Assembly: GCA_963739395.1 (NCBI GenBank)
Contig: CAVUAE010000001.1
Span: forward strand, 1,094,056 to 1,158,055
Direction: 5' to 3'
DNA: 64,000 nucleotides
DNA from: an uncultured Chloroflexia bacterium
Lineage (GTDB): Bacteria; Chloroflexota; Dehalococcoidia; Dehalococcoidales; RBG-16-60-22
In this document: piece by piece, positions 1 through 64,000 of the stretch
Layout: the number at the start of each line of letters is the position of its first letter
How positions within the stretch are numbered: position 1 is the first letter of the stretch
Made by a program: the position numbers and the translations under genes
Notes under the pieces: model-generated
The model's input: only the letters and a program-made list of their open reading frames with translations
What the model was told of the DNA's origin: nothing
Database searches by the model: none

Positions 1-1971
1 AAAGGAGCCACCATCTTCCCACAGAATATTGGTTTGGCAAGCACCTGGCAGCCAGACTTAATCGGTCGGATAACGACGACTATCCGCCAGCAGATGAGGA
101 CCGTTGGCATACACCAGGGTTTAGCTCCGGTACTCGATGTTACCCGCGACCCCCGCTGGGGAAGAGTGGAAGAGTCTTTCGGCGAAGACCCATACCTGGT
201 AGGGCAAATGGCGGTAGCTTACGTCCGGGGGCTGCAGGGGAATGATATTAAAAAGGGTATCGTCGCAACGACAAAGCATTTTGCCGGTCATGGCTTACCG
301 GAAGGAGGACTAAACTGCGCGCCATCGCATATCCCGCCGCGTTTATTCCGCGAGGTCTATCTTTATCCTTTCGAAAAGGCGGTCAAAGAAGGCGGCGTGC
401 TCTCGGTGATGAACGCCTACCACGAAATCGATGGCATACCATGTGCCGCTTCCGAAGAATTATTAACACATATTTTACGCAACGAATGGGGATTCGACGG
501 GGTGGTGGTTTCTGATTATTTCGCTATCGCCCAGCTAATGACCACCCATAAAATCGCCGCCGACTTAAGCGATGCTGCCGCGCTGGCGCTTCAAGCCGGG
601 CTTGATGTTGAGCTACCGTTTACTAACGCCTATGGAGAGCCGCTAGTAAAGGCGGTGAAAAAAGGAAAGGTTCCTATAGCTATTCTCAACCTCTCGGTAT
701 CGCGGGTATTGACTCTTAAGTACAGACTGGGGCTATTCGAAAACCCCTACGTCAACCCGGAAGCTGTCTTGAAGGTAACCGACACGCCGGTCGACCGGCA
801 GCTTGCCCTGGAGGCAGCGCATAAGTCGATTATTTTACTAAAGAATGATAAAAATCTACTCCCGTTAAATAAAGATATCCGCAGTATCGCGGTTATCGGT
901 CCTAACGCCGATAGCCAGAGGAATCTGCTGGGGGATTATACTTTCGCTTCCCACTCCGCCTTCGAAATAAAGAAAGATGAAAAGACCGGCGATGTCGGCC
1001 TTGTCATGAAAAATTTTAAAGAAGGTATGGTCGCTACACCCAAAGTAATCAGCGTCTTCGAGGGCATCAAAGCGGCCGTCAGTAAAAATACCAAGGTTTT
1101 CTACGCTAAAGGGTGCGATGTCCACAGTAGTAATAAAGACGGCTTTAATGAAGCTATTAAGGCGGCGCGGGGAGCGGATATAGCTATTGTTGTCGTAGGT
1201 GATAAGTCTGGTCTGATGCCGGACAATACCTCCGGGGAGATGCGCGACCGGGATATGTTAGCTCTGCCCGGCGTTCAGGAGGAGATGGTAAAAGCAGTTT
1301 ATGAAACCGGTACACCTGTCGTGCTGGTGCTGGTCAACGGGCGGCCATACACGATGCAATGGTTAGCGGAAAAAATACCCGCTATCGTCAATGCCTGGGA
1401 ACCCGGCGAAGAAGGTGGACGGGCAGTGGCTGACGTGCTTTTCGGCGACTACAATCCCGGCGGCAAACTGCCTATTTCCTTCCCGCTTAACGAAGGGCAA
1501 ATACCCACTTACTACGGACACAAACCATCCGGCAGGAAGTCAGACCCATGGACGGACTATGTTGATGGAAACGCCAGGCCGCTTTATGAGTTCGGTTACG
1601 GCTTAAGCTACACTAGTTTCGAGTTTAGTAACTTAAGAATAGAGTCAGCAAAAATACCCGTCAATGGTAAGCTTAAGATAACGGCCGACATTAAAAACAC
1701 CGGTAAAAGTGAGGGCGACGAGGTGGTCCAACTTTATATTAACGATGTCGTCGCTAGCGTTACCCGACCGGTCAAAGAGCTGAAAAGTTTCGAACGCGTC
1801 CACCTGAAACCCAACGAGAAAAAGACCGTCACTTTCGAGGTTGAGGCGGAGCAGCTTGCTTTTTACAACAGGAAAATGGAACGAAAAGTTGAGCCAGGTA
1901 TTTTTAAAGTAATGGTTGGCCGTTCTTCAGCGGACATTCTTTTAGAAGGAAAATTCGAAGTCACAAGGTAA
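1..1971 (+). CDS. Glycoside hydrolase family 3 beta-glucosidase (5' end outside window)
   Basis: Frame 1 is open from base 1 (KGATIFPQNIGLASTW...), so the ORF-track start at 34 is an internal TTG. GH3 hallmarks: RDPRWGRVEESFGEDP, KHFAGHG, GVVVSDY, and a C-terminal Fn3-like domain. Confidence 0.9.
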   Translation, partial: KGATIFPQNIGLASTWQPDLIGRITTTIRQQMRTVGIHQGLAPVLDVTRDPRWGRVEESFGEDPYLVGQMAVAYVRGLQGNDIKKGIVATTKHFAGHGLPEGGLNCAPSHIPPRLFREVYLYPFEKAVKEGGVLSVMNAYHEIDGIPCAASEELLTHILRNEWGFDGVVVSDYFAIAQLMTTHKIAADLSDAAALALQAGLDVELPFTNAYGEPLVKAVKKGKVPIAILNLSVSRVLTLKYRLGLFENPYVNPEAVLKVTDTPVDRQLALEAAHKSIILLKNDKNLLPLNKDIRSIAVIGPNADSQRNLLGDYTFASHSAFEIKKDEKTGDVGLVMKNFKEGMVATPKVISVFEGIKAAVSKNTKVFYAKGCDVHSSNKDGFNEAIKAARGADIAIVVVGDKSGLMPDNTSGEMRDRDMLALPGVQEEMVKAVYETGTPVVLVLVNGRPYTMQWLAEKIPAIVNAWEPGEEGGRAVADVLFGDYNPGGKLPISFPLNEGQIPTYYGHKPSGRKSDPWTDYVDGNARPLYEFGYGLSYTSFEFSNLRIESAKIPVNGKLKITADIKNTGKSEGDEVVQLYINDVVASVTRPVKELKSFERVHLKPNEKKTVTFEVEAEQLAFYNRKMERKVEPGIFKVMVGRSSADILLEGKFEVTR

Positions 1972-1982
1972 TACTTTAAAAA

Positions 1983-3599
1983 ATGAAAAAGCCAAGGCTT
2001 GCATTAGGCCTGGACATCGGCACGCAGGGTATTTCCGCCGTTGTTCTTGACATAGATAAACGCACCAAAATTCATGAGCATTCCCTTGATTATTGCCAGG
2101 ATGCGAGGCTGAATATCTTTGGCATCCGTAAAGAAGATTACATTTTACCTTCGGAATCTGAGGGAGAAGCCAGCCAGCCGCCGTTAATGTTTTTTGCGTC
2201 GCTGGATGCCATCTTTGACGACCTTAAAAAACATATACCTTTAAAGGATATCGTCGTCGTTAACAATTCTAGTCAGCAGCATAGCCACGTCTACCTTAAT
2301 CACGAGGCGTTATCGATTTTCAAAAAATTATCGGTAGAAGCATCAGCATCATCGGACCTCGTCAACCTGCTCAAAGACAGCCTCGCATATCAGCGCGCGC
2401 CGATATGGATGACCTCGAATACTGACGAACAGGCGGAACATATCCGTAAATATGTCGGCGGTAAAGAAAAAGCCATTAAATTATGTGGTTCGGATATACC
2501 TCTCAGATTTACCGGCGTAATCATGAGGCACGTCGCCCAGCAGTATCCGGAAATTTATGCACAGACAGACAATATCCAGCTAATCAGTAGTTTGGTCACT
2601 GCTATCCTTACGGGTAATTCAAAAACGCCCATCGACTACGGTAATGCCTGCGGCATGGTGTTGATGGATTACCAGCAACAAGCATGGTCGGATATCCTGA
2701 TAAAAGCCGCTGCCGATGGATTGGCCGGAGGTGAAGAGGTTTTTCGTAGCAAACTATCGACCATCGTCTCACCCTGTACAATCTCGGGTAAGATAGCTTC
2801 GTATTTCGTGTTCAAATACGGTTTTTCCCCGATGTGCCAGATTGTTGCCGGCTCGGGAGACAATCCGCAATCAAAGGTATTGGTAGGCGGTGATTTACTC
2901 AGTCTAGGCACGAGTCTTGTCTATATGGTATCCACCGATGGAGAAACCTTTGATATGAATGGTTTTGCTAACGCCATGTATGATGGCCTGGGTAAACCAT
3001 TCATCTTTAGCTGCCGCACCAATGGTACGATGGTTTGGGACAAGCTAAGAGAAATATATGGCTTGAAAAAAGAAGAATACGAACCTGCTGAGGAGGCATT
3101 GCGCCATACGCCTGTTGGACAAAATTTATTATTTTGGCAACCAAGGGATGAGTCATTCCCTCCTTCTGGCAAAATAGAAATGGTGAGGATTGGTAATGAA
3201 AAACCTGGTCTGGGCGCTGATTATGCCGGGCTTATCGAGACCACATTGGCTTCGGTATATTATCATTCACAAGATTTTTCAAAGAACACCAAAGAAAAAA
3301 TTTACGTTACCGGTGGCGCAGTTAATAGCCGTGAAATCATACGGCGAATTGCCGCGATATGGAGTCGGCCGGTAGTGACGCTGGACGAGTGCGGAGCAGC
3401 ATTAGGGGCAGCCATCGCCGGGGCTTATGCGTTTTTAAGGACATCGCCAAAAATAGAAAATATAGAGAAATTCAACGGCTTAGATTTTACTAAACAAAGC
3501 CAGCCGATTCAGCCACGGACTGACGATGTAGTAACTTTTCATCGTCCCGGTCGCTATCTGGACATTTTTGTCAAAGAAGAAGCAAGATTGCTGGTATAA
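1983..3599 (+). CDS. FGGY-family carbohydrate kinase (xylulokinase-like)
   Basis: N-terminal LGLDIGTQGISAVVLD phosphate-binding motif, GSGDNP, and YVTGGA near the C-terminus. Follows the GH3 gene after an 11-nt gap. Substrate cannot be assigned. Confidence 0.8.
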   Translation: MKKPRLALGLDIGTQGISAVVLDIDKRTKIHEHSLDYCQDARLNIFGIRKEDYILPSESEGEASQPPLMFFASLDAIFDDLKKHIPLKDIVVVNNSSQQHSHVYLNHEALSIFKKLSVEASASSDLVNLLKDSLAYQRAPIWMTSNTDEQAEHIRKYVGGKEKAIKLCGSDIPLRFTGVIMRHVAQQYPEIYAQTDNIQLISSLVTAILTGNSKTPIDYGNACGMVLMDYQQQAWSDILIKAAADGLAGGEEVFRSKLSTIVSPCTISGKIASYFVFKYGFSPMCQIVAGSGDNPQSKVLVGGDLLSLGTSLVYMVSTDGETFDMNGFANAMYDGLGKPFIFSCRTNGTMVWDKLREIYGLKKEEYEPAEEALRHTPVGQNLLFWQPRDESFPPSGKIEMVRIGNEKPGLGADYAGLIETTLASVYYHSQDFSKNTKEKIYVTGGAVNSREIIRRIAAIWSRPVVTLDECGAALGAAIAGAYAFLRTSPKIENIEKFNGLDFTKQSQPIQPRTDDVVTFHRPGRYLDIFVKEEARLLV

Positions 3600-3707
3600 T
3601 TATTCCATAATAAAAACTATGTTGGAGGGCACTTTTAAATGGTAAATACTAAATATGGTAAGTATGTAATTAGAAAATCGGTAACAAAACCAGAACCTTG
3701 ACCAACT

Positions 3708-4058
3708 ATGGAATGGATCGGCGAAACCGATTATAAAACCAACGTCACCTTTATGATCACCCGTGTGATGGCGCCGTGCAAAATGGAAGAGTACCCCCAT
3801 TCTCACGACTTTGACATGTATTTACATTTCATTTCATATGATTATGAACATATGGATGACCTGTTCGCGGAGATAGAAATCGGTTTAGGCGAAGAGCAGG
3901 AAATGCATACCATCACCTCACCAGCCAGCGTCTATATTCCCGCCGGATTAATACATTGCCCACTTATTTTCAAAAAAGTGGATAAACCCATTATTCTCTT
4001 TCATACCAGCATTGCGTCTAAATATGTAAAAAAAGAAGATTCAATTAAAAAACCTTAG
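3708..4058 (+). CDS. Small cupin-like hypothetical protein
   Basis: PHSHDFDMYLHF and YIPAGLIHCP resemble cupin metal-site motifs. No RBS at ATG 3708. An RBS-led ATG at 3639 is in frame but separated by TGA 3699-3701 (see findings). Confidence 0.5.
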   Translation: MEWIGETDYKTNVTFMITRVMAPCKMEEYPHSHDFDMYLHFISYDYEHMDDLFAEIEIGLGEEQEMHTITSPASVYIPAGLIHCPLIFKKVDKPIILFHTSIASKYVKKEDSIKKP

Positions 4059-4099
4059 ACATTACTGGAACTGTTACCCAAAAAATAAGGAGTAAACAA

Positions 4100-5077
4100 A
4101 TGAACCCTGACCTTACAGAATTATTAGACCCCGAACTAAAAGGACCTATCAAGATGATGTTAAGCCAGATGCCGCCAACCTCTTTCGACAATCTGCCTGC
4201 GGCGCGTGCCGCTTCCAAACAAATGATGGCAGCGATGAAAAATCAGATGCCAGTCATTCCAGGTGTCATTACCGAAGACAGAATAATTCCGGGTCCTAAA
4301 GGTGCTCCCGATGTAACCGTAAGAATCTATCGTCCAGAAAAACAGACTGGTTTACTTCCTGCCCTGCTCTGGATTCATGGCGGAGGCTATATGCTCGGTG
4401 AAATCGACCAGGAAGATTTTTCAGCAAAGCAATTCACGTTAGCCGGTAATTGCGTTGTCGTATCGGTAGAATACCGATTAGCTCCGGAGAATCCTTATCC
4501 AGCTCCACTAGAAGACTGTTATGCTGCTTTGAAATGGCTAGCAGCCCATACTGATGAGTTAAAGGTAGACCGTTCACGTATCGCCATCGGGGGTGCGAGC
4601 GCTGGGGGCGGACTTGCCGCTGGGCTGGCTCTTCTGGCACGCGACCGAGCCGAAGTTGAAATTATGTTTCAGTTATTAATCTATCCCATGATTAACGACT
4701 GCAATGTCACTCCTGCTAGTGATACCTTACCTGACACCCTTTTCTGGACCAGGGAAAACAATTTAATAGGCTGGCGCTCATACCTTGGCAGTAAACCTGG
4801 AGGCAAAGGAATCTCTTACTACGCAGCGGCTTTCAGAACTACCAAATTAGAAGGACTTCCTCCGGCGTATATAACTGTGGGTGACATTGACCTGTTTGCC
4901 CAGGAAGACGTTGAGTATGCACGTAGGTTAATTGCCGCCGGCGTCCCCACCGAACTTCATGTCTATCCCGGAGGCTGTCATGCTTTCGATATGCTCATCC
5001 CTGGTGCTGACATTTCTAAACGATTTACGTCCGATATACACCGGGCGTTAAAACGGGCACTTCACCAATCAGAATAA
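4100..5077 (+). CDS. Alpha/beta hydrolase, hormone-sensitive-lipase-like esterase
   Basis: HGGGY oxyanion-hole motif, GGASAGG nucleophile elbow, C-terminal CHAFD histidine. RBS AAGGAG upstream. Confidence 0.85.
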   Translation: MNPDLTELLDPELKGPIKMMLSQMPPTSFDNLPAARAASKQMMAAMKNQMPVIPGVITEDRIIPGPKGAPDVTVRIYRPEKQTGLLPALLWIHGGGYMLGEIDQEDFSAKQFTLAGNCVVVSVEYRLAPENPYPAPLEDCYAALKWLAAHTDELKVDRSRIAIGGASAGGGLAAGLALLARDRAEVEIMFQLLIYPMINDCNVTPASDTLPDTLFWTRENNLIGWRSYLGSKPGGKGISYYAAAFRTTKLEGLPPAYITVGDIDLFAQEDVEYARRLIAAGVPTELHVYPGGCHAFDMLIPGADISKRFTSDIHRALKRALHQSE

Positions 5078-5122
5078 ACAGAATTTAAGCCTTAAAACTT
5101 TCAGAACTTGAGGGTTACGTAA

Positions 5123-5929
5123 ATGAATGTTAAGGAAGTCGTCGAAATTGTATTAACGTTAAATGGTGGAAGAAAATTTGAAAAAACCTGCGACCAGCTT
5201 ATCGAAGGCAGCTGGGAGTATCAAGTGACCGGTATTGTTACGACATTTATGGCCACCGTCGAGGTAATTCGCCGGGCAATTAAAATGGGCTGCAACCTAA
5301 TCATTACCCATGAACCAACTTATTTTACTGGTTTAGACAACACAGACTGGGTAAAAGATGACTCGGTTTATCAGCAGAAAAAGGGTTTGATTGACGATAA
5401 TAAAATATCAATCTGGCGGTACCATGACCATATGCATAGCGGTAATGAAGACCTTATTTATGCCGGATTATTAAAAGACCTGGGATGGACGAAGTATTTA
5501 AACAAAGAATTCCCATTGCCGCATTGTTATACGATTCCTGTAACAGCAGTTAAAACTTTAGTTGGCTTTTTGAAGAAGACCCTCGGCATGAAGGTTATAC
5601 AAATCGTTGGCAACTCAGATATGAAATGCAGTCGAGTCGGCATACTAGTCGGCGGAGGCAGCCTTGGACTTGGCCGTGAAGAGATGCCAGCCAAGCTGAT
5701 GAACGATCAACAGCTGGATGTGATAATCTGCGGCGAAATCACCGAATGGACATTAAGCGCCTATGTTCGTGACGCCGCGGCTTTAAGCTTCAACAAAGCG
5801 ATGATTGTTGTAGGACATGAACGAAGCGAAGAACCCGGTATGAAAGAGCTGGCTAACCGACTACAGCCACTTTTAAAAGAAATTCCGGTTCAATTTGCAG
5901 ACGCCGAAGAGCCGTTTACATATCTATAA
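5123..5929 (+). CDS. NIF3-family dinuclear metal-centre protein
   Basis: NIF3 motifs ITHEPTYF, WRYHDHMH, VVGHERSEEPG. Confidence 0.8.
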   Translation: MNVKEVVEIVLTLNGGRKFEKTCDQLIEGSWEYQVTGIVTTFMATVEVIRRAIKMGCNLIITHEPTYFTGLDNTDWVKDDSVYQQKKGLIDDNKISIWRYHDHMHSGNEDLIYAGLLKDLGWTKYLNKEFPLPHCYTIPVTAVKTLVGFLKKTLGMKVIQIVGNSDMKCSRVGILVGGGSLGLGREEMPAKLMNDQQLDVIICGEITEWTLSAYVRDAAALSFNKAMIVVGHERSEEPGMKELANRLQPLLKEIPVQFADAEEPFTYL

Positions 5930-5957
5930 AATTACTTAATAGTTATTTAACTCTACC

Positions 5958-5973
5958 TACCACTGCACGAACA
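5958..5973. repeat. Left copy of 16-nt direct repeat TACCACTGCACGAACA (orphan dnaN 3'-end remnant)
   Basis: Identical 16-mer at 8421-8436. On the reverse strand it reads ATC CCA TTG TTC GTG CAG TGG TAG (IPLFVQW*), against dnaN's MPMFVQW*. Weaker similarity extends about 8-10 nt further. Confidence 0.8.
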
Positions 5974-6057
5974 ATGGGATGTCTGCCCTTTCATGCGTAC
6001 GTTTGTTCAGGCTAATTTGAAAAAATGTAGAATATTATTAGTCCGTTAATTGATAAC

Positions 6058-8229
6058 TCAACTAGCAAATTGGCTAATATCCCTGTAAAGTTGTTTTAAA
6101 TGATGGTCGGATAAATCTATCAGAGGTTCATACATGAAGGAATTGAGGTGGATAGCTTCCGGTGTCATCATTATGACCCTAGACAATAGTTTTCTAGATT
6201 CTTTGTCTGACGGAAATTTCTTTACAAAGTTGTCGAATAGCACTCTCGTTTGATTTCCACTAATATCTACTGTAACCGCGGGGTCATTTATTTTTTTTAT
6301 GATTGCTTTTTCAGCTTTGAGCCTTATTGCGATTGACAAAACGATTTTATTCTCAAGGTTAATAGTTTCGACATTATTGAGACAACACTCATCCGCCTGC
6401 TGAAAAATAAGAGAAATTACTGTGGTATTATCTGAGGTGATTGAAGGCGCAGGCGTAAATATAGTTCCATAGATAGATGCTAAATCGTTTAATGTAATCG
6501 AGTCTGTATCTGATTTGTAATGGAGTAATGACGTTAACTTTAAATACTCATGGTTAGATCGCCCTTTAGTATATTCAATAATGTTACGCGCCATTGGTAT
6601 AGTAGCTATTAGACAATTTTTATTGCCAGGCAGTTGATCTTTCCAACGTGTAAATGGAGTTCTTAAGCAATCAGCTTGTACCAATTTCACTTCTGATTCA
6701 GACTTGATTGACATCAGGCAATTCTCCCAATATACAGGAAGTCGGCTTTGTACTGTTCTAAAAAAATCAAAGTTATGAGTTAACAATAGAATTAGAAATT
6801 TTTTGGTTTCCTCTATTTCTTTCAAGTATTCAATGATCGCAAATTTGTTTTTGTAGTCAAAAGAATCTGCGATATCATCTAATACTAGAATAGTTTGATA
6901 ATCCTCTGTCTCACGTGCTCTTATCTCGTAAATTATATCTAATATATACAAAGCTCTTTTCTCGCCTGTACTTAATACACTTAACAATTCCACTTTATTC
7001 ATCTCACAGCGGTCAGTGCCATCTATATAATTAAAAGTTATTTTAGGTGTAATTTCCTTAAGAATCACTTCTTCTTGATTAGCTACTTCAATTTCGAAGG
7101 GTACTGTAAAACGTTCTTTAAAAATATTGATAACCTCTCGCCAACGAGTTTCTTGACTTCTTGCCTTATTAACAATTGAATCTATTTGTTTTTTACCTTC
7201 CTTAAAAACCTCAAGAAAATTTTTATAAAGTTCCTTCTCAGAAATTAGATAAGAAATCCATAGTTTCTTTTTGAAAGTATCAACACTAGCCAATTCAGGT
7301 AAAATTTTCATATTGTCTAATAGGTATTGATGAAACTTACGAAGTTCAGCATTACCCATAATCTTGAAATCAATTGAATTAAATTTATCCTTAAGTTCGG
7401 GATTATTTAATATTCGGTTTTCCTCTTCGGAAATAACTGCATCAAAATCAGATTGCGATGTAATTTCTGTTTTTTTAGAAGATGAATCTGATAGTAAAAT
7501 AGCATGTTTAGCGGAAAAGTATTTATTAGCTTTTAGGTTTTTTGATACAGTAGATGCGTTGTAGTGATTGAAGCCACCCTTTCTGAAATAATTTGAACTG
7601 TCGATAATTTCATTGTATTTATCAATATAGTCACACAACAAGGAATGCATGCCTGGTGATTTTAAAAAGGGTTCAGTCTTATCATTTATTACTTCGGAAT
7701 AAAGAATATCAGCAAAATCTGACGATGATGAATTAACATTATCTTGTAGTTTTGATAATAATAATGAACTGTCATTTGATTTATCATCGAAAGCTGATAG
7801 CATTAGTTGTTCAGCGTTCTTTTTTGTATTAGAAACTTTACCAATAGCTGATAATAGAGTAAGTCTAGAACTTTCAATAGATTTTGCTGTTGATTCGTAT
7901 TGTTTCCTTAATTCTTCGTCTACAAGCAAAGTAGATATACGTTCAGATTCGTATTTTTCGTCATATGAGTCAACGACAAATATATGAAGAGGGTTTAAAG
8001 AGTTACCTGTTTCGTCTTTAATATTACATAGTGCTGTTCTTTGAGTATAAATAGCGTCTCTAGGTTCTCTTGATTGGCTAAGGTCATTAAATACTTTTGC
8101 AAGGGATGTTTTCATTGCACCATTGGGAGCATAGAGTAAGAATGAGTTCGCATTAGTAGTAGCAAAGTCAAATTCATGTTTAAGTGCTTTTATTCCATAA
8201 CAATTTTTCAAATCAACGGAAATTTTCAT
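6058..8229 (-). CDS. AAA_13-like ABC-type ATPase with long coiled-coil insert and C-terminal effector-like domain (PrrC/RloC-like architecture)
   Basis: Degenerate Walker A LLYAPNGAMKTSLAKVF, ABC signature LSTGEKRALYIL, Walker B ILVLDDIADSFD, H-loop LLLTHNFDFF. About 300 aa of helical, low-complexity sequence lies between Walker A and the signature motif. The C-terminal 200 aa contain RNIIE...H...H. Confidence 0.65.
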   Translation of the reverse strand: MKISVDLKNCYGIKALKHEFDFATTNANSFLLYAPNGAMKTSLAKVFNDLSQSREPRDAIYTQRTALCNIKDETGNSLNPLHIFVVDSYDEKYESERISTLLVDEELRKQYESTAKSIESSRLTLLSAIGKVSNTKKNAEQLMLSAFDDKSNDSSLLLSKLQDNVNSSSSDFADILYSEVINDKTEPFLKSPGMHSLLCDYIDKYNEIIDSSNYFRKGGFNHYNASTVSKNLKANKYFSAKHAILLSDSSSKKTEITSQSDFDAVISEEENRILNNPELKDKFNSIDFKIMGNAELRKFHQYLLDNMKILPELASVDTFKKKLWISYLISEKELYKNFLEVFKEGKKQIDSIVNKARSQETRWREVINIFKERFTVPFEIEVANQEEVILKEITPKITFNYIDGTDRCEMNKVELLSVLSTGEKRALYILDIIYEIRARETEDYQTILVLDDIADSFDYKNKFAIIEYLKEIEETKKFLILLLTHNFDFFRTVQSRLPVYWENCLMSIKSESEVKLVQADCLRTPFTRWKDQLPGNKNCLIATIPMARNIIEYTKGRSNHEYLKLTSLLHYKSDTDSITLNDLASIYGTIFTPAPSITSDNTTVISLIFQQADECCLNNVETINLENKIVLSIAIRLKAEKAIIKKINDPAVTVDISGNQTRVLFDNFVKKFPSDKESRKLLSRVIMMTPEAIHLNSFMYEPLIDLSDHHLKQLYRDISQFAS

Positions 8230-8265
8230 ATTAACTCCTATGTATGGGGTTGAGAGTGTGCGTGT

Positions 8266-8294
8266 ATTATGCGCTTAGTGTTAAAATACGTCAA
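8266..8294 (-). promoter_or_regulatory. Sigma70-like promoter of the ATPase gene
   Basis: Reverse strand reads TTGACG - 17 nt - CATAAT, followed by RBS TAGGAG and ATG at 8229. Confidence 0.5.
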
Positions 8295-8363
8295 TATATG
8301 GGTAAAAAGAAGCGAGTAAAAAAAGCTTACAGTGGCTCGGCTCATTATTGGTCTGAACGTATG

Positions 8364-8391
8364 TAAAAAAAGGGGAGCATTTCTGCTCCCC
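8364..8391 (-). terminator. Rho-independent terminator downstream of dnaN
   Basis: 8-bp stem GGGGAGCA/TGCTCCCC (8372-8379 / 8384-8391) with loop TTTC. On the reverse strand it is followed by a 7-nt T-run (A-run 8365-8371 on plus). Confidence 0.7.
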
Positions 8392-8419
8392 CCTCGTTTT
8401 AATCAGGCTATTTCTTTAA

Positions 8420-9553
8420 TTACCACTGCACGAACATCGGCATGACAACGTGCGTGTAATTCTCTGACCCCACCGGACTGATAAGCCCCGGACTGGAAGG
8501 ATTAGTGATTGCCAGGGATACCTGCGATTCATGGAGGACGCTTAAAACATCGGTGAGGTACTTGCCGTTGAAAGCTATTTTGGCTTCGGCGCCCTCTACT
8601 GTGGCGTCGATTTCTCCAACGTCGTCGCCGATTTCTTCCGAGCGTGCCGAGACAGCCAGTTTGCCGGGATTCTTATCGTTGCTAGGTGTCACTACCAGGC
8701 GGACGATACCGCTGCCATCGCGCGCGAATATCGAGGCGGTCTTGGTGGCACGCAGGAATTCCGCCACGCTAACTATAACCCGTGTATTATAACTCTTGGG
8801 GATAAGCTGGGAGTAGTTAGGGAAGGTTCCCTGAACAAGCTGCGAGACTAATTCCGTACTCTTTAAACGGAACAAAACCTGACTCTTGTTGGGATTTAGC
8901 GTGAGGATAACGGCTTCTTCCTGGTCGCCGATAAGCCGATTTAATTCAGCTAAAGTGCGGGCGGGGATTATAACCTCGGTCTTCTCTTTGATTTTATCTT
9001 TAACCGGCATTTTAAAGACCGCCAGCCTGAAGCCATCAGCCGCAGCGAGGGTTAAGGCGCTACCTTCGAACTGGGTGCAGACGCCGGTCAGAACAGGACG
9101 TGATTCTTCGGTAGCGGCGGCGAAGACAACCTGGTTAATCGCCTGACGTAGAGCTTCAACTTCAACCTTGGTGGTGATGCCGTCATCAACGCTGGGGATG
9201 GGAGGAAATTCTTTAGCATCGACGCCGCTGATACGCGCTTCAAAACGGGCGCACTTAAGTCCTAATGTTTTCGTCTGCGGGGAGAGATTGACCGATATCG
9301 TTTCACCGGGTAATGAGCTAACGAATTCCGTAAGCAGTCGGGCTGGCACGGTAATGGAGCCCTCTTCTTCTATTTTGGCGCCAATCCAGCAGCTGATAGC
9401 CATTTCGAGATTAGTAGCGACGAGCTTCAAACGGCCTTCATCAGTGGCTAAAAGAACGTTATTAGTAATGGGCAAGGTCGTCCTGGTAGCTACCGCTCTC
9501 CCGACGATGCTCAATCCACGGTTAAGGTTTTCCTGAAGGCAGGTTAGTTTCAT
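8420..9553 (-). CDS. dnaN: DNA polymerase III beta sliding clamp
   Basis: 377 aa. MKLTCLQENLNRGLSIVGRAV... start, three-domain clamp length, C-terminal NYTHVVMPMFVQW. Confidence 0.93.
   Translation of the reverse strand: MKLTCLQENLNRGLSIVGRAVATRTTLPITNNVLLATDEGRLKLVATNLEMAISCWIGAKIEEEGSITVPARLLTEFVSSLPGETISVNLSPQTKTLGLKCARFEARISGVDAKEFPPIPSVDDGITTKVEVEALRQAINQVVFAAATEESRPVLTGVCTQFEGSALTLAAADGFRLAVFKMPVKDKIKEKTEVIIPARTLAELNRLIGDQEEAVILTLNPNKSQVLFRLKSTELVSQLVQGTFPNYSQLIPKSYNTRVIVSVAEFLRATKTASIFARDGSGIVRLVVTPSNDKNPGKLAVSARSEEIGDDVGEIDATVEGAEAKIAFNGKYLTDVLSVLHESQVSLAITNPSSPGLISPVGSENYTHVVMPMFVQW
8421..8436. repeat. Right copy of 16-nt direct repeat (functional dnaN 3' terminus)
   Basis: TACCACTGCACGAACA is identical to 5958-5973 and encodes the last codons of dnaN on the reverse strand. 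Confidence 0.8.
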
Positions 9554-9605
9554 GGTGCACCCCCAATAATAGCTTTGGTGGACTAGTATACAACATTATA
9601 CAGGA

Positions 9606-10091
9606 CTATTCAAGCTCAATGGTGCCGCTTTTACCGCCGCTTTTTTTCACGAGGCGGATATTCTCGATTTTCATGCCGCGGTCGACGGCTTTACACATAT
9701 CATAAATAGTAAGGGCAGTGACGGCAACGGCAGTCAGCGCTTCCATCTCCACGCCGGTCTTGCCGGTGCTGGAAACGGTGGCGGTGATGCCAATTGTGCT
9801 GGTGGCTTTATCTGGCGAGAACTCAATAGAAACATTACTGATGAGAATTGGATGACAGAGAGGGATGAGGTCGGGGGTTTTTTTCGCTGCCGTGATGCCA
9901 GCTAACTGCGCTGTGGTGAGGACGTCACCTTTGGCTACCTTACCACTCTGGATAAGCTTAAAAGTGGCGGGCTGCATCTTGACCACGCCTTTAGCAATGG
10001 CTATGCGGGCGGTGTCCTCTTTAGCGCTAATGTCCACCATACGAGGTCGCCCGGCGGCATCGACATGGGTCAGCTTTGATGTCTTTTTCAT
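9606..10091 (-). CDS. moaC: Cyclic pyranopterin monophosphate synthase
   Basis: LTHVDAAGRPRMVDISAK, PLCHP, GVEMEALTAV motifs; 161 aa. Confidence 0.93.
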   Translation of the reverse strand: MKKTSKLTHVDAAGRPRMVDISAKEDTARIAIAKGVVKMQPATFKLIQSGKVAKGDVLTTAQLAGITAAKKTPDLIPLCHPILISNVSIEFSPDKATSTIGITATVSSTGKTGVEMEALTAVAVTALTIYDMCKAVDRGMKIENIRLVKKSGGKSGTIELE

Positions 10092-10097
10092 CTTAAC

Positions 10098-11081
10098 TTA
10101 GCCCCCCACCTGGGAGAAAGGACGCCCCTTATGAACGATGCCTTCGGCGAGTTGATGTCCCCTGGGCTTATTGGCGGTGGCTTTGATAATTATTTCCTTA
10201 AGCTCCTCGACGGAGGCGCCGCGGCGGAGGGGTTCGCGTAAATCTATCTCATCCTCGTGGAGAAGGCAGAGGCGGAGTTTGCCATCCGCAGTGAGGCGGA
10301 GTCGGTTGCATTGATAACAGAAATGTTCGGTAACCGGGGTAATAAAACCTACCGTGCCTTTAGCGCCCGGGAAGCGGTAGTATTTGGCGGGTCCGTTGCC
10401 TTTATCCAGCTTGTATGGCTCCATCTTGCCTAAAAAGTCGAGCCGTTTTTTCATTTCTTTGACGGGGACGATGTCGTTAAAATTAAGACTTTCACCATTA
10501 ACAGGCATATGCTCGATGAAGCGTACATGCCAGCCGTCTTCGATGGTCTTGCGGGCGAAATCGGGGAGTTCGTCGTCGTTAATGCCAGCCATAACGACCA
10601 TGTTAATTTTAACGGGGGTGAGGCCTACTTTATTGGCGGTCTCGATACCTTTAAGCGTATCCTCAAGCTCGCCGCAGCGGGTAATTTGCTTAAAGCGTTC
10701 CGGCTTAAGAGTATCTAAACTCACGTTAACGCGCACTAAACCAGCCTTTTTAAGTTCAGCGGCGTACTTGGCGAGAAGGATGCCGTTGGTCGTCAGCGAA
10801 AGGTCTTTAATAGTTTTGATGCTAGCAATCATTTTTATTAGGTCGGGTAAGCCCAAGCGCACCAGCGGTTCGCCCCCGGTAATACGCACCCTGTCAATGC
10901 CGAGTTCGGCAGCGGCTTTAACGAGGGTGAAAATCTCCTCGTAACTCAAGATGTCGACGTGGGACATCAGCGAGATGCCATCCGGCGGCATGCAATAAAT
11001 ACAGCGCAGATTGCACCTGTCTGTCACCGAAATACGCAGGTAATTGATGCGACGCTGGAATGAATCGGCAAGCTTAGTCAT
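10098..11081 (-). CDS. moaA: GTP 3',8-cyclase (radical SAM)
   Basis: CNLRCIYC radical-SAM cluster motif and C-terminal CYQCNRLRLTADGKLRLCL. Start moved to ATG 11081 (MTKLADSF...), because the longer ORF-track N-terminus has no homology pattern and overlaps the divergent gene. Confidence 0.9.
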   Translation of the reverse strand: MTKLADSFQRRINYLRISVTDRCNLRCIYCMPPDGISLMSHVDILSYEEIFTLVKAAAELGIDRVRITGGEPLVRLGLPDLIKMIASIKTIKDLSLTTNGILLAKYAAELKKAGLVRVNVSLDTLKPERFKQITRCGELEDTLKGIETANKVGLTPVKINMVVMAGINDDELPDFARKTIEDGWHVRFIEHMPVNGESLNFNDIVPVKEMKKRLDFLGKMEPYKLDKGNGPAKYYRFPGAKGTVGFITPVTEHFCYQCNRLRLTADGKLRLCLLHEDEIDLREPLRRGASVEELKEIIIKATANKPRGHQLAEGIVHKGRPFSQVGG

Positions 11082-11188
11082 GTTATGCCTTCTAATTGGT
11101 ATTATACAGGAATGAAGAGGGAGTTTACAGTTGATACGAGGAGTAAAAGAGTATAGAATGGTGCGAACAACTGAAGAGAGGAGTTTTA

Positions 11189-12169
11189 ATGGATAATCAG
11201 GGATTTGGCAAAATGCTACAGGCGTTTCACTGGGAAGAGAAAGGGATAAAAGTCGCAACCGCTCTAGCCGATAAATTCAATGAGTATCTCAAAGGCAAAA
11301 CGCCAACGGCCGAGACCGCCTGGGCGTTTTCCAGGCAACTCATAAAAGAAAAGAAAAACAGCATCAGAAACTACATAGCCCTGGTGCTATATTGCCAGTT
11401 TATCCGGAACAATGACATGTACGTCGCTTTTCTGGAACTCGTCGACGGAGGGGAAGTAAGCGATAACCTGTATAAAAAGGTCGTTAAAGTATTCGGGGAG
11501 GAAGTAAGGGACGAGGTCTTTAGTGGAACGGGCGTTGCACCATACGGGACGCCAACGCCGGATAAACCGGCTTATATTCACCCGGTGCTTAAACGACTTG
11601 AGAAAAAAATCGGGTTCAAGACCTGTAGAGAGTTTTTGTCAGGCTGCTTAAGAAACCTGCGGGCGAGAGATTATGCAGAAGAACCGGGACGATACCGCCA
11701 AGCCGGAGACATAGATAAATACCTGATACAGAAAAAAGAAGGGTTCATAGCACAACTGGAAGACTTTCGGCGCGAGGGACGCATGTTTTTCGCCCAGGAA
11801 ATCACGGCGGAAGTTATAGAACTCGTAAAGAAAAACCCGGAAATGGGAGCGGGGAAAAGGAATGGCAACATTATTTACGAGACCAAGATACCGTATATGG
11901 CCAAACAATACCTCGCCGCAACCGACCCCATTTTAAAGCGTTACTATTCCTGCCACTGTCCCTGGGCGCGCGACGCTATAAAGAACGGTGACGTAAACAT
12001 AGCCAGGAATTTGTGCTATTGCAGCGGCGGTTTCATGAAGAAATCCTGGGAAGTGATTTTTAAACAGCCCTTGAAAGTGGAAGTGCTGGAAAGCGTATTA
12101 AGTGGAGGGGAATGCTGCCGATTTGCCATCCACTTACCTAAAGAGGCGCTGGCGGGTAAGAAAAAATAA
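11189..12169 (+). CDS. Cys-rich hypothetical protein
   Basis: Long ORF divergent from moaA. C-terminal Cys cluster CHCPW...CYCSGG...GGECCRF suggests a metal site. No family recognised. Confidence 0.5.
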   Translation: MDNQGFGKMLQAFHWEEKGIKVATALADKFNEYLKGKTPTAETAWAFSRQLIKEKKNSIRNYIALVLYCQFIRNNDMYVAFLELVDGGEVSDNLYKKVVKVFGEEVRDEVFSGTGVAPYGTPTPDKPAYIHPVLKRLEKKIGFKTCREFLSGCLRNLRARDYAEEPGRYRQAGDIDKYLIQKKEGFIAQLEDFRREGRMFFAQEITAEVIELVKKNPEMGAGKRNGNIIYETKIPYMAKQYLAATDPILKRYYSCHCPWARDAIKNGDVNIARNLCYCSGGFMKKSWEVIFKQPLKVEVLESVLSGGECCRFAIHLPKEALAGKKK

Positions 12170-12333
12170 GAGACGTCAAATATTTAAATTACACTCGTTG
12201 ATATAGCTGACAATCAACCTATTTGACTTAAATTGCGGCAAAACAGGTCAAGATTATTGCGCCATCCCGTATTATACTTACTTTACGAGGTGATAATACG
12301 AACGACCGGGGAAACATAGAAGCGGCACAGCGG

Positions 12334-13212
12334 ATGCAGGACTTTATCGAACGGCACGTGACGGATCCGATAACCCTGCATATGCTGGCTAAAGCGGCGG
12401 GGTATTCGCCGTGGCATGCCGCCAGGATTTTTAAGGAACTGACCGGTAAAACACCCTTCGAGTACATCAGGGAGTTAAGGCTGTCGCGCGCGGCTGAAAA
12501 ACTCCGGGACGAAGACACCAGAATAGTCGACGTCGCTCTTGATTTCGTCTTTGAATCGCACGAAGGTTTTACCCGAGCTTTTTCCAAACAGTTCGGCATG
12601 AGTCCGCGGGACTACACGAAAAACAAGCCGCCGTTAAAACTTTTTATGCCGGAACGGATTCGTGATTATTACCTTAGACTAGAAAAAGGAGAAAAAATCA
12701 TGGTCAGTAAAACAAAAGCAAGTACGGTTTTCGTGCAGGTTATCGACCGACCGGCCCGTAAGTTGGTAATCAGGCGAGGCATAAAAGCTCCCAATTACTT
12801 TGAATACTGCGATGAAGTGGGCTGCGATATCTGGAAAGAACTTTGCAATGTAAAAGAGGCGTTGTATGAGCCTATCGGGATGTGGCTGCCGAAGAACCTG
12901 GTCAAGCCGGGTACATCAGTCTACGCGCAGGGTGTGGAAGTGCCGGAGGACTTTAATGGTAAAGTGCCGGAAGGATGCGAAATCATCAAACTAAAGCCAT
13001 GCAAGATGATGGTCTTCCAGGGTCCGCCTTACGAGGATTGTGATTTCCAGCAGGCGATAGGCGACTTGTGGGAAGTAATGAAAAGTTATAACCCAGAACT
13101 ATATGGCTTTGCTTGGGCGGATGAAGACGGTCCGAGGTTTCAACTGGAGCCGCAGGGCTATCGCGGTTATATCGAAGCCAGACCGGTAAGACAGGTAAAT
13201 AAGAAAAAATAA
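12334..13212 (+). CDS. AraC-family transcription regulator with GyrI-like effector domain
   Basis: N-terminal HTH LAKAAGYSPWHAARIFKELTGKTPFEYIRELRL and SHEGFTRAFSKQFGMSP, followed by a C-terminal domain of about 150 aa. Confidence 0.85.
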   Translation: MQDFIERHVTDPITLHMLAKAAGYSPWHAARIFKELTGKTPFEYIRELRLSRAAEKLRDEDTRIVDVALDFVFESHEGFTRAFSKQFGMSPRDYTKNKPPLKLFMPERIRDYYLRLEKGEKIMVSKTKASTVFVQVIDRPARKLVIRRGIKAPNYFEYCDEVGCDIWKELCNVKEALYEPIGMWLPKNLVKPGTSVYAQGVEVPEDFNGKVPEGCEIIKLKPCKMMVFQGPPYEDCDFQQAIGDLWEVMKSYNPELYGFAWADEDGPRFQLEPQGYRGYIEARPVRQVNKKK

Positions 13213-13213
13213 G

Positions 13214-13804
13214 TTACATCGTCATCAGAATGGCGCGGGCTTTTTCCGCTGCCCGCGCCCGGTGACTGATTAGATTTTTCTCCCTCAAGGTTAATTCCGC
13301 CATTGTTTTCTCCAACTCCGGCAGATAAAAAACGGGGTCATAACCAAAACCATTAATGCCCCTCGGTTTATCAATAATCAGTCCCTGGCAAGAGCCGGAA
13401 CCAATTTCAACTCTGCCGCTAGGTTCAGCGATAGCGATAACGCAGCGGAACTGGGCGGCGCGGTTTTTAGACGGGGCATTCTTAAGTTTAGCCAGCAGGA
13501 ACTCGATTCTTTCAGTATCGGTGGCGTTTTCACCAGCAAAGCGACTGGAACGAACACCGGGCGCACCGCCAAGAGCATCAACTTCTAAACCAGAGTCGTC
13601 AGCGAGGGTGAGTAGATTGCTGGCGGAGGCAAAAGTGGTAGCTTTTAGGATGGCATTTTCTTCAAAGGTGGCACCGGTCTCGGTAACATCAATGGTAATG
13701 CCTAAGTCGGCGAGGGTAATGATATCAAATGGGATTTTGAAAAGCAGACGGCGGTACTCACGTAGTTTGCCTTTATTATTCGTTGCCAGCAAGAGTTTTT
13801 CCAT
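13214..13804 (-). CDS. rdgB: dITP/XTP pyrophosphatase (HAM1/RdgB)
   Basis: LLATNNKGKLREY, EETGATFEENA-like, FGYDPVF, SHRARA motifs. Confidence 0.92.
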   Translation of the reverse strand: MEKLLLATNNKGKLREYRRLLFKIPFDIITLADLGITIDVTETGATFEENAILKATTFASASNLLTLADDSGLEVDALGGAPGVRSSRFAGENATDTERIEFLLAKLKNAPSKNRAAQFRCVIAIAEPSGRVEIGSGSCQGLIIDKPRGINGFGYDPVFYLPELEKTMAELTLREKNLISHRARAAEKARAILMTM

Positions 13805-13812
13805 GGCGTTCG

Positions 13813-14349
13813 CTAATATTCGATACCTTTTCTGGCTTTGATGCCTTTATCAAAGGGGTGCTTGATTTTCACCATCTCAGTGACAAGGTCGGCGGCCTCG
13901 ATAAGCTTTTTAGCAGCATTGCGGCCGGTGAGGATAAGCTCGACATGGGACGGTTTATCTTTAATAAGCTGAATTACTTCCTTCACCTTGATAAGTCCTA
14001 GATGGCAGGCGTAATTAATTTCATCAAGCATTACCAGGTCGTATTTGCCGCTGGTTATGTCCTTACGGGAGGCGGTAAGGGCGGCTTTAGCTTGGGCTAT
14101 TTCTTTGGGATTAATTTCTTTATTATTACCGATGAAGTGACGTAAACCAAAAGCGGAAACTTTAACGTTAGGGAGGGTGGCGAGAGTTTTATATTCGCCC
14201 TGAGAAAAATGACCTTTAATAAAGAAAATAACTGATATTTTAAAACCATGCCCGGCCGCTCGGAGAACCGTGCCCAGCGCGGCGGTGGTTTTACCCTTAC
14301 CATTACCGGTGAAAATCTGAACCAAGCCTTTGGCGATTTTTCGAGGCAA
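13813..14349 (-). CDS. cobO: Cob(I)yrinic acid a,c-diamide adenosyltransferase
   Basis: P-loop TGNGKGKTTAALG, VMLDEINY, ILTGRNA motifs. Confidence 0.9.
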   Translation of the reverse strand: MPRKIAKGLVQIFTGNGKGKTTAALGTVLRAAGHGFKISVIFFIKGHFSQGEYKTLATLPNVKVSAFGLRHFIGNNKEINPKEIAQAKAALTASRKDITSGKYDLVMLDEINYACHLGLIKVKEVIQLIKDKPSHVELILTGRNAAKKLIEAADLVTEMVKIKHPFDKGIKARKGIEY

Positions 14350-14374
14350 AGAACTCCTTTTTTGGGGTAGTATT

Positions 14375-14941
14375 TTAAGCTCTTTTCAAGGCTTTTGGTC
14401 TGGTGCGGAAAAAAGTGGTGATGCCGATAAGCGCCGGTAATGCTATGCCATAGCCAATAAGGATAGGCTCGACTCTAAACGCAAGGTCGACAAGGGGCAA
14501 GGCAATAAAGGTAAAAGCCATCGCGGGGGTAACATTGCGTCTCCAAATAAGAATCAGTAGAGTTGGTATAGTGAGTATCAACATCGGAATGGTAACCAGA
14601 ACATATAAAATACCTATTGTGGTGCTGACGCCGCGGCCGCCGCGGAAACCGAGGAAAATGGGCCAGTTATGACCAGCGACTGCCGCTAAACCGGCGAGGA
14701 AGACAATCGGCTGGGACATACTGACTGTTTGAGCGATGAGGATAACCGCCGAGCCTTTGACGGCATCAATAATACCAACCAGAATGCCTGCCTTAGCGCC
14801 CAACTCATGATAAGCGTTAGCCGCGCCGGCATTTTCATCGCCTATACGACGGATATCACGCCCGACGGTAATACGACCCATGAGGTAAGACGTCGGCAAT
14901 GAGCCAAGGACATAACTTAGAACAATAATAAACCAAGGCAT
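14375..14941 (-). CDS. plsY: Glycerol-3-phosphate acyltransferase PlsY
   Basis: Polytopic membrane protein with GSLPTSYL, DIRRIGDENAGAANA, GFRGGRGVST. Start moved to ATG 14941, because the longer ORF would run into the tRNA-Leu gene. Confidence 0.85.
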   Translation of the reverse strand: MPWFIIVLSYVLGSLPTSYLMGRITVGRDIRRIGDENAGAANAYHELGAKAGILVGIIDAVKGSAVILIAQTVSMSQPIVFLAGLAAVAGHNWPIFLGFRGGRGVSTTIGILYVLVTIPMLILTIPTLLILIWRRNVTPAMAFTFIALPLVDLAFRVEPILIGYGIALPALIGITTFFRTRPKALKRA

Positions 14942-14956
14942 ATTTTTATCTCTTAG

Positions 14957-15037
<81 letters not shown>

Positions 15038-15208
15038 CTGCGCTAAAGCTTCTGGCCGATAAACCGGCTTATACAAAGTAATTTTAGGTGGGTATTGGGT
15101 GGGGTGTCAAGGATAAACTGAATGCTTTAAAAAAAGATACACGGCAACACAGTCTTCATACCGGTTGCCGTGTTAAGCCAGACTAATATCAAATTTTAGA
15201 TAATGATA

Positions 15209-15577
15209 TTATTTAAAACCGCGATTTGTGTAATTCATGAAGCCGATAATGACAGCCACAATAGCGAACAGCATTTCAAAAATAAGACCAAAATCGATGA
15301 TTGAACCCTCTAGGCGGACGGCATAAATAATTGCACCGACTAATGCCAGAACGCCAACGACCATTAAGCCCAAGGCTCTGGCTTTAGCGTTGGCTAGAAA
15401 AGCGAGACCAAGGCCGAGGATAGCGGCAACACAGGACATAGCGCCCCAATTCGATGTGCCAGTAGTGCCGGCTATACCATTAAAACTGGCCCAGGGTAAA
15501 AAGATAGCGGTGAAAAGTATCATAGCGCAGATGACTAATGTAGGCATATGAGCCTTAGATTTAAAACTGATATCCAA
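15209..15577 (-). CDS. Small integral membrane protein (about 4 TM helices)
   Basis: 122 aa, almost entirely hydrophobic helices. RBS AGGAGG upstream. Confidence 0.6.
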   Translation of the reverse strand: MDISFKSKAHMPTLVICAMILFTAIFLPWASFNGIAGTTGTSNWGAMSCVAAILGLGLAFLANAKARALGLMVVGVLALVGAIIYAVRLEGSIIDFGLIFEMLFAIVAVIIGFMNYTNRGFK

Positions 15578-15768
15578 TTTTATTCCTCCTATAAACTAAT
15601 TTACTTAAAAATTCCACTCGGATTATTTTTACGATAAACACCTCCTTAGAGAGTCTTAGAAGCGTGGTATTTTTTGATAATAATAGGAATATTGTAAGAG
15701 CTTATTTTAAGCCTGTCAAGGTAACTAATAAATAAAATGATGTTTTTGCGTAAAATTATTTATGAGTA

Positions 15769-15797
15769 TTGACAAATATCTCTTTTCGTATTATTAT
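15769..15797 (+). promoter_or_regulatory. Sigma70-like promoter, probably producing a leaderless mRNA
   Basis: TTGACA (15769-15774) - 17 nt - TATTAT (15792-15797). ATG at 15804 is 7 nt after the -10 element. Confidence 0.55.
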
Positions 15798-15803
15798 GCG
15801 CAA

Positions 15804-16076
15804 ATGACGATGTCGCAGAACGATATCAGACCCAGATTCGTTAAAGGGCAGAAGGTTGTCATCAAACCCGTTAATGAAAAAGGCGCTTCCAAACGGGAAT
15901 ATGACGTTAATGAATTCGCCGGCGAAATCGGCGAAATTTCAAACTACTATTATATTAACGTGGGTATCAACCAGGTTTTCTTTCTTTATAACGTGAAAGT
16001 TGGCAAGGAAAAGAAGGAAATAACGGTTTATGAGGACGAACTAGAGCCGGTTTTGTGGGAAGAGGAAAAGAACTAG
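15804..16076 (+). CDS. Hypothetical protein (90 aa)
   Basis: Start moved from 15762 to ATG 15804 because the consensus promoter lies inside the longer ORF. Confidence 0.5.
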   Translation: MTMSQNDIRPRFVKGQKVVIKPVNEKGASKREYDVNEFAGEIGEISNYYYINVGINQVFFLYNVKVGKEKKEITVYEDELEPVLWEEEKN

Positions 16077-16135
16077 GTTTTTAAGCGCGGCTAGTCAGGG
16101 GAAAAGGCAAACCGCGTTTTTTTGTTTAAAAAATT

Positions 16136-16211
16136 TGGAGGCGACGGGCGGATTCGGACCGCCGAATAGGGGTTTTGCAGACCCCCGCCTTAACCACTTG
16201 GCCACGTCGCC
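16136..16211 (-). tRNA. tRNA-Cys (anticodon GCA), CCA encoded
   Basis: Reverse strand GGCGACG-TG-GCC..GGC-G-GGGGT-CTGCAAA-ACCCC-TATTC-GGCGG-TCCGAAT-CCGCC-CGTCGCC-T-CCA; a perfect cloverleaf. Confidence 0.92.
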
Positions 16212-16298
16212 CTTCAAAGTGAAGCTTCAGGGTGAACCTTGACGTCTTTTATTCTATGATAAATCAGCTTACGATGCAATGTTTCATATAGTATCGTC

Positions 16299-16601
16299 TT
16301 AAAGGCGCTGGGTGAGGAACCACTGCCTGAATTCTGGGTGTTTCATGTTAGTGCCGCGGTCGAAATAGATTTCATACATCTCGCCCTCTGCGGTTTTGAC
16401 GCGATAATAATTGCGATGGCGACGTGTCCGCCAGGTCTTACTGGTCTCACTGGGCGCGAAGCCAAAATCTGGCCATGACTCCAGCACTTCGGTAATTATG
16501 TATTCACGCTCTTTAAACTTGAAAGACACAGGTACTTTAGCTTCAGTTTCTCCACCTCTCGTGATAACCTCTATCTTTTGACCGAAATAGCGTTCTGGCA
16601 T
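16299..16601 (-). CDS. Hypothetical protein
   Basis: ORF-track frame. The likely start is MPERYFGQK at 16601, since the longer form adds a hydrophobic stretch with no RBS. No family recognised. Confidence 0.45.
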   Translation of the reverse strand: MPERYFGQKIEVITRGGETEAKVPVSFKFKEREYIITEVLESWPDFGFAPSETSKTWRTRRHRNYYRVKTAEGEMYEIYFDRGTNMKHPEFRQWFLTQRL

Positions 16602-16729
16602 AAGTATTATTATGCTAACGGCGGCAAGGCTGAATGTCAACGTTTAATTTGCAGACTAATTCGTATATCTGTTAATCTAGGGCTGTAAGGCTTCGACCTG
16701 AAGGGGTCTCCTGAATAGGAGGTGCCGCG

Positions 16730-17767
16730 ATGAAACAAACCTATGCTACCGCCGGCGTGAATATCGACCTGAAGTCAAAAGTTATTTCCCAAATCGGCAA
16801 GTACGCCCGCGCTACCTTGCGTCCCGAAGTTTTAAGCGGGGTGGGGTTTTTCGGGGGACTTTTCGAGATGAAGGGCTATAAAAAGCCGGTCATCGTTTCC
16901 AGCGTGGACGGCGTGGGCACGAAGCTAAAGATTGCCGCCGTCTTGAATAAATACGATACGGTCGGCAAGGACATCGTCAGCCACTGCGTCAACGACATTT
17001 TCACCTGCGGCGCCGAGCCAATTTTCTTTTTGGACTATATCGCCGTTGGCAAGGTAGTGCCAAATAGGCTGGAAGCTGTTGGTAAAGGACTGGCGGAAGC
17101 CTGCAAAGAATTAGGCTGCGCGTTAATCGGCGGCGAAACAGCGGAGATGCCGGGCGTTTATAAAGGCGACGACTTCGACCTGGTGGGGTTCGTGGTAGGG
17201 GTAGTGGAAAAAGACAAGATAATGATGGGTAAGGATATTAAGGCGGGGGATGTGATAATCGCTTTGCCTTCGAATGGACTGCACACCAACGGATATTCGC
17301 TAGCGCGTAAGGTCTTCGGGGAAACAGCCAAGGATTTAAACAAAAGATACACAGAGCTGGGTGGGACTGTTGGTAATGTGCTGATGAAGACGCATATCTG
17401 TTATTATAACCAGCTAAAACCTTGGCTGAAAGACATTAAGGGGCTGGCGCATATTACAGGCGGGGGAATCGTGGGCAACCTGCCGCGCACTTTGCCCAAA
17501 GGTCTTGCCGCCAAACTCGATAGCAAGAAATGGAAAGTGCCGCCCATTTTTAACTTGCTTAAGAAAAACGGTGATGTCGATATTCAAGAAATGTACCGCG
17601 TGTTCAACATGGGCATCGGCATGGCGGTTATTTGTGCGACGGAGAATGTAAAAAAGCTGACCAAAGCTCTACCTGAAGCTAAAGTAGTGGGGGAAGTTGT
17701 TAAGCAAAAGGGAGAAGCGCGGGTAATTATCGACGGGCGGGGCTACCGGCAGGATAAAGTGGCATAA
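16730..17767 (+). CDS. purM: Phosphoribosylformylglycinamidine cyclo-ligase (AIR synthetase)
   Basis: DGVGTKLKIA, GGETAEMPG, HITGGG motifs. RBS AGGAGG upstream. Confidence 0.95.
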   Translation: MKQTYATAGVNIDLKSKVISQIGKYARATLRPEVLSGVGFFGGLFEMKGYKKPVIVSSVDGVGTKLKIAAVLNKYDTVGKDIVSHCVNDIFTCGAEPIFFLDYIAVGKVVPNRLEAVGKGLAEACKELGCALIGGETAEMPGVYKGDDFDLVGFVVGVVEKDKIMMGKDIKAGDVIIALPSNGLHTNGYSLARKVFGETAKDLNKRYTELGGTVGNVLMKTHICYYNQLKPWLKDIKGLAHITGGGIVGNLPRTLPKGLAAKLDSKKWKVPPIFNLLKKNGDVDIQEMYRVFNMGIGMAVICATENVKKLTKALPEAKVVGEVVKQKGEARVIIDGRGYRQDKVA

Positions 17768-17768
17768 G

Positions 17769-19205
17769 CTAAACCTTGTTAAACTCTAGTCGCAGTATAT
17801 TTTTCGTTTCAGGTCTAACTTTATACCGTTCATCAATACGATAACCGACTACCCAGATAATATCATCATCGGCGCAAACAATGGGGATATTGCGGCGCCA
17901 GGCTTGTGGGATTCTAGCGTCAATCATAAAAATATTAAGTTTCTTAGTCTGCGCCATGCCCAGCGGCTGAAAACGGTCGCCGTTTTGACGACGGCGGACG
18001 GATAGATTCTTCACCATTCTATCAAGGTCGAAGCGAGCGGAAAATTTATCAGGTTTTCCTCCCCAGCCTTTACCCCCCGCCTTTTTTTCGATAGCGGCAT
18101 TTATTTTCCAACCGCAAAATGACGTTTTACCGGGGATTTTTAGCTTAACTTTACCCGATAAAGAAGGGAAAGGACAAAGCGATACGGTTGCCGGCGCCAG
18201 AACGTAGTTATTATATTCTATCGTGAAATTAAGTCCAAAAGGCAGCCCGATAATTTTACCCGCGGGCTTTTTCAGAGACTCGATAATATCTTCGATGTGA
18301 CTGGACTCGATATCTTTGAGACTTCCCAGCAGTGATTCGATAGAAGACCGAAGAATTTGACGCTGCAGGGCGGGATGTAAAGCTAAAAAGTCTTTCTTTT
18401 TAATGGTGACCGATTTTTTACCGACCTGGACTATATTTTTAACAACACTATTTATTTCTTTTTCGATGAAGTCGAGGTCACCAGTAGCGGTGTGGGATAG
18501 GCGTTGTAGAGCTTGTTTAATTTGCGGATTATATTTACGGAGTAAGGGCAGCAGATGGAGGCGGATTTTATTGCGGAGAGGTTGGGTGGATAAATTGGAG
18601 GCATCGAGGCGGGGCGTAAGCTTGTGGTCGCGGCAATAGGTAACAGTTTCTTCGCGGTTCAAATCTAAAAGCGGTCGGATTACAGTAAGGCTGCCGCCAG
18701 AAACATTTAACTTGTTTAATGAAGAAAGTCCGCGCAGTCCTTTCGTCCCACTACCGCGGATTAGATGCATAAGCATCGTTTCGATATGGTCATCGGCGGT
18801 ATGACCTACAGCTACTTTCGTCGCACCCAATTTATCCGCAATGCTGGTAAGAAATTGATAGCGTACTTCACGCGCGGCTTCTTCCAGAGAAAGACGGTGC
18901 TGCTTCTGGTAAGACTTTACATCACGGGAGGCGATGGTGGCGGGGATACCAAGTTTTTTCGCGAGATTGGCAACATAACGAGCATCGGCAACCGAATCTT
19001 TACCACGTAACTGATGGTTCAGGTGGGCGACATGCAGGTCAATATCTAACTCATGCCGCAGGGTAGTGAGAATATGCAGTAAGCAAACGGAGTCAGGTCC
19101 GCCGGAAACCGCCACGACCAGCCGTTCATGGGGCGAAACTAGTTTATTTTCTTTAATAATTGCCAGAACTCTTTGTTCCGGTGAAGGAGTTTTCGCGGTT
19201 GGCAC
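17769..19205 (-). CDS. tilS: tRNA(Ile)-lysidine synthase
   Basis: PP-loop VAVSGGPDSVCLLH, HLNHQLRG, C-terminal TilS domain. Confidence 0.92.
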   Translation of the reverse strand: MPTAKTPSPEQRVLAIIKENKLVSPHERLVVAVSGGPDSVCLLHILTTLRHELDIDLHVAHLNHQLRGKDSVADARYVANLAKKLGIPATIASRDVKSYQKQHRLSLEEAAREVRYQFLTSIADKLGATKVAVGHTADDHIETMLMHLIRGSGTKGLRGLSSLNKLNVSGGSLTVIRPLLDLNREETVTYCRDHKLTPRLDASNLSTQPLRNKIRLHLLPLLRKYNPQIKQALQRLSHTATGDLDFIEKEINSVVKNIVQVGKKSVTIKKKDFLALHPALQRQILRSSIESLLGSLKDIESSHIEDIIESLKKPAGKIIGLPFGLNFTIEYNNYVLAPATVSLCPFPSLSGKVKLKIPGKTSFCGWKINAAIEKKAGGKGWGGKPDKFSARFDLDRMVKNLSVRRRQNGDRFQPLGMAQTKKLNIFMIDARIPQAWRRNIPIVCADDDIIWVVGYRIDERYKVRPETKNILRLEFNKV

Positions 19206-19222
19206 CTGTATCTTCCGCCTTT

Positions 19223-19870
19223 CTAACTGGTCTGGAGGATGAGTTTGCTGCGGTGTATAGCATCGGGGTATTTTTCAAAACCTAGGGCGGCGGTGACCTG
19301 CTCCGGTCTACCGGTGCCGCTAGCGTCGCAGCGCAGCCGCATACCGATGGTGCAAAAACCTTTACGCCATTCGGTAAGCCAGAGGTCATCGATCAAAGCG
19401 CGGAGGTCATACTTACGGAGTCCGGTGTCGCGCTGGTGCTGCCAGGGAAGGGTTTCTTTATCCAGCAGGGAGTTTATTGACGACTCGATTTCGTCCTTAC
19501 TATTTTCCGTGGCGACAGAGACGTTGTATTCCACTTGCCGGACCTGGGACTGCAGGGAGGGAATCGTGAGGGGAGTATTAAAAACGCCGCTGATGGTGAT
19601 GCCGCGCGGCAACTGCTGACTGACGGTGGCGGTAAAGGCATGGGGCGTCATGAATTTATCCAGCATAATGTCCATCAGCTCGACCTCGCTGGTGACGCCC
19701 ATAGCTAAAGCGAGCGCCAGGGAAATGCGGGGGTGCGGATTAAAACCCGCCGAGTAAGACAGGGCGATGCCGGCACGGTTAAGCGCCCGCTGCCATAACC
19801 GTATTAAGTCGAGGTGGGAGATATACTTAATTTCTTCCCCGCGACTGAACCTGATACGTAAACGCTGCAT
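19223..19870 (-). CDS. Radical-SAM-linked protein (TIGR03936/DUF2344-like)
   Basis: MQRLRIRFSRGEEIKYISHLDLIRLWQRALNRAGIALSYSAGFNPHPRISLA matches my recollection of this family. Confidence 0.65.
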   Translation of the reverse strand: MQRLRIRFSRGEEIKYISHLDLIRLWQRALNRAGIALSYSAGFNPHPRISLALALAMGVTSEVELMDIMLDKFMTPHAFTATVSQQLPRGITISGVFNTPLTIPSLQSQVRQVEYNVSVATENSKDEIESSINSLLDKETLPWQHQRDTGLRKYDLRALIDDLWLTEWRKGFCTIGMRLRCDASGTGRPEQVTAALGFEKYPDAIHRSKLILQTS

Positions 19871-19951
19871 AATAATAAATACTCCGAAAGAATGATAACA
19901 GCACTATATGGGGGTGTCAAAGAGAGTGGCAGAGGCGATAATTAGTTAAGA

Positions 19952-21112
19952 TTATTCATGAACCAGCAATGGATGTTGAGTGAAGAACCATCCTGGCCAT
20001 AAGCCTACAGATTCACTATATAATTTCGCCAGTAGTAGTTTGCCATCAACGTTAATCTGGATATCAGTAAATTGTATATTCCATGATTCCTTTGCTGAGG
20101 CAGCTATCCCGGCAGGGTCTTCAATACGCTCCTTTAAGAGCGAGACGTTCGCCTGGGCATTAGTGTCACTTTCATGATAAATAACTAAGGCGGTGTAATA
20201 TCCCTTTTCATCTTGACCAACACCAAAGCCGGAAGTGAGAAAATGTTTAAGCAGCGGACCGGGATTATCTATTTCAATGTCCTCTGGGCCGACGGTTTGA
20301 GATTCATCTCCCATAATGGCGGTGTAAGTGCCCAATCTGAATAATCCCTCGGCTAAAGAGGCGTACTCCGGCAGGTCGGCCAGACTATGACCTTGATTTT
20401 GACTGGCATCAATCATTAGCTTAACAGCCTCTACCGAAGGACCATAGAACAAATACTTATCGGTAACTGCCAGGGGCATAGCACGGCCTAACTCATCAAT
20501 ATGAGGAGGCAGCAATCTTGTAGTAAGGTGGTTCTGTAAACCATCGCCCCAGCTATGGATGGTAATGCCGCGATATTCTTCGGTAGTGTAATCCTCTTTT
20601 GCCCAAGAAGGCCATTCATCTTGATGGCTTAAGGTATCTTTGGTGGCTTGAGGGTCGAATCTACCGATAGCGGCAACTCCTATTTTCGGTGTCATGCCGA
20701 ACTGGATTTCTGCATCGACACAAGTGACATCATAGCCGATGTATTCTTTCCTATTAGTTTCCTTAATTATTGGTTCAAAGGCGAAACGTCCATAGCCGGT
20801 AATATATGAGCCTGATGCCGCTGCCATCATCACGATATCATCCTTATTAACCGCGTTGTACATATCCTCCGGCTTGGTTAAGACGATACCGGCATCTTTA
20901 TAGATACGGGCGTAATCAAGGAGGGTGAAAGAAAAAGGCATGCCTTCGCCCACCGCGGACGCTGGCACCAGATTAAGGAGTTCCATGAAAGTATTGGATG
21001 TTTCGGTTTCAGAACTCCCGTCGCAGCTAGCGAATACAGGTAGAATTAATATCAAGACGCTCAAACAAACCAGGAGACATAGGCAATGACTTAGTATCTT
21101 TTTCCTAATCAT
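19952..21112 (-). CDS. Secreted lipoprotein, function unknown
   Basis: Start chosen at MIRKKILSHCLCLLVCLSVLILILPVFASCDG, a signal peptide with a lipobox-like FASC. Confidence 0.6.
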   Translation of the reverse strand: MIRKKILSHCLCLLVCLSVLILILPVFASCDGSSETETSNTFMELLNLVPASAVGEGMPFSFTLLDYARIYKDAGIVLTKPEDMYNAVNKDDIVMMAAASGSYITGYGRFAFEPIIKETNRKEYIGYDVTCVDAEIQFGMTPKIGVAAIGRFDPQATKDTLSHQDEWPSWAKEDYTTEEYRGITIHSWGDGLQNHLTTRLLPPHIDELGRAMPLAVTDKYLFYGPSVEAVKLMIDASQNQGHSLADLPEYASLAEGLFRLGTYTAIMGDESQTVGPEDIEIDNPGPLLKHFLTSGFGVGQDEKGYYTALVIYHESDTNAQANVSLLKERIEDPAGIAASAKESWNIQFTDIQINVDGKLLLAKLYSESVGLWPGWFFTQHPLLVHE

Positions 21113-21167
21113 GGCAATGGAAATTATAAGCCCAGAGTGATGAGAAGTCAATAGAAAAGAACCTTAA

Positions 21168-21236
21168 ACCATACCGGTGAAAACCGGAATCCAGTAAAAA
21201 CAGGTAATAACTGGATCCCGTTTTTCAACGGGATGG
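21168..21236. repeat. Structured intergenic repeat, copy 1
   Basis: CCATACCGGTGAAAACCGGAATCCAGT...ACTGGATCCCGTTTTTCAACGGGATGG, forming three small hairpins. Second copy at 37105-37172. Confidence 0.8.
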
Positions 21237-21266
21237 GGTTGAGGGAAAAAGGGGAGGATAAAACGA

Positions 21267-21608
21267 TTATTTTTGTGAAGTTACACTTTTTGATTTAGCG
21301 TATAACTCTAGAAGTTTGAACATCTGATCAAGATGAAACTGAATTCTGCCATTCTCATAATCTGGAATTTTACTAATGATAAATCCGGGTTTTCCCTTAT
21401 TTTTTCCACCTATGCCAAATCGTTGTTCTTTGTCTTTAAGCGCCATTTTGTTTATATAATCGAGTGTTTCTCTAGCTGCAATACTTAAAGCAGTGGAGTA
21501 CATCTGTTTATAAAGCTTATCAATCTCTCCCTTATCAAATAGTTTCTTAATATTTAAGCTCAAGTTTCCTATGATATTTTCTACTATGTTTATTCTAGGT
21601 GAAACCAT
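21267..21608 (-). CDS. AT-rich hypothetical protein (113 aa) immediately downstream of nrdJ
   Basis: Starts 10 nt after the nrdJ stop on the same strand. Codon usage and composition differ visibly from nrdJ. No recognisable motif. Confidence 0.55.
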   Translation of the reverse strand: MVSPRINIVENIIGNLSLNIKKLFDKGEIDKLYKQMYSTALSIAARETLDYINKMALKDKEQRFGIGGKNKGKPGFIISKIPDYENGRIQFHLDQMFKLLELYAKSKSVTSQK

Positions 21609-21618
21609 ATTTTACCTC

Positions 21619-24219
21619 TTAGCACTTCGTATACCCGCAAGCCGGGCAGTGGTAGCAGCCTTCCTGGAAAACAAGCAGATTTTGACATTCCGGACATTGT
21701 TTTAACTGCCCGACCATGGTTTTTGAAAGTCCATAGTCCTCGGTCTTGGGCTTATCGCCGCCGTTGATGTGCTTTTCCAGTACGCTGGCAATAGCATCGG
21801 CGCAAGAAAGGATAGACTTACCTTGTTCCCAAGCAATAGTAGGGCAGCGAATACCGCGCAGCTGCTTTACTACCTGAGCCACATCTACTCCTGAACGTAA
21901 GGAAAGAGAAATTAGGCGGCAAATAGCTTCTAGTTGTGCTGATGCACAACCGCCGGACTTACCGAGGGTGGAAAATACCTCAAAGATGCCCTTGTCATCG
22001 TAATTAACAGTAATATATAAAGAGCCGCAGCCGGTATTGACCTTGGTTGAAGTCCCTTTAATTTCAGTAGGTCGCTTGCGCGGGGTACGGCTGACGGGGT
22101 CTTCGGCTGGTTTTTCTGGTTTTTTGCCGGTGGTCAGCACCTGGCTATCCCGCGAGCGGTCACGGTAGATAGTGATGCCTTTAAGTCCTTCTTCATAAGC
22201 GAGCATGTAAGCGTGGGCGATATCATCACGGGTGGCGGACTGGGGGAAGTTGATAGTTTTGGAGACGGCGTTATCGGTCGAGCGCTGGAAAGCCGCCTGC
22301 ATTTTCACATGCCATTCCGGGGTGATTTCATGGGCGGTGACGAATACACGCTTAATATCATCGGGTACATTCTTGATGTCGGCTAAATGCTCGCCTTCCG
22401 CCAGCTTTTTCATCAGTTCGTCGGAGTAAAAGCCGCCTTTTTTCGCTGCGTCTTCAAAATAGGGATTTACCTCAACGAAGGGCGTACCGTCGAGAACGGT
22501 TTTAGTGTAACTCAAAGCAAAGAGAGGTTCGATGCCGCTGGAACAGCCGGCAATCATGCTTAAGGTGCCGGTGGGGGCGATGGTGGTGCGGGTGGCGTTG
22601 CGTACTTTAGGTCCGTTAGGCACATCATAAATACTGTCCTTAAAAGCCGGGAAAGTACCCCGCTCCTTTGCCAGCTCTACCGAGGCTTTAAAGGCTTCCT
22701 CACCGATAAAACGCATTAGTTTTTCTGCAACGTCAAGCGCTTCCTCGGAGTTATACGGCACGCCAAGCATCACCAGCATATCGGCAAAGCCCATGATGCC
22801 CAGGCCGATTTTACGCGTCTTTTTAGTCATTTCCTCTATCTGGGGCAGGGGGAATTTATTAACATCAATAACATTATCCAGGAAACGGATGGCTGTTTTA
22901 ACTGTTCTCGCTAGCTTGGGGTGGTCGATTTCGTAGCCGCCGCCCTTCTTTTTCATCATGCGGGAGAGGTTAATAGAAGCCAGGTTACAGGACTCGTAGG
23001 GGAGTAGAGGCTGCTCGCCGCAGGGGTTAGTGCTTTCAATTCTACCGAGATGCGGCGTAGGATTAGCCTCGTTAATGCGGTCGATGAAGATAATCCCAGG
23101 GTCTCCCGTGCGCCAGGCCATGTCCACGATTTTTTCGAAGACCACTTTAGCGTTGAGCTTGCCGGTGACCTCTTTAGTATGGGGATTGATTAATTCATAA
23201 TCGGCGCCTGCCTTGACCGCTTCCATATAGTCCGCTGTCAAAGCCACAGAGAGATTGAAATTAGTCAGCGCGGTCATTTTTTCTTTAGCGGTGATGAACG
23301 TCATAATATCGGGATGATTGATGTTCAGGATGCCCATGTTAGCGCCCCGCCGCGTACCACCCTGCTTGGTGACGTCGGTGACGGTATCGAAGGCGCGCAT
23401 GAAGGAAACCGGTCCGCTGGCGACGCCGCCGGTAGAGCCGACCACATCGTTTTCCGGGCGAAGACGGGAGAAGGAAAATCCCGTGCCGCCGCCGCTTTTA
23501 TGAATAAGCGCGGTGTATTTCACGGCGTCAAAAATAGACTCCATGGAGTCTTCGACAGGGAGGACGAAGCAAGCGGAAAGCTGCCCCAGCTTTTTACCAG
23601 CATTCATCAACGTGGGAGAATTAGGGAGGAATTCCAGATTGTACATCAGCTTGAAAAAGTCATCTTCAACAGATTTAGCATTAGCTTTAGGACTATAAAT
23701 TAACTCCGCGGCAGCGATGGCTTTGGCTACCCGTCGGAACATTTCTTCCGTTGTTTCTATAATTTTACCTTTGCTGTCTCTTAATAAGTAGCGTCTTTCC
23801 AGCACCTGTCGAGCTGTGTCGGTCAGGCCATTAGCAGTGATTGTGTCTTTAGGATTTTTTACTTCGGTTTCGGTGTCCATTTCGGCTTTGACCTCCTCTA
23901 CTGGCGTTGGTACTGGTTCCGCTTGGGGTTTTTCGGCATTAAGCACTTCCATCACCATGGCTTCGATTTCCGCTTCGGTGGGCATTCTGCCGTGGGGAGC
24001 CTGGCGAGAATGTCGGTCCACCAGTTCCTCCATGCCCGGCAAAGTGGGCAATGCTTGCGACTGCGCTCTTTCCAGTCGCTCAATAACCTGCCCTGTCAGT
24101 TTTTCCACGAGCTTACGGTCGCGGATACCCATGGCGGCGGCGTTATCGAAGACGATGCGCGCTATCTGACTTCGATTAACGGAAGAAGCGTTCCTCTTGC
24201 CGGCGTGATTATTCAACAC
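21619..24219 (-). CDS. nrdJ: Class II (adenosylcobalamin-dependent) ribonucleotide reductase with an N-terminal extension of about 140 aa and a C-terminal Zn ribbon
   Basis: LERRYLLRD, SACFVLPVEDS, NPCGEQPLLPYESCNLASINL, TIAPTGTLS, C-terminal CPECQ...CYHCPACGYTKC. GTG start with AAGGTAGGAG RBS. Confidence 0.93.
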   Translation of the reverse strand: MLNNHAGKRNASSVNRSQIARIVFDNAAAMGIRDRKLVEKLTGQVIERLERAQSQALPTLPGMEELVDRHSRQAPHGRMPTEAEIEAMVMEVLNAEKPQAEPVPTPVEEVKAEMDTETEVKNPKDTITANGLTDTARQVLERRYLLRDSKGKIIETTEEMFRRVAKAIAAAELIYSPKANAKSVEDDFFKLMYNLEFLPNSPTLMNAGKKLGQLSACFVLPVEDSMESIFDAVKYTALIHKSGGGTGFSFSRLRPENDVVGSTGGVASGPVSFMRAFDTVTDVTKQGGTRRGANMGILNINHPDIMTFITAKEKMTALTNFNLSVALTADYMEAVKAGADYELINPHTKEVTGKLNAKVVFEKIVDMAWRTGDPGIIFIDRINEANPTPHLGRIESTNPCGEQPLLPYESCNLASINLSRMMKKKGGGYEIDHPKLARTVKTAIRFLDNVIDVNKFPLPQIEEMTKKTRKIGLGIMGFADMLVMLGVPYNSEEALDVAEKLMRFIGEEAFKASVELAKERGTFPAFKDSIYDVPNGPKVRNATRTTIAPTGTLSMIAGCSSGIEPLFALSYTKTVLDGTPFVEVNPYFEDAAKKGGFYSDELMKKLAEGEHLADIKNVPDDIKRVFVTAHEITPEWHVKMQAAFQRSTDNAVSKTINFPQSATRDDIAHAYMLAYEEGLKGITIYRDRSRDSQVLTTGKKPEKPAEDPVSRTPRKRPTEIKGTSTKVNTGCGSLYITVNYDDKGIFEVFSTLGKSGGCASAQLEAICRLISLSLRSGVDVAQVVKQLRGIRCPTIAWEQGKSILSCADAIASVLEKHINGGDKPKTEDYGLSKTMVGQLKQCPECQNLLVFQEGCYHCPACGYTKC

Positions 24220-24252
24220 AGCTCCTACCTTAATAACAGCAATTCCATTTAT

Positions 24253-25080
24253 CTATCCATCTAAAAAAGAAAGAGATACAATATATCTATTTACTCCGTA
24301 CCCAAACCCTTTTATTTCAGAAGGGAAACGTTTTTTCCCCTTACCGAACTTATATTGTAAATCTCCCTTTAGCAGTGTATTGAAATTGTAGGCATCATGT
24401 AATATAGAGGGTGGATTTACGTTTTTATTTAATGGTGAAAATAAAGTATTACCAATCTTTTTCTTCTTAGGCCATGATAACTGAAGTGAATTTGGTTGGT
24501 TTTTACGTGGTGTCCATTTTGAAACATAACAAGGTTTTTGACTAGTTTCAGAGACTCTTATTGCAGCTGATTGTATTGAGACTTTGAATAAATCAGCCAA
24601 ACGCTCAATAGATTGTATTGACGTTCCTAGTTCATCTAAGTATTTGCTAAACACTGATGTTGGCATCAATAACTCTGTGGCAGCCTCATCACATAGTTTT
24701 TCTACGACTTTAGAACGTTTTCTTTGTACAACTTGCGGATTGAATGTCCTGTGTTCAATAGTATTTATATATTGTTCCAATTTTAACGCACTATATAATA
24801 AATGTCCGATTTCATGGGCACAAGAAAAATTTTGTCTTACCAAAGGGTCATTTATATTTAGTTTTATTTTAGATCCACTATCAAATCGTAGAAGGACACC
24901 TCCAGATTTACCCGCTTTGCCAAGGTCCGTTTTTTCAATGCTTTGAACTCCAACTAAAGAAGCATATTCTTCTGATAAAAATGGTGGGTTATCATGCCCT
25001 CTTTTGGCTATCAACTCGGTTACAAGCTGTCGCGCCCGTTCAATAATTAGTTCAGAAGCTGTTTCTAACTTAATAACCAT
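24253..25080 (-). CDS. ImmA/IrrE-family (COG2856-like) zinc metallopeptidase with an uncharacterised C-terminal domain
   Basis: HEXXH motif in FSCAHEIGHLLYS, followed by the downstream EAATELLMP typical of ImmA/IrrE. About 95 aa of unknown C-terminal sequence. AT-rich. Confidence 0.75.
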   Translation of the reverse strand: MVIKLETASELIIERARQLVTELIAKRGHDNPPFLSEEYASLVGVQSIEKTDLGKAGKSGGVLLRFDSGSKIKLNINDPLVRQNFSCAHEIGHLLYSALKLEQYINTIEHRTFNPQVVQRKRSKVVEKLCDEAATELLMPTSVFSKYLDELGTSIQSIERLADLFKVSIQSAAIRVSETSQKPCYVSKWTPRKNQPNSLQLSWPKKKKIGNTLFSPLNKNVNPPSILHDAYNFNTLLKGDLQYKFGKGKKRFPSEIKGFGYGVNRYIVSLSFLDG

Positions 25081-25082
25081 AA

Positions 25083-25421
25083 TTACTTTTCGTATTTTGA
25101 CATATAGTCGTTTATCTGCTGCTCTTTTAAAGGAATGAGTTTCTTCATTTCTTCATCCATTACTAAGTCAATAGGATCTTTGTTTTGTCTTCCTTCTACT
25201 CCATATAGAGCTCGGATAAGACTCTTACGTTGGGCATCATTTGTTGTTTTACGTGGTTCATGTATACAACTGTGTAGCACTTCTTTTAAGGAATAAGGAA
25301 GATAATCATATTTTTTTATTGGTATTTTATAATACCCGAACCACAGTCTAATGTCTTGCCATAACGTTCTTTTTGTGATTTGCCTATGTGTCTTTTTATT
25401 GATAAATTCTTCTATCTCCAT
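25083..25421 (-). CDS. AT-rich hypothetical protein (112 aa), partner of the ImmA-like gene
   Basis: Its stop lies 2 nt from the ImmA-like start. RBS GGAG before ATG 25421. No obvious HTH seen by eye. Confidence 0.55.
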   Translation of the reverse strand: MEIEEFINKKTHRQITKRTLWQDIRLWFGYYKIPIKKYDYLPYSLKEVLHSCIHEPRKTTNDAQRKSLIRALYGVEGRQNKDPIDLVMDEEMKKLIPLKEQQINDYMSKYEK

Positions 25422-25465
25422 GTTTCACTCCAGACAAGATATTACATGCTTTATTATTATAACAT

Positions 25466-26002
25466 TCATCGCCGCTTCCTCCGCGGGGGCTTTGTCTTTT
25501 TTACAGGCATTTCGTCTTGCTTAAAGAGGGGGAGCTGGTCGGCGGGGGGTAAAGGGGCATGGTCGGCGAGGTCATCCACTTCTTCCTTGAGCGTAGTGAT
25601 ATCTTCAAACTCGCGATAAACGCTGGCGAAGCGGATATAAGCAATATGGTCAGTCTTTTTAAGTTTTTGCATAACAAGGTCACCGATATAAAAACTAGCA
25701 ATTTCGGCATGGCCGGACTGATAAAGCTTGCCTTCTATTTCGTCAACGAGCTTATTTACAGTACCGGAGGGTAGAGGTCTTTTTTCGCAGGCTTTACGGA
25801 TGCCCGCTAGTAACTTCTCGCGGTCGAACTCCTCACGGCGTCCATCCTTCTTAATGACAAAAAGACTGGCGCGCTGCAAGCGCTCGTAGGTGGTGAAACG
25901 CAAGTCACACCGCAGACACTGGCGTCGGCGGCGGACACCGTCGTTCACGTCGCGCGAGTCGATTACCTTGGAGTCGTTATAGCCGCAGAAGGGGCAGTTC
26001 AC
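25466..26002 (-). CDS. nrdR: Transcriptional repressor NrdR (Zn ribbon + ATP-cone) with an extended basic C-terminal tail
   Basis: CPFCGYNDSKVIDSR...RRRRQCLRCDLRFTTYE Zn ribbon, followed by an ATP-cone. GTG start with GGAGG RBS. Tail ...PVKKTKPPRRKRR. Confidence 0.93.
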   Translation of the reverse strand: MNCPFCGYNDSKVIDSRDVNDGVRRRRQCLRCDLRFTTYERLQRASLFVIKKDGRREEFDREKLLAGIRKACEKRPLPSGTVNKLVDEIEGKLYQSGHAEIASFYIGDLVMQKLKKTDHIAYIRFASVYREFEDITTLKEEVDDLADHAPLPPADQLPLFKQDEMPVKKTKPPRRKRR

Positions 26003-26012
26003 CTGCCGACCT

Positions 26013-26067
26013 CCACAAATTATTGTATCGAGGTCTATAATTTACCACTACAGGTTGTGTTTGTCAA
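26013..26067 (-). promoter_or_regulatory. nrdR operon promoter with two tandem NrdR-box-like palindromes
   Basis: Boxes CCACAAATTATTGTAT (26013-26028) and CCACTACAGGTTGTGT (26045-26060) each match about 12/16 of the remembered consensus acaCwAtATaTwGtgt and are spaced 32 nt apart. Reverse-strand TTGACA (26062-26067) - 17 nt - TAAATT (26039-26044) overlaps box 2. Confidence 0.5.
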
Positions 26068-26157
26068 TGGGGTCTCACGTGTGAAACATGTTAAAATATT
26101 ATTAAAATTTTTACTTTACCGCAATACCGCAATAGGCTATGATTATTTTGAAGAAAA

Positions 26158-27474
26158 ATGATGAACTACCAGCAAGCTCTGGACTATTTATTGAAGTTCG
26201 CTGATTATGAGCGCCTGCCGCGCTCGGGAATTGTGTGGGACCTGAAGCGTATCGAACGACTGCTGGCAAGACTGGATAATCCGCAGAACTTCGCGCGGTC
26301 GGTACATGTAGCGGGGACGAAAGGGAAGGGCAGCACTTCTGCGATGATAGCGTCGATTTTGCATAGTGCCGGTTATAAAGTGGGACTTTATACCTCCCCC
26401 CACCTCCTCTCTTACACAGAACGCATACAAGTTAACGGCAAGCCCATCGCCGAGGCAGACTGGGCGAAGCTGGTTGAAATTATACAGCCGCATGTCGAAG
26501 CGGAGAATGCGCTGGGCGACCTCGGGCAATTAACGACTTTTGAAATTTTTACGGCGATGGCGTTCCTCCATTTCCAGCGAGTGAAGGCGGACTGGCAGGT
26601 GCTGGAGGTGGGCTTAGGGGGACGGCTCGACGCCACGAACGTAATCCAGCCGCAGGTGTGCGTGATAACGTCCATCAGCTTCGACCACATGGACGTACTG
26701 GGGGATACGCTGGCGAAAATAGCCGGGGAGAAATGCGGCATCATCAAGCCGGGGGCGGATGTCGTGACCGCGCCGCAGTTCCCGGAAGCTCTAGAGGTCA
26801 TCAAGCGGGTGTGTACGGAAAAGAACGTCCGCCTGATAAAAGTGGGGCAGGACGTTACATGGGAGAGGGTTGGCTTTAATCAAAAGGGGCAGAGTTTCCG
26901 CGTGAAGGGACTGAAGGGAAAATATAAGTTAAGGATTCCACTGCTGGGTTTGCACCAGCTGGAGAACGCCGCCAATGCCGTCGCCGCCGCGGAACTGCTC
27001 CAGGAAAAAGACGCGAAGATATCATCCAAAAACATCGCCGAGGGACTAGCCAAAGTGGACTGGCCGGGTCGCTTACAGGTCTTGAGGAAAAAGCCGTGGG
27101 TCGTCGTCGACGGGGCGCATAACGCTTACTCGATGAAGCGACTGGTCGAGGCGATAGAGGAGTATTTTAAGTACGACAAGGTGAAGCTGATTTTAGGGTT
27201 CGGGGCGGATAAAGACATAGCGGGCATGGCGGCGGAGGCGGCGGAATTAACGAGCGACATCATCCTGGTGGCGTCCAAGCACCCGCGGGCGGTAAAGGCG
27301 GAGGCTTTAGTAGCCGAGTTCCAGAAGCACCGGGTGACGCCGCGCTTGGCGGAGAGCGTAAAGGACGCGATGAAACTGGCGCTGGGGGAGGCGGGACCTA
27401 AAGACCTTATCTGCGCGGCGGGGAGCATCTTTGTGATTGCCGAGGTGATGGAGGGATTTAAAAACCCTCTCTAA
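26158..27474 (+). CDS. folC: Bifunctional folylpolyglutamate synthase/dihydrofolate synthase
   Basis: HVAGTKGKGST P-loop, GLYTSPHL, LEVGLGGRLDATN, DGAHN motifs. Confidence 0.92.
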   Translation: MMNYQQALDYLLKFADYERLPRSGIVWDLKRIERLLARLDNPQNFARSVHVAGTKGKGSTSAMIASILHSAGYKVGLYTSPHLLSYTERIQVNGKPIAEADWAKLVEIIQPHVEAENALGDLGQLTTFEIFTAMAFLHFQRVKADWQVLEVGLGGRLDATNVIQPQVCVITSISFDHMDVLGDTLAKIAGEKCGIIKPGADVVTAPQFPEALEVIKRVCTEKNVRLIKVGQDVTWERVGFNQKGQSFRVKGLKGKYKLRIPLLGLHQLENAANAVAAAELLQEKDAKISSKNIAEGLAKVDWPGRLQVLRKKPWVVVDGAHNAYSMKRLVEAIEEYFKYDKVKLILGFGADKDIAGMAAEAAELTSDIILVASKHPRAVKAEALVAEFQKHRVTPRLAESVKDAMKLALGEAGPKDLICAAGSIFVIAEVMEGFKNPL

Positions 27475-27541
27475 CTCTCCCTTTACAAAAGGGAGAGGAT
27501 GAATTTTTACTCTTTCGTAAAGAGGAACCAAGGGAGTTTTT
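27460..27541. repeat. Direct repeat A flanking the DUF559 gene
   Basis: AAAAACCCTCT..CTCTCCCTTTACAAAAGGGAGAGG...CTCTTTCGTAAAGAGG.A.CAAGGGAGTTTTT contains two hairpins. A near-copy lies at 27897-27985. Confidence 0.8.
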
Positions 27542-27896
27542 ATAAATTGTTAAGCTTTTGTTCAATTACTTCAATTACACCATCAATATTGTTGAATATA
27601 TCTATATTCGTGAACCTTAGAACTGTTAATCCCATACTCTCTATAAACTCATCTCTGATCCAATCGTATTTTTTTGTATTGTTGGAAAAATGTTGTCCAC
27701 CATCTACTTCAACCACTAACATTGCTTTATGGCAATAGAAGTCAGCAATATATTCTCCCAAAGGCTTTTGACGTGAGAACATAAAACCTTTTAGCTGTTT
27801 CATCCTAAGCTTAGACCACAATAATTTTTCAGCATCTGTCATGTTGTTTCTAAGTTCTTGGGATAGCTGCTTCAATTTTGGGTTATATAGATGCAT
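27540..27896 (-). CDS. DUF559 (Vsr-like endonuclease fold) protein
   Basis: LRNNMTDAEKLLWSKLR...GFMFSRQKPLGEYIADFYCHKAMLVVEVDGGQH matches the DUF559 pattern. Confidence 0.85.
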   Translation of the reverse strand: MHLYNPKLKQLSQELRNNMTDAEKLLWSKLRMKQLKGFMFSRQKPLGEYIADFYCHKAMLVVEVDGGQHFSNNTKKYDWIRDEFIESMGLTVLRFTNIDIFNNIDGVIEVIEQKLNNL

Positions 27897-27985
27897 AAAA
27901 ACCCTCTTTTGTCTCCCTTTAAAAAAGGGAGAGGTAATTCCTTTTCCGTCTCCCTCTTTCGTAAAGAGGGATAAAGGGAGTTTTT
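27897..27985. repeat. Direct repeat B flanking the DUF559 gene
   Basis: Same two-hairpin unit as 27460-27541, in the same orientation. Confidence 0.8.
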
Positions 27986-27990
27986 CTAAC

Positions 27991-28014
27991 GCCGAGGTGA
28001 TGGGGGGGTTGAAA
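27991..28014. repeat. Second copy of the folC 3' terminus
   Basis: GCCGAGGTGATGGGGGGGTTGAAA against folC's GCCGAGGTGATGGAGGGATTTAAA at 27439-27462 (21/24 identical). The two copies bracket repeat A, DUF559 and repeat B. Confidence 0.75.
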
Positions 28015-28023
28015 CATGCAAAA

Positions 28024-28926
28024 TTACTTCAGTCCTAACGGAAGATAATTAGCTACAAATCGATATGTATCTGCACCTGAATCCGTAGTTTCAATTTTAT
28101 TATGGAAAAATGAATGAATAAAATTTATTGTTGAATCATTTATATTATAGGTTGTACCAAGAATTCTTTTATTTGATAAATCGGCATTATTAATAAGTAA
28201 TTTTAGAGTTGTTTGATCATACCCAAAACCTATAAACACAAGATTAAAAGCATCTCTTATTGCTGCTTGAGCATCACGGAAATCATTTGTATCATCTAAC
28301 CGATCTGATGTAATTCTGATACCTTCCGCAGCATTTTTAAGTATTCCCGCAACACTAAAACTCTCTCCGTAGTTTATTTCTGGATAACGGCCAAGACTTC
28401 CATGAGCATGTATAATTTTAAGAGTAGCTAGTTTTTGCGTGGCATGTTGGGTTAAGTCATCTGGGCAGTTATACTGTATATTTTTGTGTAAAAAGTGTTC
28501 TAGTGATCTATCGTAATTTAAAGTAACAAACACAATATTATTCGCATTTGGTTTATTATTTTCAAAATCTAACACATTGTATAAATGACTATACCAATCT
28601 TTTTGAGGAAATAAATAATCTGTTCTTTCGAGAGGTAATAATGTATAGGCTATTGCATATGCACCGATTTCTCTAAATTTGCTCTTTTTTTCAAGAAATA
28701 TATCTATTGTTGGATAACTAGTGTATTTTAAAGCTTCAGCGAAATTGTCGGCAAGTAAATTGTCAAATTTATTATGTGCAAGAGTATTAACGTGATTTAT
28801 ATTGATTCCAGAGATCATTATGGTTTTAAGTTCTGTACCTAATGGTAGGCCATAAGGTTTACTCGCTCTAGCCCCAAGAACAAATACTGTCTTTTTATTA
28901 AGATCGATTGGTTGTATTTCTACCAT
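28024..28926 (-). CDS. Stand-alone SIR2-like (SIR2_2 / ThsA-type) protein, putative NAD+-consuming effector
   Basis: Four blocks are collinear with the ThsA SIR2 domain: VFVLGARASKPYGLP (GAGxS loop), VTLNYDRSLEHFL (TTNYD), IIHAHGSL (catalytic His), VFIGFGYDQTTL. Very AT-rich. ATG 28926 lies 3 nt after the ribD stop, with SD GGAGGAG inside the ribD 3' end. Confidence 0.7.
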   Translation of the reverse strand: MVEIQPIDLNKKTVFVLGARASKPYGLPLGTELKTIMISGININHVNTLAHNKFDNLLADNFAEALKYTSYPTIDIFLEKKSKFREIGAYAIAYTLLPLERTDYLFPQKDWYSHLYNVLDFENNKPNANNIVFVTLNYDRSLEHFLHKNIQYNCPDDLTQHATQKLATLKIIHAHGSLGRYPEINYGESFSVAGILKNAAEGIRITSDRLDDTNDFRDAQAAIRDAFNLVFIGFGYDQTTLKLLINNADLSNKRILGTTYNINDSTINFIHSFFHNKIETTDSGADTYRFVANYLPLGLK

Positions 28927-28929
28927 TTT

Positions 28930-30015
28930 TTATCTCCTCCCCTCCACCACAATATCCACCCCGCTCTTATAAACCTTCTCAACCTTTAACTTATAAGCCT
29001 TAGCTAAGTCCGTAATATTAAGCTCGCCGACGGCGTCGGTGCCTTTGCCCAAGATTTTGGGGGCGATAATCACCACCACCTTATCCGCCAAACCCAGTCT
29101 TAAGAAAGAGGTAATCACCTCCCCGCCCCCCTCCACCAAAAGCGACGTGATTTCACGCTCGCCTAGAGATTTCAACAGTTTTTTTAAGTCCATTTTATCC
29201 TGACTATCCGGCGGGATAATTAAGACCTCGATGCCCATCTTTTGCAGGGCGGCGAGCTTGGCTTTAGTCGCATGGGTAGTGGTGGCAACGATAGTTTTGG
29301 CTTTATTTTGGTTTTTCAGCACCTTAGCGTCGAGGGGAATCCTTAGCGTGGAGTCCAGAACTATGCGGAGTGGATTTCTGCCTTTGACTAGTCGCGTGGT
29401 CAGCTCGGGGTTATCTTTTGTCACCGTGCCTGCGCCGACTAAAATAGCGTCGTTAGTAGCGCGTAGTTGATGCGCCAGTTTCTGGGACTCCGGGGAGCTA
29501 ATCCAGCGTGAGGAGCCTTTAGCGGTGGCGATGCGCCCGTCCAGCGTCTGCGCCCACTTAAGCGTGACGTAAGGGATGCCGGTAGTACGGTGCTTGATAT
29601 ACTTTTCGTTCAGAACAAGGCAGTCCGCCTCCAGCACGCCAACCGTCGTCTTAATCCCCTTCTGGTTCAGGAGTTTCACACTTTCGCCGCGCATCTTGGG
29701 GTCGGGGTCAAGCATGCCGATAACTAAACGCCCGATTTTACTTTTGATAATGGCGTCGGTGCAGGGTGGGGTCTTGCCGTAATGGCGGCAGGGCTCTAAA
29801 GTAACGTAAAGCGTCGCTCCGGCAACGGATTCTTTAGCTTTTTTAAGCGCATCCACCTCCGCGTGGTCGAGTCCAAAGGCGTGATGATACCCCTCCCCGA
29901 TAATCCTCCCGTCCTTCACGATGACGGTGCCCACCATAGGATTGGGGGAGGTTTTGCCCAGTCCCTTACGCGCCAGCTTTAAAGCCAGCCGCATGTATTG
30001 TTCGTCATTAACCAT
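28930..30015 (-). CDS. ribD: Riboflavin biosynthesis deaminase/reductase
   Basis: HAEVDAL and TLEPCRHYGKTPPC deaminase Zn motifs plus a C-terminal reductase domain. Start moved to ATG 30015 (MVNDEQYMRLAL...), because the longer ORF merely translates the tandem repeat. Confidence 0.92.
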   Translation of the reverse strand: MVNDEQYMRLALKLARKGLGKTSPNPMVGTVIVKDGRIIGEGYHHAFGLDHAEVDALKKAKESVAGATLYVTLEPCRHYGKTPPCTDAIIKSKIGRLVIGMLDPDPKMRGESVKLLNQKGIKTTVGVLEADCLVLNEKYIKHRTTGIPYVTLKWAQTLDGRIATAKGSSRWISSPESQKLAHQLRATNDAILVGAGTVTKDNPELTTRLVKGRNPLRIVLDSTLRIPLDAKVLKNQNKAKTIVATTTHATKAKLAALQKMGIEVLIIPPDSQDKMDLKKLLKSLGEREITSLLVEGGGEVITSFLRLGLADKVVVIIAPKILGKGTDAVGELNITDLAKAYKLKVEKVYKSGVDIVVEGRR

Positions 30016-30027
30016 AGTGAGGCTATT

Positions 30028-30160
30028 ATAACGGAAAATGGTGAGTCTGTCGAACCATAACGGAAAATGGTGAGTCTGTCGAACCATAACGTAAAGAGGT
30101 GAGCCTGTCGAACCATAACGTAAAATGGTGAGCCTGTCGAACCATAACGTAAAGAGGGGA
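30028..30160. repeat. Tandem repeat, 29-nt period, about 4.5 copies
   Basis: Unit ATAACG[G/T]AAA[A/G][T/A]GGTGAG[T/C]CTGTCGAACC starts at 30028, 30057, 30086, 30115 and 30144, with no spacers. Confidence 0.9.
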
Positions 30161-30238
30161 GAATGCTAAAAAGCAAACGTCAAAGTTGCGTATGGTGAGG
30201 CTGATTTGTTAAAATTAATGTTTGGATTACGTTTACAC

Positions 30239-30314
30239 GGGCCGTTAGCTCAGTTGGTAGAGCAGTGGACTTTTAATCCATTGGTCGCAGGTTCGAATCC
30301 TGCACGGCCTACCA
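30239..30314 (+). tRNA. tRNA-Lys (anticodon TTT), CCA encoded
   Basis: GGGCCGT-TA-GCTC..GAGC-A-GTGGA-CTTTTAA-TCCAT-TGGTC-GCAGG-TTCGAAT-CCTGC-ACGGCCT-A-CCA. Confidence 0.93.
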
Positions 30315-30348
30315 AAGTTTCCAATAAAAAATCGCGAGTTATATTTAT

Positions 30349-31338
30349 TTACTTTTTAGCAATCGGCATCAGCGGCACCTTAGGGTCGGGGAAGCCGGGT
30401 CCCACAAAAGAGAACACCAACGATAAAGCCATATCGTCGATACGCTGGAAATCCATTTGTTGCACGGTCTCCGGCACAGGATACTGCCAGTTCATCTGTC
30501 GAAAAGCTTGCCCTATCATTATTCCTGAACCATGTAACTCGCTCGCATGGGTGACGCAATAAGCCATGGCCGCCCCGCCATCCTCGGCGGGGATACTCGC
30601 TGTATAACCGGGCATGGCGGGCATCTTAAAATCTTTGAATCTCTTTTTAAATTCCTCCATCATTTCCGGAGTTATCGCCGGTACACTGCGGGGCATACCG
30701 ACGCCCGCCGGAATGAAGGTAAAGACGGAAACGCCTGTTTTTTCTGCCGATCCCAGTTCATTTGCCAGCGACTTCATGAGGGAAGAAGCGGCGGCTTTGG
30801 TCGCGCAGTAGGTAGCCGGTCCCACCGGGGAGCAGAAAGCTGTTGCCGAAAAGGTTACCACGCCGTGATGTCTTTCCACCATACCGGGCACGAAAAGCAG
30901 TATGCCGATAAGCGTGCCGCGCGCCGCTATCTGATATTGGCGGTCTAATTTATCGACCGTGGCTTGTAATACCGGAGTGCCGAGGGACATAATCATGGCG
31001 TTGTTCACCAGGATGTCTACCTTACCGAACTTTTCAAAAGCCTTATCCGCCATGTTTTTCATTGAGGCTTCATCGGAGACATCGGTTTTTACAAAAAGCG
31101 CTGTCCCCGGTTTGTTCTCGCTGTTAATGAGGTCTTCGACGTATTTCCCTTCTTCCGGGATGACGTCGGCAATCACAACTTTAACCCCCAGCCATGCCAG
31201 GCTACGCGCTACACCCACCCCAACGTTACCTGCCCCGCCGGTAACTACCGCTACGTCGCCAGCTAGGGCATCTTTTTTTAAACCCGTTTTGTCCATACTA
31301 AGTGGAGCAATGCGCAATCTTTCATTCATATCTACCAT
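30349..31338 (-). CDS. Short-chain dehydrogenase/reductase family oxidoreductase
   Basis: TGGAGNVGVGVA cofactor motif, NNA, YCATKAA (YxxxK). Confidence 0.85.
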   Translation of the reverse strand: MVDMNERLRIAPLSMDKTGLKKDALAGDVAVVTGGAGNVGVGVARSLAWLGVKVVIADVIPEEGKYVEDLINSENKPGTALFVKTDVSDEASMKNMADKAFEKFGKVDILVNNAMIMSLGTPVLQATVDKLDRQYQIAARGTLIGILLFVPGMVERHHGVVTFSATAFCSPVGPATYCATKAAASSLMKSLANELGSAEKTGVSVFTFIPAGVGMPRSVPAITPEMMEEFKKRFKDFKMPAMPGYTASIPAEDGGAAMAYCVTHASELHGSGIMIGQAFRQMNWQYPVPETVQQMDFQRIDDMALSLVFSFVGPGFPDPKVPLMPIAKK

Positions 31339-31472
31339 ATTAATACCTCCGTCAAACGATTCTATAAATAAAATTATCCAGATTTTAGCATCTTTCGAGA
31401 ATAAACGCCAACTCTAATGATTTAGTAATCGTCCTGTACAACCTACCAAAGCTCCTCAAGACTTTTAATCCC

Positions 31473-34046
31473 CTAAAGCGCTACCCGCTGTTTATTCCGG
31501 TTCACAAAGTACTTAACGACCTCGAACCATAAGACGCTTACCAAACCGGATCCGACACCGATAAGAACATCAACCGCGGTTAGGATTTCAAAGTGGAAGA
31601 GGTCGCGAAGCCAGGGCACGTAAATCACCAGCCCGAGGAAGACGATGGCGGAGACAAGAATCCACCTTAAGGCGATGTTGCGGGCGCGGAAGCTCGCTAT
31701 TATCGACGTCGACCAATTGCGATTGGTGAGAATCAAGCCGAGGTTGGCGATGACGAGGGTGGTGAAAGTGAGAGTGCGCGCTTCGGCGTCGCCGAGGTTA
31801 AACACCAGGCTTAACTTATAAATCGCTAAAGTAATAGCGAGGACAATAGCGCCCTGCAATAGGCTCAAGCCAACTGTTCTGCCATTGAAAAGCGGTTCCT
31901 TACGGTCGCGGGGAGGGCGGCGCATTATGTTAGACTCTTCTGGCTCCGCCTCAAAGGCAATAGAACAGGCGGGGTCGATAATCAGCTCCAGAAAGACAAC
32001 GTGTACCGGGTATAAGACAAGGGGCCATTGAAACAAAACCGGTATTAAAGAGAGTCCGGCAATTGGCACATGTATCGCCAGGATATACGCCATAGCTTTA
32101 CGGAGATTATCAAAGATGCGCCTGCCTAAGCGTATGGCTTTTACAATGGAAGACATATCGTCATCCAGCAAGACGAGGTCGCCGGCTTCACGGGCGACAT
32201 CAGTGCCCCTGCCGCCCATAGCAATGCCGATATTGGCGGCTTTTAGAGCGGGGGCATCATTAACGCCGTCGCCGGTCATAGCGACGATTTCGCCGTTAGC
32301 CTTGAAGGCGTTGACCAGACGCAGCTTTTGCTCCGGTATAACGCGGGCGAAGATATTGACCGTCATAATACGCTTTTTCAGTTCTTTATCAGTCATTTTA
32401 TTTAGCTCGGCGCTGGTAATGACCTTATCCGGCTCCTTTAAGCCTATCTGCTGCGCGATATTCTGGGCGGTAATAGAATAGTCGCCGGTAATCATCACTA
32501 CACGGATGCCGGCGTTATAGCACTCTTTTATCGCCTCTGGTACGGAAGGACGAATTGGGTCGGCAAAGCCTATCAGCCCCAGGAAGTCGAAATTAAAGAC
32601 GTGCTGATTACCCGGCAGCGCCGTCTGTTTAAAGCTGGCTTTAGCCACCCCCAGCACTCTTAGTCCCTCGCCAGCCATCTCGCTTATTCTATCGTGAAGC
32701 TCATGCGCCCGTTTAGCATCGAGGTGGCAAAGGTCGATAATGGCTTCGGGGGCGCCCTTGGCGGCGATAACGTAGTCCTGCCGTTCACGTGACTGCCAGA
32801 CCCGCGATAGTGCCATCAGCTCCCGCGATAGAGAGTATTCCTTCATCAGCTCCCAATCGTCATGCAAGTGCTCGGTGAGGGTGGGATAGTTTTCGCCTAA
32901 CTCCCATAAAGCCTTTTCCATGGGGTCGAAGGGGTTGGTCTGGCTGGCAAGGATGCTGAACTCAATCAAACGATGGAACTTTTCCGGCGGGGACTCTTCA
33001 AGACTCCCCTCGATACCGAAAAACTCGCCAGAAGCGAAAATCTTACTCACGGACATGCGGTTGATGGTCAGGGTGCCGGTTTTATCGACACAGAGGACGG
33101 TATTCGAGCCGAGGGTTTCAATAGCCGCTACGCGGCGGGTTAATACCTGGCTTTGCGAAATGCGCCAGGCGCCGATTGCCAGGAAAATCGTAAGCACTAC
33201 GGGGAACTCCTCCGGCAGGATAGCCATCGCCAGGGTGATGCTCGCCAGCAGTCCGTCCAGCCAATTACCGATGGTGAGACCGTAAATGACTGCTAATATA
33301 ATACAAAGCGACACGGCAATCAGGGCGATATTGCGGACGAAACGACCAGTTTCTTTCTGGAGGAGCGTTTCCTCCGTCTCGATGTTTTGCAGGGACTTGC
33401 CGATACGCCCGAACTCGGTATGGATGCCGGTGGCGGCAATACGCGCTATTCCCAGTCCGCTGACAACCAGCGTGCCCGAATAGATAAAGGGCGATTGGTC
33501 ACCGCCGGGGCGTTCCATTTTCCTTGCCTCGTCAAGGCATTCCAGCTTGTGCACGGGGACGGATTCACCGGTGAGAAGTGATTCTTCAACCATCAGGTTA
33601 TTGCATGCCAGCACAATACCATCCGCCGGCACGCGGTCACCCTCCGAGAGAACGACAATATCGCCACACACCACCTCGCGTCCGGCAATTCTCCTGGTGG
33701 TACGGTCGCGGATGACCATGGCGCGCGGACTGGAAAGGTCGCGCAGAGCCTCTAGAGTACGCTCCGTTTTACGCTCCTGATACAGGGTAATGCCGAGAAT
33801 AACACCGACGAAGAAAAGCAGTAGCAGAGCTTCTTGGACATCGCCGAGAATCATGTAGATGACGCCGCCGGCGATGAGGAGCAGCAGCATTGGTTCACGC
33901 ACCACACTGAAAGCGATAGCGAGAAAACTGCGTTTTTTGGCGGAGGGGATTTCATTAAAGCCCTCGCGCTTAAGCCTTTCCGCCGCCTCTTTCTCCGAGA
34001 TGCCGTTAATCAGGTGCAGCTTATTCAAATCATAAATATTATCCAT
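31473..34046 (-). CDS. Cation-transporting P-type ATPase (type II, Ca2+/Mg2+-like)
   Basis: LTGESVP, CVDKTGTLT, MITGD, TGDGVNDAPALK, about 10 TM helices. The start could be ATG 34046 (GGGA 9 nt upstream) or 34058. Confidence 0.9.
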   Translation of the reverse strand: MDNIYDLNKLHLINGISEKEAAERLKREGFNEIPSAKKRSFLAIAFSVVREPMLLLLIAGGVIYMILGDVQEALLLLFFVGVILGITLYQERKTERTLEALRDLSSPRAMVIRDRTTRRIAGREVVCGDIVVLSEGDRVPADGIVLACNNLMVEESLLTGESVPVHKLECLDEARKMERPGGDQSPFIYSGTLVVSGLGIARIAATGIHTEFGRIGKSLQNIETEETLLQKETGRFVRNIALIAVSLCIILAVIYGLTIGNWLDGLLASITLAMAILPEEFPVVLTIFLAIGAWRISQSQVLTRRVAAIETLGSNTVLCVDKTGTLTINRMSVSKIFASGEFFGIEGSLEESPPEKFHRLIEFSILASQTNPFDPMEKALWELGENYPTLTEHLHDDWELMKEYSLSRELMALSRVWQSRERQDYVIAAKGAPEAIIDLCHLDAKRAHELHDRISEMAGEGLRVLGVAKASFKQTALPGNQHVFNFDFLGLIGFADPIRPSVPEAIKECYNAGIRVVMITGDYSITAQNIAQQIGLKEPDKVITSAELNKMTDKELKKRIMTVNIFARVIPEQKLRLVNAFKANGEIVAMTGDGVNDAPALKAANIGIAMGGRGTDVAREAGDLVLLDDDMSSIVKAIRLGRRIFDNLRKAMAYILAIHVPIAGLSLIPVLFQWPLVLYPVHVVFLELIIDPACSIAFEAEPEESNIMRRPPRDRKEPLFNGRTVGLSLLQGAIVLAITLAIYKLSLVFNLGDAEARTLTFTTLVIANLGLILTNRNWSTSIIASFRARNIALRWILVSAIVFLGLVIYVPWLRDLFHFEILTAVDVLIGVGSGLVSVLWFEVVKYFVNRNKQRVAL

Positions 34047-34148
34047 GATAATTCCCATAAAGAAACCCGCAGGACGGTCAGTCCCACGGGTTTGTTCTCC
34101 GTTGCTTGAGCCCGGCTCTCCTCAATGAGGGCCTGTTCTGAACTCTAA

Positions 34149-34178
34149 TATTTTAACTTAGGATGGGAGAAGTTGTCA
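34149..34178 (-). promoter_or_regulatory. Putative promoter of the P-type ATPase gene
   Basis: Reverse strand TTGACA (34173-34178) - 18 nt - TAAAAT (34149-34154), followed by a leader of about 100 nt containing the hairpin AAACCCG...CGGGTTT. Confidence 0.4.
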
Positions 34179-34223
34179 ATCAGGATTAGCACGGGTTTTT
34201 GTTATGACCTCACCCCCTTTAGT

Positions 34224-34249
34224 TCCCCCTCTCCGTATACGGAGAGGGG
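34224..34249. repeat. Perfect 26-nt palindrome CCCCCTCTCCGTATACGGAGAGGGGG
   Basis: Lies just downstream of the flavoprotein gene stop, so it is a probable transcript-end hairpin. It shares the CTCTCC/GGAGAG core with the hairpins flanking DUF559. Confidence 0.6.
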
Positions 34250-34267
34250 GTTAGGAGGAGAGGTTAA

Positions 34268-34876
34268 TTATTTTTTGGGTGGTAATGGAGGAGGCGCCCA
34301 AGAACCCGACGTGGGTTTGGTCGTTAGCCATTTGCCAGTCATCTCTAACATGGGTATCTTAACGTCGATATTCTGACGTCGCACCTGTATCATGTCCACC
34401 ACGTCGAAGCCGCAGGTCTGGAGGACGCGCTCAAGAGTAGCGGACGAGGATACCGTGCCATTGCCAGAACCACCGGCATAGGATATACCGATAGCGGGCG
34501 TGCCACCACCCATAGGGAAGCCGGGACGTGGAGCGGCGCCGGGTTTAAAAAGAGTACGGCGGAAGCGGTCGAGGAAACAGCGCATACTCTCGCTTAAGTC
34601 ACCGAAATAGACCGGATTAGCGAAGACAAGGACGTCGGCGGCTTTCACTTTAGCGATGATTGACGCTAAATCGTCGTCGATAATACAGCGGCTTTCCCTG
34701 CGGCAGAGTCCCCAGCCATCGGGGTCGCACTGGCGGCAACGCTCCAGTTTAAGCTCGGTGAGGAAGATTACCTCCGATTTACCTTTGCCGGCAGCGATGC
34801 CTTTCTGGATGGCTTTGATACAGCTAGCGGTCTGCCCCTCGCGGTTGCGGCTGCCGGATATTATAAGAACGTTCAT
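34268..34876 (-). CDS. NADPH-dependent FMN reductase / iron-sulfur flavoprotein-like
   Basis: MNVLIISGSRNREGQT flavodoxin-like start, Cys cluster CRQC...C, VFANPVYFG. Confidence 0.75.
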   Translation of the reverse strand: MNVLIISGSRNREGQTASCIKAIQKGIAAGKGKSEVIFLTELKLERCRQCDPDGWGLCRRESRCIIDDDLASIIAKVKAADVLVFANPVYFGDLSESMRCFLDRFRRTLFKPGAAPRPGFPMGGGTPAIGISYAGGSGNGTVSSSATLERVLQTCGFDVVDMIQVRRQNIDVKIPMLEMTGKWLTTKPTSGSWAPPPLPPKK

Positions 34877-34923
34877 AGGATACCTCCACGGACATTATAT
34901 AAAAGCATTATATCACGATATTG

Positions 34924-36138
34924 CTAAATCTTCTCTATCACCAGCAGGCTATAGCCCCGCCGCCGCTCTCGCGTTTTTATACGGAGCAATTTTTTAGATT
35001 CTATATAGTCGGCGAGGCGGGTAATGGCGGTGGAGCCGGAAGATAAAATAATAATACCTTTATCACTTAGGTTAGCGGTCATCTGGTCGATAGCCATAAA
35101 AGAGGCTTTTTTGCCTTCCTCTTCACGTATCGAGCCGATAAAGAGGTCGTTTTTTTCTGTGGGATTCAAGTCTAAACCAACTTGATGCAGGATGTTAATG
35201 CTTTCGGGAAGACAACTATTTAAAACAAGATTACGCTGTGAATATCGAAGAGCCAACAAGTCCCTATCAATAAGGGTTATTGATTTAGGTTTTAATAATT
35301 TCCATAGTGCTACGGCAATATGCCCCTGACCGGGGTTAAGGACTACAGCGTTTTTGGTTTGTTTACTCCCCACTTCCCTTAAAGCGTTTATTATCATTTC
35401 AGTACCGTAACTTAAAGAGTCGAACTCCGGCAAGCCATTAGCCGTCTGAATTTGGTACTCCAATTTTCCCAGGCTTATGGTGATTTCATCGCGGTGATAG
35501 ATGCCACGTTCTAAAGAATTTTGGGTGGGCAAAGGCGGGGTTGTTGCGTCAAGGAATCTGTAATGAAAAACTGTATGTCGCGCCTGATTATTCTTAAGTA
35601 TAACCTCCGTTCCGGGAGTATCTTTTAGAATTTTAACTATCTTCTCTTCCAGCGGGGCAACGACCACTATCGTTATAATTCCGCCAGGCGCTAGATAATA
35701 ACGTGCCTCCCGTAAAAGGTAGGTGATTATCGTTTCGCCGGCATGGTCGGGGATGTTGCATACCATGAGGTCGAAGTCGTTTCTTTTGACGTCGTCGTAA
35801 CCTAAGCTACCGTAGATTTCTATATCAGTTAGTCCATTAAGCACTGCGTTTTGCCGTGAATATTCCACTGCCAGGGCATCTCTATCGAATAGGTGCACAG
35901 TACTATCGGGGTAGAGGTTTTTAAGCGTGAGACCTAAAGGACCGTAACCGCAACCGACGTCCAAAATACGTTGACAGGAAGGATAGTTAGAGTCAACGAT
36001 AGTACGCAAGAGGAACTTCGTCCCGCTATCAATATCGTGGGCGCTGAAAAGTTGCTGGGAAGTCTTAAACTGTAGGCCTTTCCCCCCGGCGCGAAAACTC
36101 ACTGTTTTATGATAAAAGACGTCCGTGTGTATTGGCAC
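34924..36138 (-). CDS. Tandem-domain class I SAM-dependent methyltransferase (RsmC/RlmG-like)
   Basis: ILDVGCGYGPLG motif I and VCNIPDH (NPPxH-like) in the N-terminal half; a degenerate second MTase-like half. Confidence 0.7.
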   Translation of the reverse strand: MPIHTDVFYHKTVSFRAGGKGLQFKTSQQLFSAHDIDSGTKFLLRTIVDSNYPSCQRILDVGCGYGPLGLTLKNLYPDSTVHLFDRDALAVEYSRQNAVLNGLTDIEIYGSLGYDDVKRNDFDLMVCNIPDHAGETIITYLLREARYYLAPGGIITIVVVAPLEEKIVKILKDTPGTEVILKNNQARHTVFHYRFLDATTPPLPTQNSLERGIYHRDEITISLGKLEYQIQTANGLPEFDSLSYGTEMIINALREVGSKQTKNAVVLNPGQGHIAVALWKLLKPKSITLIDRDLLALRYSQRNLVLNSCLPESINILHQVGLDLNPTEKNDLFIGSIREEEGKKASFMAIDQMTANLSDKGIIILSSGSTAITRLADYIESKKLLRIKTRERRRGYSLLVIEKI

Positions 36139-36153
36139 AATATTTAACCAATG

Positions 36154-37017
36154 TTATTTTAAATAATTCGACGCAATCAAAAAACCGATAAGGCAACTGA
36201 TAGCGATAGGGGGTAAAGCGGGCATGGGCTTACCCTTTAACCAGTATCTTTGTATAACGAAGGCGCCGATTAATCCGATGATGCCGAAAGCACCGGTGAG
36301 AATGGCGGCATTCATGTTATAGAAGAAATAGACGGAATTCGCCAGCATTAATGGAAAGCCGATATCCCCTCCACCCAGGATGGTATGCTCGCGTTTATCC
36401 GCCGCTTCATTTTTCAATTCTCCAACTTGCACTGCCTGTATGCCGAGTTTCAGGTCACTGGTTTTCTTGGGGAAGATAAAAGCGGGTAGAGAAGTCGCGC
36501 CGGAAAGTTTATCTGCCATCCAGACCATCAGACCGAAACGCACGGCAAGAACATCGTAGATAGAGATAATCAGCATAAAAATCATGAACGTCCACGGTGA
36601 AAGTATATATCCAAAAATGGCGCCGGCGGCAGCCAGGGCTATTAGCAGGAGGATATCATGCAGCCAGATTTTTGACCATAGTAACCAACCAGTGCCGGCA
36701 ATCAACGCTAAGGCATATGATGCGGGGTCGGGCATGAAAAAGATGGTGACAATGAATACTCCCCAGGCAAACATTAAAGCGAATAATATACGGAAGAAAA
36801 AACGAAGTTTATTCAAGGGAATAAAAAAGAGGATAACAACCACGACCACCACCACCCCGAAAAAGTAGAGTAAAATTGGCCAGAGCGAAACATCAGGGGA
36901 GACGATTTGTTGTTCTTCGACGAATACTTTTTCATAGGTGGCGATAAAAAGTGAAAGCGCCAGCGCCACCGCCATCACCATGATACTCCAGAGGTAGGGT
37001 CCGATTTTAAATTTCAT
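36154..37017 (-). CDS. Presenilin/signal-peptide-peptidase-like intramembrane aspartyl protease
   Basis: Polytopic protein with all three family signatures in order: IYDVLAV (YD), LGGGDIGFP (GxGD), MPALPPI (PAL). Confidence 0.75.
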   Translation of the reverse strand: MKFKIGPYLWSIMVMAVALALSLFIATYEKVFVEEQQIVSPDVSLWPILLYFFGVVVVVVVILFFIPLNKLRFFFRILFALMFAWGVFIVTIFFMPDPASYALALIAGTGWLLWSKIWLHDILLLIALAAAGAIFGYILSPWTFMIFMLIISIYDVLAVRFGLMVWMADKLSGATSLPAFIFPKKTSDLKLGIQAVQVGELKNEAADKREHTILGGGDIGFPLMLANSVYFFYNMNAAILTGAFGIIGLIGAFVIQRYWLKGKPMPALPPIAISCLIGFLIASNYLK

Positions 37018-37104
37018 GCTTATTTCAATATATATGATAGGTTATGATTTTACAATTAAGGTGGTGTCGTTTGGATTGAACTTTGTTTACGCACTTCTTT
37101 CAAG

Positions 37105-37172
37105 CCATTCCGGTGAAAACCGGAATCCAGTCATGTGCCATATCAACTAGATCCCGGCTTTCGTCGGGATGG
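37105..37172. repeat. Structured intergenic repeat, copy 2
   Basis: CCATTCCGGTGAAAACCGGAATCCAGT...CTAGATCCCGGCTTTCGTCGGGATGG; compare 21168-21236. Confidence 0.8.
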
Positions 37173-37315
37173 TTTGTGGTAAATGGGGGACAAGGTAGTA
37201 AGGTGGGGTTTTCAGTTAGATATAAAAAGTATAAGTGATTGGCGGTGTAACTCAAACAAGCCAATATAGTATAATAATTACGTCACTTTTTCACGTAAAT
37301 TTCACGGAGGCAATC

Positions 37316-39163
37316 ATGGCTCATGGATACATGGAGAAGATACTATGGGTGGATTTAACTAAAGGTAGATTTAATGAAGAACCGCTTGATGAAAATATCG
37401 CGCGGCAATTTATTGGGGGTTATGGGGTTGGGGCTAGAATACTTTTCAGTCGTATGAAAGCGGGTGTTGACCCGCTCGGACCGGATAATATCCTTGGCTT
37501 TACCACGGGTCCGTTAACCGGCACGCAGGCTATCTCCGGCACTCGTTACACGATAGTTGGCAAATCGCCTTTAACAGGCGGCTGGGGCGACGCCAACTCC
37601 GGCGGGCATTTTGGGGCTTTTTTAAAGTTTGCCGGCTATGACTTCGTGTTTTTCACGGGCATTGCTCCCAAGCCGGTTTATCTCTTTATCGATAATGGCA
37701 AAGCCGAACTTAAGGATGCCGGACACCTCTGGGGCAAGGATACATATGATACCGAGGATATGATAAGAGCGGAACTGGGCAAGGACACGGAAATTGCCTG
37801 TATCGGACCGGGCGGAGAAAAGCTGTCACTCATCGCCGGCGTGGTGCATTTAAAGGGCAGCGTTGCCGCACGTTCTGGGCTTGGAGCGGTCATGGGGTCG
37901 AAGAAACTAAAAGCCGTGGCGGTAAAGGGCAATATGAAAGTGCCTGTTTATGATGAACAAGCCGTTAAAGACTTAAGGAAAAAATACCTGGCTTCGCTGG
38001 GTGGGCACGTCAGCATCCTGCGGAAATTCGGCACGACGTTTACCACCGCCAGCAGCATTGAAGCTGGTGATTCGCCGGTGAAAAATTGGGGTGGAACGGC
38101 GATTAATGATTTTCCGAATGCCGCTACGTTGGGCGGCGAAGCGGTTGATGAAAGACGCTTAAAACATATCGCTTGCTGGCAGTGTCCGGTCGGCTGCGAA
38201 GCCACGATGAAAGAGGGCACCGGTGAATATAAATACGCTGCCGGTTCTTACCGTCCCGAATATGAGACCATCGCCATGCTCGGCAGCAATTGCTTGAACA
38301 GTAACATCGATTCGATTATAAAAGCCAACGATATCTGCAATCGCCTTGGCATTGACACTATTTCCGCCGGCGCGGTTATTGCCTTCGCCATGGAGTGCTA
38401 CGAACATGGACTAATCACGAAAAAAGATACCGACGGCATTGACCTGACATGGGGCAACCATCGGGGGTTGGTAGCCATGACCGAGAAAATAGGTTTACGC
38501 CAAGGTTTCGGCGATATACTGGCGGACGGCGTGAAGGTTGCCGCGCAAAAGATAGGCAAGAATGCCGCGGATTATGCGATGCATGTCCACGGACAGGAAG
38601 TGCCTGGGCATAATCCTATCGCTACTTCGGCGATGGCGACGACTTATCTCACTAACGCCACCCCGGCACGTCACACCCAAGGGTCGGAGGAGCACCATAA
38701 CCCAGGATTATTGCCGGATATCAACCGTCAGCTATATGCAGGCAGGGGGGAGGCGCATGCAAAGGGCAGCAACTTCCAGCACGCATTGATGTGCTCCGGC
38801 ACCTGCCTTTTTGTGAACTCGGCTTTCCCGGATACCCATGGCATTGCCAATTTCATACAACCGGTTACCGGCTGGGATGTTACGACCGACGACCTGGTGT
38901 TTATTGGCGAGAGAATCGAAAACATGCGCCAGGCTTTCAATTTGCGGGAGGGTATCGACCTGACGAAATTCACAATATCCGGTAGATTGCTCGGCAAGCC
39001 GCCACACAAAGCTGGCGCGTTAGCTGGTGTAACGGTGGATGACGAAACGATGATAAAGGACTACTATAAAGTGATGCAGTGGGACCCCGTTACGGGCAAA
39101 CCGGGCAAAAAACGAATGCAAGAACTGGGATTGGGAGATGTGGCGGCGGAACTGGGACTTTAA
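37316..39163 (+). CDS. aor: Tungsten-type aldehyde:ferredoxin oxidoreductase
   Basis: ILWVDLTKG start, AOR N-domain, [4Fe-4S] ligands CWQCPVGC...C. Start moved to ATG 37316, which has RBS GGAGG. Confidence 0.9.
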   Translation: MAHGYMEKILWVDLTKGRFNEEPLDENIARQFIGGYGVGARILFSRMKAGVDPLGPDNILGFTTGPLTGTQAISGTRYTIVGKSPLTGGWGDANSGGHFGAFLKFAGYDFVFFTGIAPKPVYLFIDNGKAELKDAGHLWGKDTYDTEDMIRAELGKDTEIACIGPGGEKLSLIAGVVHLKGSVAARSGLGAVMGSKKLKAVAVKGNMKVPVYDEQAVKDLRKKYLASLGGHVSILRKFGTTFTTASSIEAGDSPVKNWGGTAINDFPNAATLGGEAVDERRLKHIACWQCPVGCEATMKEGTGEYKYAAGSYRPEYETIAMLGSNCLNSNIDSIIKANDICNRLGIDTISAGAVIAFAMECYEHGLITKKDTDGIDLTWGNHRGLVAMTEKIGLRQGFGDILADGVKVAAQKIGKNAADYAMHVHGQEVPGHNPIATSAMATTYLTNATPARHTQGSEEHHNPGLLPDINRQLYAGRGEAHAKGSNFQHALMCSGTCLFVNSAFPDTHGIANFIQPVTGWDVTTDDLVFIGERIENMRQAFNLREGIDLTKFTISGRLLGKPPHKAGALAGVTVDDETMIKDYYKVMQWDPVTGKPGKKRMQELGLGDVAAELGL

Positions 39164-39167
39164 TAGG

Positions 39168-40628
39168 CTATCGGCTTAATTTCTGAATAATTTCGCCCTT
39201 ATTATCACGGATAACTACCTCTAAAGGCATCTGACCGGGGAGGGTATGGGTAGCGCAGCCCATGCAGGGGTCATAGGGACGGAAAGCCATTTCCACCATG
39301 TTGAGCAAACCTTCAGAAGCCGGCTGTCCTTTTTTGATTAAGCTCTGGGCGGCTTTCTTAATGGACATGTTCATCGCCGGGTAGTTATGCGCCGAGGCGA
39401 CAATCATGTTGACTTTCTGGATGATGCCATTTTTATCAGTCTTATAATGATGGATGAGAACACCGCGCGGCGCTTCGACAATGCCGATGCCTTCATCTGG
39501 GGTGGCAGTGGGGATAGTACGGACATCGGGACTGGTTATTTCTTTATCACGGCAGAGTTCTAGCAGGCGCTCGGAAGCATAAAGAAGCTCGATGAGTCGC
39601 GCCCAGTGGAAAGCCATGGTGGCGTGAACCGGTTTACCGCCGAGGGTCTTATACATTCTTTCGTATTCCGTCTGGGCTAGCGGCGTCGCCATCCCGTCGG
39701 CGGCGTTAAGGCGGGCTAAAGGACTAACGCGGTAAATGCCGCTGTCTTTACCTTCCACAAAACCTTTCCAGCCGACTTTTTTCAGGAAGGGGAATTTCAT
39801 ATAAGTCCAGGGTTCGGTGTGCTCGGCGATATAGTACAGATACTGGTCGGCTTTGAATTTGACAACTTCTTTGCCATCCTGGTCGACCAGACGTAAAACG
39901 CCGTCGTAAAAATTCACTTTATTTTGAGCGTCCACCAACCCCATATAATAACTTTTCATGGTGTAGATATCGCCGGTGACGAGAGCTAAATATTCTTTAT
40001 TGCTTAAAACGACGTCGTTAAAGAGCTTGAGACTAAACTGGGCAAAGTCCACCAACGATTTGGCTTTATCCTCGAAGTCCTTGCGCTCCTCCTCGTTAAT
40101 CGACTTACTCATGCCGCCGGGAATGCCGCAGACGGGATGGGTAGCTTTGCCGCCGATGGTCGCCTGGATACTTTGAGCGTAAGCGCGATGCTTAATGACC
40201 TCACCGCCTATCTTAAGTCCGACTTTATTCACTACGCCGAGTATATTTCTTTGTGCCGGGTCGCTCATGGGACCGACAACAAAGTCCGGGGCGGAGAGAG
40301 CGTAAAAACAGGCGATATGGGAGTGGATGATATGGGCGCAATAAAACAATTCGCGTAATTTTTTAGCGGTAGGCGGTGGGTCGACATGGTAGACGGCATC
40401 AGTGGTTTTCGCCGAAGCCATGTGGTGCGCGCCGGGGCAGACGCCGCAGATACGGGGCACGATGCGTGGCATTTCTTCCACCGGACGACCCTCGCAGAAT
40501 TTCTCAAAACCGCGTAGTTCCGGTATCTGAAGATAAGCATTTTCCACGTCGCCAGCGGCATTGAGAAATATCTCTATCTTGCCGTGTCCTTCAAGTCGGG
40601 TAATGGGGTCGATGCTAATTTTCACCAT
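39168..40628 (-). CDS. mvhA: [NiFe] hydrogenase large subunit, group 3c (Mvh-type)
   Basis: RLEGHGKI, RICGVCPGAHH, C-terminal DPCMGCATH. Confidence 0.92.
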   Translation of the reverse strand: MVKISIDPITRLEGHGKIEIFLNAAGDVENAYLQIPELRGFEKFCEGRPVEEMPRIVPRICGVCPGAHHMASAKTTDAVYHVDPPPTAKKLRELFYCAHIIHSHIACFYALSAPDFVVGPMSDPAQRNILGVVNKVGLKIGGEVIKHRAYAQSIQATIGGKATHPVCGIPGGMSKSINEEERKDFEDKAKSLVDFAQFSLKLFNDVVLSNKEYLALVTGDIYTMKSYYMGLVDAQNKVNFYDGVLRLVDQDGKEVVKFKADQYLYYIAEHTEPWTYMKFPFLKKVGWKGFVEGKDSGIYRVSPLARLNAADGMATPLAQTEYERMYKTLGGKPVHATMAFHWARLIELLYASERLLELCRDKEITSPDVRTIPTATPDEGIGIVEAPRGVLIHHYKTDKNGIIQKVNMIVASAHNYPAMNMSIKKAAQSLIKKGQPASEGLLNMVEMAFRPYDPCMGCATHTLPGQMPLEVVIRDNKGEIIQKLSR

Positions 40629-40640
40629 ATAATAAATCCT

Positions 40641-41603
40641 TTAGCTCTTAGGGAGTCTTTTTCTCTTTAAGAGTGATTCTGCCATACCAAAGCGGTAGAA
40701 AGTTCCCGCTGGGTCGACCACTTCCTCTAACATTTTATTAATTTCTTCGGGGGTTTCTCCCTGATAGATGGAAGCGATAGCGCTTAACATCTTGGCGCCC
40801 TGGTCGGCAACACCTTCCGGCGGACCGAAACAGCCGCGACAGGGCATATTGGCATTAACACAGCTCATCCCGCAGCCGCCGCGTGTGGCAGGACCGCAAC
40901 AAATAATTCCTTGTTCCAGTAGACATTTCTTGGGGTCGGTGATAATTTCATGGGGGCGATAAAACTTGGTTATCTTCTTATTTTCTTTAATACGGTCGCA
41001 GTCGTCACAGCAGGTTTTGTCGGAAGCAATTATCGAGCCAACTTTTGGTAATTTGCCCGTGGCATAAAGGTCAACCAGCTTTAAAATAAGGGTTACGGGC
41101 GGAGGACAGCCGGGAACATAATATTCCACCGGTACCACCTGCGCCAGTGTCTTTACGGTATCAAATAATTCAGGCAGTTCCAATTCGCCCTCGTTTACTT
41201 TAGTTTCAACCTGCGGTAAGATTTTTTTCTCATTATTGTTGGAAGTGATTTCAATATAAACCCGTTGTAATATATCGTTACGCGTGGTGAAATTTGCCAG
41301 TGCCGGGATGCCGCCGAGGCAGGCGCAAGCGCCGAAAGCTACCAGCACTTTAGATTTTTGGCGTAAGAGTTTGGCGAGTTCTTCCTGTTCGGTGTTGCGG
41401 ATAGCGCCGTTAAACAGGCATAAGTCGATGCTTTTATCCTGCATTTCTCTAATGTGGTGATATTTAAAGTCCATGGCGATGGGCCAGAGGATGACGTCAA
41501 CCAGGTTGGCGATATCCAGTATTTTCTCGTTCGTATCGAGGATAGCCATATCGCAGCCGCCGCAGGAAGCCGCCCAATAGATTGCCAGTTTCGGTTTAGC
41601 CAT
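40641..41603 (-). CDS. mvhG: [NiFe] hydrogenase small subunit (Mvh-type)
   Basis: WAASCGGCD, GACACLGG, and C-terminal Cys clusters. Start at 41603 (MAKPKLAIYW), overlapping the mvhD stop; 41618 is possible. Confidence 0.88.
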   Translation of the reverse strand: MAKPKLAIYWAASCGGCDMAILDTNEKILDIANLVDVILWPIAMDFKYHHIREMQDKSIDLCLFNGAIRNTEQEELAKLLRQKSKVLVAFGACACLGGIPALANFTTRNDILQRVYIEITSNNNEKKILPQVETKVNEGELELPELFDTVKTLAQVVPVEYYVPGCPPPVTLILKLVDLYATGKLPKVGSIIASDKTCCDDCDRIKENKKITKFYRPHEIITDPKKCLLEQGIICCGPATRGGCGMSCVNANMPCRGCFGPPEGVADQGAKMLSAIASIYQGETPEEINKMLEEVVDPAGTFYRFGMAESLLKRKRLPKS

Positions 41604-42018
41604 TGGCGCCGTCTCCATTCCTGTCGAAGGGTCCCAGCTTCCTTACCTGCTCCGTCATTTCATTAACGAGGGCGGCAAAAAGGTCGCCCTCCGAGGCTGA
41701 TATCCATTCCAGACGCACCCTTTCATCTTCAATGCCGAACTGCGCTAGCATTTTCTTGAGGAGGGGCATACGCCGGGCGGTCTTTTTGTTGCCGTCCTGA
41801 TAATGGCAGTCGCCGATATGGCAGCCGCAAACGAGGACACCATCGGCACCCTGCTTAAAAGCTTCTAATATAAATGTTGGCTCAACGCGACCGGAGCACA
41901 TGACGCGTACTATCCGGACGTTAGGAGCATATTTTTTCCGCGATGTGCCAGCGAGGTCAGCCCCGGTATAGGAGCACCAGTTGCAGAGGATACCCACAAT
42001 CTTGGGTTCGAAGCTCAT
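41596..42018 (-). CDS. mvhD: Hydrogenase/heterodisulfide reductase linker subunit MvhD
   Basis: ILCNWCSY, MCSGRV, VCGCHIGDCHY motifs. Confidence 0.9.
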   Translation of the reverse strand: MSFEPKIVGILCNWCSYTGADLAGTSRKKYAPNVRIVRVMCSGRVEPTFILEAFKQGADGVLVCGCHIGDCHYQDGNKKTARRMPLLKKMLAQFGIEDERVRLEWISASEGDLFAALVNEMTEQVRKLGPFDRNGDGANG

Positions 42019-44024
42019 GACAGCACCCCCTCGATTTCCGCCATGATTTCTTCAGTGGTAAAGTGCCTGCCTTTGATGGCGCCGCTGGGGCAAGCTGCGA
42101 CGCAGGTGCCGCAGCCTTTGCAGAGAGCCTCGTTAACTCGGCAGACCTTTTTCTCTTCATCGAAGCTAATGGCTTTATAAGGACAGAGGTCGATACATAT
42201 TTTGCATCCAGAGCATTTTGCCTCGTCGATAACAGCGATGGCGGCTTCAATCTCGACCTTGCCTTTAGCGATTAGTGCCAGCACCCGAGCCGCTGCGGCC
42301 GATGCCTGGGCGACGGTATCCGGGATGTCCTTGGGACTCTGGCAACAGCCGACGATATAAACGCCGTCCGTGGTGGTAGCCACGGGGTCAAGCTTGGGGT
42401 GTTTTTCCAGCAAGAAGCCATCGGCTTTGCGACTCAACGTTAAAATCCTGGCGAGTTGTTCGGTATCGGGGCGGGGCTCAAGAGCGCAACTTAAAATAAC
42501 CATATCTACGGAGAGACGCCGATTACGGCGTACCAGCGTGTCTTCCACCATGACTACCAGCCTGCCTTTTTCTTCGGGAGTTTCAGTTAAATCAGTAACC
42601 TCGGCAGCCTTGCCGCGGATAAAGTTAACCCCTTCCTCCTGTAAGCGCTCGTAGAACTCTTCGTAGCCGGAGCCGGCACAGCGCATATCGATATATAGCT
42701 GGTAAACTGCCGCCTCTGGCAATTTCTCCCGCAATAAATGGGCAAACTTAAGCGAGTACATACAGCATACCCGCGAGCAATATTTATGATAATTAGTATC
42801 GCGGCTGCCGATACAGTGCAGGATAGCGACAGTCTTCGGCTCGGAGCCGTCTTTAAGTACCACCTTGCCGCCGGTGGGACCGGAGGCGTTGGTCAGTCTT
42901 TCGAACTCCAAGCCGGTATAAACATTATTTAAGCGACCGTATCCCAGCTGGTAAATCTTGGCGGGGTCGAACTGTTGGAAACCGGTAGCGACGATAATGT
43001 TGCCGATTTCAATTTCTATAATTTCATCTTTTTGGTCAAAATTAATGGCTTCCGCCTCGCAGCCGAGTTGACCCTGCTTGGGGATGCCTTTTTGACATAA
43101 GCGGCAGACATCTTTCTTGCCTTCAGCCAAGCCTTTAAGGTGACGGCAGTTCTTAGCGTCTATAATAGCTTTATTGGGGACGGCGTAAGGGGAGGGGATA
43201 TAGATAGCCTTGCGCTTGCCCAAGCCGCAGTCGAACTCATTGGGCACGGAGGTGGGGCAAATTTCAGAGCAGCGCCCGCAGCCGGTGCATTTGACCGAAT
43301 CGATATATCTAGCCTTTTTCTTGATTTTAGCCTTGAAGTTGCCGATATAGCCGGATAATTCGACTAGCTCGCTGTAAGCTAATAAGTCAATATTACGATT
43401 TTGTCCGACGCTGGTCATCTTGGGCGTTAGAATACAGGCGGCGCAATCAAGGGTGGGGAAGGTTTTATCGAACATCGCCATATGTCCGCCGATGCTGGCA
43501 TCTTTTTCCAGAAGGTAAACCTTATGACCTGAATCGGCGATTTCTAAAGCCGCCTGAATGCCCGCCACCCCTCCGCCAATGACGAGCGTAGAGGGATTCA
43601 TGGCTACTTCTTTGGTTTCCAGAGGCTCTTGTAAGGCAACGCGGTGGACGGCGGCGCTGACCAGGGCTTTGGCTTTTTCCGTCGCCATATCTTTATCAGT
43701 ATGCACCCAAGAGCACTGCTCGCGGATATTCGCCATTTCAAAAAGGTACTGATTTAAACCGGCATCCTGGCAGGCGCGACGGAAAGTAGGCTCGTGCATC
43801 CGTGGCGAGCAGGAGGCGACGACGACGCGGTTCAAACCCAGTTTTTTAATATCCTCTTTTATCAGGTTCTGGCCGGGGTCGGAGCACATGTATTTATAGT
43901 CGCGCGCAACCGCAACGTTAGGTAGACTGCGGGCGAATTCGGTTACTTTGGAGCAATCGACAATGCCGGCGATATTGCTGCCGCAGTGGCAGATATAAAC
44001 ACCGATTTTTGGCTCCATTTTCAC
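42015..44024 (-). CDS. hdrA: Heterodisulfide reductase subunit A (FAD, multiple Fe-S)
   Basis: VIGGGVAGIQAALEIA FAD motif; ferredoxin motifs CTGCGRCSEICP, CSGCKICIDLCP, CKGCGTCVAACP. Confidence 0.92.
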   Translation of the reverse strand: MKMEPKIGVYICHCGSNIAGIVDCSKVTEFARSLPNVAVARDYKYMCSDPGQNLIKEDIKKLGLNRVVVASCSPRMHEPTFRRACQDAGLNQYLFEMANIREQCSWVHTDKDMATEKAKALVSAAVHRVALQEPLETKEVAMNPSTLVIGGGVAGIQAALEIADSGHKVYLLEKDASIGGHMAMFDKTFPTLDCAACILTPKMTSVGQNRNIDLLAYSELVELSGYIGNFKAKIKKKARYIDSVKCTGCGRCSEICPTSVPNEFDCGLGKRKAIYIPSPYAVPNKAIIDAKNCRHLKGLAEGKKDVCRLCQKGIPKQGQLGCEAEAINFDQKDEIIEIEIGNIIVATGFQQFDPAKIYQLGYGRLNNVYTGLEFERLTNASGPTGGKVVLKDGSEPKTVAILHCIGSRDTNYHKYCSRVCCMYSLKFAHLLREKLPEAAVYQLYIDMRCAGSGYEEFYERLQEEGVNFIRGKAAEVTDLTETPEEKGRLVVMVEDTLVRRNRRLSVDMVILSCALEPRPDTEQLARILTLSRKADGFLLEKHPKLDPVATTTDGVYIVGCCQSPKDIPDTVAQASAAAARVLALIAKGKVEIEAAIAVIDEAKCSGCKICIDLCPYKAISFDEEKKVCRVNEALCKGCGTCVAACPSGAIKGRHFTTEEIMAEIEGVLS

Positions 44025-44027
44025 TCC

Positions 44028-44903
44028 TTAAATAAACTTTGCCAGGGCTTTTTTCACCGGCACGATGCTGGTTTTTAGTCCCAGGTCTTTTTCATCGAGA
44101 CCGAAAGCCACACCCATCAACTGGGTAAAGAACAGGACTGGTAAATGATAATTGGTCTTATATTTCCGGTTTACCATCGCTTGATAAGCATCTACATTCA
44201 GCTGGCATAGCGGGCAGCCGGTAACCATTACTTCCGCCCCGTTACTGACGGCTGATTCCAACAGCTTTTTTATCAACTCCAGCGATGCATCTTCCTCGGA
44301 AATAATGAGAGAACCGCCACAGCAGGCGCTCTTGAACGGGAAGTTCACAGGTGTTGCCCCTAGAGCTCTAACCAGTCTATCCATATACCTGGGGTTTTCA
44401 GGGTGGTCACGTCCGAAAATAGGGCGTACTTCCTGGCAGCCGTAGTAGCAAGCCACTTTTAAATCTGTCAGGCTCTTTTTAACTTTATTCATAACGGCTT
44501 CGTAGCCGACATCATTGACGTAAACATCGAGCACCTTGCGCACTTTGACTTTACCGGTGTAGGTAAGGCCGCCAGCCGCTAAAGCCTCATCTACTTCTTT
44601 TTTTACTTTAGGATACTCATGCAGGTACTGATTGGTGCGACTTAAAAATACGTAGCAGGAACTGCACGGAGCGATTAAATCGCCATTCATTTTCTCCGCC
44701 AGCGCCAGGTTGCGGGCGCAAACGGCAAAGGAAGCCTGTTCGTGAAGGGTATCATAGGGTACGGTGCCGCAACAGTTCCAATCCGGGATTTCCTTGAATT
44801 CTAAATCCAATACCTTATTTACGGCATTAATCGACCAGTCGAATGCCCGGCCGAAGCCTTCAGGAGAGAGGCCGCACCCTGGAAAGTAAGAATACTGTTT
44901 CAC
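44028..44903 (-). CDS. hdrB: Heterodisulfide reductase subunit B (two CCG domains)
   Basis: CCGTVPYD and ACCGGSL CCG motifs, plus YYGCQ. Confidence 0.9.
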   Translation of the reverse strand: MKQYSYFPGCGLSPEGFGRAFDWSINAVNKVLDLEFKEIPDWNCCGTVPYDTLHEQASFAVCARNLALAEKMNGDLIAPCSSCYVFLSRTNQYLHEYPKVKKEVDEALAAGGLTYTGKVKVRKVLDVYVNDVGYEAVMNKVKKSLTDLKVACYYGCQEVRPIFGRDHPENPRYMDRLVRALGATPVNFPFKSACCGGSLIISEEDASLELIKKLLESAVSNGAEVMVTGCPLCQLNVDAYQAMVNRKYKTNYHLPVLFFTQLMGVAFGLDEKDLGLKTSIVPVKKALAKFI

Positions 44904-45466
44904 CAGGTACCTCCGTTAGACTCCGCTTTTTTAATGATAGCCTTAAGTTGCTTGATGCCCTCCGGCTTCATTTTGTCTATTTTTATTGATACACGTTTAT
45001 GCAGGAATAAATTGATGGCTATGGGAAGCATTGTTAGTGCCTTAAATGGATTGGTGCGCAGGTAGTAGCTGACCATCATCCAAAGTTCGGATATTCGCCC
45101 GCCTCTAAGGATAAATCTATTAAAGCCCTTGTACATCCTCGGTGTGGTGGTGTGTTTATTAGTGATATTGCTGCGAGCGGAAAGACTTTCTAAAACATGC
45201 ATCAAACGGGTTATTTTGACATCTCTGGGGCAGCGTACGACACATAAATAGCAGGAAAGGCAGAGCCACATGCTATTGGCGGATAGTACTTTTTCCCGCA
45301 TGCCGGCCCGTGCCATAGCGATGAGGTGAGAAGGGGAATAATCCATCTTATAGGCATTAGGGCAGGAAGCTGTGCAGGTGCCGCACTGGATACATACTTT
45401 TATATCTTCCCCGCCTGGTATCGAGCATATTTCATCGATAAACGTAGCTTTTTTAGCTTCGGGCAT
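44900..45466 (-). CDS. hdrC: Heterodisulfide reductase subunit C (2x[4Fe-4S])
   Basis: CIQCGTCTASCP and CLSCYLCVVRCP. Confidence 0.9.
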   Translation of the reverse strand: MPEAKKATFIDEICSIPGGEDIKVCIQCGTCTASCPNAYKMDYSPSHLIAMARAGMREKVLSANSMWLCLSCYLCVVRCPRDVKITRLMHVLESLSARSNITNKHTTTPRMYKGFNRFILRGGRISELWMMVSYYLRTNPFKALTMLPIAINLFLHKRVSIKIDKMKPEGIKQLKAIIKKAESNGGTW

Positions 45467-45639
45467 TAAGTTCTCCCTGAAGAACGGTATATAAAAAGGT
45501 TTTCCTTATTGTTTCCCTATTATTAATTATAGTATAAAAGTGTCACAAGTTAAATAACAGGTAGAAAATACCTAATTTAAAGGCTTTTTGATATCCGGTA
45601 GGCAGAATCATAGCTATGAGCAAGCAACCATACGCAACG

Positions 45640-45668
45640 TTGACCGGAAAATATGCCGATGGTACAAT
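45640..45668 (+). promoter_or_regulatory. Sigma70-like promoter of the moaD-like/selenoprotein unit
   Basis: TTGACC (45640-45645) - 17 nt - TACAAT (45663-45668). Confidence 0.5.
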
Positions 45669-45694
45669 ATTTTCACCATCGAGGATATTAGGCT

Positions 45695-45976
45695 ATGTTT
45701 AAAGTCGTGATACCGATGTACGGTCTACGCCGCGAAATTACGGAAAAACGCGAGGTTGAAGTAGAACTGCGCGATGGGGCGACGATGTCGGAGGTAATCG
45801 CGGCGATGAAAAAGCAAATACCTTCCTTGGAAGGGCCGGTTATCCGCCGCGGTGAAAACCGCCTCGTCGAGCAGTACAAATTTAACGTCAATGGTAAATT
45901 TTACTTCGATGGTCAGGATTTCGAATTGCATAAGGGCGACCGCATTGCGTTACTGGTGCCTATGACCGGCGGATAA
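45695..45976 (+). CDS. MoaD/ThiS-family ubiquitin-like sulfur carrier
   Basis: 93 aa ending ...RIALLVPMTGG (C-terminal Gly-Gly). Confidence 0.8.
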   Translation: MFKVVIPMYGLRREITEKREVEVELRDGATMSEVIAAMKKQIPSLEGPVIRRGENRLVEQYKFNVNGKFYFDGQDFELHKGDRIALLVPMTGG

Positions 45977-46025
45977 ATTTCATCATTTAATAATTTAAGT
46001 TTAGTGTCTACTAAAGGAGTATATT

Positions 46026-47711
46026 ATGGCGGAAAATAAGTTAACCCCTACTTACGAAGTGCTAAGTCCCTGGGCGGAAGCCGACCCCATTCCACTAAAA
46101 GGTCTTTCACCACGACTGGATAAACTGGACGGCAAGAAAATCGGCTTACTATGTAATAATAAGCGCGCCGCCCCTCTTATTCTTGATGTGACGGAAGCGC
46201 TAATTAAAGAAAAATTCCCCACCGCCAAGATTAGTAAATTCTTCGCCCGTTCATTCTCCGTGTCCTCTCTAGAAAAGGACAGGGAAGGGGAGTTTGACGA
46301 CTGGCTCAAGGGAGTGGATGCGGTTATCGCCGCCGTGGGCGACTGAGGGGCATGTACCAAGTACCTTGTGTACGACGCAATTTATATCGAGGCTAAAGGC
46401 AAACCCACAGCAACCTATGTCTTCGAACATTTTCATAACGACGCCATGTCCGCGGCATCCAGTAAAGGCATGCCGGTAATTAGAGTTGTGCCGGAGAACA
46501 TCGTCTCCGAGTCCACCGTCGAAGAGGATATCGAAGCCGCCGTTAAAAAAGCATTTAGTAACGTCCTCGCTGTTTTAACCAAACCGTTGACCGACGAGGA
46601 AAAAGCGCCCAAGCGCCGCGAACCGGAGAATCCGCCACGCCTTATTTTCAAGGGCACCCTAGCGGAGATTAACAGGTTTTTCTACCAGCGAGGCTGGACA
46701 GATGGTCTCCCCATTATCCCTCCCACCGAAGAAGCTGTTGCCGAAATGATGACCGGCACCGACCTTCCCGCCGACCACCTGGTAGAAAAGCTGGAACCAC
46801 GCTTGGGCAAAGCCACGGTTGAGAAAATAGCTATAAATGCCGTTATGGCGGGCTGTCTGCCGACCTATATACCATTACTCATCGCTGGCGTACAGGCTTT
46901 AGCGTCAAACCCTGTCTGCGGTATGATGGCAGCCAGCACCGGCTCATTCTCGCCCTTCTGGTTTATTAATGGGCCTATCGCTAAAGATATCAACCTCCGT
47001 TCGACCTATGGCGCCGCCAGTCCGGGTGATATCGCAAATGCTTCCTTCGGGCGGGCGATGGGTTTAATAACAAAAAACATCCGCGGCATCCGCAAGCAAA
47101 TCGAGGATATGGGCGTCCTGGGTAATCCCGGCAAGTACTCCTTTGTAACAGCGGAAAACGAGGAAAACAGCCCCTGGGAGCCTTTTCATGTCGAGCGGGG
47201 CTTTAAGAAAGAAGACAGCACCCTTTCCCTGATGTTCCCGCAGTCTTACCAGCAGATGATGCCCTTCGGTACGGACGCTAAAGGCATACTGGCGACCGTA
47301 GTTGGAAGTCTTGTGCCGGCGCGTATGGGTGCTTTCGGTTTACTGCTAACCCCCACCAACGCCGGTTCACTGGCTAAAGATGGCTGGAGTAAGAAAAAGG
47401 TTAAAGAGTATATCATTAAAAACGCCGTCGTGCCCGAGGGTTATTATAAAAGGCTCGGTCTGGACGACAGCAAACCTTTCGACCGTGGTAATGTAGTGAT
47501 AACCGGCGCGGCAAATAAAGATGCTATTCTAGTGCCCAACCCACGCGACCCCGACCCCGTGCAGATTTTTGTTTACGGCGGCTTTGGCTCATGGATGGGC
47601 TTATTGCAGGGCGGTCCCCCACCGATTACTAAAAAGGTAGAGCTACCGAAGAACTGGGCGCAGCTCGTTAAAAAATACAAAAACGTCGTGCCTAATTACT
47701 TAAGATACTAA
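46026..47711 (+). CDS. Putative selenoprotein (UxxC motif): ORFs 46026-46346 and 46368-47711 joined through in-frame TGA 46344-46346
   Basis: The two ORFs share one frame, separated by TGA plus 7 sense codons. Readthrough gives ...VDAVIAAVGD-U-GACTKYLVYDAIYIE.... The downstream ORF has no RBS. A candidate hairpin lies at 46354-46373. Sec use is shown by fdhA in this window. Confidence 0.6.
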
Positions 47712-47760
47712 GTTTACAGCCTAAATACATAGCTAAAAAGAGAGGGAACGTCCCCCTTTT

Positions 47761-49026
47761 TCAGTGTTGGCTTTCTATCCAGGCTGTGATGTCATCGACT
47801 ACGGTCTTGGCGACATTGCCGGGCTGCTGATATTCCGAAGGGGTTGATTTACCAGTGCCGCTGATGAAAAGATGGTTGAGGTCGGGGTATGTTTTATAGG
47901 TGATATTTTTCTTCTCCTTTAGGCCGTCGACCCACGCGTTGAAGTCCTTCATAGTAACCTGATAATCTCTTTCTCCTTGAAGGATGAACATTGGCACGGC
48001 TAAACTCATAGCTGTAGCGATTACGTTATATTCCGCCAGGTCCTCCCAGTAAGCTTTACCCGCCCCCATAACAACCTCGCCTTCTCTGATATCCAGCTCT
48101 TTAATTTTTTTTACTTGTTGTTCGATGGCTTTAATCTGTACGGCTACGCTAGTGTTGGGTGTCCCGGCCAGAGAAGCCAGGTAGTTATATTGGTCCAAGA
48201 TAGCGTCGCCTAGATTTCTCGTAAGTCCGGCGAGGATAATTAAACCTTTAATCCGGCCGTCTTGAGAGGCGATTCTGGGGGCAAGCATGGCACCCAGACT
48301 GTGCCCCAGGACGTAGATACGCTGGGTATCGATCCCTTTGGTTTCAGCAAGCAGAGTAACACCAGCCAGTGCGTCGTCAATGGTCTCTTCTTGCACAGTC
48401 AGAGAATTGATAGTAGCGGCTGTTTCTTGAGGATATTGCTTGGTCCTTTTTTCATAACGGAGTACAGCGATGTTCCTGGAAGCCAAGCCCCAGGCAAGGT
48501 CCTTGAAGGGCTTATTAGCGCCCACAGTCTCATCCCTGTCATTGGGACCGGAGCCGTGCACCAGTACTATAGCCGAGAAGGGTCCTTCACCTTTAGGCAT
48601 GGATAACGTCGCTGGTAAAAGCCATTTACCAGTTCCGATAGTAACCTCGGTTTCGGTAAACAAGTCGGCATCAGCATACTCAGGAGGGCTGTAGTTTGGT
48701 GCAGCACTTGAGGGCCGGAAAAACAAACCGGCTATTTTCTTTTCGGCATTGTAGGTTAGCTGAATATCGAGCGCTGCTTTGCCAAATTTGCAGGTGACAA
48801 ATACCAGTGCAGAGTCATTCATTTGACTGGTTCTGGTACCGATAACATTCTCGAAAGTGCCTACTTGAGAAATTATGGCATTCCATATCTCTTGAAGCTT
48901 AGCAGGTGGTACTTGTTCTGACATGGTTTTGTCAAAGAATTCTACCGCCTTCTCGAATTGTTTTTTCACTACAAGGTTCACCCATTCTACAGCCTGTTGT
49001 TCCAGCTGGTTCAAATTATTCTTCAT
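47761..49026 (-). CDS. Alpha/beta hydrolase with N-terminal helical domain
   Basis: VLGHSLGA nucleophile elbow, HGSGPNDRDE, C-terminal DLNHLF. Confidence 0.8.
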   Translation of the reverse strand: MKNNLNQLEQQAVEWVNLVVKKQFEKAVEFFDKTMSEQVPPAKLQEIWNAIISQVGTFENVIGTRTSQMNDSALVFVTCKFGKAALDIQLTYNAEKKIAGLFFRPSSAAPNYSPPEYADADLFTETEVTIGTGKWLLPATLSMPKGEGPFSAIVLVHGSGPNDRDETVGANKPFKDLAWGLASRNIAVLRYEKRTKQYPQETAATINSLTVQEETIDDALAGVTLLAETKGIDTQRIYVLGHSLGAMLAPRIASQDGRIKGLIILAGLTRNLGDAILDQYNYLASLAGTPNTSVAVQIKAIEQQVKKIKELDIREGEVVMGAGKAYWEDLAEYNVIATAMSLAVPMFILQGERDYQVTMKDFNAWVDGLKEKKNITYKTYPDLNHLFISGTGKSTPSEYQQPGNVAKTVVDDITAWIESQH

Positions 49027-49253
49027 CTAATTCTCCCTTCCTGCGGTATATGGTTGACAACCCATTCTATTTTTAAAAAGTTTTAAGACAGCGAGGGATA
49101 ATTTTCTTTTTATTACAAATACTATCATAATATTCAAACCACATATATTCAAGCTGTTTTTAGAGTATCCGGTTTAACCACGTCCCAGCCGATAAGCCGG
49201 TTAGGCGGTACTAAGTCAACCGCCCCTTTTTATTTTGATTATAATGTTCAGTG

Positions 49254-49282
49254 TTGACAAAACATATTGAAAGTATTATAGT
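49254..49282 (+). promoter_or_regulatory. Promoter-operator copy 1, upstream of the GbsR-like regulator gene
   Basis: TTGACA-AAACATATTGAAAGTAT-TATAGT. Nearly identical to 50170-50198. Confidence 0.6.
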
Positions 49283-49311
49283 GTTCATTAGTAAGAATAT
49301 GGGAGGATATT

Positions 49312-49770
49312 ATGGATATTTCTAATGCCGAACGAAGTTTTATCGAAGAAGTTGGGGTGGTTTTCGAGCAGACTGGTCTACCGAGAATGGTCGGCAGGCT
49401 TTTCGGCTGGCTGCTTATTTCCGACCCTCCCTATCAATCCCCTGGCGAATTAGCCGAGGTATTACAAGCCAGCAAAGGCTCCATCAGCACTTCCGTCAGG
49501 TTAATGACACAGCTAGGCTTTATCGAACGGCATGTTATTCCCGGTTCGCGTCACGACCATTTTCGGTTACAAAAAGACGCTATTCAAAAAGTCATTAAAC
49601 ACGGCTTAGAACAAGAGATAACGATGTTCAAGGCACTCTCGGAACGCAGCCTTGAAATGATGAAAGATATACCAGCGAAAAGAAAAACCTGGCTTAAAGA
49701 AATGCAGAGTCGTTATACCTACCTGGAAAAAGCCTTCCCGGCTCTGTTAGAGAAATGCGATAGCGAGTGA
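49312..49770 (+). CDS. GbsR/MarR-family winged-helix transcription regulator
   Basis: GLPRMVGRLFGWLLISDPPYQSPGELAEVLQASKGSISTSVRLMTQLGFIER fits the GbsR-type wHTH pattern. Confidence 0.75.
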   Translation: MDISNAERSFIEEVGVVFEQTGLPRMVGRLFGWLLISDPPYQSPGELAEVLQASKGSISTSVRLMTQLGFIERHVIPGSRHDHFRLQKDAIQKVIKHGLEQEITMFKALSERSLEMMKDIPAKRKTWLKEMQSRYTYLEKAFPALLEKCDSE

Positions 49771-49804
49771 AACAGGTTTCACGTTTTTAGGTACCCCCGG
49801 ATTA

Positions 49805-50059
49805 TTAGTGATACTTGAGTTTTAAATATACCAGAAACAGCGCGCTGATAAGCGGTAGTATATTCATATAAAGTACATAATACTCTGGCTTTGTAATCCC
49901 ATATAAAATTAGAAAAAGCGATTGCGCCGAAACGAAATACAAAAACATCAAGGATAGGTCCGTCGTTTTTTTAGTGGTAAAGCTCCGGTAGGCTTGGGGG
50001 ATAAAGCGGACCGAAGTGAATATCCCGGCTATCACCCCGAAAATTGACGCCAAATCCAT
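49805..50059 (-). CDS. SemiSWEET / PQ-loop family transporter (3 TM)
   Basis: 84 aa, three TM helices, RFIPQAYRSFTTKKTTDLS PQ-loop motif. Confidence 0.8.
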   Translation of the reverse strand: MDLASIFGVIAGIFTSVRFIPQAYRSFTTKKTTDLSLMFLYFVSAQSLFLILYGITKPEYYVLYMNILPLISALFLVYLKLKYH

Positions 50060-50169
50060 ACTTACTCTCCTTGTTAATACTAGTGGTTTTATTCTTACTT
50101 GTAGTATAATCTCTCCTGCGTTAGGTATTCAACAAAACCTTTATAGCCAAATATTTAATCAGTATAGTA

Positions 50170-50198
50170 TTGACAAAACATACTAAAAGTATTATAAT
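50170..50198 (+). promoter_or_regulatory. Promoter-operator copy 2, upstream of the SPFH gene
   Basis: TTGACA-AAACATACTAAAAGTAT-TATAAT. The spacer contains the palindrome ATACT-AAA-AGTAT. Confidence 0.6.
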
Positions 50199-50230
50199 AT
50201 ATAAAAATAAAGAAAAAGGAGGATAAAAAA

Positions 50231-51094
50231 ATGTACTGGATTTATATCGTAATAGGTGTCATTCTTTTACTGCTTCTGCTCTCGTTAAGGACGGTCAGAC
50301 CCGTTAACCGCGGTCTGGTGGAAAGGTTTGGTAAATATAATAGGTTCGTGATGCCAGGCCTGCTCTTCCTTATTCCCTTCGGCATCGAAAGGCTCCTCAG
50401 GGTCAACATCACGGAAATGATGGTTGATGCCGGTGGGCAGGAAATTATAACCAGAGACAGTCTGAACGCCCAGGTGGATGCCCAAGTTTACTTTAAGGTA
50501 AAATCCGACGAAGAAAATGTGAAGGCTTCCGTGTACAATGTCTATAACTACAAGATTCAGATAGTAGCCCTAGCCAGAACCACCCTAAGGAACATAATTG
50601 GTACGATGAACCTGATGGAAGCCAATAGTGAGAGAGGCAAGATAAACAAATCCCTCTATGACCAACTCACTGTTGAGACTAAGAGTTGGGGAATTGAAAT
50701 CGTCAGAACGGAACTGAAGGAGATCAATCCTCCAGGAGGGGTGCAGGAGGCAATGAACAACGTTGTCGTTGCTAATAACCAGAAAATAGCAGCTGTTGAC
50801 TTTGCAACTGCTACTGAAACGAAGGCAGATGGTGAGAAGAGAGCCAAGATCAAGCAGGCTGAAGGGGAGAGGCAAACTCTTATCCTAAAGGCTGAAGGTG
50901 AGGCGCAGGCTATCAAGCTGGTTAACGAGGCAGCCAACAAGTACTTCATCGGCAACGCTCAAACGTTACGGAAACTAGAAGCGGTAGAAAAATCTTTAAC
51001 TACCAATTCCAAGGTAGTGCTGCCAGCTAGCCAAAGCCTGGTGAACGTCATTGGTGATTTAGCCGGTATAAGCAATAAAAAGACGGAAAAATAG
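50231..51094 (+). CDS. SPFH/Band-7 (stomatin-prohibitin-like) membrane protein
   Basis: N-terminal TM helix, then RTVRPVNRGLVERFGKY, an SPFH core, and a C-terminal coiled coil (AEGEAQAIKL). Confidence 0.88.
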   Translation: MYWIYIVIGVILLLLLLSLRTVRPVNRGLVERFGKYNRFVMPGLLFLIPFGIERLLRVNITEMMVDAGGQEIITRDSLNAQVDAQVYFKVKSDEENVKASVYNVYNYKIQIVALARTTLRNIIGTMNLMEANSERGKINKSLYDQLTVETKSWGIEIVRTELKEINPPGGVQEAMNNVVVANNQKIAAVDFATATETKADGEKRAKIKQAEGERQTLILKAEGEAQAIKLVNEAANKYFIGNAQTLRKLEAVEKSLTTNSKVVLPASQSLVNVIGDLAGISNKKTEK

Positions 51095-51117
51095 AACGAT
51101 ACAACGACAAGAGAAGT

Positions 51118-51146
51118 AGAGGGGGCGTTAAGTCCCCCTCTTTCGC
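51118..51146 (+). terminator. Terminator-like hairpin after the SPFH gene
   Basis: AGAGGGGG-cgttaagt-CCCCCTCT followed by TTCGCTT; the T-run is weak. Confidence 0.5.
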
Positions 51147-51166
51147 TTCATAAATTATTATAATAA

Positions 51167-52417
51167 TTAAGTTCGATTTAAAACTTGAAAGCCATTTCCT
51201 CGAGGAAGATAGTTTAATTCAAATGAACTTGGTAAAGGATTTTGAGCATTGTTATTCCTAATACAAAACAGTTGCCACCACAGTGTTTGATTCGAATCAT
51301 TGGGATTGATATTTTTCTTTTGAATTATTTGGTGCCATATAACAACGCCACTCACTAAGGGTGCGGATTTTAGAGCTTGAGCTATACTTTGACCGAGATT
51401 GAAAAACTGATTTAGACCGTAGAAATCGGGCGTGTATAAATAAATCACAGCAGGAGAGTTTTGTGTCAATTGTTTACGTGCATCATTAATAAGGTCATAT
51501 ATGGCATTAACATGATCAGGGGTTATTTCAAAATGTACGACAACAACTTTAGGATTTCGGTAATAAATTAAACCATTACGATTTTCCTTGTGACATTTAT
51601 GGCATATTCCTACATAAGTAGTTTGATTACCTACACCACAATTAATCATAAAATTCCTAATTGGCTCAGGAACATGTTCTTCTGGACCGAAAGGTTCGAA
51701 TGCGGTTGTTACTATATCTTTATCGTTAGGTAAGAGAATAGTTGTTTCAACTTCGAAGCTACCAATAGAACAAGAAAAAGCCTCACCTTTTAGTAATAAT
51801 GCCTCTATACTTCTCACAAGATTAGGGATGACAGTTTTATTTGGTATTTGTTTTGTTGATATATATATCCCGTAATTAGTAGTTGAGTGGTCTAATAAGG
51901 AACTAACAAGGGAAATTATTTCTGAACGCATATCATCAATCAGAATAAATTGTGGTGTTATAATGTTTCTTGCTTTACATTCGATATATGCAGGAAGTCC
52001 TCCAATAGATATTTCAAAGTCAGGCGTGGCTGATTTACCAGCTTTTAATGAAATAATGGGTTGTTTTAGTATATTTACGTAAGACCAAGCAACTGTTGCT
52101 TCTATTTCCGTAGCACAAAATTCCGCAATGGATTGTTTTGACCGTTTTATAAGTTGGTTAAAGAAGACATCATCGGTGATAACTTTTCCATCTGAACGAC
52201 GAGTCGGAAAATTAGATAATTCTCGCATAATCTTGGAGAAACTCAAAGCCCTTACTATATCTTGATTTACACTCGGATCTTTAGACGCATATAGAGCGCG
52301 TTTTAAGGGATGCATTTTTTCTTTGCAGTTATTGTTCCACTGTGGACCAAGCTGTACTTTCAGCCATTTTAAGAGAGTATTTACATCGGCATTTTCAGTA
52401 TCAATTAAGTAGTTCAT
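51167..52417 (-). CDS. AT-rich orphan protein with a PD-(D/E)xK nuclease-like motif
   Basis: 416 aa. E(x)n...TPDFEISIGGLPAYIECKARN fits the E...PD...ExK pattern. The rest is unrecognisable. Flanked by AT-rich non-coding DNA. Confidence 0.5.
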   Translation of the reverse strand: MNYLIDTENADVNTLLKWLKVQLGPQWNNNCKEKMHPLKRALYASKDPSVNQDIVRALSFSKIMRELSNFPTRRSDGKVITDDVFFNQLIKRSKQSIAEFCATEIEATVAWSYVNILKQPIISLKAGKSATPDFEISIGGLPAYIECKARNIITPQFILIDDMRSEIISLVSSLLDHSTTNYGIYISTKQIPNKTVIPNLVRSIEALLLKGEAFSCSIGSFEVETTILLPNDKDIVTTAFEPFGPEEHVPEPIRNFMINCGVGNQTTYVGICHKCHKENRNGLIYYRNPKVVVVHFEITPDHVNAIYDLINDARKQLTQNSPAVIYLYTPDFYGLNQFFNLGQSIAQALKSAPLVSGVVIWHQIIQKKNINPNDSNQTLWWQLFCIRNNNAQNPLPSSFELNYLPRGNGFQVLNRT

Positions 52418-52639
52418 TAATATCTATTTTATATGGTAAAAAATAAAAAATAAATATGATTTTCTCATCTTCCTTATGATTTTTTAGTAGTTAACTTAAA
52501 TAATTAAAATTTTCTCATCAGGGTAAAAACATTCTAGCAGTGTACTTCAGTGGGTGCAAGAGAAACGTTCTTATCACGAAAAGCTAGATTGGCTTGCGGT
52601 AAAAGTCGGTATAGTTTAAAATGTTAGCATAATTGAATA

Positions 52640-52740
52640 TTGCCACTAGGGGAGCTGAATGGCTGAGAGTTCCCCCGATGAAGTCGGGGGACTGACCCTT
52701 TGAACCTGAACTCGGTAATGCGAGCGTAGGGAAGTGAAAA
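52640..52740 (+). promoter_or_regulatory. TPP (THI-box) riboswitch aptamer
   Basis: CACTAGGGGAGC...GGCTGAGAG...ACCCTTTGAACCTGAACTCGGTAATGCGAGCGTAGGGAAGTG matches the conserved THI-box core. Confidence 0.88.
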
Positions 52741-52742
52741 CC

Positions 52743-52785
52743 AAAACCAGAAGTAGGTTCCCCTTAAGCTTCTGGTTTTAATATT
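52743..52785 (+). terminator. Riboswitch expression-platform terminator
   Basis: AAAACCAGAAG...CTTCTGGTTTT stem, then TAATATTTTT. RBS AGGAGG and ATG 52802 follow. Confidence 0.7.
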
Positions 52786-52801
52786 TTTAGGAGGCGCGAA
52801 T

Positions 52802-53863
52802 ATGGCTGACATGCCGGAAATAGGTAAAATATCCCCGGAAATTTTTAGCGAGTTAATTTATCCGCGGCTGGGCGCGAAAAGCAAAAACATCTTGGTGGGA
52901 CCGCAGCATGGCGTGGATGTAGGCATTGCGGAAATAGGGGGCAAGGCGGTATCATTCACCACCGACCCCGTTTTTATCGTGCCGGAATATGGTTGGGAGA
53001 GAGCCGCCTGGTTTGCTATCCATATCATTGCGTCGGACTCCGTTACCAGCGGGCTTAAGCCTAAGTTCTTAAGCATCGACCTTAACCTGCCGATGGAGAT
53101 GACGAAAAAACAGCTGGAGATAACTTGGGATATCATTCACCGCGAGTGTGAAAAAATGGGGATAGCGGTAATCACCGGTCATACCGCCCGCTATGAAGGT
53201 TGCCATTATCCGATGGTCGGGGGCGCTACTCTTATTGGCGTTGGTGAACTTGATGAATACGTTACCCCTAAATTCTGTAAAGCCGGCGACAAAATAATCA
53301 TTACCAAAGGTCCGGCCATCGAAGCGACTGGCATTTTTGCCGCGATGTTACCTGGTGTCATTACCGAAAAATATGGTACGGAGCTTAACCATAAAGCTCA
53401 ACAGGTCTTTTATAAAATGACCGTCGTCGAGGACGCCATAACCGCGGTCAGTGTTGGCGTTCGGGATAAGGGTGTTACTGCCATGCACGACGCTACCGAG
53501 TGTGGCATTTGGGGCGGATTATACGAAATCGCTCAAGCCTCGGGGTTAGGCGTGAGGGTGGAAAAAGAAAAAATCGTGGTTGAGGAATCAGTCGAAGAGG
53601 TTTGTCGTTTATTCGGCATCGACCCTTATGCCTCTATCAGCGAAGGTACATTGATAATTGCCTGCAAAGAACGTAAAGCTGCGTCGGTAATCGAAGCGCT
53701 GACGCAAAAGGGCATTAAATCATCAATCGTCGGCAAGCTGACGCAATCGGACAAAGGCATGGTGTTAGTAGAAAACGGTAAAGAAAAGAAGCTGGAACAC
53801 CCCATTGTTGACCCGTTCTGGCGGGCTTTCTACGGGGCGCTGGAGAAATATAAGACCACTTAA
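52802..53863 (+). CDS. PurM/HypE/ThiL-superfamily (AIR-synthase-related) protein under TPP control
   Basis: GVDVGIAEIGGKAVSFTTDPVFIVP and AVITGHTARY resemble the HypE/ThiL N-domain ATP-binding pattern. Sits directly behind the TPP riboswitch. Confidence 0.7.
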   Translation: MADMPEIGKISPEIFSELIYPRLGAKSKNILVGPQHGVDVGIAEIGGKAVSFTTDPVFIVPEYGWERAAWFAIHIIASDSVTSGLKPKFLSIDLNLPMEMTKKQLEITWDIIHRECEKMGIAVITGHTARYEGCHYPMVGGATLIGVGELDEYVTPKFCKAGDKIIITKGPAIEATGIFAAMLPGVITEKYGTELNHKAQQVFYKMTVVEDAITAVSVGVRDKGVTAMHDATECGIWGGLYEIAQASGLGVRVEKEKIVVEESVEEVCRLFGIDPYASISEGTLIIACKERKAASVIEALTQKGIKSSIVGKLTQSDKGMVLVENGKEKKLEHPIVDPFWRAFYGALEKYKTT

Positions 53864-53895
53864 TTAAGTTAAGCAATCCTATTTGTTCTACGTCT

Positions 53896-54007
53896 GTCAT
53901 CCTGAGCGAGGCGAAGGATCTCGGGGTGGTGTTGTTTTCCTTTCGTAGAATGTGTTTATCCTCCGCCGCCCCGAGATTCTTCAGTCGCTTTGCTCCTTCA
54001 GAATGAC
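53896..54007. repeat. Long imperfect inverted repeat (intergenic repeat family)
   Basis: The left arm GTCATCCTGAGCGAGGCGAAGGATCTCGGGG pairs with the right arm CCCCGAGATTCTTCAGTCGCTTTGCTCCTTCAGAATGAC. Confidence 0.75.
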
Positions 54008-54090
54008 AAACAGGGCGCAATGAGATAAAAGTCATTTCCATTAGCCTCGGCATAAGATTATGCTTATAATGAGTGTTGGAGAAAGTATGT

Positions 54091-55275
54091 ATGAACAAAG
54101 TATATTTGGATAATACTGCCGGCGCGCCCGTTCTCCCGGAAGTTAAACAGGCGATGTTGCCTTATTTTGGAGAAATTTTTGGCAACCCCCAGTCTTTACA
54201 TGATTGGGGTGATACGGCGCGGCAAGCTGTGGATAATGCGCGGGAAAAGGTAGCCAGTCTTATCGGCGCCAGTCCTGAGGAAATTATATTTACCAGCGGC
54301 GGCACCGAGAGCAATAATCTAGCTGTTAAAGGTATTGCATTGGCTCAGCAGTCTAAGGGCAAACATGTGGTGGTCTCCGCAATAGAACATTTTTCAGTCC
54401 TGCACTCTGCCAGAACGTTAGAAAAATGGGGCTTCGAGGTTACCGAGGTACCGGTAGATAAATACGGCGTCGTCAATCCCGATGATGTGAAGAAAAGTAT
54501 TAGAAAAGATACCGTTCTGGTTTCTATCATGCACGCCAACGGCGAGATAGGCACCATTGAGCCGATTAAAGAAATCGCGGCCATCACCCGGGAAATGAAA
54601 ATCTCTTTACATACAGACGCCGTTGCGACCGCGGGGACAATACCAGTCAACGTTAACGATCTTGACGTGGACGCTTTAAGCTTGGCCGGCAACCAGTTCT
54701 TCGGCCCTAAAGGAACCGGCGCTTTGTGGGTGCGCAAGGGTTTGAGGCTGATGCCTCTCCTCGATGGCGGTATACAAGAAGGTGGGCGTCGGGGTGGCAC
54801 TGAAAATGTGCCGGGCATTGTCGGATTGGGTGTAGCGGCGGAAATCGCGGCGGCGCAAATGCAGTCCCGGATAAACCAGCTGACGCCTATGCGCGACTAT
54901 TTACTCGATGAGTTGCCGCGCCGGGTCGGGCATGTGGTAGTCACCGGTCATCAGCAGAATCGTTTGCCAGGGCATGCCAGCTTTTGTGTGGAGTTCATCG
55001 AGGGGGAAGCCATGCTGATGCTCTTAAACAGCAAAGGCATCGCCGTTTCCAGCGGTTCAGCCTGCACCTCGCGGGCGCTTAAGGCGTCCCATGTGCTTAT
55101 AGCGTTAGGTCTTTCTCATGAAATTGCCCAGGGCTCGATACTCTTTACCCTGGGGTTGGATAACACTAAAGTAGATATTGAATATGTTCTGGAGACCATG
55201 CCACCAGTCGTTGACAGGCTGCGGAAAATGTCTCCGCTCTATGATAAATACGTAAAAGCTGACAAAGGAGGATAA
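54091..55275 (+). CDS. nifS: Cysteine desulfurase (NifS/IscS type)
   Basis: [26 protein letters not shown], catalytic SSGSACTS. Start at ATG 54091. Confidence 0.92.
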
Positions 55276-55276
55276 C

Positions 55277-55663
55277 ATGCCGGTATATAACGAAAAAGTA
55301 ATGGACCATTTCATGAACCCGCGTAACGTGGGTGAAATTGAAAACCCGGATGGCGTCGGTGAGGTAGGTAATCCCGTCTGTGGGGATATGATGACCTTCT
55401 ATATCAAGGTCAAGGACAACAAACTCGCAGATGTTAAGTTCAAAACCTTCGGATGCGGGGCGGCTATTGCTGTTTCAAGCATGGTCAGTGAGATGGCCAT
55501 GGGCATGACGCTGGAAGAAGCGATGAAACTCACTCCCGCAGCGGTGGCGGACAACCTGGAAGGGCTGCCTCCAAATAAGATGCACTGCTCCAATCTAGGC
55601 GCCCAAGCTTTACATGAGGCAATCAAACAGTACCAGGGCAAGCAAAAAAAGAAGCTGAAATAG
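55277..55663 (+). CDS. iscU: Fe-S cluster scaffold (IscU/NifU N-domain)
   Basis: GNPVCGDMM, FKTFGCGAAIA, MHCSNLG cluster-ligand motifs. Confidence 0.92.
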   Translation: MPVYNEKVMDHFMNPRNVGEIENPDGVGEVGNPVCGDMMTFYIKVKDNKLADVKFKTFGCGAAIAVSSMVSEMAMGMTLEEAMKLTPAAVADNLEGLPPNKMHCSNLGAQALHEAIKQYQGKQKKKLK

Positions 55664-55798
55664 ACAACAGCCAGGATACCGCTAAAGATGAAGCTCATAC
55701 CTGCCCCTATTGTGAAGAAGAGATAGCTGACGCAGCTTTCCCATACTGTCAGGCCTGCACTATAAAAGACAAGGAAACCGTAGACGGAGGCTAGAGAT

Positions 55799-56299
55799 AT
55801 GGCGAAGCAGGAAAAGACCACCAAAAAAGAAAAAATGACCATCGTCGTCTTCAGCGGCGAACTGGATAAAGCCCTGGCGGCTTTTATACTGGCGACCACC
55901 GGCGCTAGCATGGGGATGGATGTCAGCATGTTTTTCACCTTCTGGGGATTGAATATCCTTAAGAAAAACAAGGGTGGGCCGGGTGGCAAGGGGATACTGA
56001 AAAAGATGCTCAACTTTATGAACCGGGGCGGTTCAAAACGGTTAAAGCTCTCGAAGTTCCATATGTTTGGCATGGGCACGGCGATGATGAAGAAGTTCAT
56101 GAAGGAAAGCCACCTGCCTTCTATCGACGAGTTCATCCAGATGGCAAAGGACATGGGTGTGAAAATGGTTCCTTGTTCCACATCTTGTGGGGTGATGGGC
56201 TTGGGTGAAGGCGCCTTCCGTGAAGAGGTTGGCAGCCTGGCCGGTGCCGCCTTTTTCCTGAACGAAGCCCGCCAGTCCAAAGTGACCCTATTTATTTAG
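55799..56299 (+). CDS. DsrE/DsrF-like sulfur-relay family protein
   Basis: MTIVVFSGELDKALAAFILA...FFTFWGL pattern, and adjacency to tusA. Confidence 0.6.
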   Translation: MAKQEKTTKKEKMTIVVFSGELDKALAAFILATTGASMGMDVSMFFTFWGLNILKKNKGGPGGKGILKKMLNFMNRGGSKRLKLSKFHMFGMGTAMMKKFMKESHLPSIDEFIQMAKDMGVKMVPCSTSCGVMGLGEGAFREEVGSLAGAAFFLNEARQSKVTLFI

Positions 56300-56315
56300 T
56301 TGTGAGGAGCGAAAT

Positions 56316-56546
56316 ATGAAAGCAGACCAGACTTTAGACTGCGTGGGTTTGTATTGTCCCATGCCTATCGTGAAAACGGCGCAGAAAATCAAAGAGCTTA
56401 AGACAGGTGAGGTGTTGGAGGTGATGGCTGATGATAAAGGCATCAAGCAAGACATGCCCGCCTGGGCGCAGGCTACGGGCAACGAATTTTTAGGTGTAGA
56501 AGAATCTAACGGAGAAATTAAAGTTTACGTTAGAAAGAAAAAGTGA
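56316..56546 (+). CDS. tusA: TusA/SirA-family sulfurtransferase
   Basis: LDCVGLYCPMPIVK (CPxP motif); 76 aa. Confidence 0.88.
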   Translation: MKADQTLDCVGLYCPMPIVKTAQKIKELKTGEVLEVMADDKGIKQDMPAWAQATGNEFLGVEESNGEIKVYVRKKK

Positions 56547-56623
56547 TAATTGAATGCCGTTCGTGACGTGAAAAAAGAGGGGGCAATAAAAAGCCCCCTC
56601 CAATTATTTCTACTAGTTAAGTT

Positions 56624-57967
56624 TTACATTATCGGCATGTATTTCTTGAGTTCATACTCGGTAACTTGCGTGCGGTATTCGTCCCATTCTTTTTTCTTGT
56701 TTTCAATAAAGGAATTGAAAACATGCTCACCGAGGGCTTCTCGCACTAGTTTGCTGCCTTCCGTTAACGTGATAGCTTCGTCCAGGCTGCCCGGAAGCAT
56801 ACTGATGCCGTGTTTTTTCCTTGCTTCGGCACTCATTTCGTACACATTTGCCTCGATAGGAGCTGGAGGGGTCAGGTTATTCTTGATGCCATCCAAACCG
56901 GCGGCTAACATGACGGCGAAACAGAGGTAAGGATTACAGGCAGGGTCGGGCGACCGGAATTCAATGCGCGTGGCTTTTTCACGTCCAGGGCGATATTCCG
57001 GCACACGGATTAGGTCGGAACGATTACGCCTTGCCCAGGAGAGGTAAACGGGGGCTTCATAACCCGGTACCAGACGTTTATAAGAGTTGACCCATTGATT
57101 GCAGACGGCAGTAATCTCCGGCGCGTGCTTAAGCAAGCCAGCGATATAACTCTTGGCTTCCTTGGAAAGGCTATAGGCATCCTTGGCATCGAAGAAAGCG
57201 TTTTTCTCGCCCTTGAATAATGATTGATGCACATGCATACCGGAGCCATTGATACCGAAGACCGGCTTAGGCATAAAGGTGGCGTAAACGCCATTCTTTA
57301 GCGCAACCTCCTTAACCACCAGGCGGTAGGTCATCACGCTATCTGCCATGGTGAGAGCATCCGTATATCTCATATCAATTTCGTGTTGGCTATTGGCGAC
57401 CTCATGATGAGCATATTCCACACCAATGCCCATTTTTTCCAATTGGATAACGGTATCCCGTCGTAACTCGATAGCAGCGTCGTGGGTGGTAAGGTCGAAA
57501 TAGCCACCTTGGTCAAGGAACTCAGTGCTGTTGCCGTCTTTAAAATAGAAGTATTCAAGCTCGGGTCCGACGTAGTAGGTATAACCGAGGTCAGCTGCTT
57601 TTTTCAGGTTCTTTTTCAGGACATAACGGGGATCGCCTTCAAAAGGCTGACCTCCCGGCATGAGGACGTCACAGAACATGCGGGCGGTAGCGCGATGGTC
57701 TGGCGGATTCCAGGGCAACAGCTGCCAGGTATCCGGGTCGGGCATGGCGACCATATCACTTTCATCGATACGGGCGAACCCCTCTATCGAAGAACCGTCA
57801 AAACCCATCCCTTCCTCTAATGCCCCTTCCAGTTCTTCAACGGTAATAGCGAAACTCTTGAGTATTCCTAGAATGTCGGTAAACCAAAGCCAGATAAATT
57901 TAACATCATGCTCCTTAGCCATCTTGAGGATGTACTCATTGGCTTCGGCTTTACTCCTTTTCTTCAT
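56624..57967 (-). CDS. glnA: Glutamine synthetase type I
   Basis: FDGSSIEGF, GINGSGMHVHQSL, NRSDLIRVP motifs. Confidence 0.95.
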   Translation of the reverse strand: MKKRSKAEANEYILKMAKEHDVKFIWLWFTDILGILKSFAITVEELEGALEEGMGFDGSSIEGFARIDESDMVAMPDPDTWQLLPWNPPDHRATARMFCDVLMPGGQPFEGDPRYVLKKNLKKAADLGYTYYVGPELEYFYFKDGNSTEFLDQGGYFDLTTHDAAIELRRDTVIQLEKMGIGVEYAHHEVANSQHEIDMRYTDALTMADSVMTYRLVVKEVALKNGVYATFMPKPVFGINGSGMHVHQSLFKGEKNAFFDAKDAYSLSKEAKSYIAGLLKHAPEITAVCNQWVNSYKRLVPGYEAPVYLSWARRNRSDLIRVPEYRPGREKATRIEFRSPDPACNPYLCFAVMLAAGLDGIKNNLTPPAPIEANVYEMSAEARKKHGISMLPGSLDEAITLTEGSKLVREALGEHVFNSFIENKKKEWDEYRTQVTEYELKKYMPIM

Positions 57968-58206
57968 CGCTCCCTCCTAATACGCCGTTATAACAACATT
58001 TAACCAATAGATATTTACATTATACACCTAATTATTAACGACAGGAATATGCCCTGTTTATAAATGATTTTGTTTATATATTTTACGTTTATGATAAGTT
58101 TGAATTCGATATTAACAAAACGTTTAGAGAATTTATGAAAATATTTATGATCTGTTTACTTTTTTACGAATAATATTAATTGAAATATCTAACTAATAAA
58201 ACTCTT

Positions 58207-59019
58207 ATGAAAAGACGCATTATCAGGCGAGTCAGGTCTGTCAGTTCAGCGGCTGGTGTCGCTCAAGGTCAACCGGGGGGATTGAAGTTATTAACCAATG
58301 ATATTTTGAAACAATTCAATCCTTCCATACTTGGTTTGGGCGATGTTAATACACCTTGTCAGGAAATAGAAGCCATCGCCGCCGTATTTGACCTCTCCGG
58401 TTTTACCACATTTTGTAATCAGGTTGATGCTTATTTGGCTATCCCATCGTTTCTCAATAATTTCTTCGAATGGCTTTTTGGCAGTATCGTCTATGGTCTC
58501 ACTGATGAGGAAGGCAATCGCACTTATTTTTGGGCAGACCTGCCGATACTTGTAAAATTCACTGGCGACGGCATTCTCGTTGTTTGGAACTCCCATAAAA
58601 TGAAGGAAGACCAAATTTGCCGTTTAGCTGCCACCCTTTACAATATCTGTAATGCCTACCGACAGGATTTTTATCCCCAGATAAACAGCATAGTTAATAA
58701 ACCGCCAACTGTACTCCGCTGCGGTTTAGCGAGAGGGAAAGTTTTTAGCGTAGGCAATGGCAACGATTATATCGGTCATTGTATTAATACTGCTTCAAGA
58801 CTTTCAGGTCTCACTCCTTTAACTATTTGTTTCCCCCACCGCGGATTTGCGGTACAGGAATATATGCCTCCGGAATATGCGCGGCTTTTTGTGTTAAAGA
58901 ATGTTGCTATCCGCGGCGTCGGTGAAGACGAGCGGATATGGGTAGTTAAAGAAGAATTTGATAATTTGTCGGAAAGAAACAAGGCTATGTTTCGCAGCTC
59001 TGAAAGCGTGACTGTATAA
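58207..59019 (+). CDS. Minimal class III nucleotidyl cyclase (cyclase homology domain only)
   Basis: Metal Asp motifs AVFDLSGFT and KFTGDGILVVW, RCGLARGKVFSV, and the transition-state motif GHCINTASRL. No sensor or TM domain. The start could be ATG 58207 or TTG 58180; neither has a good RBS. Confidence 0.7.
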   Translation: MKRRIIRRVRSVSSAAGVAQGQPGGLKLLTNDILKQFNPSILGLGDVNTPCQEIEAIAAVFDLSGFTTFCNQVDAYLAIPSFLNNFFEWLFGSIVYGLTDEEGNRTYFWADLPILVKFTGDGILVVWNSHKMKEDQICRLAATLYNICNAYRQDFYPQINSIVNKPPTVLRCGLARGKVFSVGNGNDYIGHCINTASRLSGLTPLTICFPHRGFAVQEYMPPEYARLFVLKNVAIRGVGEDERIWVVKEEFDNLSERNKAMFRSSESVTV

Positions 59020-59057
59020 GCAGCCGCTATCCGACTGCGAGAAAAAGGGGAACGACA

Positions 59058-60197
59058 ATGGTTAATAGTTTAGAAAAAACAGGATTTAGAAAAATATTTC
59101 CAGGCAACACCGAGCGGGATAATATCATGCGTTTAGAGTTGCTTTGTGGCGCTGACAAAGAAACGGAAAATGATACGCGGTTGTCGGATTTGCTGGAACA
59201 GGTTATCATGATGACCCAGCGTACGCTTAATGCCGAGGCGGCTTCGGTGCTTTTATTCAGGGATAATGACCAGGAGTTATATTTCGAAGCTGTTACTGGT
59301 CCTGTCGGCAAAGCGTTGCGGCAAGTAAGATTAAGCTCTCAATACGGCATTGCCGGTCAGGTAGTACGCACCGGCAAACCACTGATTGTAAATGATGTTA
59401 CTCGTAGCACGAATTTTCATAAGGTCATTGACGATACTACCGGTTTTTATACTAAATCGTTGGTTTGCGCCCCTCTAAGCATCGGTCGTAAAGTTCTTGG
59501 CGTAATTGAAGTGCTCAACAAATGCGAAGGAAGAACTTTCGACGAGGATGATATGGAAACCGTTGTTTCCGTGGCTAATACTACCGCTATGGCGGTTGAA
59601 AATACCCGAATCCGCCAAACTTTAATGGAAGCCTACAAAAATACCATTGTGGCGCTGGCGGCAGCTGTTGATGCCAAAGACCCTTATACACGGGGTCATT
59701 CTGAAAGAGTAATGGGATACGCATCCAAGGCTGGCATAGTGCTTTCCTTCTCTGCTGATGAGATAGAGACGCTGGAATACGCAGGCATCCTCCATGATAT
59801 TGGCAAATTAACTATTGATTCCAGTGTGTTGACCAAGTCTGAACCTTTAACATCAGGAGAATGGGAGATAATGCGTACCCATCCAGTTACCGGGGCGGAC
59901 CTTTTAAGAGAGATTCCTTTTTTGGAAAATGCTGCCGAGCTTGTGCTTAGCCACCATGAAAGGTACGATGGCACGGGTTATCCCAAGGGACTAAAAGGTG
60001 ACGATATACCCTTAGGCGCCCGCCTCATTGCCGTGGCTGAAGCTTTTGACACCATGACTACCGACCGGGCTTACCGCTCGGCTTTGCCTATTGATATAGC
60101 CGTTAAAGAGCTCAACATTTGCGCCGGCACTCAATTCTGTCCTATGGCGGTTAAAGCCTTAATTGAAGGACTACGCCTCAACGAGTGTGGCAAGTAA
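59058..60197 (+). CDS. GAF-domain HD-GYP phosphodiesterase
   Basis: GAF core (AEAASVLLFRD...GIAGQVVRTGKPLIVNDV...VLGVIEVLNK), then HD-GYP motifs GILHDIGKL and SHHERYDGTGYPKGL. Confidence 0.85.
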   Translation: MVNSLEKTGFRKIFPGNTERDNIMRLELLCGADKETENDTRLSDLLEQVIMMTQRTLNAEAASVLLFRDNDQELYFEAVTGPVGKALRQVRLSSQYGIAGQVVRTGKPLIVNDVTRSTNFHKVIDDTTGFYTKSLVCAPLSIGRKVLGVIEVLNKCEGRTFDEDDMETVVSVANTTAMAVENTRIRQTLMEAYKNTIVALAAAVDAKDPYTRGHSERVMGYASKAGIVLSFSADEIETLEYAGILHDIGKLTIDSSVLTKSEPLTSGEWEIMRTHPVTGADLLREIPFLENAAELVLSHHERYDGTGYPKGLKGDDIPLGARLIAVAEAFDTMTTDRAYRSALPIDIAVKELNICAGTQFCPMAVKALIEGLRLNECGK

Positions 60198-60452
60198 ATT
60201 GAGCTAGAGTCACCCGCACTTCAGAGTAACAATCTCTACCATAGCTTTAAGGTATCTCTTTTTGCCATTTTTACTTTCCCTTTGATAATTTCCGTTGTGC
60301 TCCTATGTATTCCAGCTTGAAATAAATACCGCTATTTGGTAATAATAGGTAGGGAATTTTCCTTTTATAGTACGACGGCCAGTTTGGCTTGCCTTTTCCT
60401 CTGAAACTGCGCCGCTTTCTCACGCAGAGAGGACAGTTTAGCGAGGGACATA

Positions 60453-60968
60453 ATGAGCGTTAAAGAAGACAGTACAAGCACGAAAATAGCCAGTCTGCCG
60501 GATGAAAAAGATATTACGGATGCCGTAGCTAAGGTACTGTCATCTTATAAAGGAGAAAAAGCCGAATTAATCCCTATCCTGCAGCAGGTGCAGCAGAAGC
60601 TAGGTTATTTGCCGCTAGTGGCAATGAAAAGTATCTCCAGTTTTGTCAGAATGCCGGAAAGCACCGTCTTCGGTGTGGCAACGTTCTACGCCCAGTTCAA
60701 ATTCAAGCCTGTGGGACGCAACATTATTAAGGTCTGCCGCGGCACGGGCTGCTATGTCAAAGGGTCGCCGCGTATCCTCGAGGAATTTGAAAAACAGCTT
60801 GGCATTAAAGACGGCGGCACCACCAAGGACATGGAATATTCACTGGAAACAGTCGCTTGCTTTGGTTCTTGCGCCCTGGCGCCCGTCGTCGTCGTTAATG
60901 ATAGGGTGTACGGTCGCATGACGCCGGAAAAAGCCAGGGAGCTGATTAAGGTCAAGGGGACGGCATGA
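60453..60968 (+). CDS. nuoE: NuoE/HndA-like [2Fe-2S] subunit
   Basis: CRGTGCYVKG ... CFGSCALAP cluster motifs. Confidence 0.88.
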   Translation: MSVKEDSTSTKIASLPDEKDITDAVAKVLSSYKGEKAELIPILQQVQQKLGYLPLVAMKSISSFVRMPESTVFGVATFYAQFKFKPVGRNIIKVCRGTGCYVKGSPRILEEFEKQLGIKDGGTTKDMEYSLETVACFGSCALAPVVVVNDRVYGRMTPEKARELIKVKGTA

Positions 60969-62881
60969 ATTTTGAAGAACTAAAAAAGAAAGCCGAAAAG
61001 CAGTGGCAGGCAGCGCAAAAAAGCGCTAAGACCCGTATTAATATTGGTATGGGCACTTGCGGTATTGCTGCCGGCGCTGAAGCCGTTCTGGCTGCCCTCC
61101 AGCAAGAGTTAAAAAAGAATAATCTTGAAATGGATATTATTCAAGTTGGCTGCATCGGTTTTTGTTATGCCGAGCCGATAGTGGAAATAACCAAGCCCGG
61201 CAATGCGAGCATTTTCTATGGCAACTTAACACCGGAATTGATGGCGGAAATCGTCCGCGACTATCTTGTCGGTGATAATCCGCGTCCCGACCTGGCTCTA
61301 GGTTATCGCGGCGAAGGCTCAAGCGACGGAATTACTCCACTAGCCGAGTCTCCCGTATTTAAACCTCAAGTGCGTCTCGTTATGCGTAACTGTGGCAATA
61401 TCGACCCCTCATCTATCGACCATTATATCGCTAACGGCGGATATTCCGGACTCCAACGTGCTCTAAAGATGAAACAACAGGAAATTATTGATGAAATTAA
61501 AAAGTCGGGACTCCGCGGTCGGGGCGGTGCCGGCTTTCCTACCGGTAATAAGTGGCAGTTCTGTCATGATGCCAACGGCTCGCCGAAATATATTATCTGT
61601 AACGCCGATGAAGGCGACCCTGGCGCTTTTATGAACCGCGCTGTTTTGGAGGGCGACCCACACGCTGTGCTGGAAGGTATGCTCATCGGTGCTTATGCCA
61701 TCGGCGCCTCCGAGGGCTATATCTACTGCCGTGCCGAGTATCCGCTGGCTATCCAGCGTCTTATGAATGCCCTGGAACAAATGAAAAAGTATGGTTTATT
61801 GGGCGAGAATATCATGGGCTCCGGTTTCAATTTCCATATCAAGATAAAAGAAGGCGCCGGAGCTTTCGTCTGTGGCGAGGAGACGGCGATGATGGCTTCC
61901 ATCGAAGGCGCCCGCGGCATGCCCCGCCCCCGTCCGCCCTTCCCGGCGCAGTCCGGACTCTGGGGCAAACCGACCAACATTAATAACGTCGAGACATGGG
62001 CGCATGTTTCGGCCATTATGCAGAAAAACGCAACTTGGTGGTCGGCTTATGGCACTCAAGGCAGCAAAGGCACCAAGACATTTTCGCTGGTGGGTAAAGT
62101 CAACCGCACCGGCTTAATTGAAGTGCCGATGGGTATCACCCTGCGCGAGGTTATCTTCGGCATCGGTGGCGGCATCTTCGGTGATAAAATATTTAAGGCT
62201 GTCCAAACCGGCGGGCCCTCCGGCGGCTGCCTGCCAACCAGCTTCCTCGATACGCCGGTAGATTACGAAACACTGGCACAAGCCGGCTCTATCGTGGGTT
62301 CCGGCGGCATGGTCGTTATGGACGAAGACAACTGCATGGTGGATGTCGCCCGTTATTTCCTCACCTTTACCCAGCTGGAGTCCTGCGGCAAGTGCATCCA
62401 GTGTCGCTGGGGCACCAAGCAAATGCTGGATATTTTAAACGATATATGTGCCGGCAAAGGTAAACCCGGCGATATCGACTTGCTGCTGGAAGTTGGCGAT
62501 GCAGTGAAAAACGGCTCGCTTTGCGCACTCGGCGGCACGGCACCTAATCCGGTACTCACGACTATCCGCTACTTCCGCGATGAGTATGAAGCTCATATTA
62601 ATGAAAAACGCTGTCCGGCGCTGGCCTGTAAGGCGCTGGTCCAATATTATATCGACGCGGATAAATGCATCGCCTGCGGCGCTTGCGCGAAAGTTTGTCC
62701 CGTCACCGCGATTACCGGCGCCAAGGGTATGGTGCACGTTATCGACCAAAGTATATGTATTAAGTGCGGCAGCTGCTATGATGTCTGCCCTAAAAAGGTT
62801 CGCGCAGTGACTAAGGTCTCCGGCGAGCCTATCAAAGCTCCCGACAAGCCTATCCCGATAAAAGGTAAGGCCAAGCCATGA
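60965..62881 (+). CDS. nuoF: NuoF/HndC-like NAD(P)H-binding flavoprotein subunit with extra Fe-S domains
   Basis: GLRGRGGAGFPTGNKW, ESCGKCIQCRWG, C-terminal CIACGACAKVCP and CIKCGSCYDVCP. ATGA overlaps link it to both neighbours. Confidence 0.9.
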   Translation: MNFEELKKKAEKQWQAAQKSAKTRINIGMGTCGIAAGAEAVLAALQQELKKNNLEMDIIQVGCIGFCYAEPIVEITKPGNASIFYGNLTPELMAEIVRDYLVGDNPRPDLALGYRGEGSSDGITPLAESPVFKPQVRLVMRNCGNIDPSSIDHYIANGGYSGLQRALKMKQQEIIDEIKKSGLRGRGGAGFPTGNKWQFCHDANGSPKYIICNADEGDPGAFMNRAVLEGDPHAVLEGMLIGAYAIGASEGYIYCRAEYPLAIQRLMNALEQMKKYGLLGENIMGSGFNFHIKIKEGAGAFVCGEETAMMASIEGARGMPRPRPPFPAQSGLWGKPTNINNVETWAHVSAIMQKNATWWSAYGTQGSKGTKTFSLVGKVNRTGLIEVPMGITLREVIFGIGGGIFGDKIFKAVQTGGPSGGCLPTSFLDTPVDYETLAQAGSIVGSGGMVVMDEDNCMVDVARYFLTFTQLESCGKCIQCRWGTKQMLDILNDICAGKGKPGDIDLLLEVGDAVKNGSLCALGGTAPNPVLTTIRYFRDEYEAHINEKRCPALACKALVQYYIDADKCIACGACAKVCPVTAITGAKGMVHVIDQSICIKCGSCYDVCPKKVRAVTKVSGEPIKAPDKPIPIKGKAKP

Positions 62882-64000
62882 TGATTACATTAACGATTGA
62901 CGGCGTAAAAGTTTCGGTGCCTCAAGGGACTACCGTGCTGGAAGCCGCCCTTAAGGCTGGCGTCTATATCCCCACCCTCTGCTACGACGCCGACCTTAAG
63001 CCTTATGGAGCTTGCCGTCTCTGCATCGTGGAGATTGAGAAAATGCGCGGTCTGCCTCCTTCCTGTACCACCGAGGCGACTGAAGGCATGGTCGTCCACA
63101 CCGAAACGCCCGCTGTGAATCGTTCCCGCCGTATAACCATGGAGCTTATTATGGCGAACCACCAGGGCGAATGCCTGACCTGTTTCAAGAATCAGAACTG
63201 TGAATTGCAAAAAGTGGCGCGCTACCTCGGCGTCGATGAGACGCATTATAACCGACTCCGTAAGCGAACGAGAGTTGTCCCCGTTGATGATAGTAACCCC
63301 GCCTATGTGCGCGACATGAATAAATGTATCCTTTGCGGGCGTTGTTGGCGCGCCTGCCACGAAGTAACCGGCATCGACGCGATTGACATGTTATATCGCG
63401 GGGATGTGGCTACGGTCGGCGGACTGGGGGATAAACCCATCTTAATTTCTCGCTGCGAGACCTGCGGCGAATGCGTTGCCCGCTGTCCCACGGGCGCGCT
63501 GACTTTTAAAGAGAGTCGTCTCGTCACACGTGAGGTCAAGACCACCTGCCCTTACTGCGCGGTGGGCTGTCAGGTTTACTTGGGCATTCGCAGCGGCGAG
63601 GTTATTAGCGTCCGTGGGAATAAAGAAGGACCATCTAATCAAGGACATCTCTGCGTTAAAGGGCGTTTCGGCGTGGCGGATTTTATCCATCATAAAGACC
63701 GCCTCACCACTCCCCTGATTAAAAAGAACGGTAAGTTTGAAAAAGCTAGTTGGGATGAAGCTCTTAATTTAGTAGCCAGTAAACTTAAAACTTTTAAGCC
63801 TTATGAGGTCGGTGTCGTTTCCTCGGCGCGGAGTACCAACGAGGCTAGTTATTTAATGCAGAAGTTCGGACGGGCTGTTCTGCATACCAATAACGTCGAC
63901 CACTGTGCCCGTCTTTGACATGCTCCTACCGTGGCCGGTCTGGCCACCACCTTCGGCTCCGGGGCGATGACCAATAACATCGACGACTTCGCTAATGCCA
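62878..64000 (+). CDS. fdhA: Formate dehydrogenase alpha subunit, selenocysteine-containing (3' end outside window)
   Basis: NuoG-like N-terminus (CRLC, CILCGRCWRAC, CETCGECVARCP), MopB start TTCPYCAVGCQV, HLCVKGRF. In-frame TGA 63916-63918 in [27 protein letters not shown]. Confidence 0.9.

Follow-up and report, generated by a model that had tools for sequence, protein, structure and literature searches.

In ImmR/ImmA-type pairs, found on ICEBs1 and among phage repressor/anti-repressor pairs, an M78 HExxH peptidase is encoded beside an XRE-type repressor, which it inactivates. The DdrO/IrrE (PprI) pair belongs to the radiation/desiccation response of Deinococcus, and CapH/CapP pairs belong to CBASS and other defence operons. 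DdrO and CapH act at the promoters of genes under their control, and DdrO also acts at its own. In PrpR, an HTH is fused to an IrrE-like module to form a ligand-sensing transcription factor. Operons of nrdR and nrdJ are likewise described, Streptomyces nrdRJ being an example. [quoted passage not shown]

The window analysed here, a stretch of 64,000 nucleotides from an uncultured Chloroflexia bacterium with a Dehalococcoidia-like genome, contains a related gene pair within an nrdR-nrdJ operon. The two middle genes are best read as a COG2856/XRE pair, similar in kind to DdrO/IrrE and CapH/CapP, that has been domesticated. The initial sequence-only reading knew of no described system of this sort; the arrangement is unusual, and a literature search turned up no published description of it.

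Operon structure and transcription

Five ORFs on the minus strand were confirmed, with the gaps of 44, 2, 33, and 10 nt given by the sequence-only reading. These are nrdR (25466-26002; 178 aa), encoding the zinc ribbon and ATP-cone repressor (TIGR00244, 3.5e-56; PF22811; PF03477); orf112 (25083-25421; 112 aa); the gene for an IrrE/PprI/CapP-type ("ImmA-like") metalloprotease (24253-25080; 275 aa; PF06114); nrdJ (21619-24219; 866 aa), encoding a B12-dependent ribonucleotide reductase (TSCPD; NF006417, 1220 bits; PF02867; PF00317; PF12637); and orf113 (21267-21608), a small AT-rich gene 10 nt from nrdJ.

The operon promoter-like site (26039-26067, minus strand) was read as TTGACA-17-TAAATT with TG preceding the second hexamer, giving 10/12 matches in the scan. 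NrdR box 1 (26045-26060) lies between the -35 and -10 elements with 2 mismatches to ACACNANATNTNGTGT, and a second NrdR-box-like site (26013-26028) lies in the leader, 32 nt downstream of box 1, with 3 mismatches; both were assigned as overlapping the promoter-like site. The same -35/box/-10 arrangement was found upstream of nrdR in 29 related loci (30 including the window), where box 1 is kept as a(c/t)ACTAtATATTGTGG and a second box about 30-32 nt away scores in 7/29. The NrdR-box promoter upstream of nrdR is the sole conserved promoter among the related loci. As in described nrdR-nrdJ operons, tandem NrdR boxes overlap the promoter from which nrdR and nrdJ are transcribed together; the loci found here differ in keeping two extra genes, a QLPL tail on NrdR, and an N-terminal extension on NrdJ.

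Between nrdR and nrdJ, the scan revealed no minus-strand site resembling a terminator. Inside the cassette only weak promoter-like matches were obtained, together with one unconserved extended -10-like element, TGTTATAAT, at 25464-25456 directly past the nrdR stop; because of this element, an internal promoter is possible. With ribosome-binding sites preceding the operon genes, short intergenic gaps, and neither a terminator-like site on the operon strand nor a conserved promoter to cut off the cassette, the pair and nrdR-nrdJ are very probably co-transcribed. The earlier proposals that the cassette is embedded in the NrdR-controlled operon and that nrdJ is transcribed through it were supported by these sequence signals. 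The likely operon end (21174-21234, minus strand) consists of a perfect 8-bp hairpin, ATCCCGTT-GAAA-AACGGGAT (21234-21215), and a terminator-like site (21187-21174), after which a strong promoter-like site for the next gene follows at 21151-21123 (11/12 matches in the scan).

Conservation of the nrd linkage

In species-representative genomes (Dehalococcoidia/Chloroflexota), 31 of 31 full-length relatives were located in an nrd operon. The gene order is nrdR-partner-protease-nrdJ in 27/31 and nrdR-nrdJ-partner-protease in 4/31, the partner travelling with the protease in the second order. In the metagenome sample (80 loci), nrdJ was found downstream in 66 of the 67 loci whose downstream sequence exceeds 180 nt. 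When all loci with an informative downstream flank are counted the figure is 66/74, and 7 of the 8 misses have a flank of at most 176 nt. The outer flanks of the cassette loci differ, and a single stand-alone protease-partner pair was found away from nrd genes. The distances between proteases track those between NrdJ proteins (Spearman 0.63; Mantel p about 5e-4). The pair's place in the nrd operon is held across the whole class of sediment bacteria, and homologous cassettes co-occur with nrd genes almost always. More distant protease relatives in other phyla (L043, L051, and L054) adjoin DdrO-like partners.

The contrast in composition noted from the sequence was verified by GC and GC3. GC was 0.33-0.37 across 24150-25450 and 0.32 across 21300-21600, compared to about 0.50 in nrdR and nrdJ. 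The AT-richness is mainly synonymous, as GC3 was 0.24 for the protease gene, 0.29 for orf112, and 0.27 for orf113 versus 0.59 for nrdR and 0.57 for nrdJ. The codon composition of the protease-partner pair is of the accessory-gene type, and its GC3 of 0.24-0.29 resembles that of neighbouring DUF559 and SIR2-like islands. AT-richness was rejected as a mark of recent insertion because the pair is conserved throughout the class and protease distances agree with those of NrdJ. The pair thus retains low GC3 although the distances between its proteases track those of NrdJ.

The protease

The protease matched PF06114 at 5.7e-14 (52.4 bits; cut-off, 22), and its best match in the defence library was capP (PADLOC, 2.6e-23). 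The HEIGH zinc-binding/catalytic motif (residues 89-93; 24802-24816, minus strand) is present, and E127 is the third zinc ligand. H89, E90, H93, E127, and R82 were invariant across 25 sequences, and the zinc site is intact. In the alignment, the segment vRqnFscAHEigH corresponds to eRqrFtlAHEisH in IrrE and to gRmrFtqAHElgH in CapP, placing R82 as the counterpart of the ssDNA-contacting arginine of both proteins (PMC13228613).

The AF2 model had a mean pLDDT of 90 and, in Foldseek, was matched over its full length to IrrE (3dte; E 1e-11, TM 0.61/0.67), ssDNA-bound PprI (8sln), and CapP (7t5t), the IrrE and PprI alignments covering 268-275 columns including gaps for a query of 275 residues. The model therefore corresponds to the full IrrE/PprI/CapP type, with zinc peptidase, helical linker, and GAF-like domain all present. 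The 95-aa C-terminal region (residues 181-275; 24256-24540, minus strand), taken as an unknown domain in the sequence-only reading, was reassigned from the whole-protein matches as the GAF-like domain, modelled by AF2 as a beta-rich domain at residues 184-272. A further match (E about 3e-8) was to 6cyy and 6cz6, which we take to be Mycobacterium tuberculosis PrpR. PrpR shares the IrrE-like fold and GAF-like domain and also regulates core metabolism rather than belonging to a mobile element, but in the present pair the HTH-like protein is encoded by a gene of its own and the peptidase retains an intact site. The protease also differs from ImmA, which has no GAF-like domain (PMC6868357).

DdrO/IrrE is resembled in the M78 peptidase with helical linker and GAF-like domain, in the retained zinc ligands and ssDNA-contact arginine, and in being a chromosomal pair, off mobile elements, with an XRE-type partner adjacent. 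CapH/CapP is resembled in the capP library match and the 7t5t structural match. Unlike CapP, however, the protease lacks a cysteine in its switch loop (residues 94-126), it resembles the solved CapP chain only weakly in sequence (E 0.023), and the genes next to it encode not a defence system but a repressor and the housekeeping ribonucleotide reductase under its control.

The partner protein

The sequence-only reading had the expected HTH partner replaced by an unrecognisable protein. Direct searches with orf112 indeed gave no family match, no HTH model was matched by orf112 alone, and no structural match was found for its AF2 model. A different assignment was reached through its relatives. 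A partner ORF precedes the protease gene in all loci checked, and the partners fall into three types, A, B, and C, of which orf112 represents type A. The type-A profile aligned with type B/C partners over 91 collinear columns (hhalign 97%, E 8e-11). Members of the combined A2 set of partners (all three types, n=28) matched the Pfam models HTH_31 (8), HTH_26 (7), and HTH_3 (5), and the best solved-structure match of the profile of all 28 was an XRE-type HTH chain, 7t5u (E 3e-6), believed by us to be the CapH N-domain. By these profile comparisons, orf112 is a strongly diverged homologue of the XRE-type partner.

The helices of the AF2 model (residues 20-30, 36-39, 43-53, 62-73, 84-92, and 100-110) fit an HTH-like N-terminal domain followed by two C-terminal helices, the last two helices being connected by a conserved proline-containing loop. 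This layout, an HTH domain with a two-helix C-terminal domain, and the size of the partner are about those of CapH. Compared to DdrO, the partners are shorter (94-127 aa) and very diverged, and the type-A partner gave no alignment with a DdrO-like partner. Since orf112 matched no HTH model and its structural model matched no known structure, it may have lost DNA binding. Both orf112 and the protease gene were deduced to be real conserved coding genes because third-codon positions are the most diverged from the L011 orthologues.

Proposed function

By analogy with the described pairs, it was considered moderately probable that the pair is a domesticated DdrO/IrrE-like ssDNA-sensing switch which, co-transcribed from the NrdR-box promoter, couples replication stress to ribonucleotide reductase. 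At low dNTP levels, NrdR would leave the promoter and the pair would be made along with NrdJ. Upon stalled replication or DNA damage, ssDNA would bind in the groove that separates the peptidase from the GAF-like domain, and the activated protease would then cut orf112 in the loop joining its last two helices, as for DdrO and ImmR, and thereby inactivate it. As a result, ribonucleotide reductase, and possibly other targets, would change in expression or activity, such that dNTP supply would answer to DNA stress besides nucleotide pools. The direct target of orf112 might be the NrdR-box promoter, an operator at another DNA site, or a protein. The operon promoter itself leaves no space for an additional operator, because in related loci most of the sequence from the -35 element up to nrdR is occupied by the NrdR-box region. 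Its location within an nrdR-nrdJ operon controlled by NrdR boxes, where it shows no operator of its own, sets the pair apart from DdrO/IrrE. The conserved position suggests an undescribed link between DNA-damage sensing and the supply of DNA precursors.

Alternative explanations

An unlikely but substantive alternative is that the pair is a selfish or conflict element that has settled in an operon too essential to be lost, where it would act as the regulator of a defence function or as a COG2856 toxin paired with an Xre antitoxin. Its partner gene would diversify in an arms race, one conceivable opponent being phages able to manipulate dNTP supply, and any effect on ribonucleotide reductase would be secondary. 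In favour of this is the exchange of the partner gene among close relatives, a feature not shared with DdrO/IrrE. While the proteases are about 84% identical, partner identity is bimodal (85-94% or about 10%), the types are swapped as discrete cassettes, and their frequencies are roughly equal (35 type A and 32 type B). The stand-alone pair, the capP library match, and the GC3 shared with the nearby DUF559 and SIR2-like islands point the same way, and COG2856/XRE pairs are frequent on mobile elements and beside toxins (PMC6868357). However, no effector or toxin gene accompanied the pair in more than 100 loci, in which nrdR and nrdJ were the only constant neighbours. No relatives of the cassette were found in viral contigs and no integrase among the genes called in inspected loci, in contrast to the mobile ImmR/ImmA pairs; orf112 is accordingly not part of a prophage remnant, a possibility the sequence-only reading had raised, and the chromosomal position is fixed. 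The nrd operon is retained even where the pair's position within it differs, and the agreement of protease and NrdJ distances also argues for the domesticated switch.

Rather doubtful is the proposal that the protease cuts an nrd protein, in the NrdR tail or the NrdJ extension, instead of or besides orf112, which would then be an adaptor, inhibitor, or decoy. This corresponds to the protease-antirepressor switch hypothesised from the sequence; it and the second hypothesis of that reading, a toxin-antitoxin or defence module riding on the NrdR regulon, are both candidate mechanisms. The extended C-terminal tail of NrdR reported there is real, with residues 149-178 (25469-25558, minus strand) lying beyond the region that aligns with solved NrdR chains. 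These 30 residues past the shared core carry a QLPLF motif and a basic end, and QL[PS]L[LIF] occurred in 24 of the 29 NrdR tails identified, the remaining 5 having close variants. The NrdJ extension (residues 1-126; 23842-24219, minus strand) contains an LPGME motif and lies outside the family model, as the NF006417 match starts at residue 127; it was conserved in 20/20 aligned loci, some rows being without the first residues. In several close-relative pairs the swapped segment includes the NrdR tail besides the partner gene. Furthermore, no protease positions co-varied with partner type (top mutual information, 0.26 of 1.0 bit), which, given swapped partners of about 10% identity, is unexpected for a specific protease-substrate pair, and the lack of space for an operator at the promoter would suit a protein target. 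Nevertheless, a profile of the NrdR-tail motif found neither the NrdJ extension nor the partner tails above background, in loci L016 and L023 similar NrdR tails go with different types of partner, and the stand-alone pair has no nrd neighbour. Every studied COG2856 protease targets its own XRE partner. The tail may also not be special to this clade, because among the solved NrdR structures the Streptomyces chain, which has 195 residues and was aligned over 1-147, likewise exceeds the core.

That the cassette is a recent chance insertion or prophage remnant functionally unrelated to nrd, as its AT-rich composition and the frequency of ImmA-type proteases in prophages (PHROGs matches) might suggest, is extremely improbable and already contradicted by the conservation data, namely the same arrangement in all 31 species-representative loci and nearly all metagenome loci with differing outer flanks, together with the failure to find viral relatives and a codon-position divergence of both genes that fits conserved coding sequence.

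The downstream gene orf113

The sequence-only reading had counted orf113 with the cassette. It was placed outside the conserved unit, as it is absent downstream of nrdJ in related loci, and it gave no family match. It is probably co-transcribed in this operon. There were 49 representative homologues, none in a named family, and one of them, P0131, sits amid other uncharacterised genes.

Operon layout and promoter

The five minus-strand ORFs listed in the sequence-only reading (nrdR, orf112, an ImmA-like protease gene, nrdJ and orf113, separated by gaps of 44, 2, 33 and 10 nt) were recovered at the same positions. The first was assigned to NrdR at the equivalog level (TIGR00244 at 3.5e-56), and nrdJ was assigned to the B12-dependent reductases (NF006417 at 1220 bits, with a TSCPD domain). 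The AT-richness ascribed to orf112, the protease gene and orf113 also proved to be real (GC 0.32-0.37 vs ~0.50 in nrdR and nrdJ), with most of the gap at third codon positions (GC3 0.24-0.29 for the three vs 0.57-0.59 for nrdR and nrdJ).

A promoter-like site on the minus strand at 26067-26039 (TTGACA, 17 nt, TAAATT, with TG before the second hexamer) is overlapped by two NrdR-box-like sites, 32 nt apart, at 26045-26060 and 26013-26028. Tandem boxes about three helical turns apart over a promoter-like site correspond to the layout of an NrdR-regulated operon. In 29 related loci, the order upstream of nrdR was -35 element, NrdR box (a(c/t)ACTAtATATTGTGG), -10 element; box 1 was kept in 29/29, while a second box ~30-32 nt downstream scored in 7/29. 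Inspection by eye of the region upstream of nrdR in these 29 loci revealed no conserved element besides the NrdR boxes, and a second operator at the operon promoter was rejected on this basis.

A site scan of the minus strand from nrdR to nrdJ found no terminator-like site. Past the 3' end of orf113 come a hairpin with a perfect 8-bp stem and a terminator-like site, and beyond them the next gene has a strong promoter-like site. A possible break in the operon was seen at one place only, an extended -10-like TGTTATAAT read from the sequence just past the nrdR stop (25464-25456), and this element was not conserved in the closest relative. In the related loci the spacers before the small ORF were short and carried ribosome-binding sites; where the genes read nrdR, nrdJ, small ORF, protease, the small ORF begins within ~20 nt of the nrdJ stop. 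The short spacers, ribosome-binding sites and shared promoter layout support a single NrdR-controlled transcript, and this layout leaves the partner without a visible operator at its own promoter. The partner differs in this respect from DdrO, which represses its own gene (PMC6868357), and from CapH, which binds at the promoter of its target operon. For RNA elements, nothing credible was found in Rfam across 20500-27000.

Identity and predicted fold of the protease

The protease (275 aa) matched Peptidase_M78 (PF06114) at 5.7e-14 (52.4 bits vs a gathering cut-off of 22), and its best match in the defence-protein library was capP (2.6e-23). Among 5.8 billion proteins, 470 relatives were found, the best 120 of which aligned over their full length at 48-71% identity and came mostly from Dehalococcoidia or Chloroflexota metagenomes. 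An exact look-up of the window's protease sequence returned no record, and its protein cluster carries no name.

In 25 aligned proteases the invariant residues were H89, E90 and H93 (HEIGH), E127, R82, C87, C130, C184 and W189. The zinc site is therefore complete, with HExxH followed downstream by E127 as the third ligand. E127 lines up with the glutamate of the IrrE segment IETLC, which we take to be the IrrE zinc ligand. The segment vRqnFscAHEigH aligns with its counterparts in IrrE and CapP, and the invariant R82 within it falls on CapP R90 / IrrE R85, the basic residue of the ssDNA groove; this arginine is among the residues that bind single-stranded DNA (PMC13228613).

The AlphaFold2 model built from the 25-sequence alignment had a mean pLDDT of 90. 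Foldseek matched the whole protein to IrrE (3dte, E 1e-11, TM 0.61/0.67), to PprI bound to ssDNA (8sln) and to CapP (7t5t), in alignments of 268-305 columns, gaps included, at TM 0.58-0.70; the Mycobacterium tuberculosis transcriptional-regulator structures 6cyy and 6cz6 were also matched. The modelled protease is of a three-domain fold comprising the peptidase, a helical linker and a C-terminal GAF-like domain. The C-terminal part had earlier been described as a 95-aa unknown domain; since the whole protein matches the IrrE, PprI and CapP structures, it is reassigned as the GAF-like domain of that family. By the tests run here, the protease is an IrrE/PprI/CapP-type member of COG2856 (M78).

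A "cysteine switch" loop occurs in about a third of CapP proteins. No cysteine was present between HExxH and the third zinc ligand (residues 94-126). The family-invariant cysteines are C87 and C130 (24814-24822, 24691-24693) and C184 (24529-24531); two of them flank zinc ligands, C87 at two residues N-terminal to H89 and C130 at three residues C-terminal to E127. A redox or metal-sensing role of the invariant cysteines is conceivable.

The small partner protein

No direct match to orf112 (112 aa) was found in Pfam or NCBIfam, and hence none to an HTH model. Word-based searches returned only 2 and then 9 relatives, which is attributed to the partner evolving too fast for that index. Every related locus contained an ORF of 94-127 aa immediately upstream of the protease. 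These ORFs fall into three types that align collinearly: type A resembles orf112, type B ends in PPPAMPPRQGNFWD, and type C is a plain XRE-type HTH protein. In the combined set of all three types (A2), Pfam matches were obtained to HTH_31 (8/28), HTH_26 (7/28) and HTH_3 (5/28), and the best solved-structure matches of the joint profile were XRE-type HTH chains: 7t5u (E 3e-6), SinR, the 434 repressor and one immunity repressor.

The type-A profile alone found no HTH among solved structures and did not align with a DdrO-like partner, to which the type B/C profile aligned over the HTH domain only. When type A alone was compared with types B and C by hhalign, the two aligned over 91 columns at 97% probability (E 8e-11). 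The sequence-only reading had taken orf112 as an unrecognisable replacement of the expected HTH partner. Because type A aligns with the HTH-bearing types, orf112 is instead assigned by profile comparison as a diverged member of the partner family, with a putative capacity for DNA binding. Its AlphaFold model (pLDDT 74) has six helices, four of them in the HTH-domain region and the last two at the C-terminus, and a structure search with this model gave no match at E <= 0.001. DdrO and ImmR are cleaved in a loop corresponding to that between the two C-terminal helices of orf112 (PMC6868357), and CapH cleavage falls within its two-helix C-terminal domain.

Conservation of the linkage to nrd genes

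The first two relatives examined, with proteases 51% and 67% identical to that of the window, both showed the order nrdR, small ORF, protease, nrdJ, and their outer flanks differed (ftsZ in one, folC in the other). A scan of species-representative genomes gave 54 loci, 31 of which encoded a full-length protease at 29-68% identity, and nrd genes were found on the same strand in all 31. The order of the window was shared by 27 of these; the other four (L037, L039, L040 and L041), which are among the most distant of the 31, read nrdR, nrdJ, small ORF, protease. This second order implies that the small ORF moves with the protease while the pair remains in the operon. The more distant matches were of partial length, came almost entirely from other phyla and had no nrd neighbours; several of them adjoin DdrO-like partners.

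In metagenome contigs, 322 stretches encoded relatives, and the best 80 were inspected. Where the flank was informative, nrdJ was downstream in 66/74 and nrdR upstream in 50/56; seven of the eight loci lacking nrdJ have <=176 nt of downstream flank. Two loci are exceptions in lacking nrdR upstream, L070 as judged by inspection and L095 as judged by tblastn. A single stand-alone pair neighbours msrA and a gene for a patatin; the 6-10 kb read to its left and to its right contained no nrd gene. Across more than 100 loci, the constant neighbours of the pair are nrdR and nrdJ; the outer flanks differ from locus to locus, but its chromosomal position within nrd operons is fixed. A search of viral contigs gave no relatives, and a phage origin of the pair was rejected accordingly. 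Both genes of the pair differ from their L011 orthologues chiefly at third codon positions.

Three observations concern individual loci. Near the TGGTATAAT -10-like element of the stand-alone pair (L127, 4400-4600, the same place as L147-L149), ATTCGA occurs three times, two copies lying within GATTCGA; these repeats may be the pair's own operator, a single sequence being insufficient to define a site. The protease gene of L038 appears frameshifted into two ORFs (6065-6704). The 2.1-kb contig L029 shows the complete order nrdR-partner-protease-nrdJ; its label, Altiarchaeota, is probably the result of mis-binning.

The small AT-rich orf113 (21267-21608) had been counted as part of the cassette, and this did not hold up: none of the related loci has it, and its homologue P0131 lies among unrelated unknown genes. 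Its 49 representative homologues of ~100 aa share invariant Y33, R88 and H92, with no named family among the matches and no linkage to nrd genes found among them elsewhere. Mitochondrial ribosomal protein uS10 was matched weakly (best E 5e-4), which was considered spurious. In the window, orf113 is probably co-transcribed with nrdJ.

Comparison with known systems and proposed function

CapH/CapP are encoded beside the CBASS or other defence operon that they regulate, whereas the neighbours of the present pair are nrdR and nrdJ; with neither a defence neighbour nor a cysteine switch, the pair does not fit CapH/CapP. DdrO/IrrE control a regulon with a shared operator motif, present also at the partner's promoter, and DdrO has a three-helix C-terminal dimerisation domain. 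On account of its partner, which is not of the DdrO type, the pair does not fit DdrO/IrrE; the search for a regulon motif covered the regions upstream of nrdR, where NrdR boxes were the only conserved element. Finally, ImmR/ImmA reside on phage, ICE or transposon, and ImmA has no GAF-like domain; the pair is located off mobile elements, at a fixed chromosomal nrd position, and its protease has such a domain, so that it does not fit ImmR/ImmA either. The view that the arrangement had not been described was borne out, as literature searches found no COG2856/XRE pair in an nrd operon. With the present pair, the range of COG2856/XRE pairs, so far mobile elements, defence systems and the Deinococcus radiation response, comes to include a core metabolic operon.

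Bacterial ribonucleotide reductase is controlled via nucleotide pools (NrdR), metals and oxygen. Outside a few model organisms, little is understood of how dNTP supply responds to DNA damage or to replication stalling. Sensors of the IrrE/CapP kind are switched on by single-stranded DNA in their own systems. To the observed identities, fold, catalytic and ssDNA-contact residues, partner homology, nrd linkage and promoter layout, a mechanism can be added by analogy with IrrE/DdrO and CapP/CapH. The pair would be made when dNTPs are low, since it is under NrdR control. Single-stranded DNA from stalled or damaged replication would activate the protease, which would cut the partner in its C-terminal loop, and loss of the partner would alter expression or activity of the reductase system. 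A sensor of this kind, kept class-wide in the reductase operon of abundant subsurface bacteria, is a candidate damage-to-dNTP feedback. A replacement of LexA by the pair was also considered; Dehalococcoides has a LexA.

One alternative is that an essential operon has become host to the pair as a module of the conflict or toxin-antitoxin type; in a type II toxin-antitoxin system, the COG2856 protease would be the toxin and the Xre partner the antitoxin that neutralises it. Its GC of 0.33-0.50 is irrespective of that of the flanking nrd genes (0.46-0.65), and in the window its GC3 resembles that of accessory islands. Furthermore, close relatives differ by an exchange of the partner gene. In L015 and L016, DNA identity is 85-98% across the nrdR core and the protease gene but drops to 30-58% in a segment that runs from the NrdR tail, takes in the small ORF and ends near the tenth conserved protease codon. 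The same pattern was seen for L014/L017, L016/L019 and the window vs L006, while a same-type control pair was 93-98% identical in the swapped segment. Where proteases are >=83% identical, partner identity is either 85-94% or 9-12%, and types A and B are about equally common in the metagenome sample (35/67 and 32/67). Protease and NrdJ distances are correlated (Spearman 0.63, Mantel p ~5e-4), as strongly as those of NrdR and NrdJ (0.56). A conflict-type module is considered unlikely. The swapping of the partner like an allele cassette while the protease stays bears on substrate recognition by these proteases; no protease residues were found to co-vary with partner type (highest mutual information 0.26 of 1.0 bit).

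A second alternative retains proteolytic control on an ssDNA cue but has the protease act on the reductase system directly. NrdR would be cut or released by way of its QLPL tail, or NrdJ would be processed at its N-terminal extension, with the swappable small protein serving as adaptor, decoy or inhibitor rather than as DNA-binding repressor. The NrdR tail (residues 149-178, 25469-25558) carries the motif QL[PS]L[LIF], after which come an acidic stretch and a basic one. This motif, QLPLF in the window and QLSLF in L011 and L033, was present in 24/29 tails (those of L006 and L011-L041 included), the other five having the near variants QPPLL, QPLLL, QLLLL or QLPLP. It presumably resembles the beta-clamp-binding motif QL[SD]LF, and solved E. 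coli-type NrdR chains have no such tail. NrdJ residues 1-126 (23842-24219) form an extension outside the family model, without a family match of its own, which is conserved in 20/20 aligned loci (some rows lacking the first residues) with the consensus AESMGIxDR..E.LT.QVIERLE...LPGME.LV followed by basic residues. This second alternative is judged rather improbable, and the general case of the protease acting directly on NrdR or NrdJ is more doubtful still. In eukaryotes, a checkpoint removes inhibitors and repressors of ribonucleotide reductase upon DNA damage; direct control of NrdR or NrdJ, if true, would be its bacterial counterpart. Chance insertion can be set aside as extremely improbable, the nrd genes having been found in all 31 full-length species-representative loci.

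A motif PL.P.E.L, seen by eye in the NrdR tail, the NrdJ extension and the partner C-tails, was rejected, as a profile of 29 NrdR tails searched against 1672 ORFs brought only NrdR proteins above noise.

Other AT-rich stretches in the window

Three further AT-rich stretches were noted. A 416-aa ORF at 51167-52417, with no Pfam match, lies between SPFH/Band 7 and AIR-synthase-related genes. The stretch at 6058-8229 (GC 0.30-0.34) encodes a 723-aa protein whose sole match, to SMC_N, is below threshold (1.3e-5, 25.2 bits vs a cut-off of 40), and which may be an accessory or defence ATPase. Just beyond folC, a second AT-rich island at 27540-28926 (GC ~0.30-0.34) has the look of a small defence island: one of its products is endonuclease-like (DUF559, PF04480 at 1.4e-36), and another is SIR2-like, matching PF13289 at 4.8e-7 as well as SIR2 in PADLOC.

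Follow-up and report, generated by a model that had tools for sequence, protein, structure and literature searches.

A stand-alone SIR2-like gene behind ribD in a Chloroflexota genome and its large family without a fixed partner

The ribD-folC interval

The stretch of DNA analysed here (the window, 64,000 nucleotides from an uncultured Chloroflexia bacterium) carries an AT-rich gene for a SIR2-like protein immediately behind ribD, on the same strand, and a gene encoding a DUF559 protein beyond it, ahead of the convergent gene folC. The principal features are as follows.

26158..27474, plus strand: folC, folylpolyglutamate synthase, convergent; the opposite boundary of the conserved ribD-SIR2-folC order
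27439..28014, no strand assigned: DUF559-carrying insertion of about 550 nt, bounded by direct repeats
27540..27896, minus strand: gene for a DUF559 protein (Vsr-like endonuclease fold; Pfam DUF559, 1.4e-36)
28024..28926, minus strand: gene for a stand-alone SIR2_2-type protein of 300 aa, with an ATG start, one SIR2 domain and no extra domain
28930..30087, minus strand: ribD, bifunctional deaminase/reductase, likely true start near 30015 (TIGR00326, 7e-106; RibD_C, 3.6e-57)
28934..28945, minus strand: Shine-Dalgarno-like run GGAGGGGAGGAG

The SIR2 gene has a GC content of 0.31 and a GC3 of 0.18, against 0.51-0.56 and 0.57-0.70 in the flanking genes. It is no chance reading frame, because it has homologues with E-values down to 1e-113, all of which start with the N-terminus MxEIQPIDL. 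The bordering genes have close counterparts in the related genomes L001 and L092: the ribD of the window is 68-80% identical to theirs, and its folC is 76-78% identical to genes there that carry Mur_ligase and FOL3_C domains.

The TAA stop codon of ribD (28932-28930) is followed by AAA and then by the SIR2 ATG at 28926, leaving a gap of 3 nt, and the Shine-Dalgarno-like run lies within the last ribD codons (…VEGRR*), 7-9 nt upstream of that ATG; the coordinates agree on both points with the description in an earlier note on this DNA. L001 and L094 have kept the run, and in L092 and L174 it stands ahead of the ATG as a non-coding remnant, the tail of ribD having been retained even once it no longer coded. 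A scan for promoters and terminators found no signal between ribD and the SIR2 gene and nothing above background, and an Rfam search near the SIR2 gene found no riboswitch or other RNA element, a tRNA-Lys being the sole match.

A SIR2 domain of the defence type

The protein matches Pfam SIR2_2 (PF13289) at residues 132-248 with 30.4 bits, against a gathering cut-off of 24.5, and a Pfam scan finds nothing besides, a sensor domain included; about half of its relatives carry a precomputed PF13289 match. Its AF2 model is a single compact domain (pLDDT 92.5, pTM 0.91) for which Foldseek returned 67 matches at E ≤ 1e-3; each of the 50 listed is either a SIR2 defence protein or FAM118B. The likenesses to SIR2-HerA, KomC, DSR2, ThsA, FAM118B and Avs5 amount to a TM of about 0.5 at 12-15% identity. 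A PDB sequence search with the single protein gave nothing relevant, and only a profile of the family reached the SIR2 domain of Avs5 (E 3.9e-5) and KomC (E 1.9e-3), with motif aligned to motif. No NCBIfam model matches the protein. PADLOC models match it weakly, the best being PDLC04087 (9.5e-8); over 36 family members, the PADLOC SIR2 models gave a best value of 1.4e-11 with partial coverage and no strong full-length match.

Four blocks of the protein align to the matching blocks of KomC and EfAvs5, and two of them hold the positions of catalytic residues.

Residues 17-22: LGARAS
Residues 135-143: TLNYDRSLE
Residues 171-179: IIHAHGSLG
Residues 230-237: VFIGFGYD
28516..28518, minus strand: codon of Asn137 (TxNYD), the active-site Asn position, aligned with the Asn of EfAvs5 TTNYD
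28402..28410, minus strand: codons of His173-Ala-His175, His173 being the family-invariant His and His175 the canonical 'HG' catalytic-His position

Within the family no columns are more strongly conserved than these blocks, with G18 and A19 kept in 315 of 315 members, N137 in 327 of 327, H173 in 324 of 326 and G233 in 323 of 323. N137 is equivalent in the alignment to N141 of EfAvs5, whose N141A mutant has lost defence (PMC11897194); H175 is matched by KomC H146, and H173 by the His of LHING in EfAvs5. The protein therefore belongs to the SIR2_2-class, defence-type ('SIRim'-like) branch of SIR2 proteins. The earlier note had described a very AT-rich, 300-residue frame with four SIR2 blocks in order and no sensor domain, had proposed a PF13289 profile search and Foldseek as checks, and would have given up the assignment had homologues lost the catalytic Asn or His; its description is upheld by composition, alignment, profile and fold alike, and Asn137 and His173 are near-invariant.

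The protein was compared with known SIR2 systems. Among solved structures the family profile scores best against Avs5 (EfAvs5, PDB 9jap), a SIR2-NOD-sensor STAND protein in which the GAGxS loop, TTNYD..E and the hhhGY strand align and which, like the window protein, has a His placed two positions ahead of the canonical 'xG'. The similarity is remote: Avs5 is a protein of 849-869 aa that adds a NOD ATPase and a C-terminal sensor to the SIR2 domain and becomes active by forming filaments, whereas the window protein has no NOD/STAND ATPase or sensor, aligns in just the SIR2 part (query 122-268, chain 149-290) and ends at residue 300. KomC of the Kongming system (264 aa, PDB 8zsf; Foldseek E 2.9e-5) is also SIR2-only, with the same order of motifs including NYDRxxE, but its activity requires KomA, KomB and a dITP signal, and its gene is part of a three-gene operon, whereas komA and komB are absent here and the window neighbours are unrelated to them. 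SIR2-HerA (Nezha, PDB 8sub) ranks first by structure (Foldseek E 2.4e-6, TMq 0.55); identity is, however, 14%, and the Nezha SIR2 protein, of about 400 aa, assembles as a dodecamer around a HerA hexamer, with herA always the adjoining gene, while HerA is not among the Pfam families of the immediate neighbours of our family. The earlier note had called the protein ThsA-type. It does share the SIR2_2-type NADase fold of ThsA of Thoeris (SIR2-SLOG or SIR2-Macro; Foldseek 8bto, E 3.3e-4), but the single 300-aa domain has no C-terminal SLOG or Macro domain and the neighbours are ribD, DUF559 and folC, with no adjacent TIR thsB; that label is therefore inaccurate, Avs5 and KomC being closest by profile and SIR2-HerA by fold.

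The remaining SIR2 groups are more distant. At about 1,000 aa, with a large sensor region at the C-terminus, DSR1 and DSR2 are far longer than any typical family member; SPARSA is not indicated, as there is no APAZ fusion and no short pAgo as a recurrent neighbour, and the PADLOC Aga_SIR2 models match 5 of the 36 members at E ≥ 1e-5; and the canonical sirtuin profile PF02146 is not matched at E ≤ 1, the protein having one Cys, so no Cys4 zinc module. The vertebrate FAM118A/B proteins, which belong to the same immune-type SIR2 branch (PMC12700824; bioRxiv 10.1101/2024.09.18.613514), resemble the window protein in size and in being stand-alone and single-domain (9r0p, TM 0.52). They are eukaryotic, filament-forming and weak in NAD processing alone, however; identity is 12%, and nothing points to direct kinship.

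A widespread family without a recurrent neighbour

The window protein is one of a large, unnamed family of proteins of about 300 aa. One search gave 147 matches and another 6,881 representatives, nearly all of about 300 aa; at E ≤ 1e-10 the representatives of clusters at 50% identity number 3,673, and reference genomes yielded 532 matches in many phyla. Among 328 retrieved members the median length is 304 aa (5-95% range 272-343).

When neighbouring genes were clustered by BLAST (E ≤ 1e-3; ±4 genes at 80 loci, then ±3 genes at 162 loci), no recurrent neighbour emerged, the largest cluster being present at 5 of 162 loci. Scanning every immediate neighbour against Pfam and PADLOC likewise turned up no Pfam family at more than 2 of 77. 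The stand-alone state described in the earlier note is hence, by length and by neighbour clusters, a property of the whole family and not a peculiarity of one genome. As a raw share, only some 10% of the genes immediately next to a member fit defence models, and many loci are flanked by housekeeping genes. Restriction-modification or defence-candidate genes are found among the neighbours of some members.

The family gene is almost always lower in GC than its host, by a mean of 0.096 (difference -0.096), the difference lying below -0.05 at 61 of 75 loci, and gene context varies even between relatives that are 52-61% identical. On true phage contigs, distant members occur only rarely; a search of a phage collection gave no match, and a plasmid search returned solely Rhizobium and Agrobacterium proteins, 23-30% identical. 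The SIR2 gene of the window is thus a real, AT-rich and horizontally acquired gene of a family without a fixed partner.

Possible function and its alternatives

To our knowledge, all characterised SIR2 defence effectors have a separate sensor domain or partner, and those that are understood are restrained by SLOG, HerA, pAgo, STAND, KomAB or the DSR C-terminal region. Searches of the literature brought up no bacterial SIR2 defence protein described as stand-alone. Thousands of partnerless, SIR2-only proteins of about 300 aa pose the question of how a potentially lethal NADase is kept silent, and how it is triggered, by a catalytic domain alone.

We regard the gene as a solo, SIR2 effector-like accessory gene with a putative NADase or defence function by homology. 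The explanation that we favour, and consider the probable one, is that the protein is a stand-alone immune-type SIR2 of a partnerless, horizontally spreading family, and a probably NAD+-cleaving, self-contained effector of a defence-like kind. With the Asn, the His and the Rossmann loops kept, members most likely bind and cleave NAD+, and each is probably an accessory effector complete in itself. Recognition of a trigger would then reside in the SIR2 domain, most plausibly in a helical insertion at residues ~30-125, which holds the family-specific invariant residues Asp75, Glu100 and Tyr112, and control would most plausibly act through oligomerisation, as in other SIR2 effectors. Weighing against this explanation are the separate sensors or partners of all characterised effectors, the low share of defence-type neighbours, the weak PADLOC matches, the lack of an NCBIfam model and the Tyr that some members have at position 175. 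If active, these proteins would rank with the smallest immune proteins that deplete NAD unaided, and would offer a handy model for SIR2 activation. We advance more tentatively the fuller picture of a very widespread minimal immune module, in which a lone SIR2 domain both senses infection and depletes NAD+ without a sensor domain or partner, and which spreads as an AT-rich one-gene cassette inserting behind housekeeping genes, at their 3' ends, on borrowed transcription. The family could also represent the free-living form of an effector module that was fused to STAND ATPases in Avs5.

Whether the window copy itself is functional is a separate matter, which turns on one codon.

28867..28869, minus strand: codon 20, AGA (Arg) in place of the second Gly of the GAGxS loop, unique to the window copy

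The earlier note had remarked that the second Gly of the NAD loop is Arg. The substitution, GARAS against GAGAS in the family, matters more than was claimed, since position 20 is Gly in 309 of 315 relatives and Arg is found solely in the window protein. The codon is GGA in L001 and L092, so that Arg represents a single G-to-A transition. The adjoining Ala corresponds in the alignment to A41 of EfAvs5, which contacts NAD+ in a predicted EfAvs5-NAD+ model (PMC11897194). As Arg20 replaces a near-universal Gly beside an NAD-contacting Ala, the window copy may be weakened or inactive. There is an appreciable, if minority, chance that it is an inactivated remnant in which G20R ended NAD+ binding and the frame has yet to decay, a reading compatible with our explanation of the family. 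A premature stop in the sister copy of L094 fits this reading, and together with Arg20 could mean that the gene is decaying in the lineage. Against it, the frame is intact, the Arg copy is present in two assemblies, and Arg20 is the sole deviation of the window protein at 33 columns conserved at 90% or more, one in 33 being the family median.

We think it unlikely that the protein is, in the manner of ThsA or KomC, a NADase switched on by a small molecule from an unlinked sensor or from a phage, and thus solo in gene order alone. KomC, itself SIR2-only and activated by partners and dITP, is among the best matches, and the family-specific invariant residues D75, E100, Y112 and R140, which stand apart from the core catalytic motifs, could together make up a site for a ligand; but neither SLOG nor Macro nor any other known ligand-binding domain is present in the protein, the family lacks a recurrent neighbour, and the horizontal spread of a single gene across very different phyla is hard to square with a host-encoded partner.

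An activity other than bulk NAD+ cleavage, with NAD+ used for ADP-ribosylation or deacylation of a target or with another nucleotide bound, is rather improbable. It would draw on the low similarity to characterised NADases and on position 175, the HG His, which is His in 258 members and Tyr in 67 (21%) beside an invariant His two residues upstream, and for this reason the chemistry could differ from that of classic SIR2 NADases. The structural neighbour FAM118B, in its human form and alone in vitro, has minimal NAD-processing activity (PMC12700824). EfAvs5, however, which has the same His two residues upstream and an Asn at the canonical HG-His position, is an active NADase (PMC11897194), and the Asn, the upstream His, the GAGxS loop and the hhhGhG strand of the window protein fit the NADase-type SIR2_2 pattern, with no Zn-ribbon or substrate-peptide module to suggest otherwise.

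According to the favoured explanation, in one Chloroflexota lineage the SIR2 gene settled between ribD and folC, where it would be transcribed from ribD and translated from the Shine-Dalgarno run in ribD's final codons; the locus shows single accessory genes colonising the 3' ends of core genes. The earlier note had tied expression to the riboflavin gene. The placement behind ribD stands, with the Shine-Dalgarno run inside it, but the tie is positional and lineage-specific, the SIR2 gene being ribD-linked in five related genomes (5 of ~175 loci), and a functional tie is not indicated. A housekeeping role in riboflavin or folate metabolism, for which the ribD-SIR2(-folC) order in those five genomes might speak, is accordingly very improbable: elsewhere the gene follows serS, hsdS, thyA, frames without assignment and others; its GC3 is 0.18-0.25 against 0.55-0.85 in the flanks; its divergence is star-like at 60% and incongruent with the flanks; one ribD-linked copy has a stop codon and another R20; and some ribD-linked loci have gained additional genes and hairpins in the space between ribD and the SIR2 gene.

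The DUF559 gene adjoins the SIR2 gene in the same orientation and, like it, is AT-rich. It lies 127 nt downstream, beyond hairpin repeats, within the insertion that is delimited by the following pairs.

27439-27462 and 27991-28014: duplicated folC 3' tail repeat
27476-27498 and 27912-27934: hairpin unit one
27510-27545 and 27954-27989: hairpin unit two

A repeat search (families D1-D3 and D5) gave 88-100% identity between copies at a spacing of 436-552 nt, and because of these direct repeats, the duplicated folC tail included, the DUF559 segment marks a separate insertion event. A phmmer search of all reading frames at 80 and then 172 related loci found a DUF559 homologue within 6-10 kb at 0 of 172, and none of the four syntenic genomes with the downstream flank on record (L001, L092/L093 and L174) has DUF559, L094 having been left out because its contig ends inside the SIR2 gene. 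That the two proteins work together as a two-gene system, the new pairing raised in the earlier note, is as good as refuted on these counts, and the co-occurrence with DUF559 or another small partner for which it proposed to look did not appear in either the homologue search or the neighbour clusters. The DUF559 gene is an independent insertion, later than the SIR2 gene and no partner of it. The remnant of the folC tail reads AEVMGGLK, against AEVMEGFK at the C-terminus of folC.

A solo SIR2 family of the immune-type fold class

The SIR2 gene of the window encodes a protein carrying the four motif blocks on which the earlier note had based its assignment (LGARAS, TLNYDRSLE, IIHAHGSLG and VFIGFGYD). 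Pfam places the protein in SIR2_2 (PF13289; 30.4 bits vs a gathering threshold of 24.5) and detects no other domain, and an AlphaFold2 model computed from a 36-sequence alignment (pLDDT 92.5, pTM 0.91) consists of a single α/β domain, in agreement with the earlier reading that a sensor domain is lacking. A Foldseek search of the PDB returned 67 matches at E<=1e-3, the best 50 of which are all immune-type SIR2 proteins. The top match is E. coli SIR2-HerA (E 2.4e-6, TMq 0.55), and others include KomC, the SPARSA SIR2, DSR2, human FAM118B and BcThsA, all of these at a TM of about 0.45-0.57 and 12-15% identity. By sequence, the family profile finds two solved proteins, EfAvs5 (PDB 9jap; E 3.9e-5) and KomC (E 1.9e-3), with which the GAGxS loop, the TTNYD…E motif and the hhhGY strand align. 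PADLOC SIR2 models fit weakly (9.5e-8 for the window protein; 1.4e-11 at best among 36 family members), and no NCBIfam model matches the window protein. The presence of only one Cys indicates that the zinc module of sirtuins is absent. Together, the Pfam match, model, Foldseek results, profile alignments and single Cys place the protein in the immune-type SIR2_2 fold class, yet it is remote from every characterised member. The "ThsA-type" label must be dropped, as the protein lacks the architecture that defines ThsA; it likewise lacks those of SIR2-HerA, DSR, SPARSA, Kongming and Avs5, EfAvs5 being a SIR2-NOD-sensor STAND protein.

The family is large and uniform in length. A word-indexed search yielded 147 relatives, nearly all of 285-330 aa, and an exhaustive search of 50%-identity representatives yielded 6,881 at E<=1e-3, 3,673 at E<=1e-10 and 162 at E<=1e-30, nearly all of about 300 aa; the median among 328 retrieved members is 304 aa (5-95% range 272-343). 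Relatives are encoded in 532 stretches of reference genomes (one genome per species) from Chloroflexota, Planctomycetota, Lentisphaerota, Acidobacteriota, Proteobacteria, Bacteroidota, Omnitrophota and Gemmatimonadota, and from one archaeon. Local duplication is suggested by Planctomycetota genomes in which two members are adjacent (L014, 8990-10903) or lie two genes apart (L007).

Among more than 315 aligned members, with a denominator that varies by column, the near-invariant residues are G18 and A19 (315/315 each), S22 (313/315), D75 (322/323), E100 (321/325), N137 (327/327), Y138 (326/327), R140 (321/327), H173 (324/326), G176 (323/326) and G233 (323/323); the catalytic Asn and a His are thus retained in homologues. 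Asn137 aligns with N141 of EfAvs5, and the N141A substitution abolishes defence (PMC11897194). The HG block identified in the earlier note is present, but its canonical His, position 175, which aligns with KomC H146, is His in 258 and Tyr in 67 of 326 members; the invariant His lies two residues upstream, at H173. EfAvs5 resembles the family in this respect, with a His two residues before the canonical site: it has LHING, with Asn at the HG position, and yet is an active NADase (PMC11897194).

By homology, family proteins would bind NAD+ in the Rossmann cleft through GAGxS, N137 and H173/H175, and would then cleave it. With neither a sensor domain nor a partner, regulation would have to lie within the SIR2 domain, as architecture and genomic context suggest; its likeliest seat would be a helical insertion (about residues 30-125) with the family-specific invariant residues Asp75, Glu100 and Tyr112. 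Activation by assembly is also plausible, by comparison with ThsA, KomC, Avs5 and FAM118B filaments. The family is remote kin of the SIR2 defence effectors and is predicted to act like them. A literature search found no account of a comparable bacterial defence protein made up of SIR2 alone, and databases name some members merely "SIR2 family protein". The family-level finding merits testing, even though the DUF559 pairing proposed in the earlier note is refuted and the window copy may be impaired.

Genomic neighbours and independence from DUF559

Open reading frames were called in 80 genome loci and the ±4 neighbours clustered; the biggest cluster drew its genes from 7 loci, at varying positions. 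In a second survey of 162 non-redundant loci from genomes, metagenomes and viral contigs (±3 neighbours, E<=1e-3), the biggest covered 5 (3%). When every gene directly upstream or downstream was scanned with Pfam, no single family occurred more than twice among about 77. A DUF559 gene does follow the SIR2 gene in the window, 127 nt from its stop, within a segment bordered by direct repeats:

27540..27896, minus strand: DUF559 gene (Pfam DUF559, 1.4e-36)
27439-28014: DUF559-bearing segment of about 550 nt, with direct repeats at both borders
27439-27462 and 27991-28014: duplicated folC 3' tail, 88% identical
27476-27498 and 27912-27934: first pair of hairpin units
27510-27545 and 27954-27989: second pair of hairpin units

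The hairpin repeats are of the type TCTCCCTTTA(C/A)AAAAGGGAGAGG. No ORF of the family loci matched the window DUF559 protein in phmmer searches, and DUF559 is absent from those syntenic genomes having the downstream flank on record. The repeat-bounded segment records an insertion event of its own, and the SIR2 family is a solo family independent of DUF559. A hairpin resembling these repeats stands behind ribD in L092, a related genome.

Restriction-modification and other candidate defence genes (type I and IIG R-M, mad2/5, PDC-S15, PDC-S54, DUF3800) form a minority of neighbours in a raw tally, which in itself does not establish enrichment. Even close relatives differ in context: the gene is preceded by small ORFs in P0007 (61% identical), flanked by unknown genes in P0016 (57%) and by thyA and a DoxX/gyrA block in P0024 (54%), preceded by serS in L002, and begins 3 nt past the stop of a type I R-M specificity gene in L006. 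A same-strand upstream gene lies within 30 nt in 16 of 77 loci. The family bears a signature of horizontal transfer: in the 75 loci whose flanks were long enough to compare, the SIR2 gene differs in GC from the remainder of its locus by -0.096 on average, with a difference below -0.05 in 61, below -0.10 in 34 and above zero in only 3. The INPHARED phage collection contains no family member and plasmid matches reach only 23-30% identity; distant members (27-34% identity) occur on ten IMG/VR contigs, in some cases next to terminase, portal, endolysin or DnaB genes.

Linkage to ribD and state of the window copy

The SIR2 gene (GC 0.31, GC3 0.18) lies among genes of GC 0.51-0.56 and GC3 0.57-0.70 (ribD, folC, nrdR and ribonucleotide reductase, RNR).

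28024..28926, minus strand: SIR2 gene, intact 300-aa ORF with ATG start
28932-28930, minus strand: ribD stop, followed by AAA and the SIR2 ATG at 28926
28945-28934, minus strand: purine run GGAGGGGAGGAG within the last ribD codons, at Shine-Dalgarno distance from the SIR2 ATG

The minus-strand junction reads …GTG GAG GGG AGG AGA TAA AAA ATG, which confirms the spacing and the Shine-Dalgarno run within ribD noted earlier; the SIR2 gene takes its ribosome-binding site from ribD. At the ribD 5' end or just upstream lies a 29-nt tandem repeat (30028-30153; 4.3 copies, 93% matches), each unit with promoter-like hexamers TCGACA-17-TATGGT/TATAAT; the long ribD ORF call (385 aa) spans it, and homologues begin near 30015. 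A tRNA-Lys gene (anticodon UUU; 30239-30314, plus strand) lies between ribD and an SDR gene, divergent from ribD.

A SIR2 gene behind ribD is common to five related genomes: the window, L001 (a Chloroflexia MAG), L092/L093, L094 and L174. The order ribD-SIR2-folC-nrdR-RNR is shared by the window, L001 and L092, among which pairwise amino-acid identity is 68-80% for ribD, 70-78% for folC, 75-83% for nrdR and 83-85% for RNR. In these flanking genes, identity is clearly highest between the window and L092; SIR2 identity is 60-61% in all three pairs. A neighbour-joining tree of close SIR2 relatives is star-like, the ribD-linked copies forming no exclusive clade, and SIR2 GC3 is 0.18-0.25 throughout the three genomes. 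The gene may have evolved fast at this locus with its AT-richness maintained, or its alleles may have been repeatedly replaced from an AT-rich pool; the identities, the tree and the low GC3 fit both readings.

The junction is TAA AA ATG in L001, and the spacer is 5 nt in L094. The L092 ribD now ends in …EGKSNPSTQ*, followed by a hairpin, and a non-coding remnant of the former ribD tail (7880-8003; SGVDLVLEGRR, GGAGG run) directly precedes the SIR2 ATG; in L174 an ORF of 270 aa that matches no family is inserted behind ribD, and a degraded non-coding tail remnant with a GGAGG run (1990-2052) directly precedes the ATG. The Shine-Dalgarno-bearing ribD tail thus stays with the SIR2 gene, and the hairpin and ORF mark the ribD 3' end as an insertion hotspot. 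The tie to a riboflavin gene proposed earlier stands as a link of position and expression, ribD carrying the Shine-Dalgarno run, and is restricted to this lineage; it does not point to a riboflavin function.

Residue 20 is Arg in the window protein only (Gly 309, Ala 2 and Asp 1 among 315 sequences), and a single transition explains it, the codon being AGA vs GGA in L001 and L092. Arg20 is the sole deviation at 33 columns of at least 90% conservation, where the family median is likewise 1. The preceding Ala aligns with EfAvs5 A41, which contacts NAD+ in a predicted EfAvs5-NAD+ model (PMC11897194), and by analogy it is reasonable to suppose that Arg20 would hinder NAD+ binding. The L094 copy (1764-2648; 73% identical to that of L001) is interrupted by a premature in-frame stop: codon 109 (…LFP*KDWY), which encodes Gln in relatives. 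Arg20 and this stop make loss of SIR2 function in this lineage plausible, and the window copy may be impaired.

Other AT-rich islands in the window

A second AT-rich island (24253-25421, minus strand; GC 0.32-0.35) lies between the ribonucleotide reductase gene and nrdR, and encodes a 275-aa Peptidase_M78/ImmA-like protein (Pfam 5.7e-14; PADLOC capP 2.6e-23) together with a 112-aa ORF that matches no family; the island is absent from L001 and L092, where nrdR and RNR overlap directly. A 723-aa ORF (6058-8229, minus strand; GC 0.32) matches over its full length PDC-S46, a PADLOC candidate single-gene defence family (E 6e-262), and weakly SMC_N; this ORF adds a further solo, AT-rich insertion of defence-like character to the genome. 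Low-GC ORFs (GC 0.31-0.40) with no Pfam or PADLOC match at 21267-21608 and 51167-52417 (minus strand) and at 3708-4058 and 15762-16076 (plus strand) are dispersed among housekeeping genes of normal GC.

What the first reader, a model, noticed from the sequence alone, without database searches (positions are those of the whole stretch)
45695..47711. Hidden UxxC selenoprotein: two ORFs are one gene read through TGA 46344, behind a MoaD/ThiS-like gene
ORFs 46026-46346 and 46368-47711 share one frame and are separated only by TGA plus GGG GCA TGT ACC AAG TAC CTT. Readthrough gives ...KGVDAVIAAVGD-U-GACTKYLVYDAIYIEAKGKP..., a U-x-x-C redox motif at the end of a beta-strand-like segment.

Supporting observations:
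- The downstream ORF has no RBS, and its start is an internal GTG.
- A hairpin candidate GTACCAAG-tac-CTTG(T)GTAC with a bulged T begins 8 nt after the UGA.
- Sec decoding is independently shown by fdhA in this window.

The N-terminal 115 aa recall what I remember as the UGSC (seleno)protein family. Here they are fused to a 440-aa domain of unknown function (GWTDGLPIIPPTEEAV...). The gene is preceded by a Gly-Gly sulfur-carrier gene under a TTGACC/TACAAT promoter. This is a possible new thiol/selenol redox or sulfur/selenium-transfer module.
Basis: partly seen in the sequence, partly recalled or inferred. Interest (0 to 1): 0.65.

Follow-up and report, generated by a model that had tools for sequence, protein, structure and literature searches.

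The report
Split UGSC-family selenoprotein gene, misannotated
The two ORFs are one 561-codon gene whose in-frame TGA encodes selenocysteine: it belongs to the already described UGSC selenoprotein family, fused to a widespread domain of unknown function, and public gene calls truncate it.

Summary
ORFs 46026-46346 and 46368-47711 share a frame and are separated by TGA 46344 plus seven sense codons.

One Pfam UGSC domain (PF24696, E 2.4e-27) runs across the TGA, covering residues 12-185. All 68 related gene copies recovered (four phyla, 31-88% identity around the site) have TGA at this column. Full-length homologues have Cys there (CGSC/CGAC) or, more often, Ala. The codons just after the TGA show the strongest synonymous-site suppression in the part of the gene examined (p = 9e-6), as expected for a SECIS. 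fdhA in the window carries a classical Sec TGA.

- The UGSC domain is about 175 aa, not 115. The unknown C-terminal domain is about 355 aa, not 440.
- The proposed hairpin register is not the best fit.
- The MoaD-like gene is real but accompanies the gene in only about a third of loci.
- UGSC selenoproteins, and a UGSC fusion, were described in 2008.

New here:
- The C-terminal domain has no Pfam family and no convincing PDB fold relative.
- It is the regular partner of UGSC, either fused or adjacent. A thioredoxin-reductase-like gene lies beside some of the adjacent pairs.

Function remains inferred. This is a new member of a known kind, of moderate interest.

The parts
45640..45668 (+). Promoter-like site TTGACC - 17 nt - TACAAT, with TG before the -10 hexamer
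   Evidence: 10 of 12 consensus matches. This is a consensus match only. It lies in the intergenic region shared with the divergent hdrC gene.
45695..45976 (+). MoaD/ThiS-family small beta-grasp protein, 93 aa, C-terminal ...PMTGG
   Evidence: PF02597 E 1e-10. TIGR01687 MoaD_arch scores 44.6 bits and SAMP1 43.5 bits, both below their cut-offs. Orthologues at 66-91% identity, all ending in GG, occur in 17 related loci besides the window: 16 upstream on the same strand, 1 downstream on the opposite strand.
46014..46019 (+). Shine-Dalgarno-like AAGGAG, 6 nt before ATG 46026
   Evidence: Read directly.
46026..47711 (+). Single selenoprotein gene: 561 codons plus TAA stop, with Sec at codon 107
   Evidence: Searches give the frame. 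One search shows the UGSC domain spanning the TGA. Searches show full-length homologues of about 560 aa without a stop. Searches show the TGA conserved in 68 of 68 copies.
46059..46580 (+). UGSC domain (residues 12-185), a flavodoxin-like alternating beta-alpha fold
   Evidence: PF24696 scores 96.6 bits against a cut-off of 25. The AlphaFold2 model of the CGSC homologue P0126 has pLDDT 86 and pTM 0.85. It shows a beta-alpha-beta-alpha-beta-alpha-beta-alpha-beta-alpha order, with the first Cys between strand 153-159 and helix 162-177. Foldseek gives weak hits to flavodoxin-like folds.
46344..46346 (+). TGA encoding selenocysteine 107, first residue of the motif U-G-A-C
   Evidence: TGA at this column in 68 of 68 gene copies. 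Cys occupies the column in 12 full-length homologues, 10 of them as CxxC, and in the stand-alone CGSC protein of L062.
46353..46355 (+). Cys110, second residue of the U-x-x-C motif
   Evidence: Cys in 87% of 147 full-length homologues. It is retained in the AGSC subfamily, which lacks the first Cys/Sec.
46353..46373 (+). SECIS candidate at +10 to +30 from the U of UGA; core ACCAAGUACCUUGUGUAC at 46356-46373
   Evidence: Third-position entropy is 0-0.38 bits here against about 0.7-1.7 in the flanks. Normalised codon entropy is 0.16 in the 9 codons after UGA against 0.71 elsewhere (Mann-Whitney p = 9e-6), and the six codons T-K-Y-L-V-Y are the lowest six-codon stretch in the roughly 480 codons examined. 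Three overlapping hairpin models were counted.
46638..47708 (+). C-terminal domain of unknown function (residues 205-561), with conserved GWTDGLPIIPPT, ATVEKIAINAVMAGC, NGPI and ENEE-SPWEP motifs
   Evidence: No Pfam or NCBIfam hit. No PDB sequence hit. The AlphaFold2 model has pLDDT 91.8 and pTM 0.92. The best Foldseek PDB hit has E 9.7e-4 and TM 0.28. 4697 cluster representatives match at E <= 0.001, including stand-alone proteins of about 350 aa.
46854..46856 (+). Cys277 in the NAVMAGC motif of the C-terminal domain
   Evidence: Cys in 97% of 147 full-length homologues and nearly invariant in alignments A2 and A3.
47741..47757 (.). G+C-rich hairpin with T/A runs on both sides, between the convergent genes
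   Evidence: One search lists it as terminator-like on the minus strand. On the plus strand the same stem is followed by TTTTTC.

Best explanation
Positions 46026-47711 are one gene for a 561-residue selenoprotein.

Shown:
- TGA 46344 lies inside a single UGSC-family domain (residues 12-185).
- It aligns with Cys in uninterrupted homologues and is TGA in every close and distant Sec-type relative recovered.
- It is followed by the most synonymously constrained stretch in the part of the gene examined, which can form a short hairpin.
- The same organism decodes a classical fdhA TGA.

Inferred decoding: SelB with Sec-tRNA reads the UGA, guided by a compact SECIS at about +10 to +30.

Anatomy: Sec107 and Cys110 sit at the junction of a beta-strand and the N-terminus of a helix in a flavodoxin-like domain, which is the geometry of a redox-active selenol/thiol pair. 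This domain is fused to a roughly 355-residue domain with no described family and one nearly invariant Cys (C277).

Inferred function:
- The UGSC domain is the redox (selenenylsulfide/selenol-thiol) module serving the C-terminal catalytic domain.
- The two act as one enzyme on a small imported or catabolic substrate.
- In genomes where they are separate adjacent genes, a thioredoxin-reductase-like flavoprotein recharges the module.

The MoaD-like protein upstream is an optional accessory.
For: - Frame and read-through.
- UGSC Pfam domain continuous over the TGA (96.6 bits, residues 12-185).
- All 120 best database hits are 413-451 aa 'hypothetical proteins' (mostly 445-447 aa) that start just after the TGA, so they are truncated calls.
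- Full-length fusions of about 560 aa exist with CGSC or CGAC at the motif (for example P0126 and P0258).
- TGA at the same codon in 68 of 68 copies from Dehalococcoidales, Acidobacteriota, Desulfobacterota and Thermodesulfobacteriota MAGs, at 31-88% identity over the 140 residues around the site.
- Synonymous suppression after the TGA.
- Hairpin models are 89.5-100% paired.
- A clade-specific longer hairpin is 96.9% paired in the Acidobacteriota/Desulfobacterota copies.
- fdhA Sec codon with a GUGGCC-GGUCU-GGCCAC hairpin.
- The first Cys of the homologue sits at a strand/helix junction.
- UGSC and the C-domain occur as adjacent separate genes in L061, L062-64, L068 and the contig of P0264, often with the stand-alone UGSC itself split by an in-frame stop.
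- A Pyr_redox_2 (TrxR-like) gene lies next to them in L060/L062-64 and L061.
Against: - No protein-level evidence exists.
- The local RNA fold is no more stable than shuffled sequence (z-scores 0.18 and -0.01).
- The hairpin is weak in the majority sequence (about -2 kcal/mol for models 1 and 2; -5.7 kcal/mol for its whole minimum-energy fold, which contains model 3).
- The element is almost invariant, so covariation cannot choose a structure. Only one compensatory change was seen.
- selA, selB, selD and tRNA-Sec are not in the window, so the Sec machinery is inferred from fdhA alone.
- The NCBIfam UGSC equivalog score (79.6 bits) is below its cut-off of 125.
- In most full-length homologues recovered (107 of 147) the U column is Ala, not Cys. 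The first position is therefore dispensable in a sister subfamily, and a simple dithiol relay is not universal.
- There is no TrxR-like gene next to this gene in the window. Neighbours vary between loci.
- The substrate is unknown.
Confidence: 0.9

Rival explanations
1. There are two real genes. TGA 46344 terminates a 106-aa protein, and a separate 447-aa protein starts at GTG 46368.
For: This is how every public gene call seen treats it. The top 120 hits are 413-451 aa, mostly 445-447 aa. Called genes in L001 and L002 are a 106-119 aa UGSC fragment plus a 445-aa protein. UGSC and the C-domain do exist as separate genes in other organisms.
Against: - The break would cut a single Pfam domain at residue 107 of about 175.
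- Genuine two-gene versions split after the full UGSC domain.
- There is no Shine-Dalgarno site at a usable distance from the GTG.
- Uninterrupted homologues carry Cys or Ala at the column.
- The stop is always TGA, never TAA or TAG, in 68 copies.
- Synonymous constraint sits immediately downstream.
Confidence: 0.03
2. The gene is a pseudogene or carries an assembly error: a Cys codon TGC/TGT mutated or was miscalled to TGA.
For: A single-base change from TGY gives TGA. The window is a single sequence of unknown quality.
Against: The same TGA is present in 57 independent assemblies and 68 gene copies. Both halves are otherwise intact and conserved.
Confidence: 0.01
3. The UGA is read through, but as another amino acid (Trp, Cys or Gly by near-cognate or reassigned decoding), not as selenocysteine.
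For: No direct chemical evidence for selenium exists here. The Sec machinery genes are not in the window.
Against: - The rest of the window uses TGA as an ordinary stop. A scan for in-frame TGAs with at least 60 open codons on each side found only this site with a coding-like context.
- fdhA has the textbook Sec site.
- The family is a described selenoprotein family (PMC2398784; NF041046).
- The column is Cys in homologues.
- A constrained RNA element follows the UGA.
Confidence: 0.03
4. The gene works with the MoaD/ThiS-like protein as a sulfur or selenium transfer module. The carrier's C-terminal thiocarboxylate would be loaded or unloaded at the U-x-x-C site.
For: A MoaD-like gene ending in GG lies directly upstream under a shared promoter-like site. 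Orthologues occur in 17 other loci: 16 upstream on the same strand as a UGSC-fusion gene, immediately before it or separated by SDR, NTF2-like or opposite-strand transporter genes, and 1 downstream on the opposite strand.
Against: - It is absent from about two thirds of the loci, including all Acidobacteriota and Desulfobacterota ones and several Dehalococcoidales ones with ample upstream sequence.
- No E1-like activating enzyme was seen among the conserved neighbours.
- The stand-alone UGSC/C-domain pairs come with TrxR-like genes rather than MoaD-like ones.
Confidence: 0.15

Closest known systems
UGSC-containing selenoprotein family (Zhang & Gladyshev 2008, PMC2398784; Pfam PF24696; NCBIfam NF041046 'UGSC family (seleno)protein')
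   Same: The domain is homologous. It has a U-G-x-C motif with Sec/Cys alternation. It occurs in uncultured aquatic and sediment bacteria. Its function is unknown, with a redox role presumed.
   Different: - The motif here is U-G-A-C rather than U-G-S-C.
- The protein is a 561-aa fusion, not a stand-alone protein of about 150-200 aa.
- The NCBIfam score is below its equivalog cut-off.
- The predicted fold is flavodoxin-like, not the thioredoxin-like fold suggested in 2008.
'UGSC/Unknown_1' fusion selenoprotein reported from Global Ocean Sampling reads (PMC2398784, Figure S1A)
   Same: A UGSC selenoprotein is fused to a conserved domain of unknown function that also exists as a separate protein.
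   Different: I could not verify that Unknown_1 is this C-terminal domain. The figure panel is an image and the stored sequence file is cut. The GOS reads were fragments. Here the full 561-aa architecture, its phyletic spread and its neighbours are defined.
Other bacterial UxxC selenoproteins: thioredoxin-like and peroxiredoxin-like proteins, and GrdB/PrdB of glycine and proline reductase
   Same: Sec is the first residue of a U-x-x-C pair at the start of a helix. A thioredoxin-reductase-type partner gene lies nearby in some genomes.
   Different: There is no sequence similarity to those families at E <= 1. The fold is not a thioredoxin fold. The catalytic partner domain is unrelated to anything described.
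Classical bacterial SECIS, as in fdhF/fdhA
   Same: The element lies immediately 3' of the UGA inside the coding sequence. It is a short hairpin whose loop falls at about +19 to +26, as in the window's own fdhA, where the loop is at +22 to +26.
   Different: It is much weaker and A/U-richer than the fdhA hairpin: the whole 42-nt region folds at -5.7 to -9.2 kcal/mol against -12.7 for the fdhA region, and the individual hairpin models are worth -1.7 to -6.4 kcal/mol. Its register is ambiguous. The Acidobacteriota/Desulfobacterota orthologues use a longer hairpin of different shape.

Membership tests
UGSC family (Pfam PF24696) | Match to the family HMM above the gathering score | tested here: met
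   96.6 bits against a cut-off of 25, E 2.4e-27, residues 12-185 on profile positions 2-171 of 172. All 81 aligned relatives also match.
UGSC family (NCBIfam NF041046, equivalog) | Score at or above the curated equivalog cut-off of 125 bits | tested here: not met
   79.6 bits, E 2.3e-22. It is homologous, but NCBI's rule would not name it, which fits its 'hypothetical protein' labels.
UGSC family | U/C-G-S-C motif with Sec or Cys at the first position | tested here: met
   The window has U-G-A-C, a Ser-to-Ala variant. Relatives have U-G-A-C, U-G-S-C or U-G-G-C. Cys forms are CGSC, CGAC, CGNC or CGTC.
UGSC family | Stand-alone small protein of about 150-200 aa | tested here: not met
   Here it is fused to a 355-aa domain. 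Stand-alone forms exist next to the separate C-domain gene elsewhere.
Bacterial selenoprotein gene | In-frame TGA conserved among orthologues | tested here: met
   68 of 68 copies in 57 loci from four phyla.
Bacterial selenoprotein gene | Cys-containing homologues aligned at the Sec column | tested here: met
   12 of 147 full-length homologues have Cys at the column, 10 of them as CxxC; 107 have Ala. The stand-alone L062 protein has CGSCTKYLVY.
Bacterial selenoprotein gene | SECIS hairpin just downstream of the UGA | tested here: inconclusive
   Sequence constraint beyond coding is strong. Hairpins are possible. However, stability matches shuffled sequence, only one compensatory change was seen, and no Rfam family matched.
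Bacterial selenoprotein gene | Sec-decoding machinery in the same genome (selA, selB, selD, tRNA-Sec) | not testable with these tools
   None of these lies in the 64-kb window; the tRNAs found are Leu, Cys and Lys. Indirect support comes from the canonical fdhA Sec codon at 63916.
Bacterial selenoprotein gene | Selenium in the protein product | not testable with these tools
   This needs 75Se labelling or mass spectrometry.
MoaD/ThiS sulfur-carrier family (upstream gene 45695-45976) | ThiS-family beta-grasp domain ending in Gly-Gly | tested here: met
   PF02597 scores 42.4 bits against a cut-off of 22.5. The C-terminus is ...PMTGG, and the GG is conserved in all 17 orthologues.
MoaD/ThiS sulfur-carrier family | Assignment to a specific subfamily (MoaD, archaeal MoaD, SAMP1 or ThiS) above the curated cut-offs | tested here: not met
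   TIGR01687 scores 44.6 against 49.5, SAMP1 43.5 against 60, TIGR01682 19.1 against 66, and ThiS 13.7 against 37.
MoaD/ThiS sulfur-carrier family | Cognate E1-like adenylating enzyme encoded nearby | tested here: not met
   No such family appears among the conserved neighbours of the 58 loci or next to the gene in the window.
Thioredoxin-fold oxidoreductases | Thioredoxin fold carrying the CxxC/UxxC motif | tested here: not met
   The model shows a five-fold alternating beta-alpha order. Foldseek hits are flavodoxin-like: SsuE, the flavodiiron flavodoxin domain and lumazine synthase. They are weak, at E about 1e-3.

The most novel reading that the evidence does not exclude
UGSC plus the unnamed 355-residue domain would form a previously unrecognised two-part enzyme.
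- It is found fused or adjacent in thousands of bacterial and archaeal genomes.
- Its active site would combine a selenol/thiol pair on a flavodoxin-like module with the invariant Cys277 of a new-fold catalytic domain.
- It would be recharged by a thioredoxin-reductase-like flavoprotein, and in Dehalococcoidales perhaps by other reductants.
- It would act on a substrate brought in by the Opp-type transporters so often encoded beside it.
- In some lineages it would recruit a MoaD-like carrier.

This would give the abundant but function-less UGSC selenoprotein family its first biochemical context.
Probability: 0.3. Interest if true: 0.6.

Novelty: new member of a known kind. Interest (0 to 1): 0.38.

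Why it matters
- **Annotation.** Every public call of this gene seen here is cut in two at the Sec codon and labelled hypothetical. Selenoproteome counts for Dehalococcoidales and relatives therefore miss it, often twice per genome because of tandem paralogues.
- **Biology.** UGSC is among the most abundant selenoprotein families in aquatic metagenomes (PMC2398784) and still has no function. This work shows it is regularly fused to, or encoded next to, one particular uncharacterised domain, sometimes with a TrxR-like gene. That gives a concrete, testable partner and a candidate electron donor.
- **Structure.** The partner domain has no Pfam model and no convincing PDB fold relative. It is a reasonable target for structure determination and enzymology.

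None of this would surprise a selenoprotein specialist.

Tried and rejected
- **Rfam.** A scan of the whole window found no SECIS or other family at the site.
- **Thermodynamics.** Folding of 46344-46410 and 46320-46440 gave z-scores of 0.18 and -0.01, so stability alone gives no support.
- **RNAalifold.** On the Dehalococcoidales set it returned only the 4-bp GUAC/GUAC helix.
- **Covariation.** Counts cannot discriminate the three hairpin registers because the element is nearly invariant.
- **C-terminal domain searches.**
  - Pfam, NCBIfam and PDB sequence searches gave nothing, whether with a single sequence, a profile, or 81 members scanned one by one.
  - One profile gave a single hit to a putative Asp/Glu racemase at E 0.63. 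The second profile did not reproduce it and no Pfam racemase hit appeared, so I rejected it.
  - Foldseek hits for the C-domain (class I fumarate hydratase, cyanuric acid hydrolase 'Toblerone' fold, chorismate mutase) have TM 0.28 or below and rmsd above 12 A. I treated them as not meaningful.
- **The 2008 fusion.** I tried to confirm that the 'Unknown_1' domain is this one. The figure panel is an image and the stored sequence supplement is truncated.
- **Source names.** For Cys-form and stand-alone relatives all names were 'hypothetical protein' or absent.
- **Query restriction.** I used the 454 residues after the TGA instead.
Full report
**Observation.**
ORF 46026-46346 (ATG, 106 aa, AAGGAG 6 nt upstream) ends in TGA 46344-46346. 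ORF 46368-47711 (GTG, 447 aa) is in the same frame, 21 nt further on. Translating 46026-47711 straight through gives 561 codons with one stop...KGVDAVIAAVGD*GACTKYLVYDAIYIEAKGKP....

The upstream ORF 45695-45976 is a ThiS/MoaD-family protein ending in GG (PF02597, E 1e-10). It scores below the cut-offs of the specific MoaD, SAMP1 and ThiS models. It follows a TTGACC-17-TACAAT site at 45640-45668.

**Is it one gene?**
With Cys substituted for the stop, Pfam's UGSC model (PF24696) matches residues 12-185 as one stretch covering profile positions 2-171 of 172 (96.6 bits, E 2.4e-27). The TGA thus lies in the middle of a single domain.

The 120 best database relatives of the fused sequence are all 413-451 aa 'hypothetical proteins' (mostly 445-447 aa) from Dehalococcoidales and Chloroflexi MAGs. 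They cover only the 80% of the query after the TGA, so gene callers have cut them at the same place. In two such contigs the called genes are a 106-119 aa UGSC fragment followed 21 nt later by the 445-aa protein, with the same TGA.

An exhaustive search with the 454 residues after the TGA found 4697 cluster representatives. Many are proteins of about 530-620 aa whose match begins at about residue 100-115, so they are uninterrupted fusions. Aligned, these carry Cys at the U column in CGSC, CGAC, CGNC or CGTC motifs. Examples are P0126 GDCGSCTKFLVYN and P0258 ADCGACTSWLIHD.

**Conservation of the TGA.**
A scan of one genome per species returned 57 loci. They come from Dehalococcoidales, Acidobacteriota, Desulfobacteraceae/Desulfatiglandales and a Thermodesulfobacteriota MAG. 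tblastn over the junction found 68 gene copies, 11 of them tandem paralogues. Every one has an in-frame stop at the U column, in VGD-*-G[ASG]CTK[YF]L, at 31-88% identity over the 140 residues around the site. In every case the codon is TGA. This excludes a pseudogene or a sequencing error, and it makes an ordinary stop very unlikely.

**SECIS.**
The region does not fold better than shuffled sequence (z-scores 0.18 and -0.01), and Rfam has no match. The nucleotide sequence after the TGA is nevertheless constrained beyond what coding requires.
- In 51 Dehalococcoidales-type copies, third-position entropy is 0-0.38 bits for codons +13 to +30 (ACC AAG TAC CTT GTG TAC). It is about 0.7-1.7 bits on either side.
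- Over 46 copies and 169 columns with a conserved amino acid, normalised codon entropy is 0.16 in the nine codons after the TGA and 0.71 elsewhere (Mann-Whitney p = 9e-6).
- T-K-Y-L-V-Y is the lowest six-codon stretch in the roughly 480 codons examined.

Three overlapping hairpins fit these bases.

| Model | Pairs (numbered from the U of UGA) | Cells paired | Notes |
|---|---|---|---|
| 2 | GUAC 18-21 with GUAC 27-30, loop CUUGU | 100% | One compensatory C-G to U-A change (L026) |
| 3 | 10-14 and 16-18 with 22-29, bulged C15 | 98.5% | The C/U variation at position 12 stays paired with G27 |

- Model 2 puts the loop at +22 to +26, exactly where the loop of the window's fdhA hairpin lies.
- In the window, model 1 is worth -6.4 kcal/mol and model 2 -2.2 kcal/mol.
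- In the majority sequence, models 1 and 2 are near -2 kcal/mol, and the minimum-energy fold, which contains model 3, is -5.7 kcal/mol.

The element is too invariant for covariation to decide between them. The Acidobacteriota/Desulfobacterota orthologues instead have a longer hairpin, 10-25 with 45-58, that is 96.9% paired.

**Sec decoding in this organism.**
The ORF starting at 62878 is an FdhA N-terminus. It runs into TGA 63916 in ...[29 protein letters not shown]. A GUGGCC-GGUCU-GGCCAC hairpin follows. selA, selB, selD and tRNA-Sec are not in the window.

**Anatomy of the protein.**
AlphaFold2 on the CGSC homologue P0126, with 81 aligned relatives, gave pLDDT 86 and pTM 0.85.
- The UGSC domain alternates strand and helix five times.
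- The first Cys (C161, equivalent to U107) lies between strand 153-159 and helix 162-177.
- Foldseek hits for this part are weak and flavodoxin-like: SsuE, lumazine synthase and the flavodoxin domain of flavodiiron proteins, at E about 1e-3. They are not thioredoxin-like, contrary to the 2008 suggestion.

The UGSC domain ends near residue 185, so the uncharacterised part is residues 205-561 (46638-47708). Modelled alone from the window sequence, it is very confident (pLDDT 91.8, pTM 0.92). Its best PDB fold match is nevertheless E 9.7e-4 with TM 0.28 and rmsd 16 A, a class I fumarate hydratase, which I do not regard as meaningful.

No Pfam, NCBIfam or PDB sequence match exists for this part. 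Conserved motifs are GWTDGLPIIPPT, ATVEKIAINAVMAGC, NGPI, IGRA and ENEE-SPWEP. Cys277 is Cys in 97% of full-length homologues, and Cys110 in 87%.

**The U column in relatives.**
Of 147 full-length fusions aligned, 107 have Ala (AGSC), 12 have Cys (10 of them as CxxC), and the rest vary. Sec-forms are under-represented in this set because they are split in the databases. The AGSC subfamily has four further conserved Cys in the C-domain, aligned to A303, V374, V426 and F437 of the window protein. It may use a different redox centre.

**Context.**
In the window the MoaD-like gene and the selenoprotein gene are transcribed away from an hdrCBA-mvhDGA cluster (39168-45466, minus strand). An alpha/beta hydrolase lies downstream on the opposite strand, followed by marR and a band-7 gene.

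Across 58 loci (57 plus the window) the recurrent neighbours are:
- an Opp-type ABC transporter, in 22 loci;
- a short-chain dehydrogenase, in 22;
- the MoaD-like gene, in 18 (17 upstream on the same strand, including the window, and 1 downstream on the opposite strand);
- an unnamed 142-aa family, in 18;
- band-7, in 11;
- an NTF2-like protein, in 10;
- marR, in 8;
- a second Sec-containing paralogue in tandem, in at least 10.

The MoaD-like gene is missing from all Acidobacteriota and Desulfobacterota loci and from many Dehalococcoidales ones. It is an optional companion.

**Rosetta-stone evidence.**
Stand-alone C-domain proteins of about 350 aa are common. In four of five independent contexts examined, a stand-alone UGSC gene is adjacent:
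- L061, where the UGSC gene is itself interrupted by an in-frame stop...AIGD*GSCVSC...;
- L062-64, which encode a Cys form...AIGDCGSCTKYLVY...;
- L068;
- the contig of P0264.

The fifth context (L069) has amidohydrolases instead. A thioredoxin-reductase-like Pyr_redox_2 gene lies beside the stand-alone genes in L060/L062-64, immediately downstream of the C-domain gene, and in L061, one gene further along on the opposite strand. Opp-type transporter or binding-protein genes also flank the fusion in an unrelated 4.2-Mb genome and in L068.

These separate-gene versions do not rescue the 'two genes' reading for the window. Their boundary falls after the whole UGSC domain, not at the U codon.

**Mechanism.**
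Shown: one reading frame, one domain across the TGA, a conserved TGA, Cys homologues, a constrained RNA element, and Sec use by fdhA.

Inferred: SelB-dependent insertion of Sec107. Sec107 and Cys110 would form a selenenylsulfide/selenol-thiol couple on a flavodoxin-like module. That module would serve the C-terminal domain (Cys277), with external re-reduction by a TrxR-like enzyme where one is encoded. The substrate would be a small imported or catabolic compound.

Confidence is about 0.9 or higher for the gene model and Sec, about 0.4 for the redox-module role, and about 0.15 for a MoaD-linked sulfur or selenium transfer.

**Comparison with what is known.**
[quoted passage not shown] The same paper mentions a UGSC fusion to a conserved 'Unknown_1' domain that also occurs alone (PMC2398784). 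Later reviews list the family as uncharacterised (PMC9312934, PMC13188914). Dehalococcoidia are among the selenoprotein-rich bacteria (PMC13326102).

I could not confirm that Unknown_1 is this domain, though it seems likely. The finding is therefore a correct detection of a misannotated member of a known selenoprotein family. What this work adds is the full architecture, the partner relationship, the fold assignment and the SECIS constraint.

**Verdict.**
It is a new member of a known kind, of moderate interest.

Noticed in passing
window 62878-64000 (+): The FdhA N-terminus runs into in-frame TGA 63916-63918 (...[17 protein letters not shown]...). A GUGGCC-GGUCU-GGCCAC hairpin follows at +16 to +32. 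The gene continues past the end of the window and sits downstream of NuoF-like and NuoE-like genes (60453-62881).
   Followed up: partly
window 39168-45466 (-): An hdrC-hdrB-hdrA-mvhD-mvhG-mvhA cluster is transcribed divergently from the MoaD-like/selenoprotein pair. A tungsten-type aldehyde:ferredoxin oxidoreductase gene lies at 37235-39163 (+). Whether Hdr could be the reductant for the selenoprotein was not tested.
   Followed up: no
L007, L015, L023, L029, L031, L035, L037, L040, L055, L057 (for example L035:2860-4524): Many genomes carry a second, more divergent copy of the UGSC-fusion gene 2-3 kb upstream (42-55% identity to the window over the 140 residues around the Sec site). It too has TGA at the U column and the same conserved bases after it.
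   Followed up: partly
proteins P0131, P0136, P0271 and about 100 others (alignment): A large 'AGSC' subfamily of full-length fusions has Ala in place of Sec/Cys. It has four extra conserved cysteines in the C-terminal domain, aligned to window residues A303, V374, V426 and F437. These may form an Fe-S or other redox centre.
   Followed up: no
protein P0126: This CGSC-form homologue has a 55-residue N-terminal extension with a twin-arginine-like SRRSFFRDL motif, so some family members may be exported.
   Followed up: no
L028:10305-11336: A third, distant UGSC-fusion paralogue (about 31% identity) has TGA at the same column. It has a clear 7-bp G+C-rich hairpin with a GUG loop at +25 to +27 (MFE -10 kcal/mol). 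Its SECIS shape differs from that of the main clade.
   Followed up: partly
L051:7195-9597 and flanks: In a Desulfatiglandales genome, two tandem UGSC-fusion selenoprotein genes are flanked by alpha/beta hydrolases/esterases and a glycyl-radical (PFL-like) enzyme. An alpha/beta hydrolase also follows the gene in the window (47761-49026, minus strand).
   Followed up: no
window 52638-52749 (+): A TPP riboswitch (72.3 bits) lies ahead of ORF 52802-53863. A class-V aminotransferase/cysteine desulfurase-like gene lies at 54073-55275.
   Followed up: no
window 6058-8229 (-) and 51167-52417 (-): Two long ORFs (723 aa and 416 aa) have no Pfam match at E <= 1e-5.
   Followed up: no
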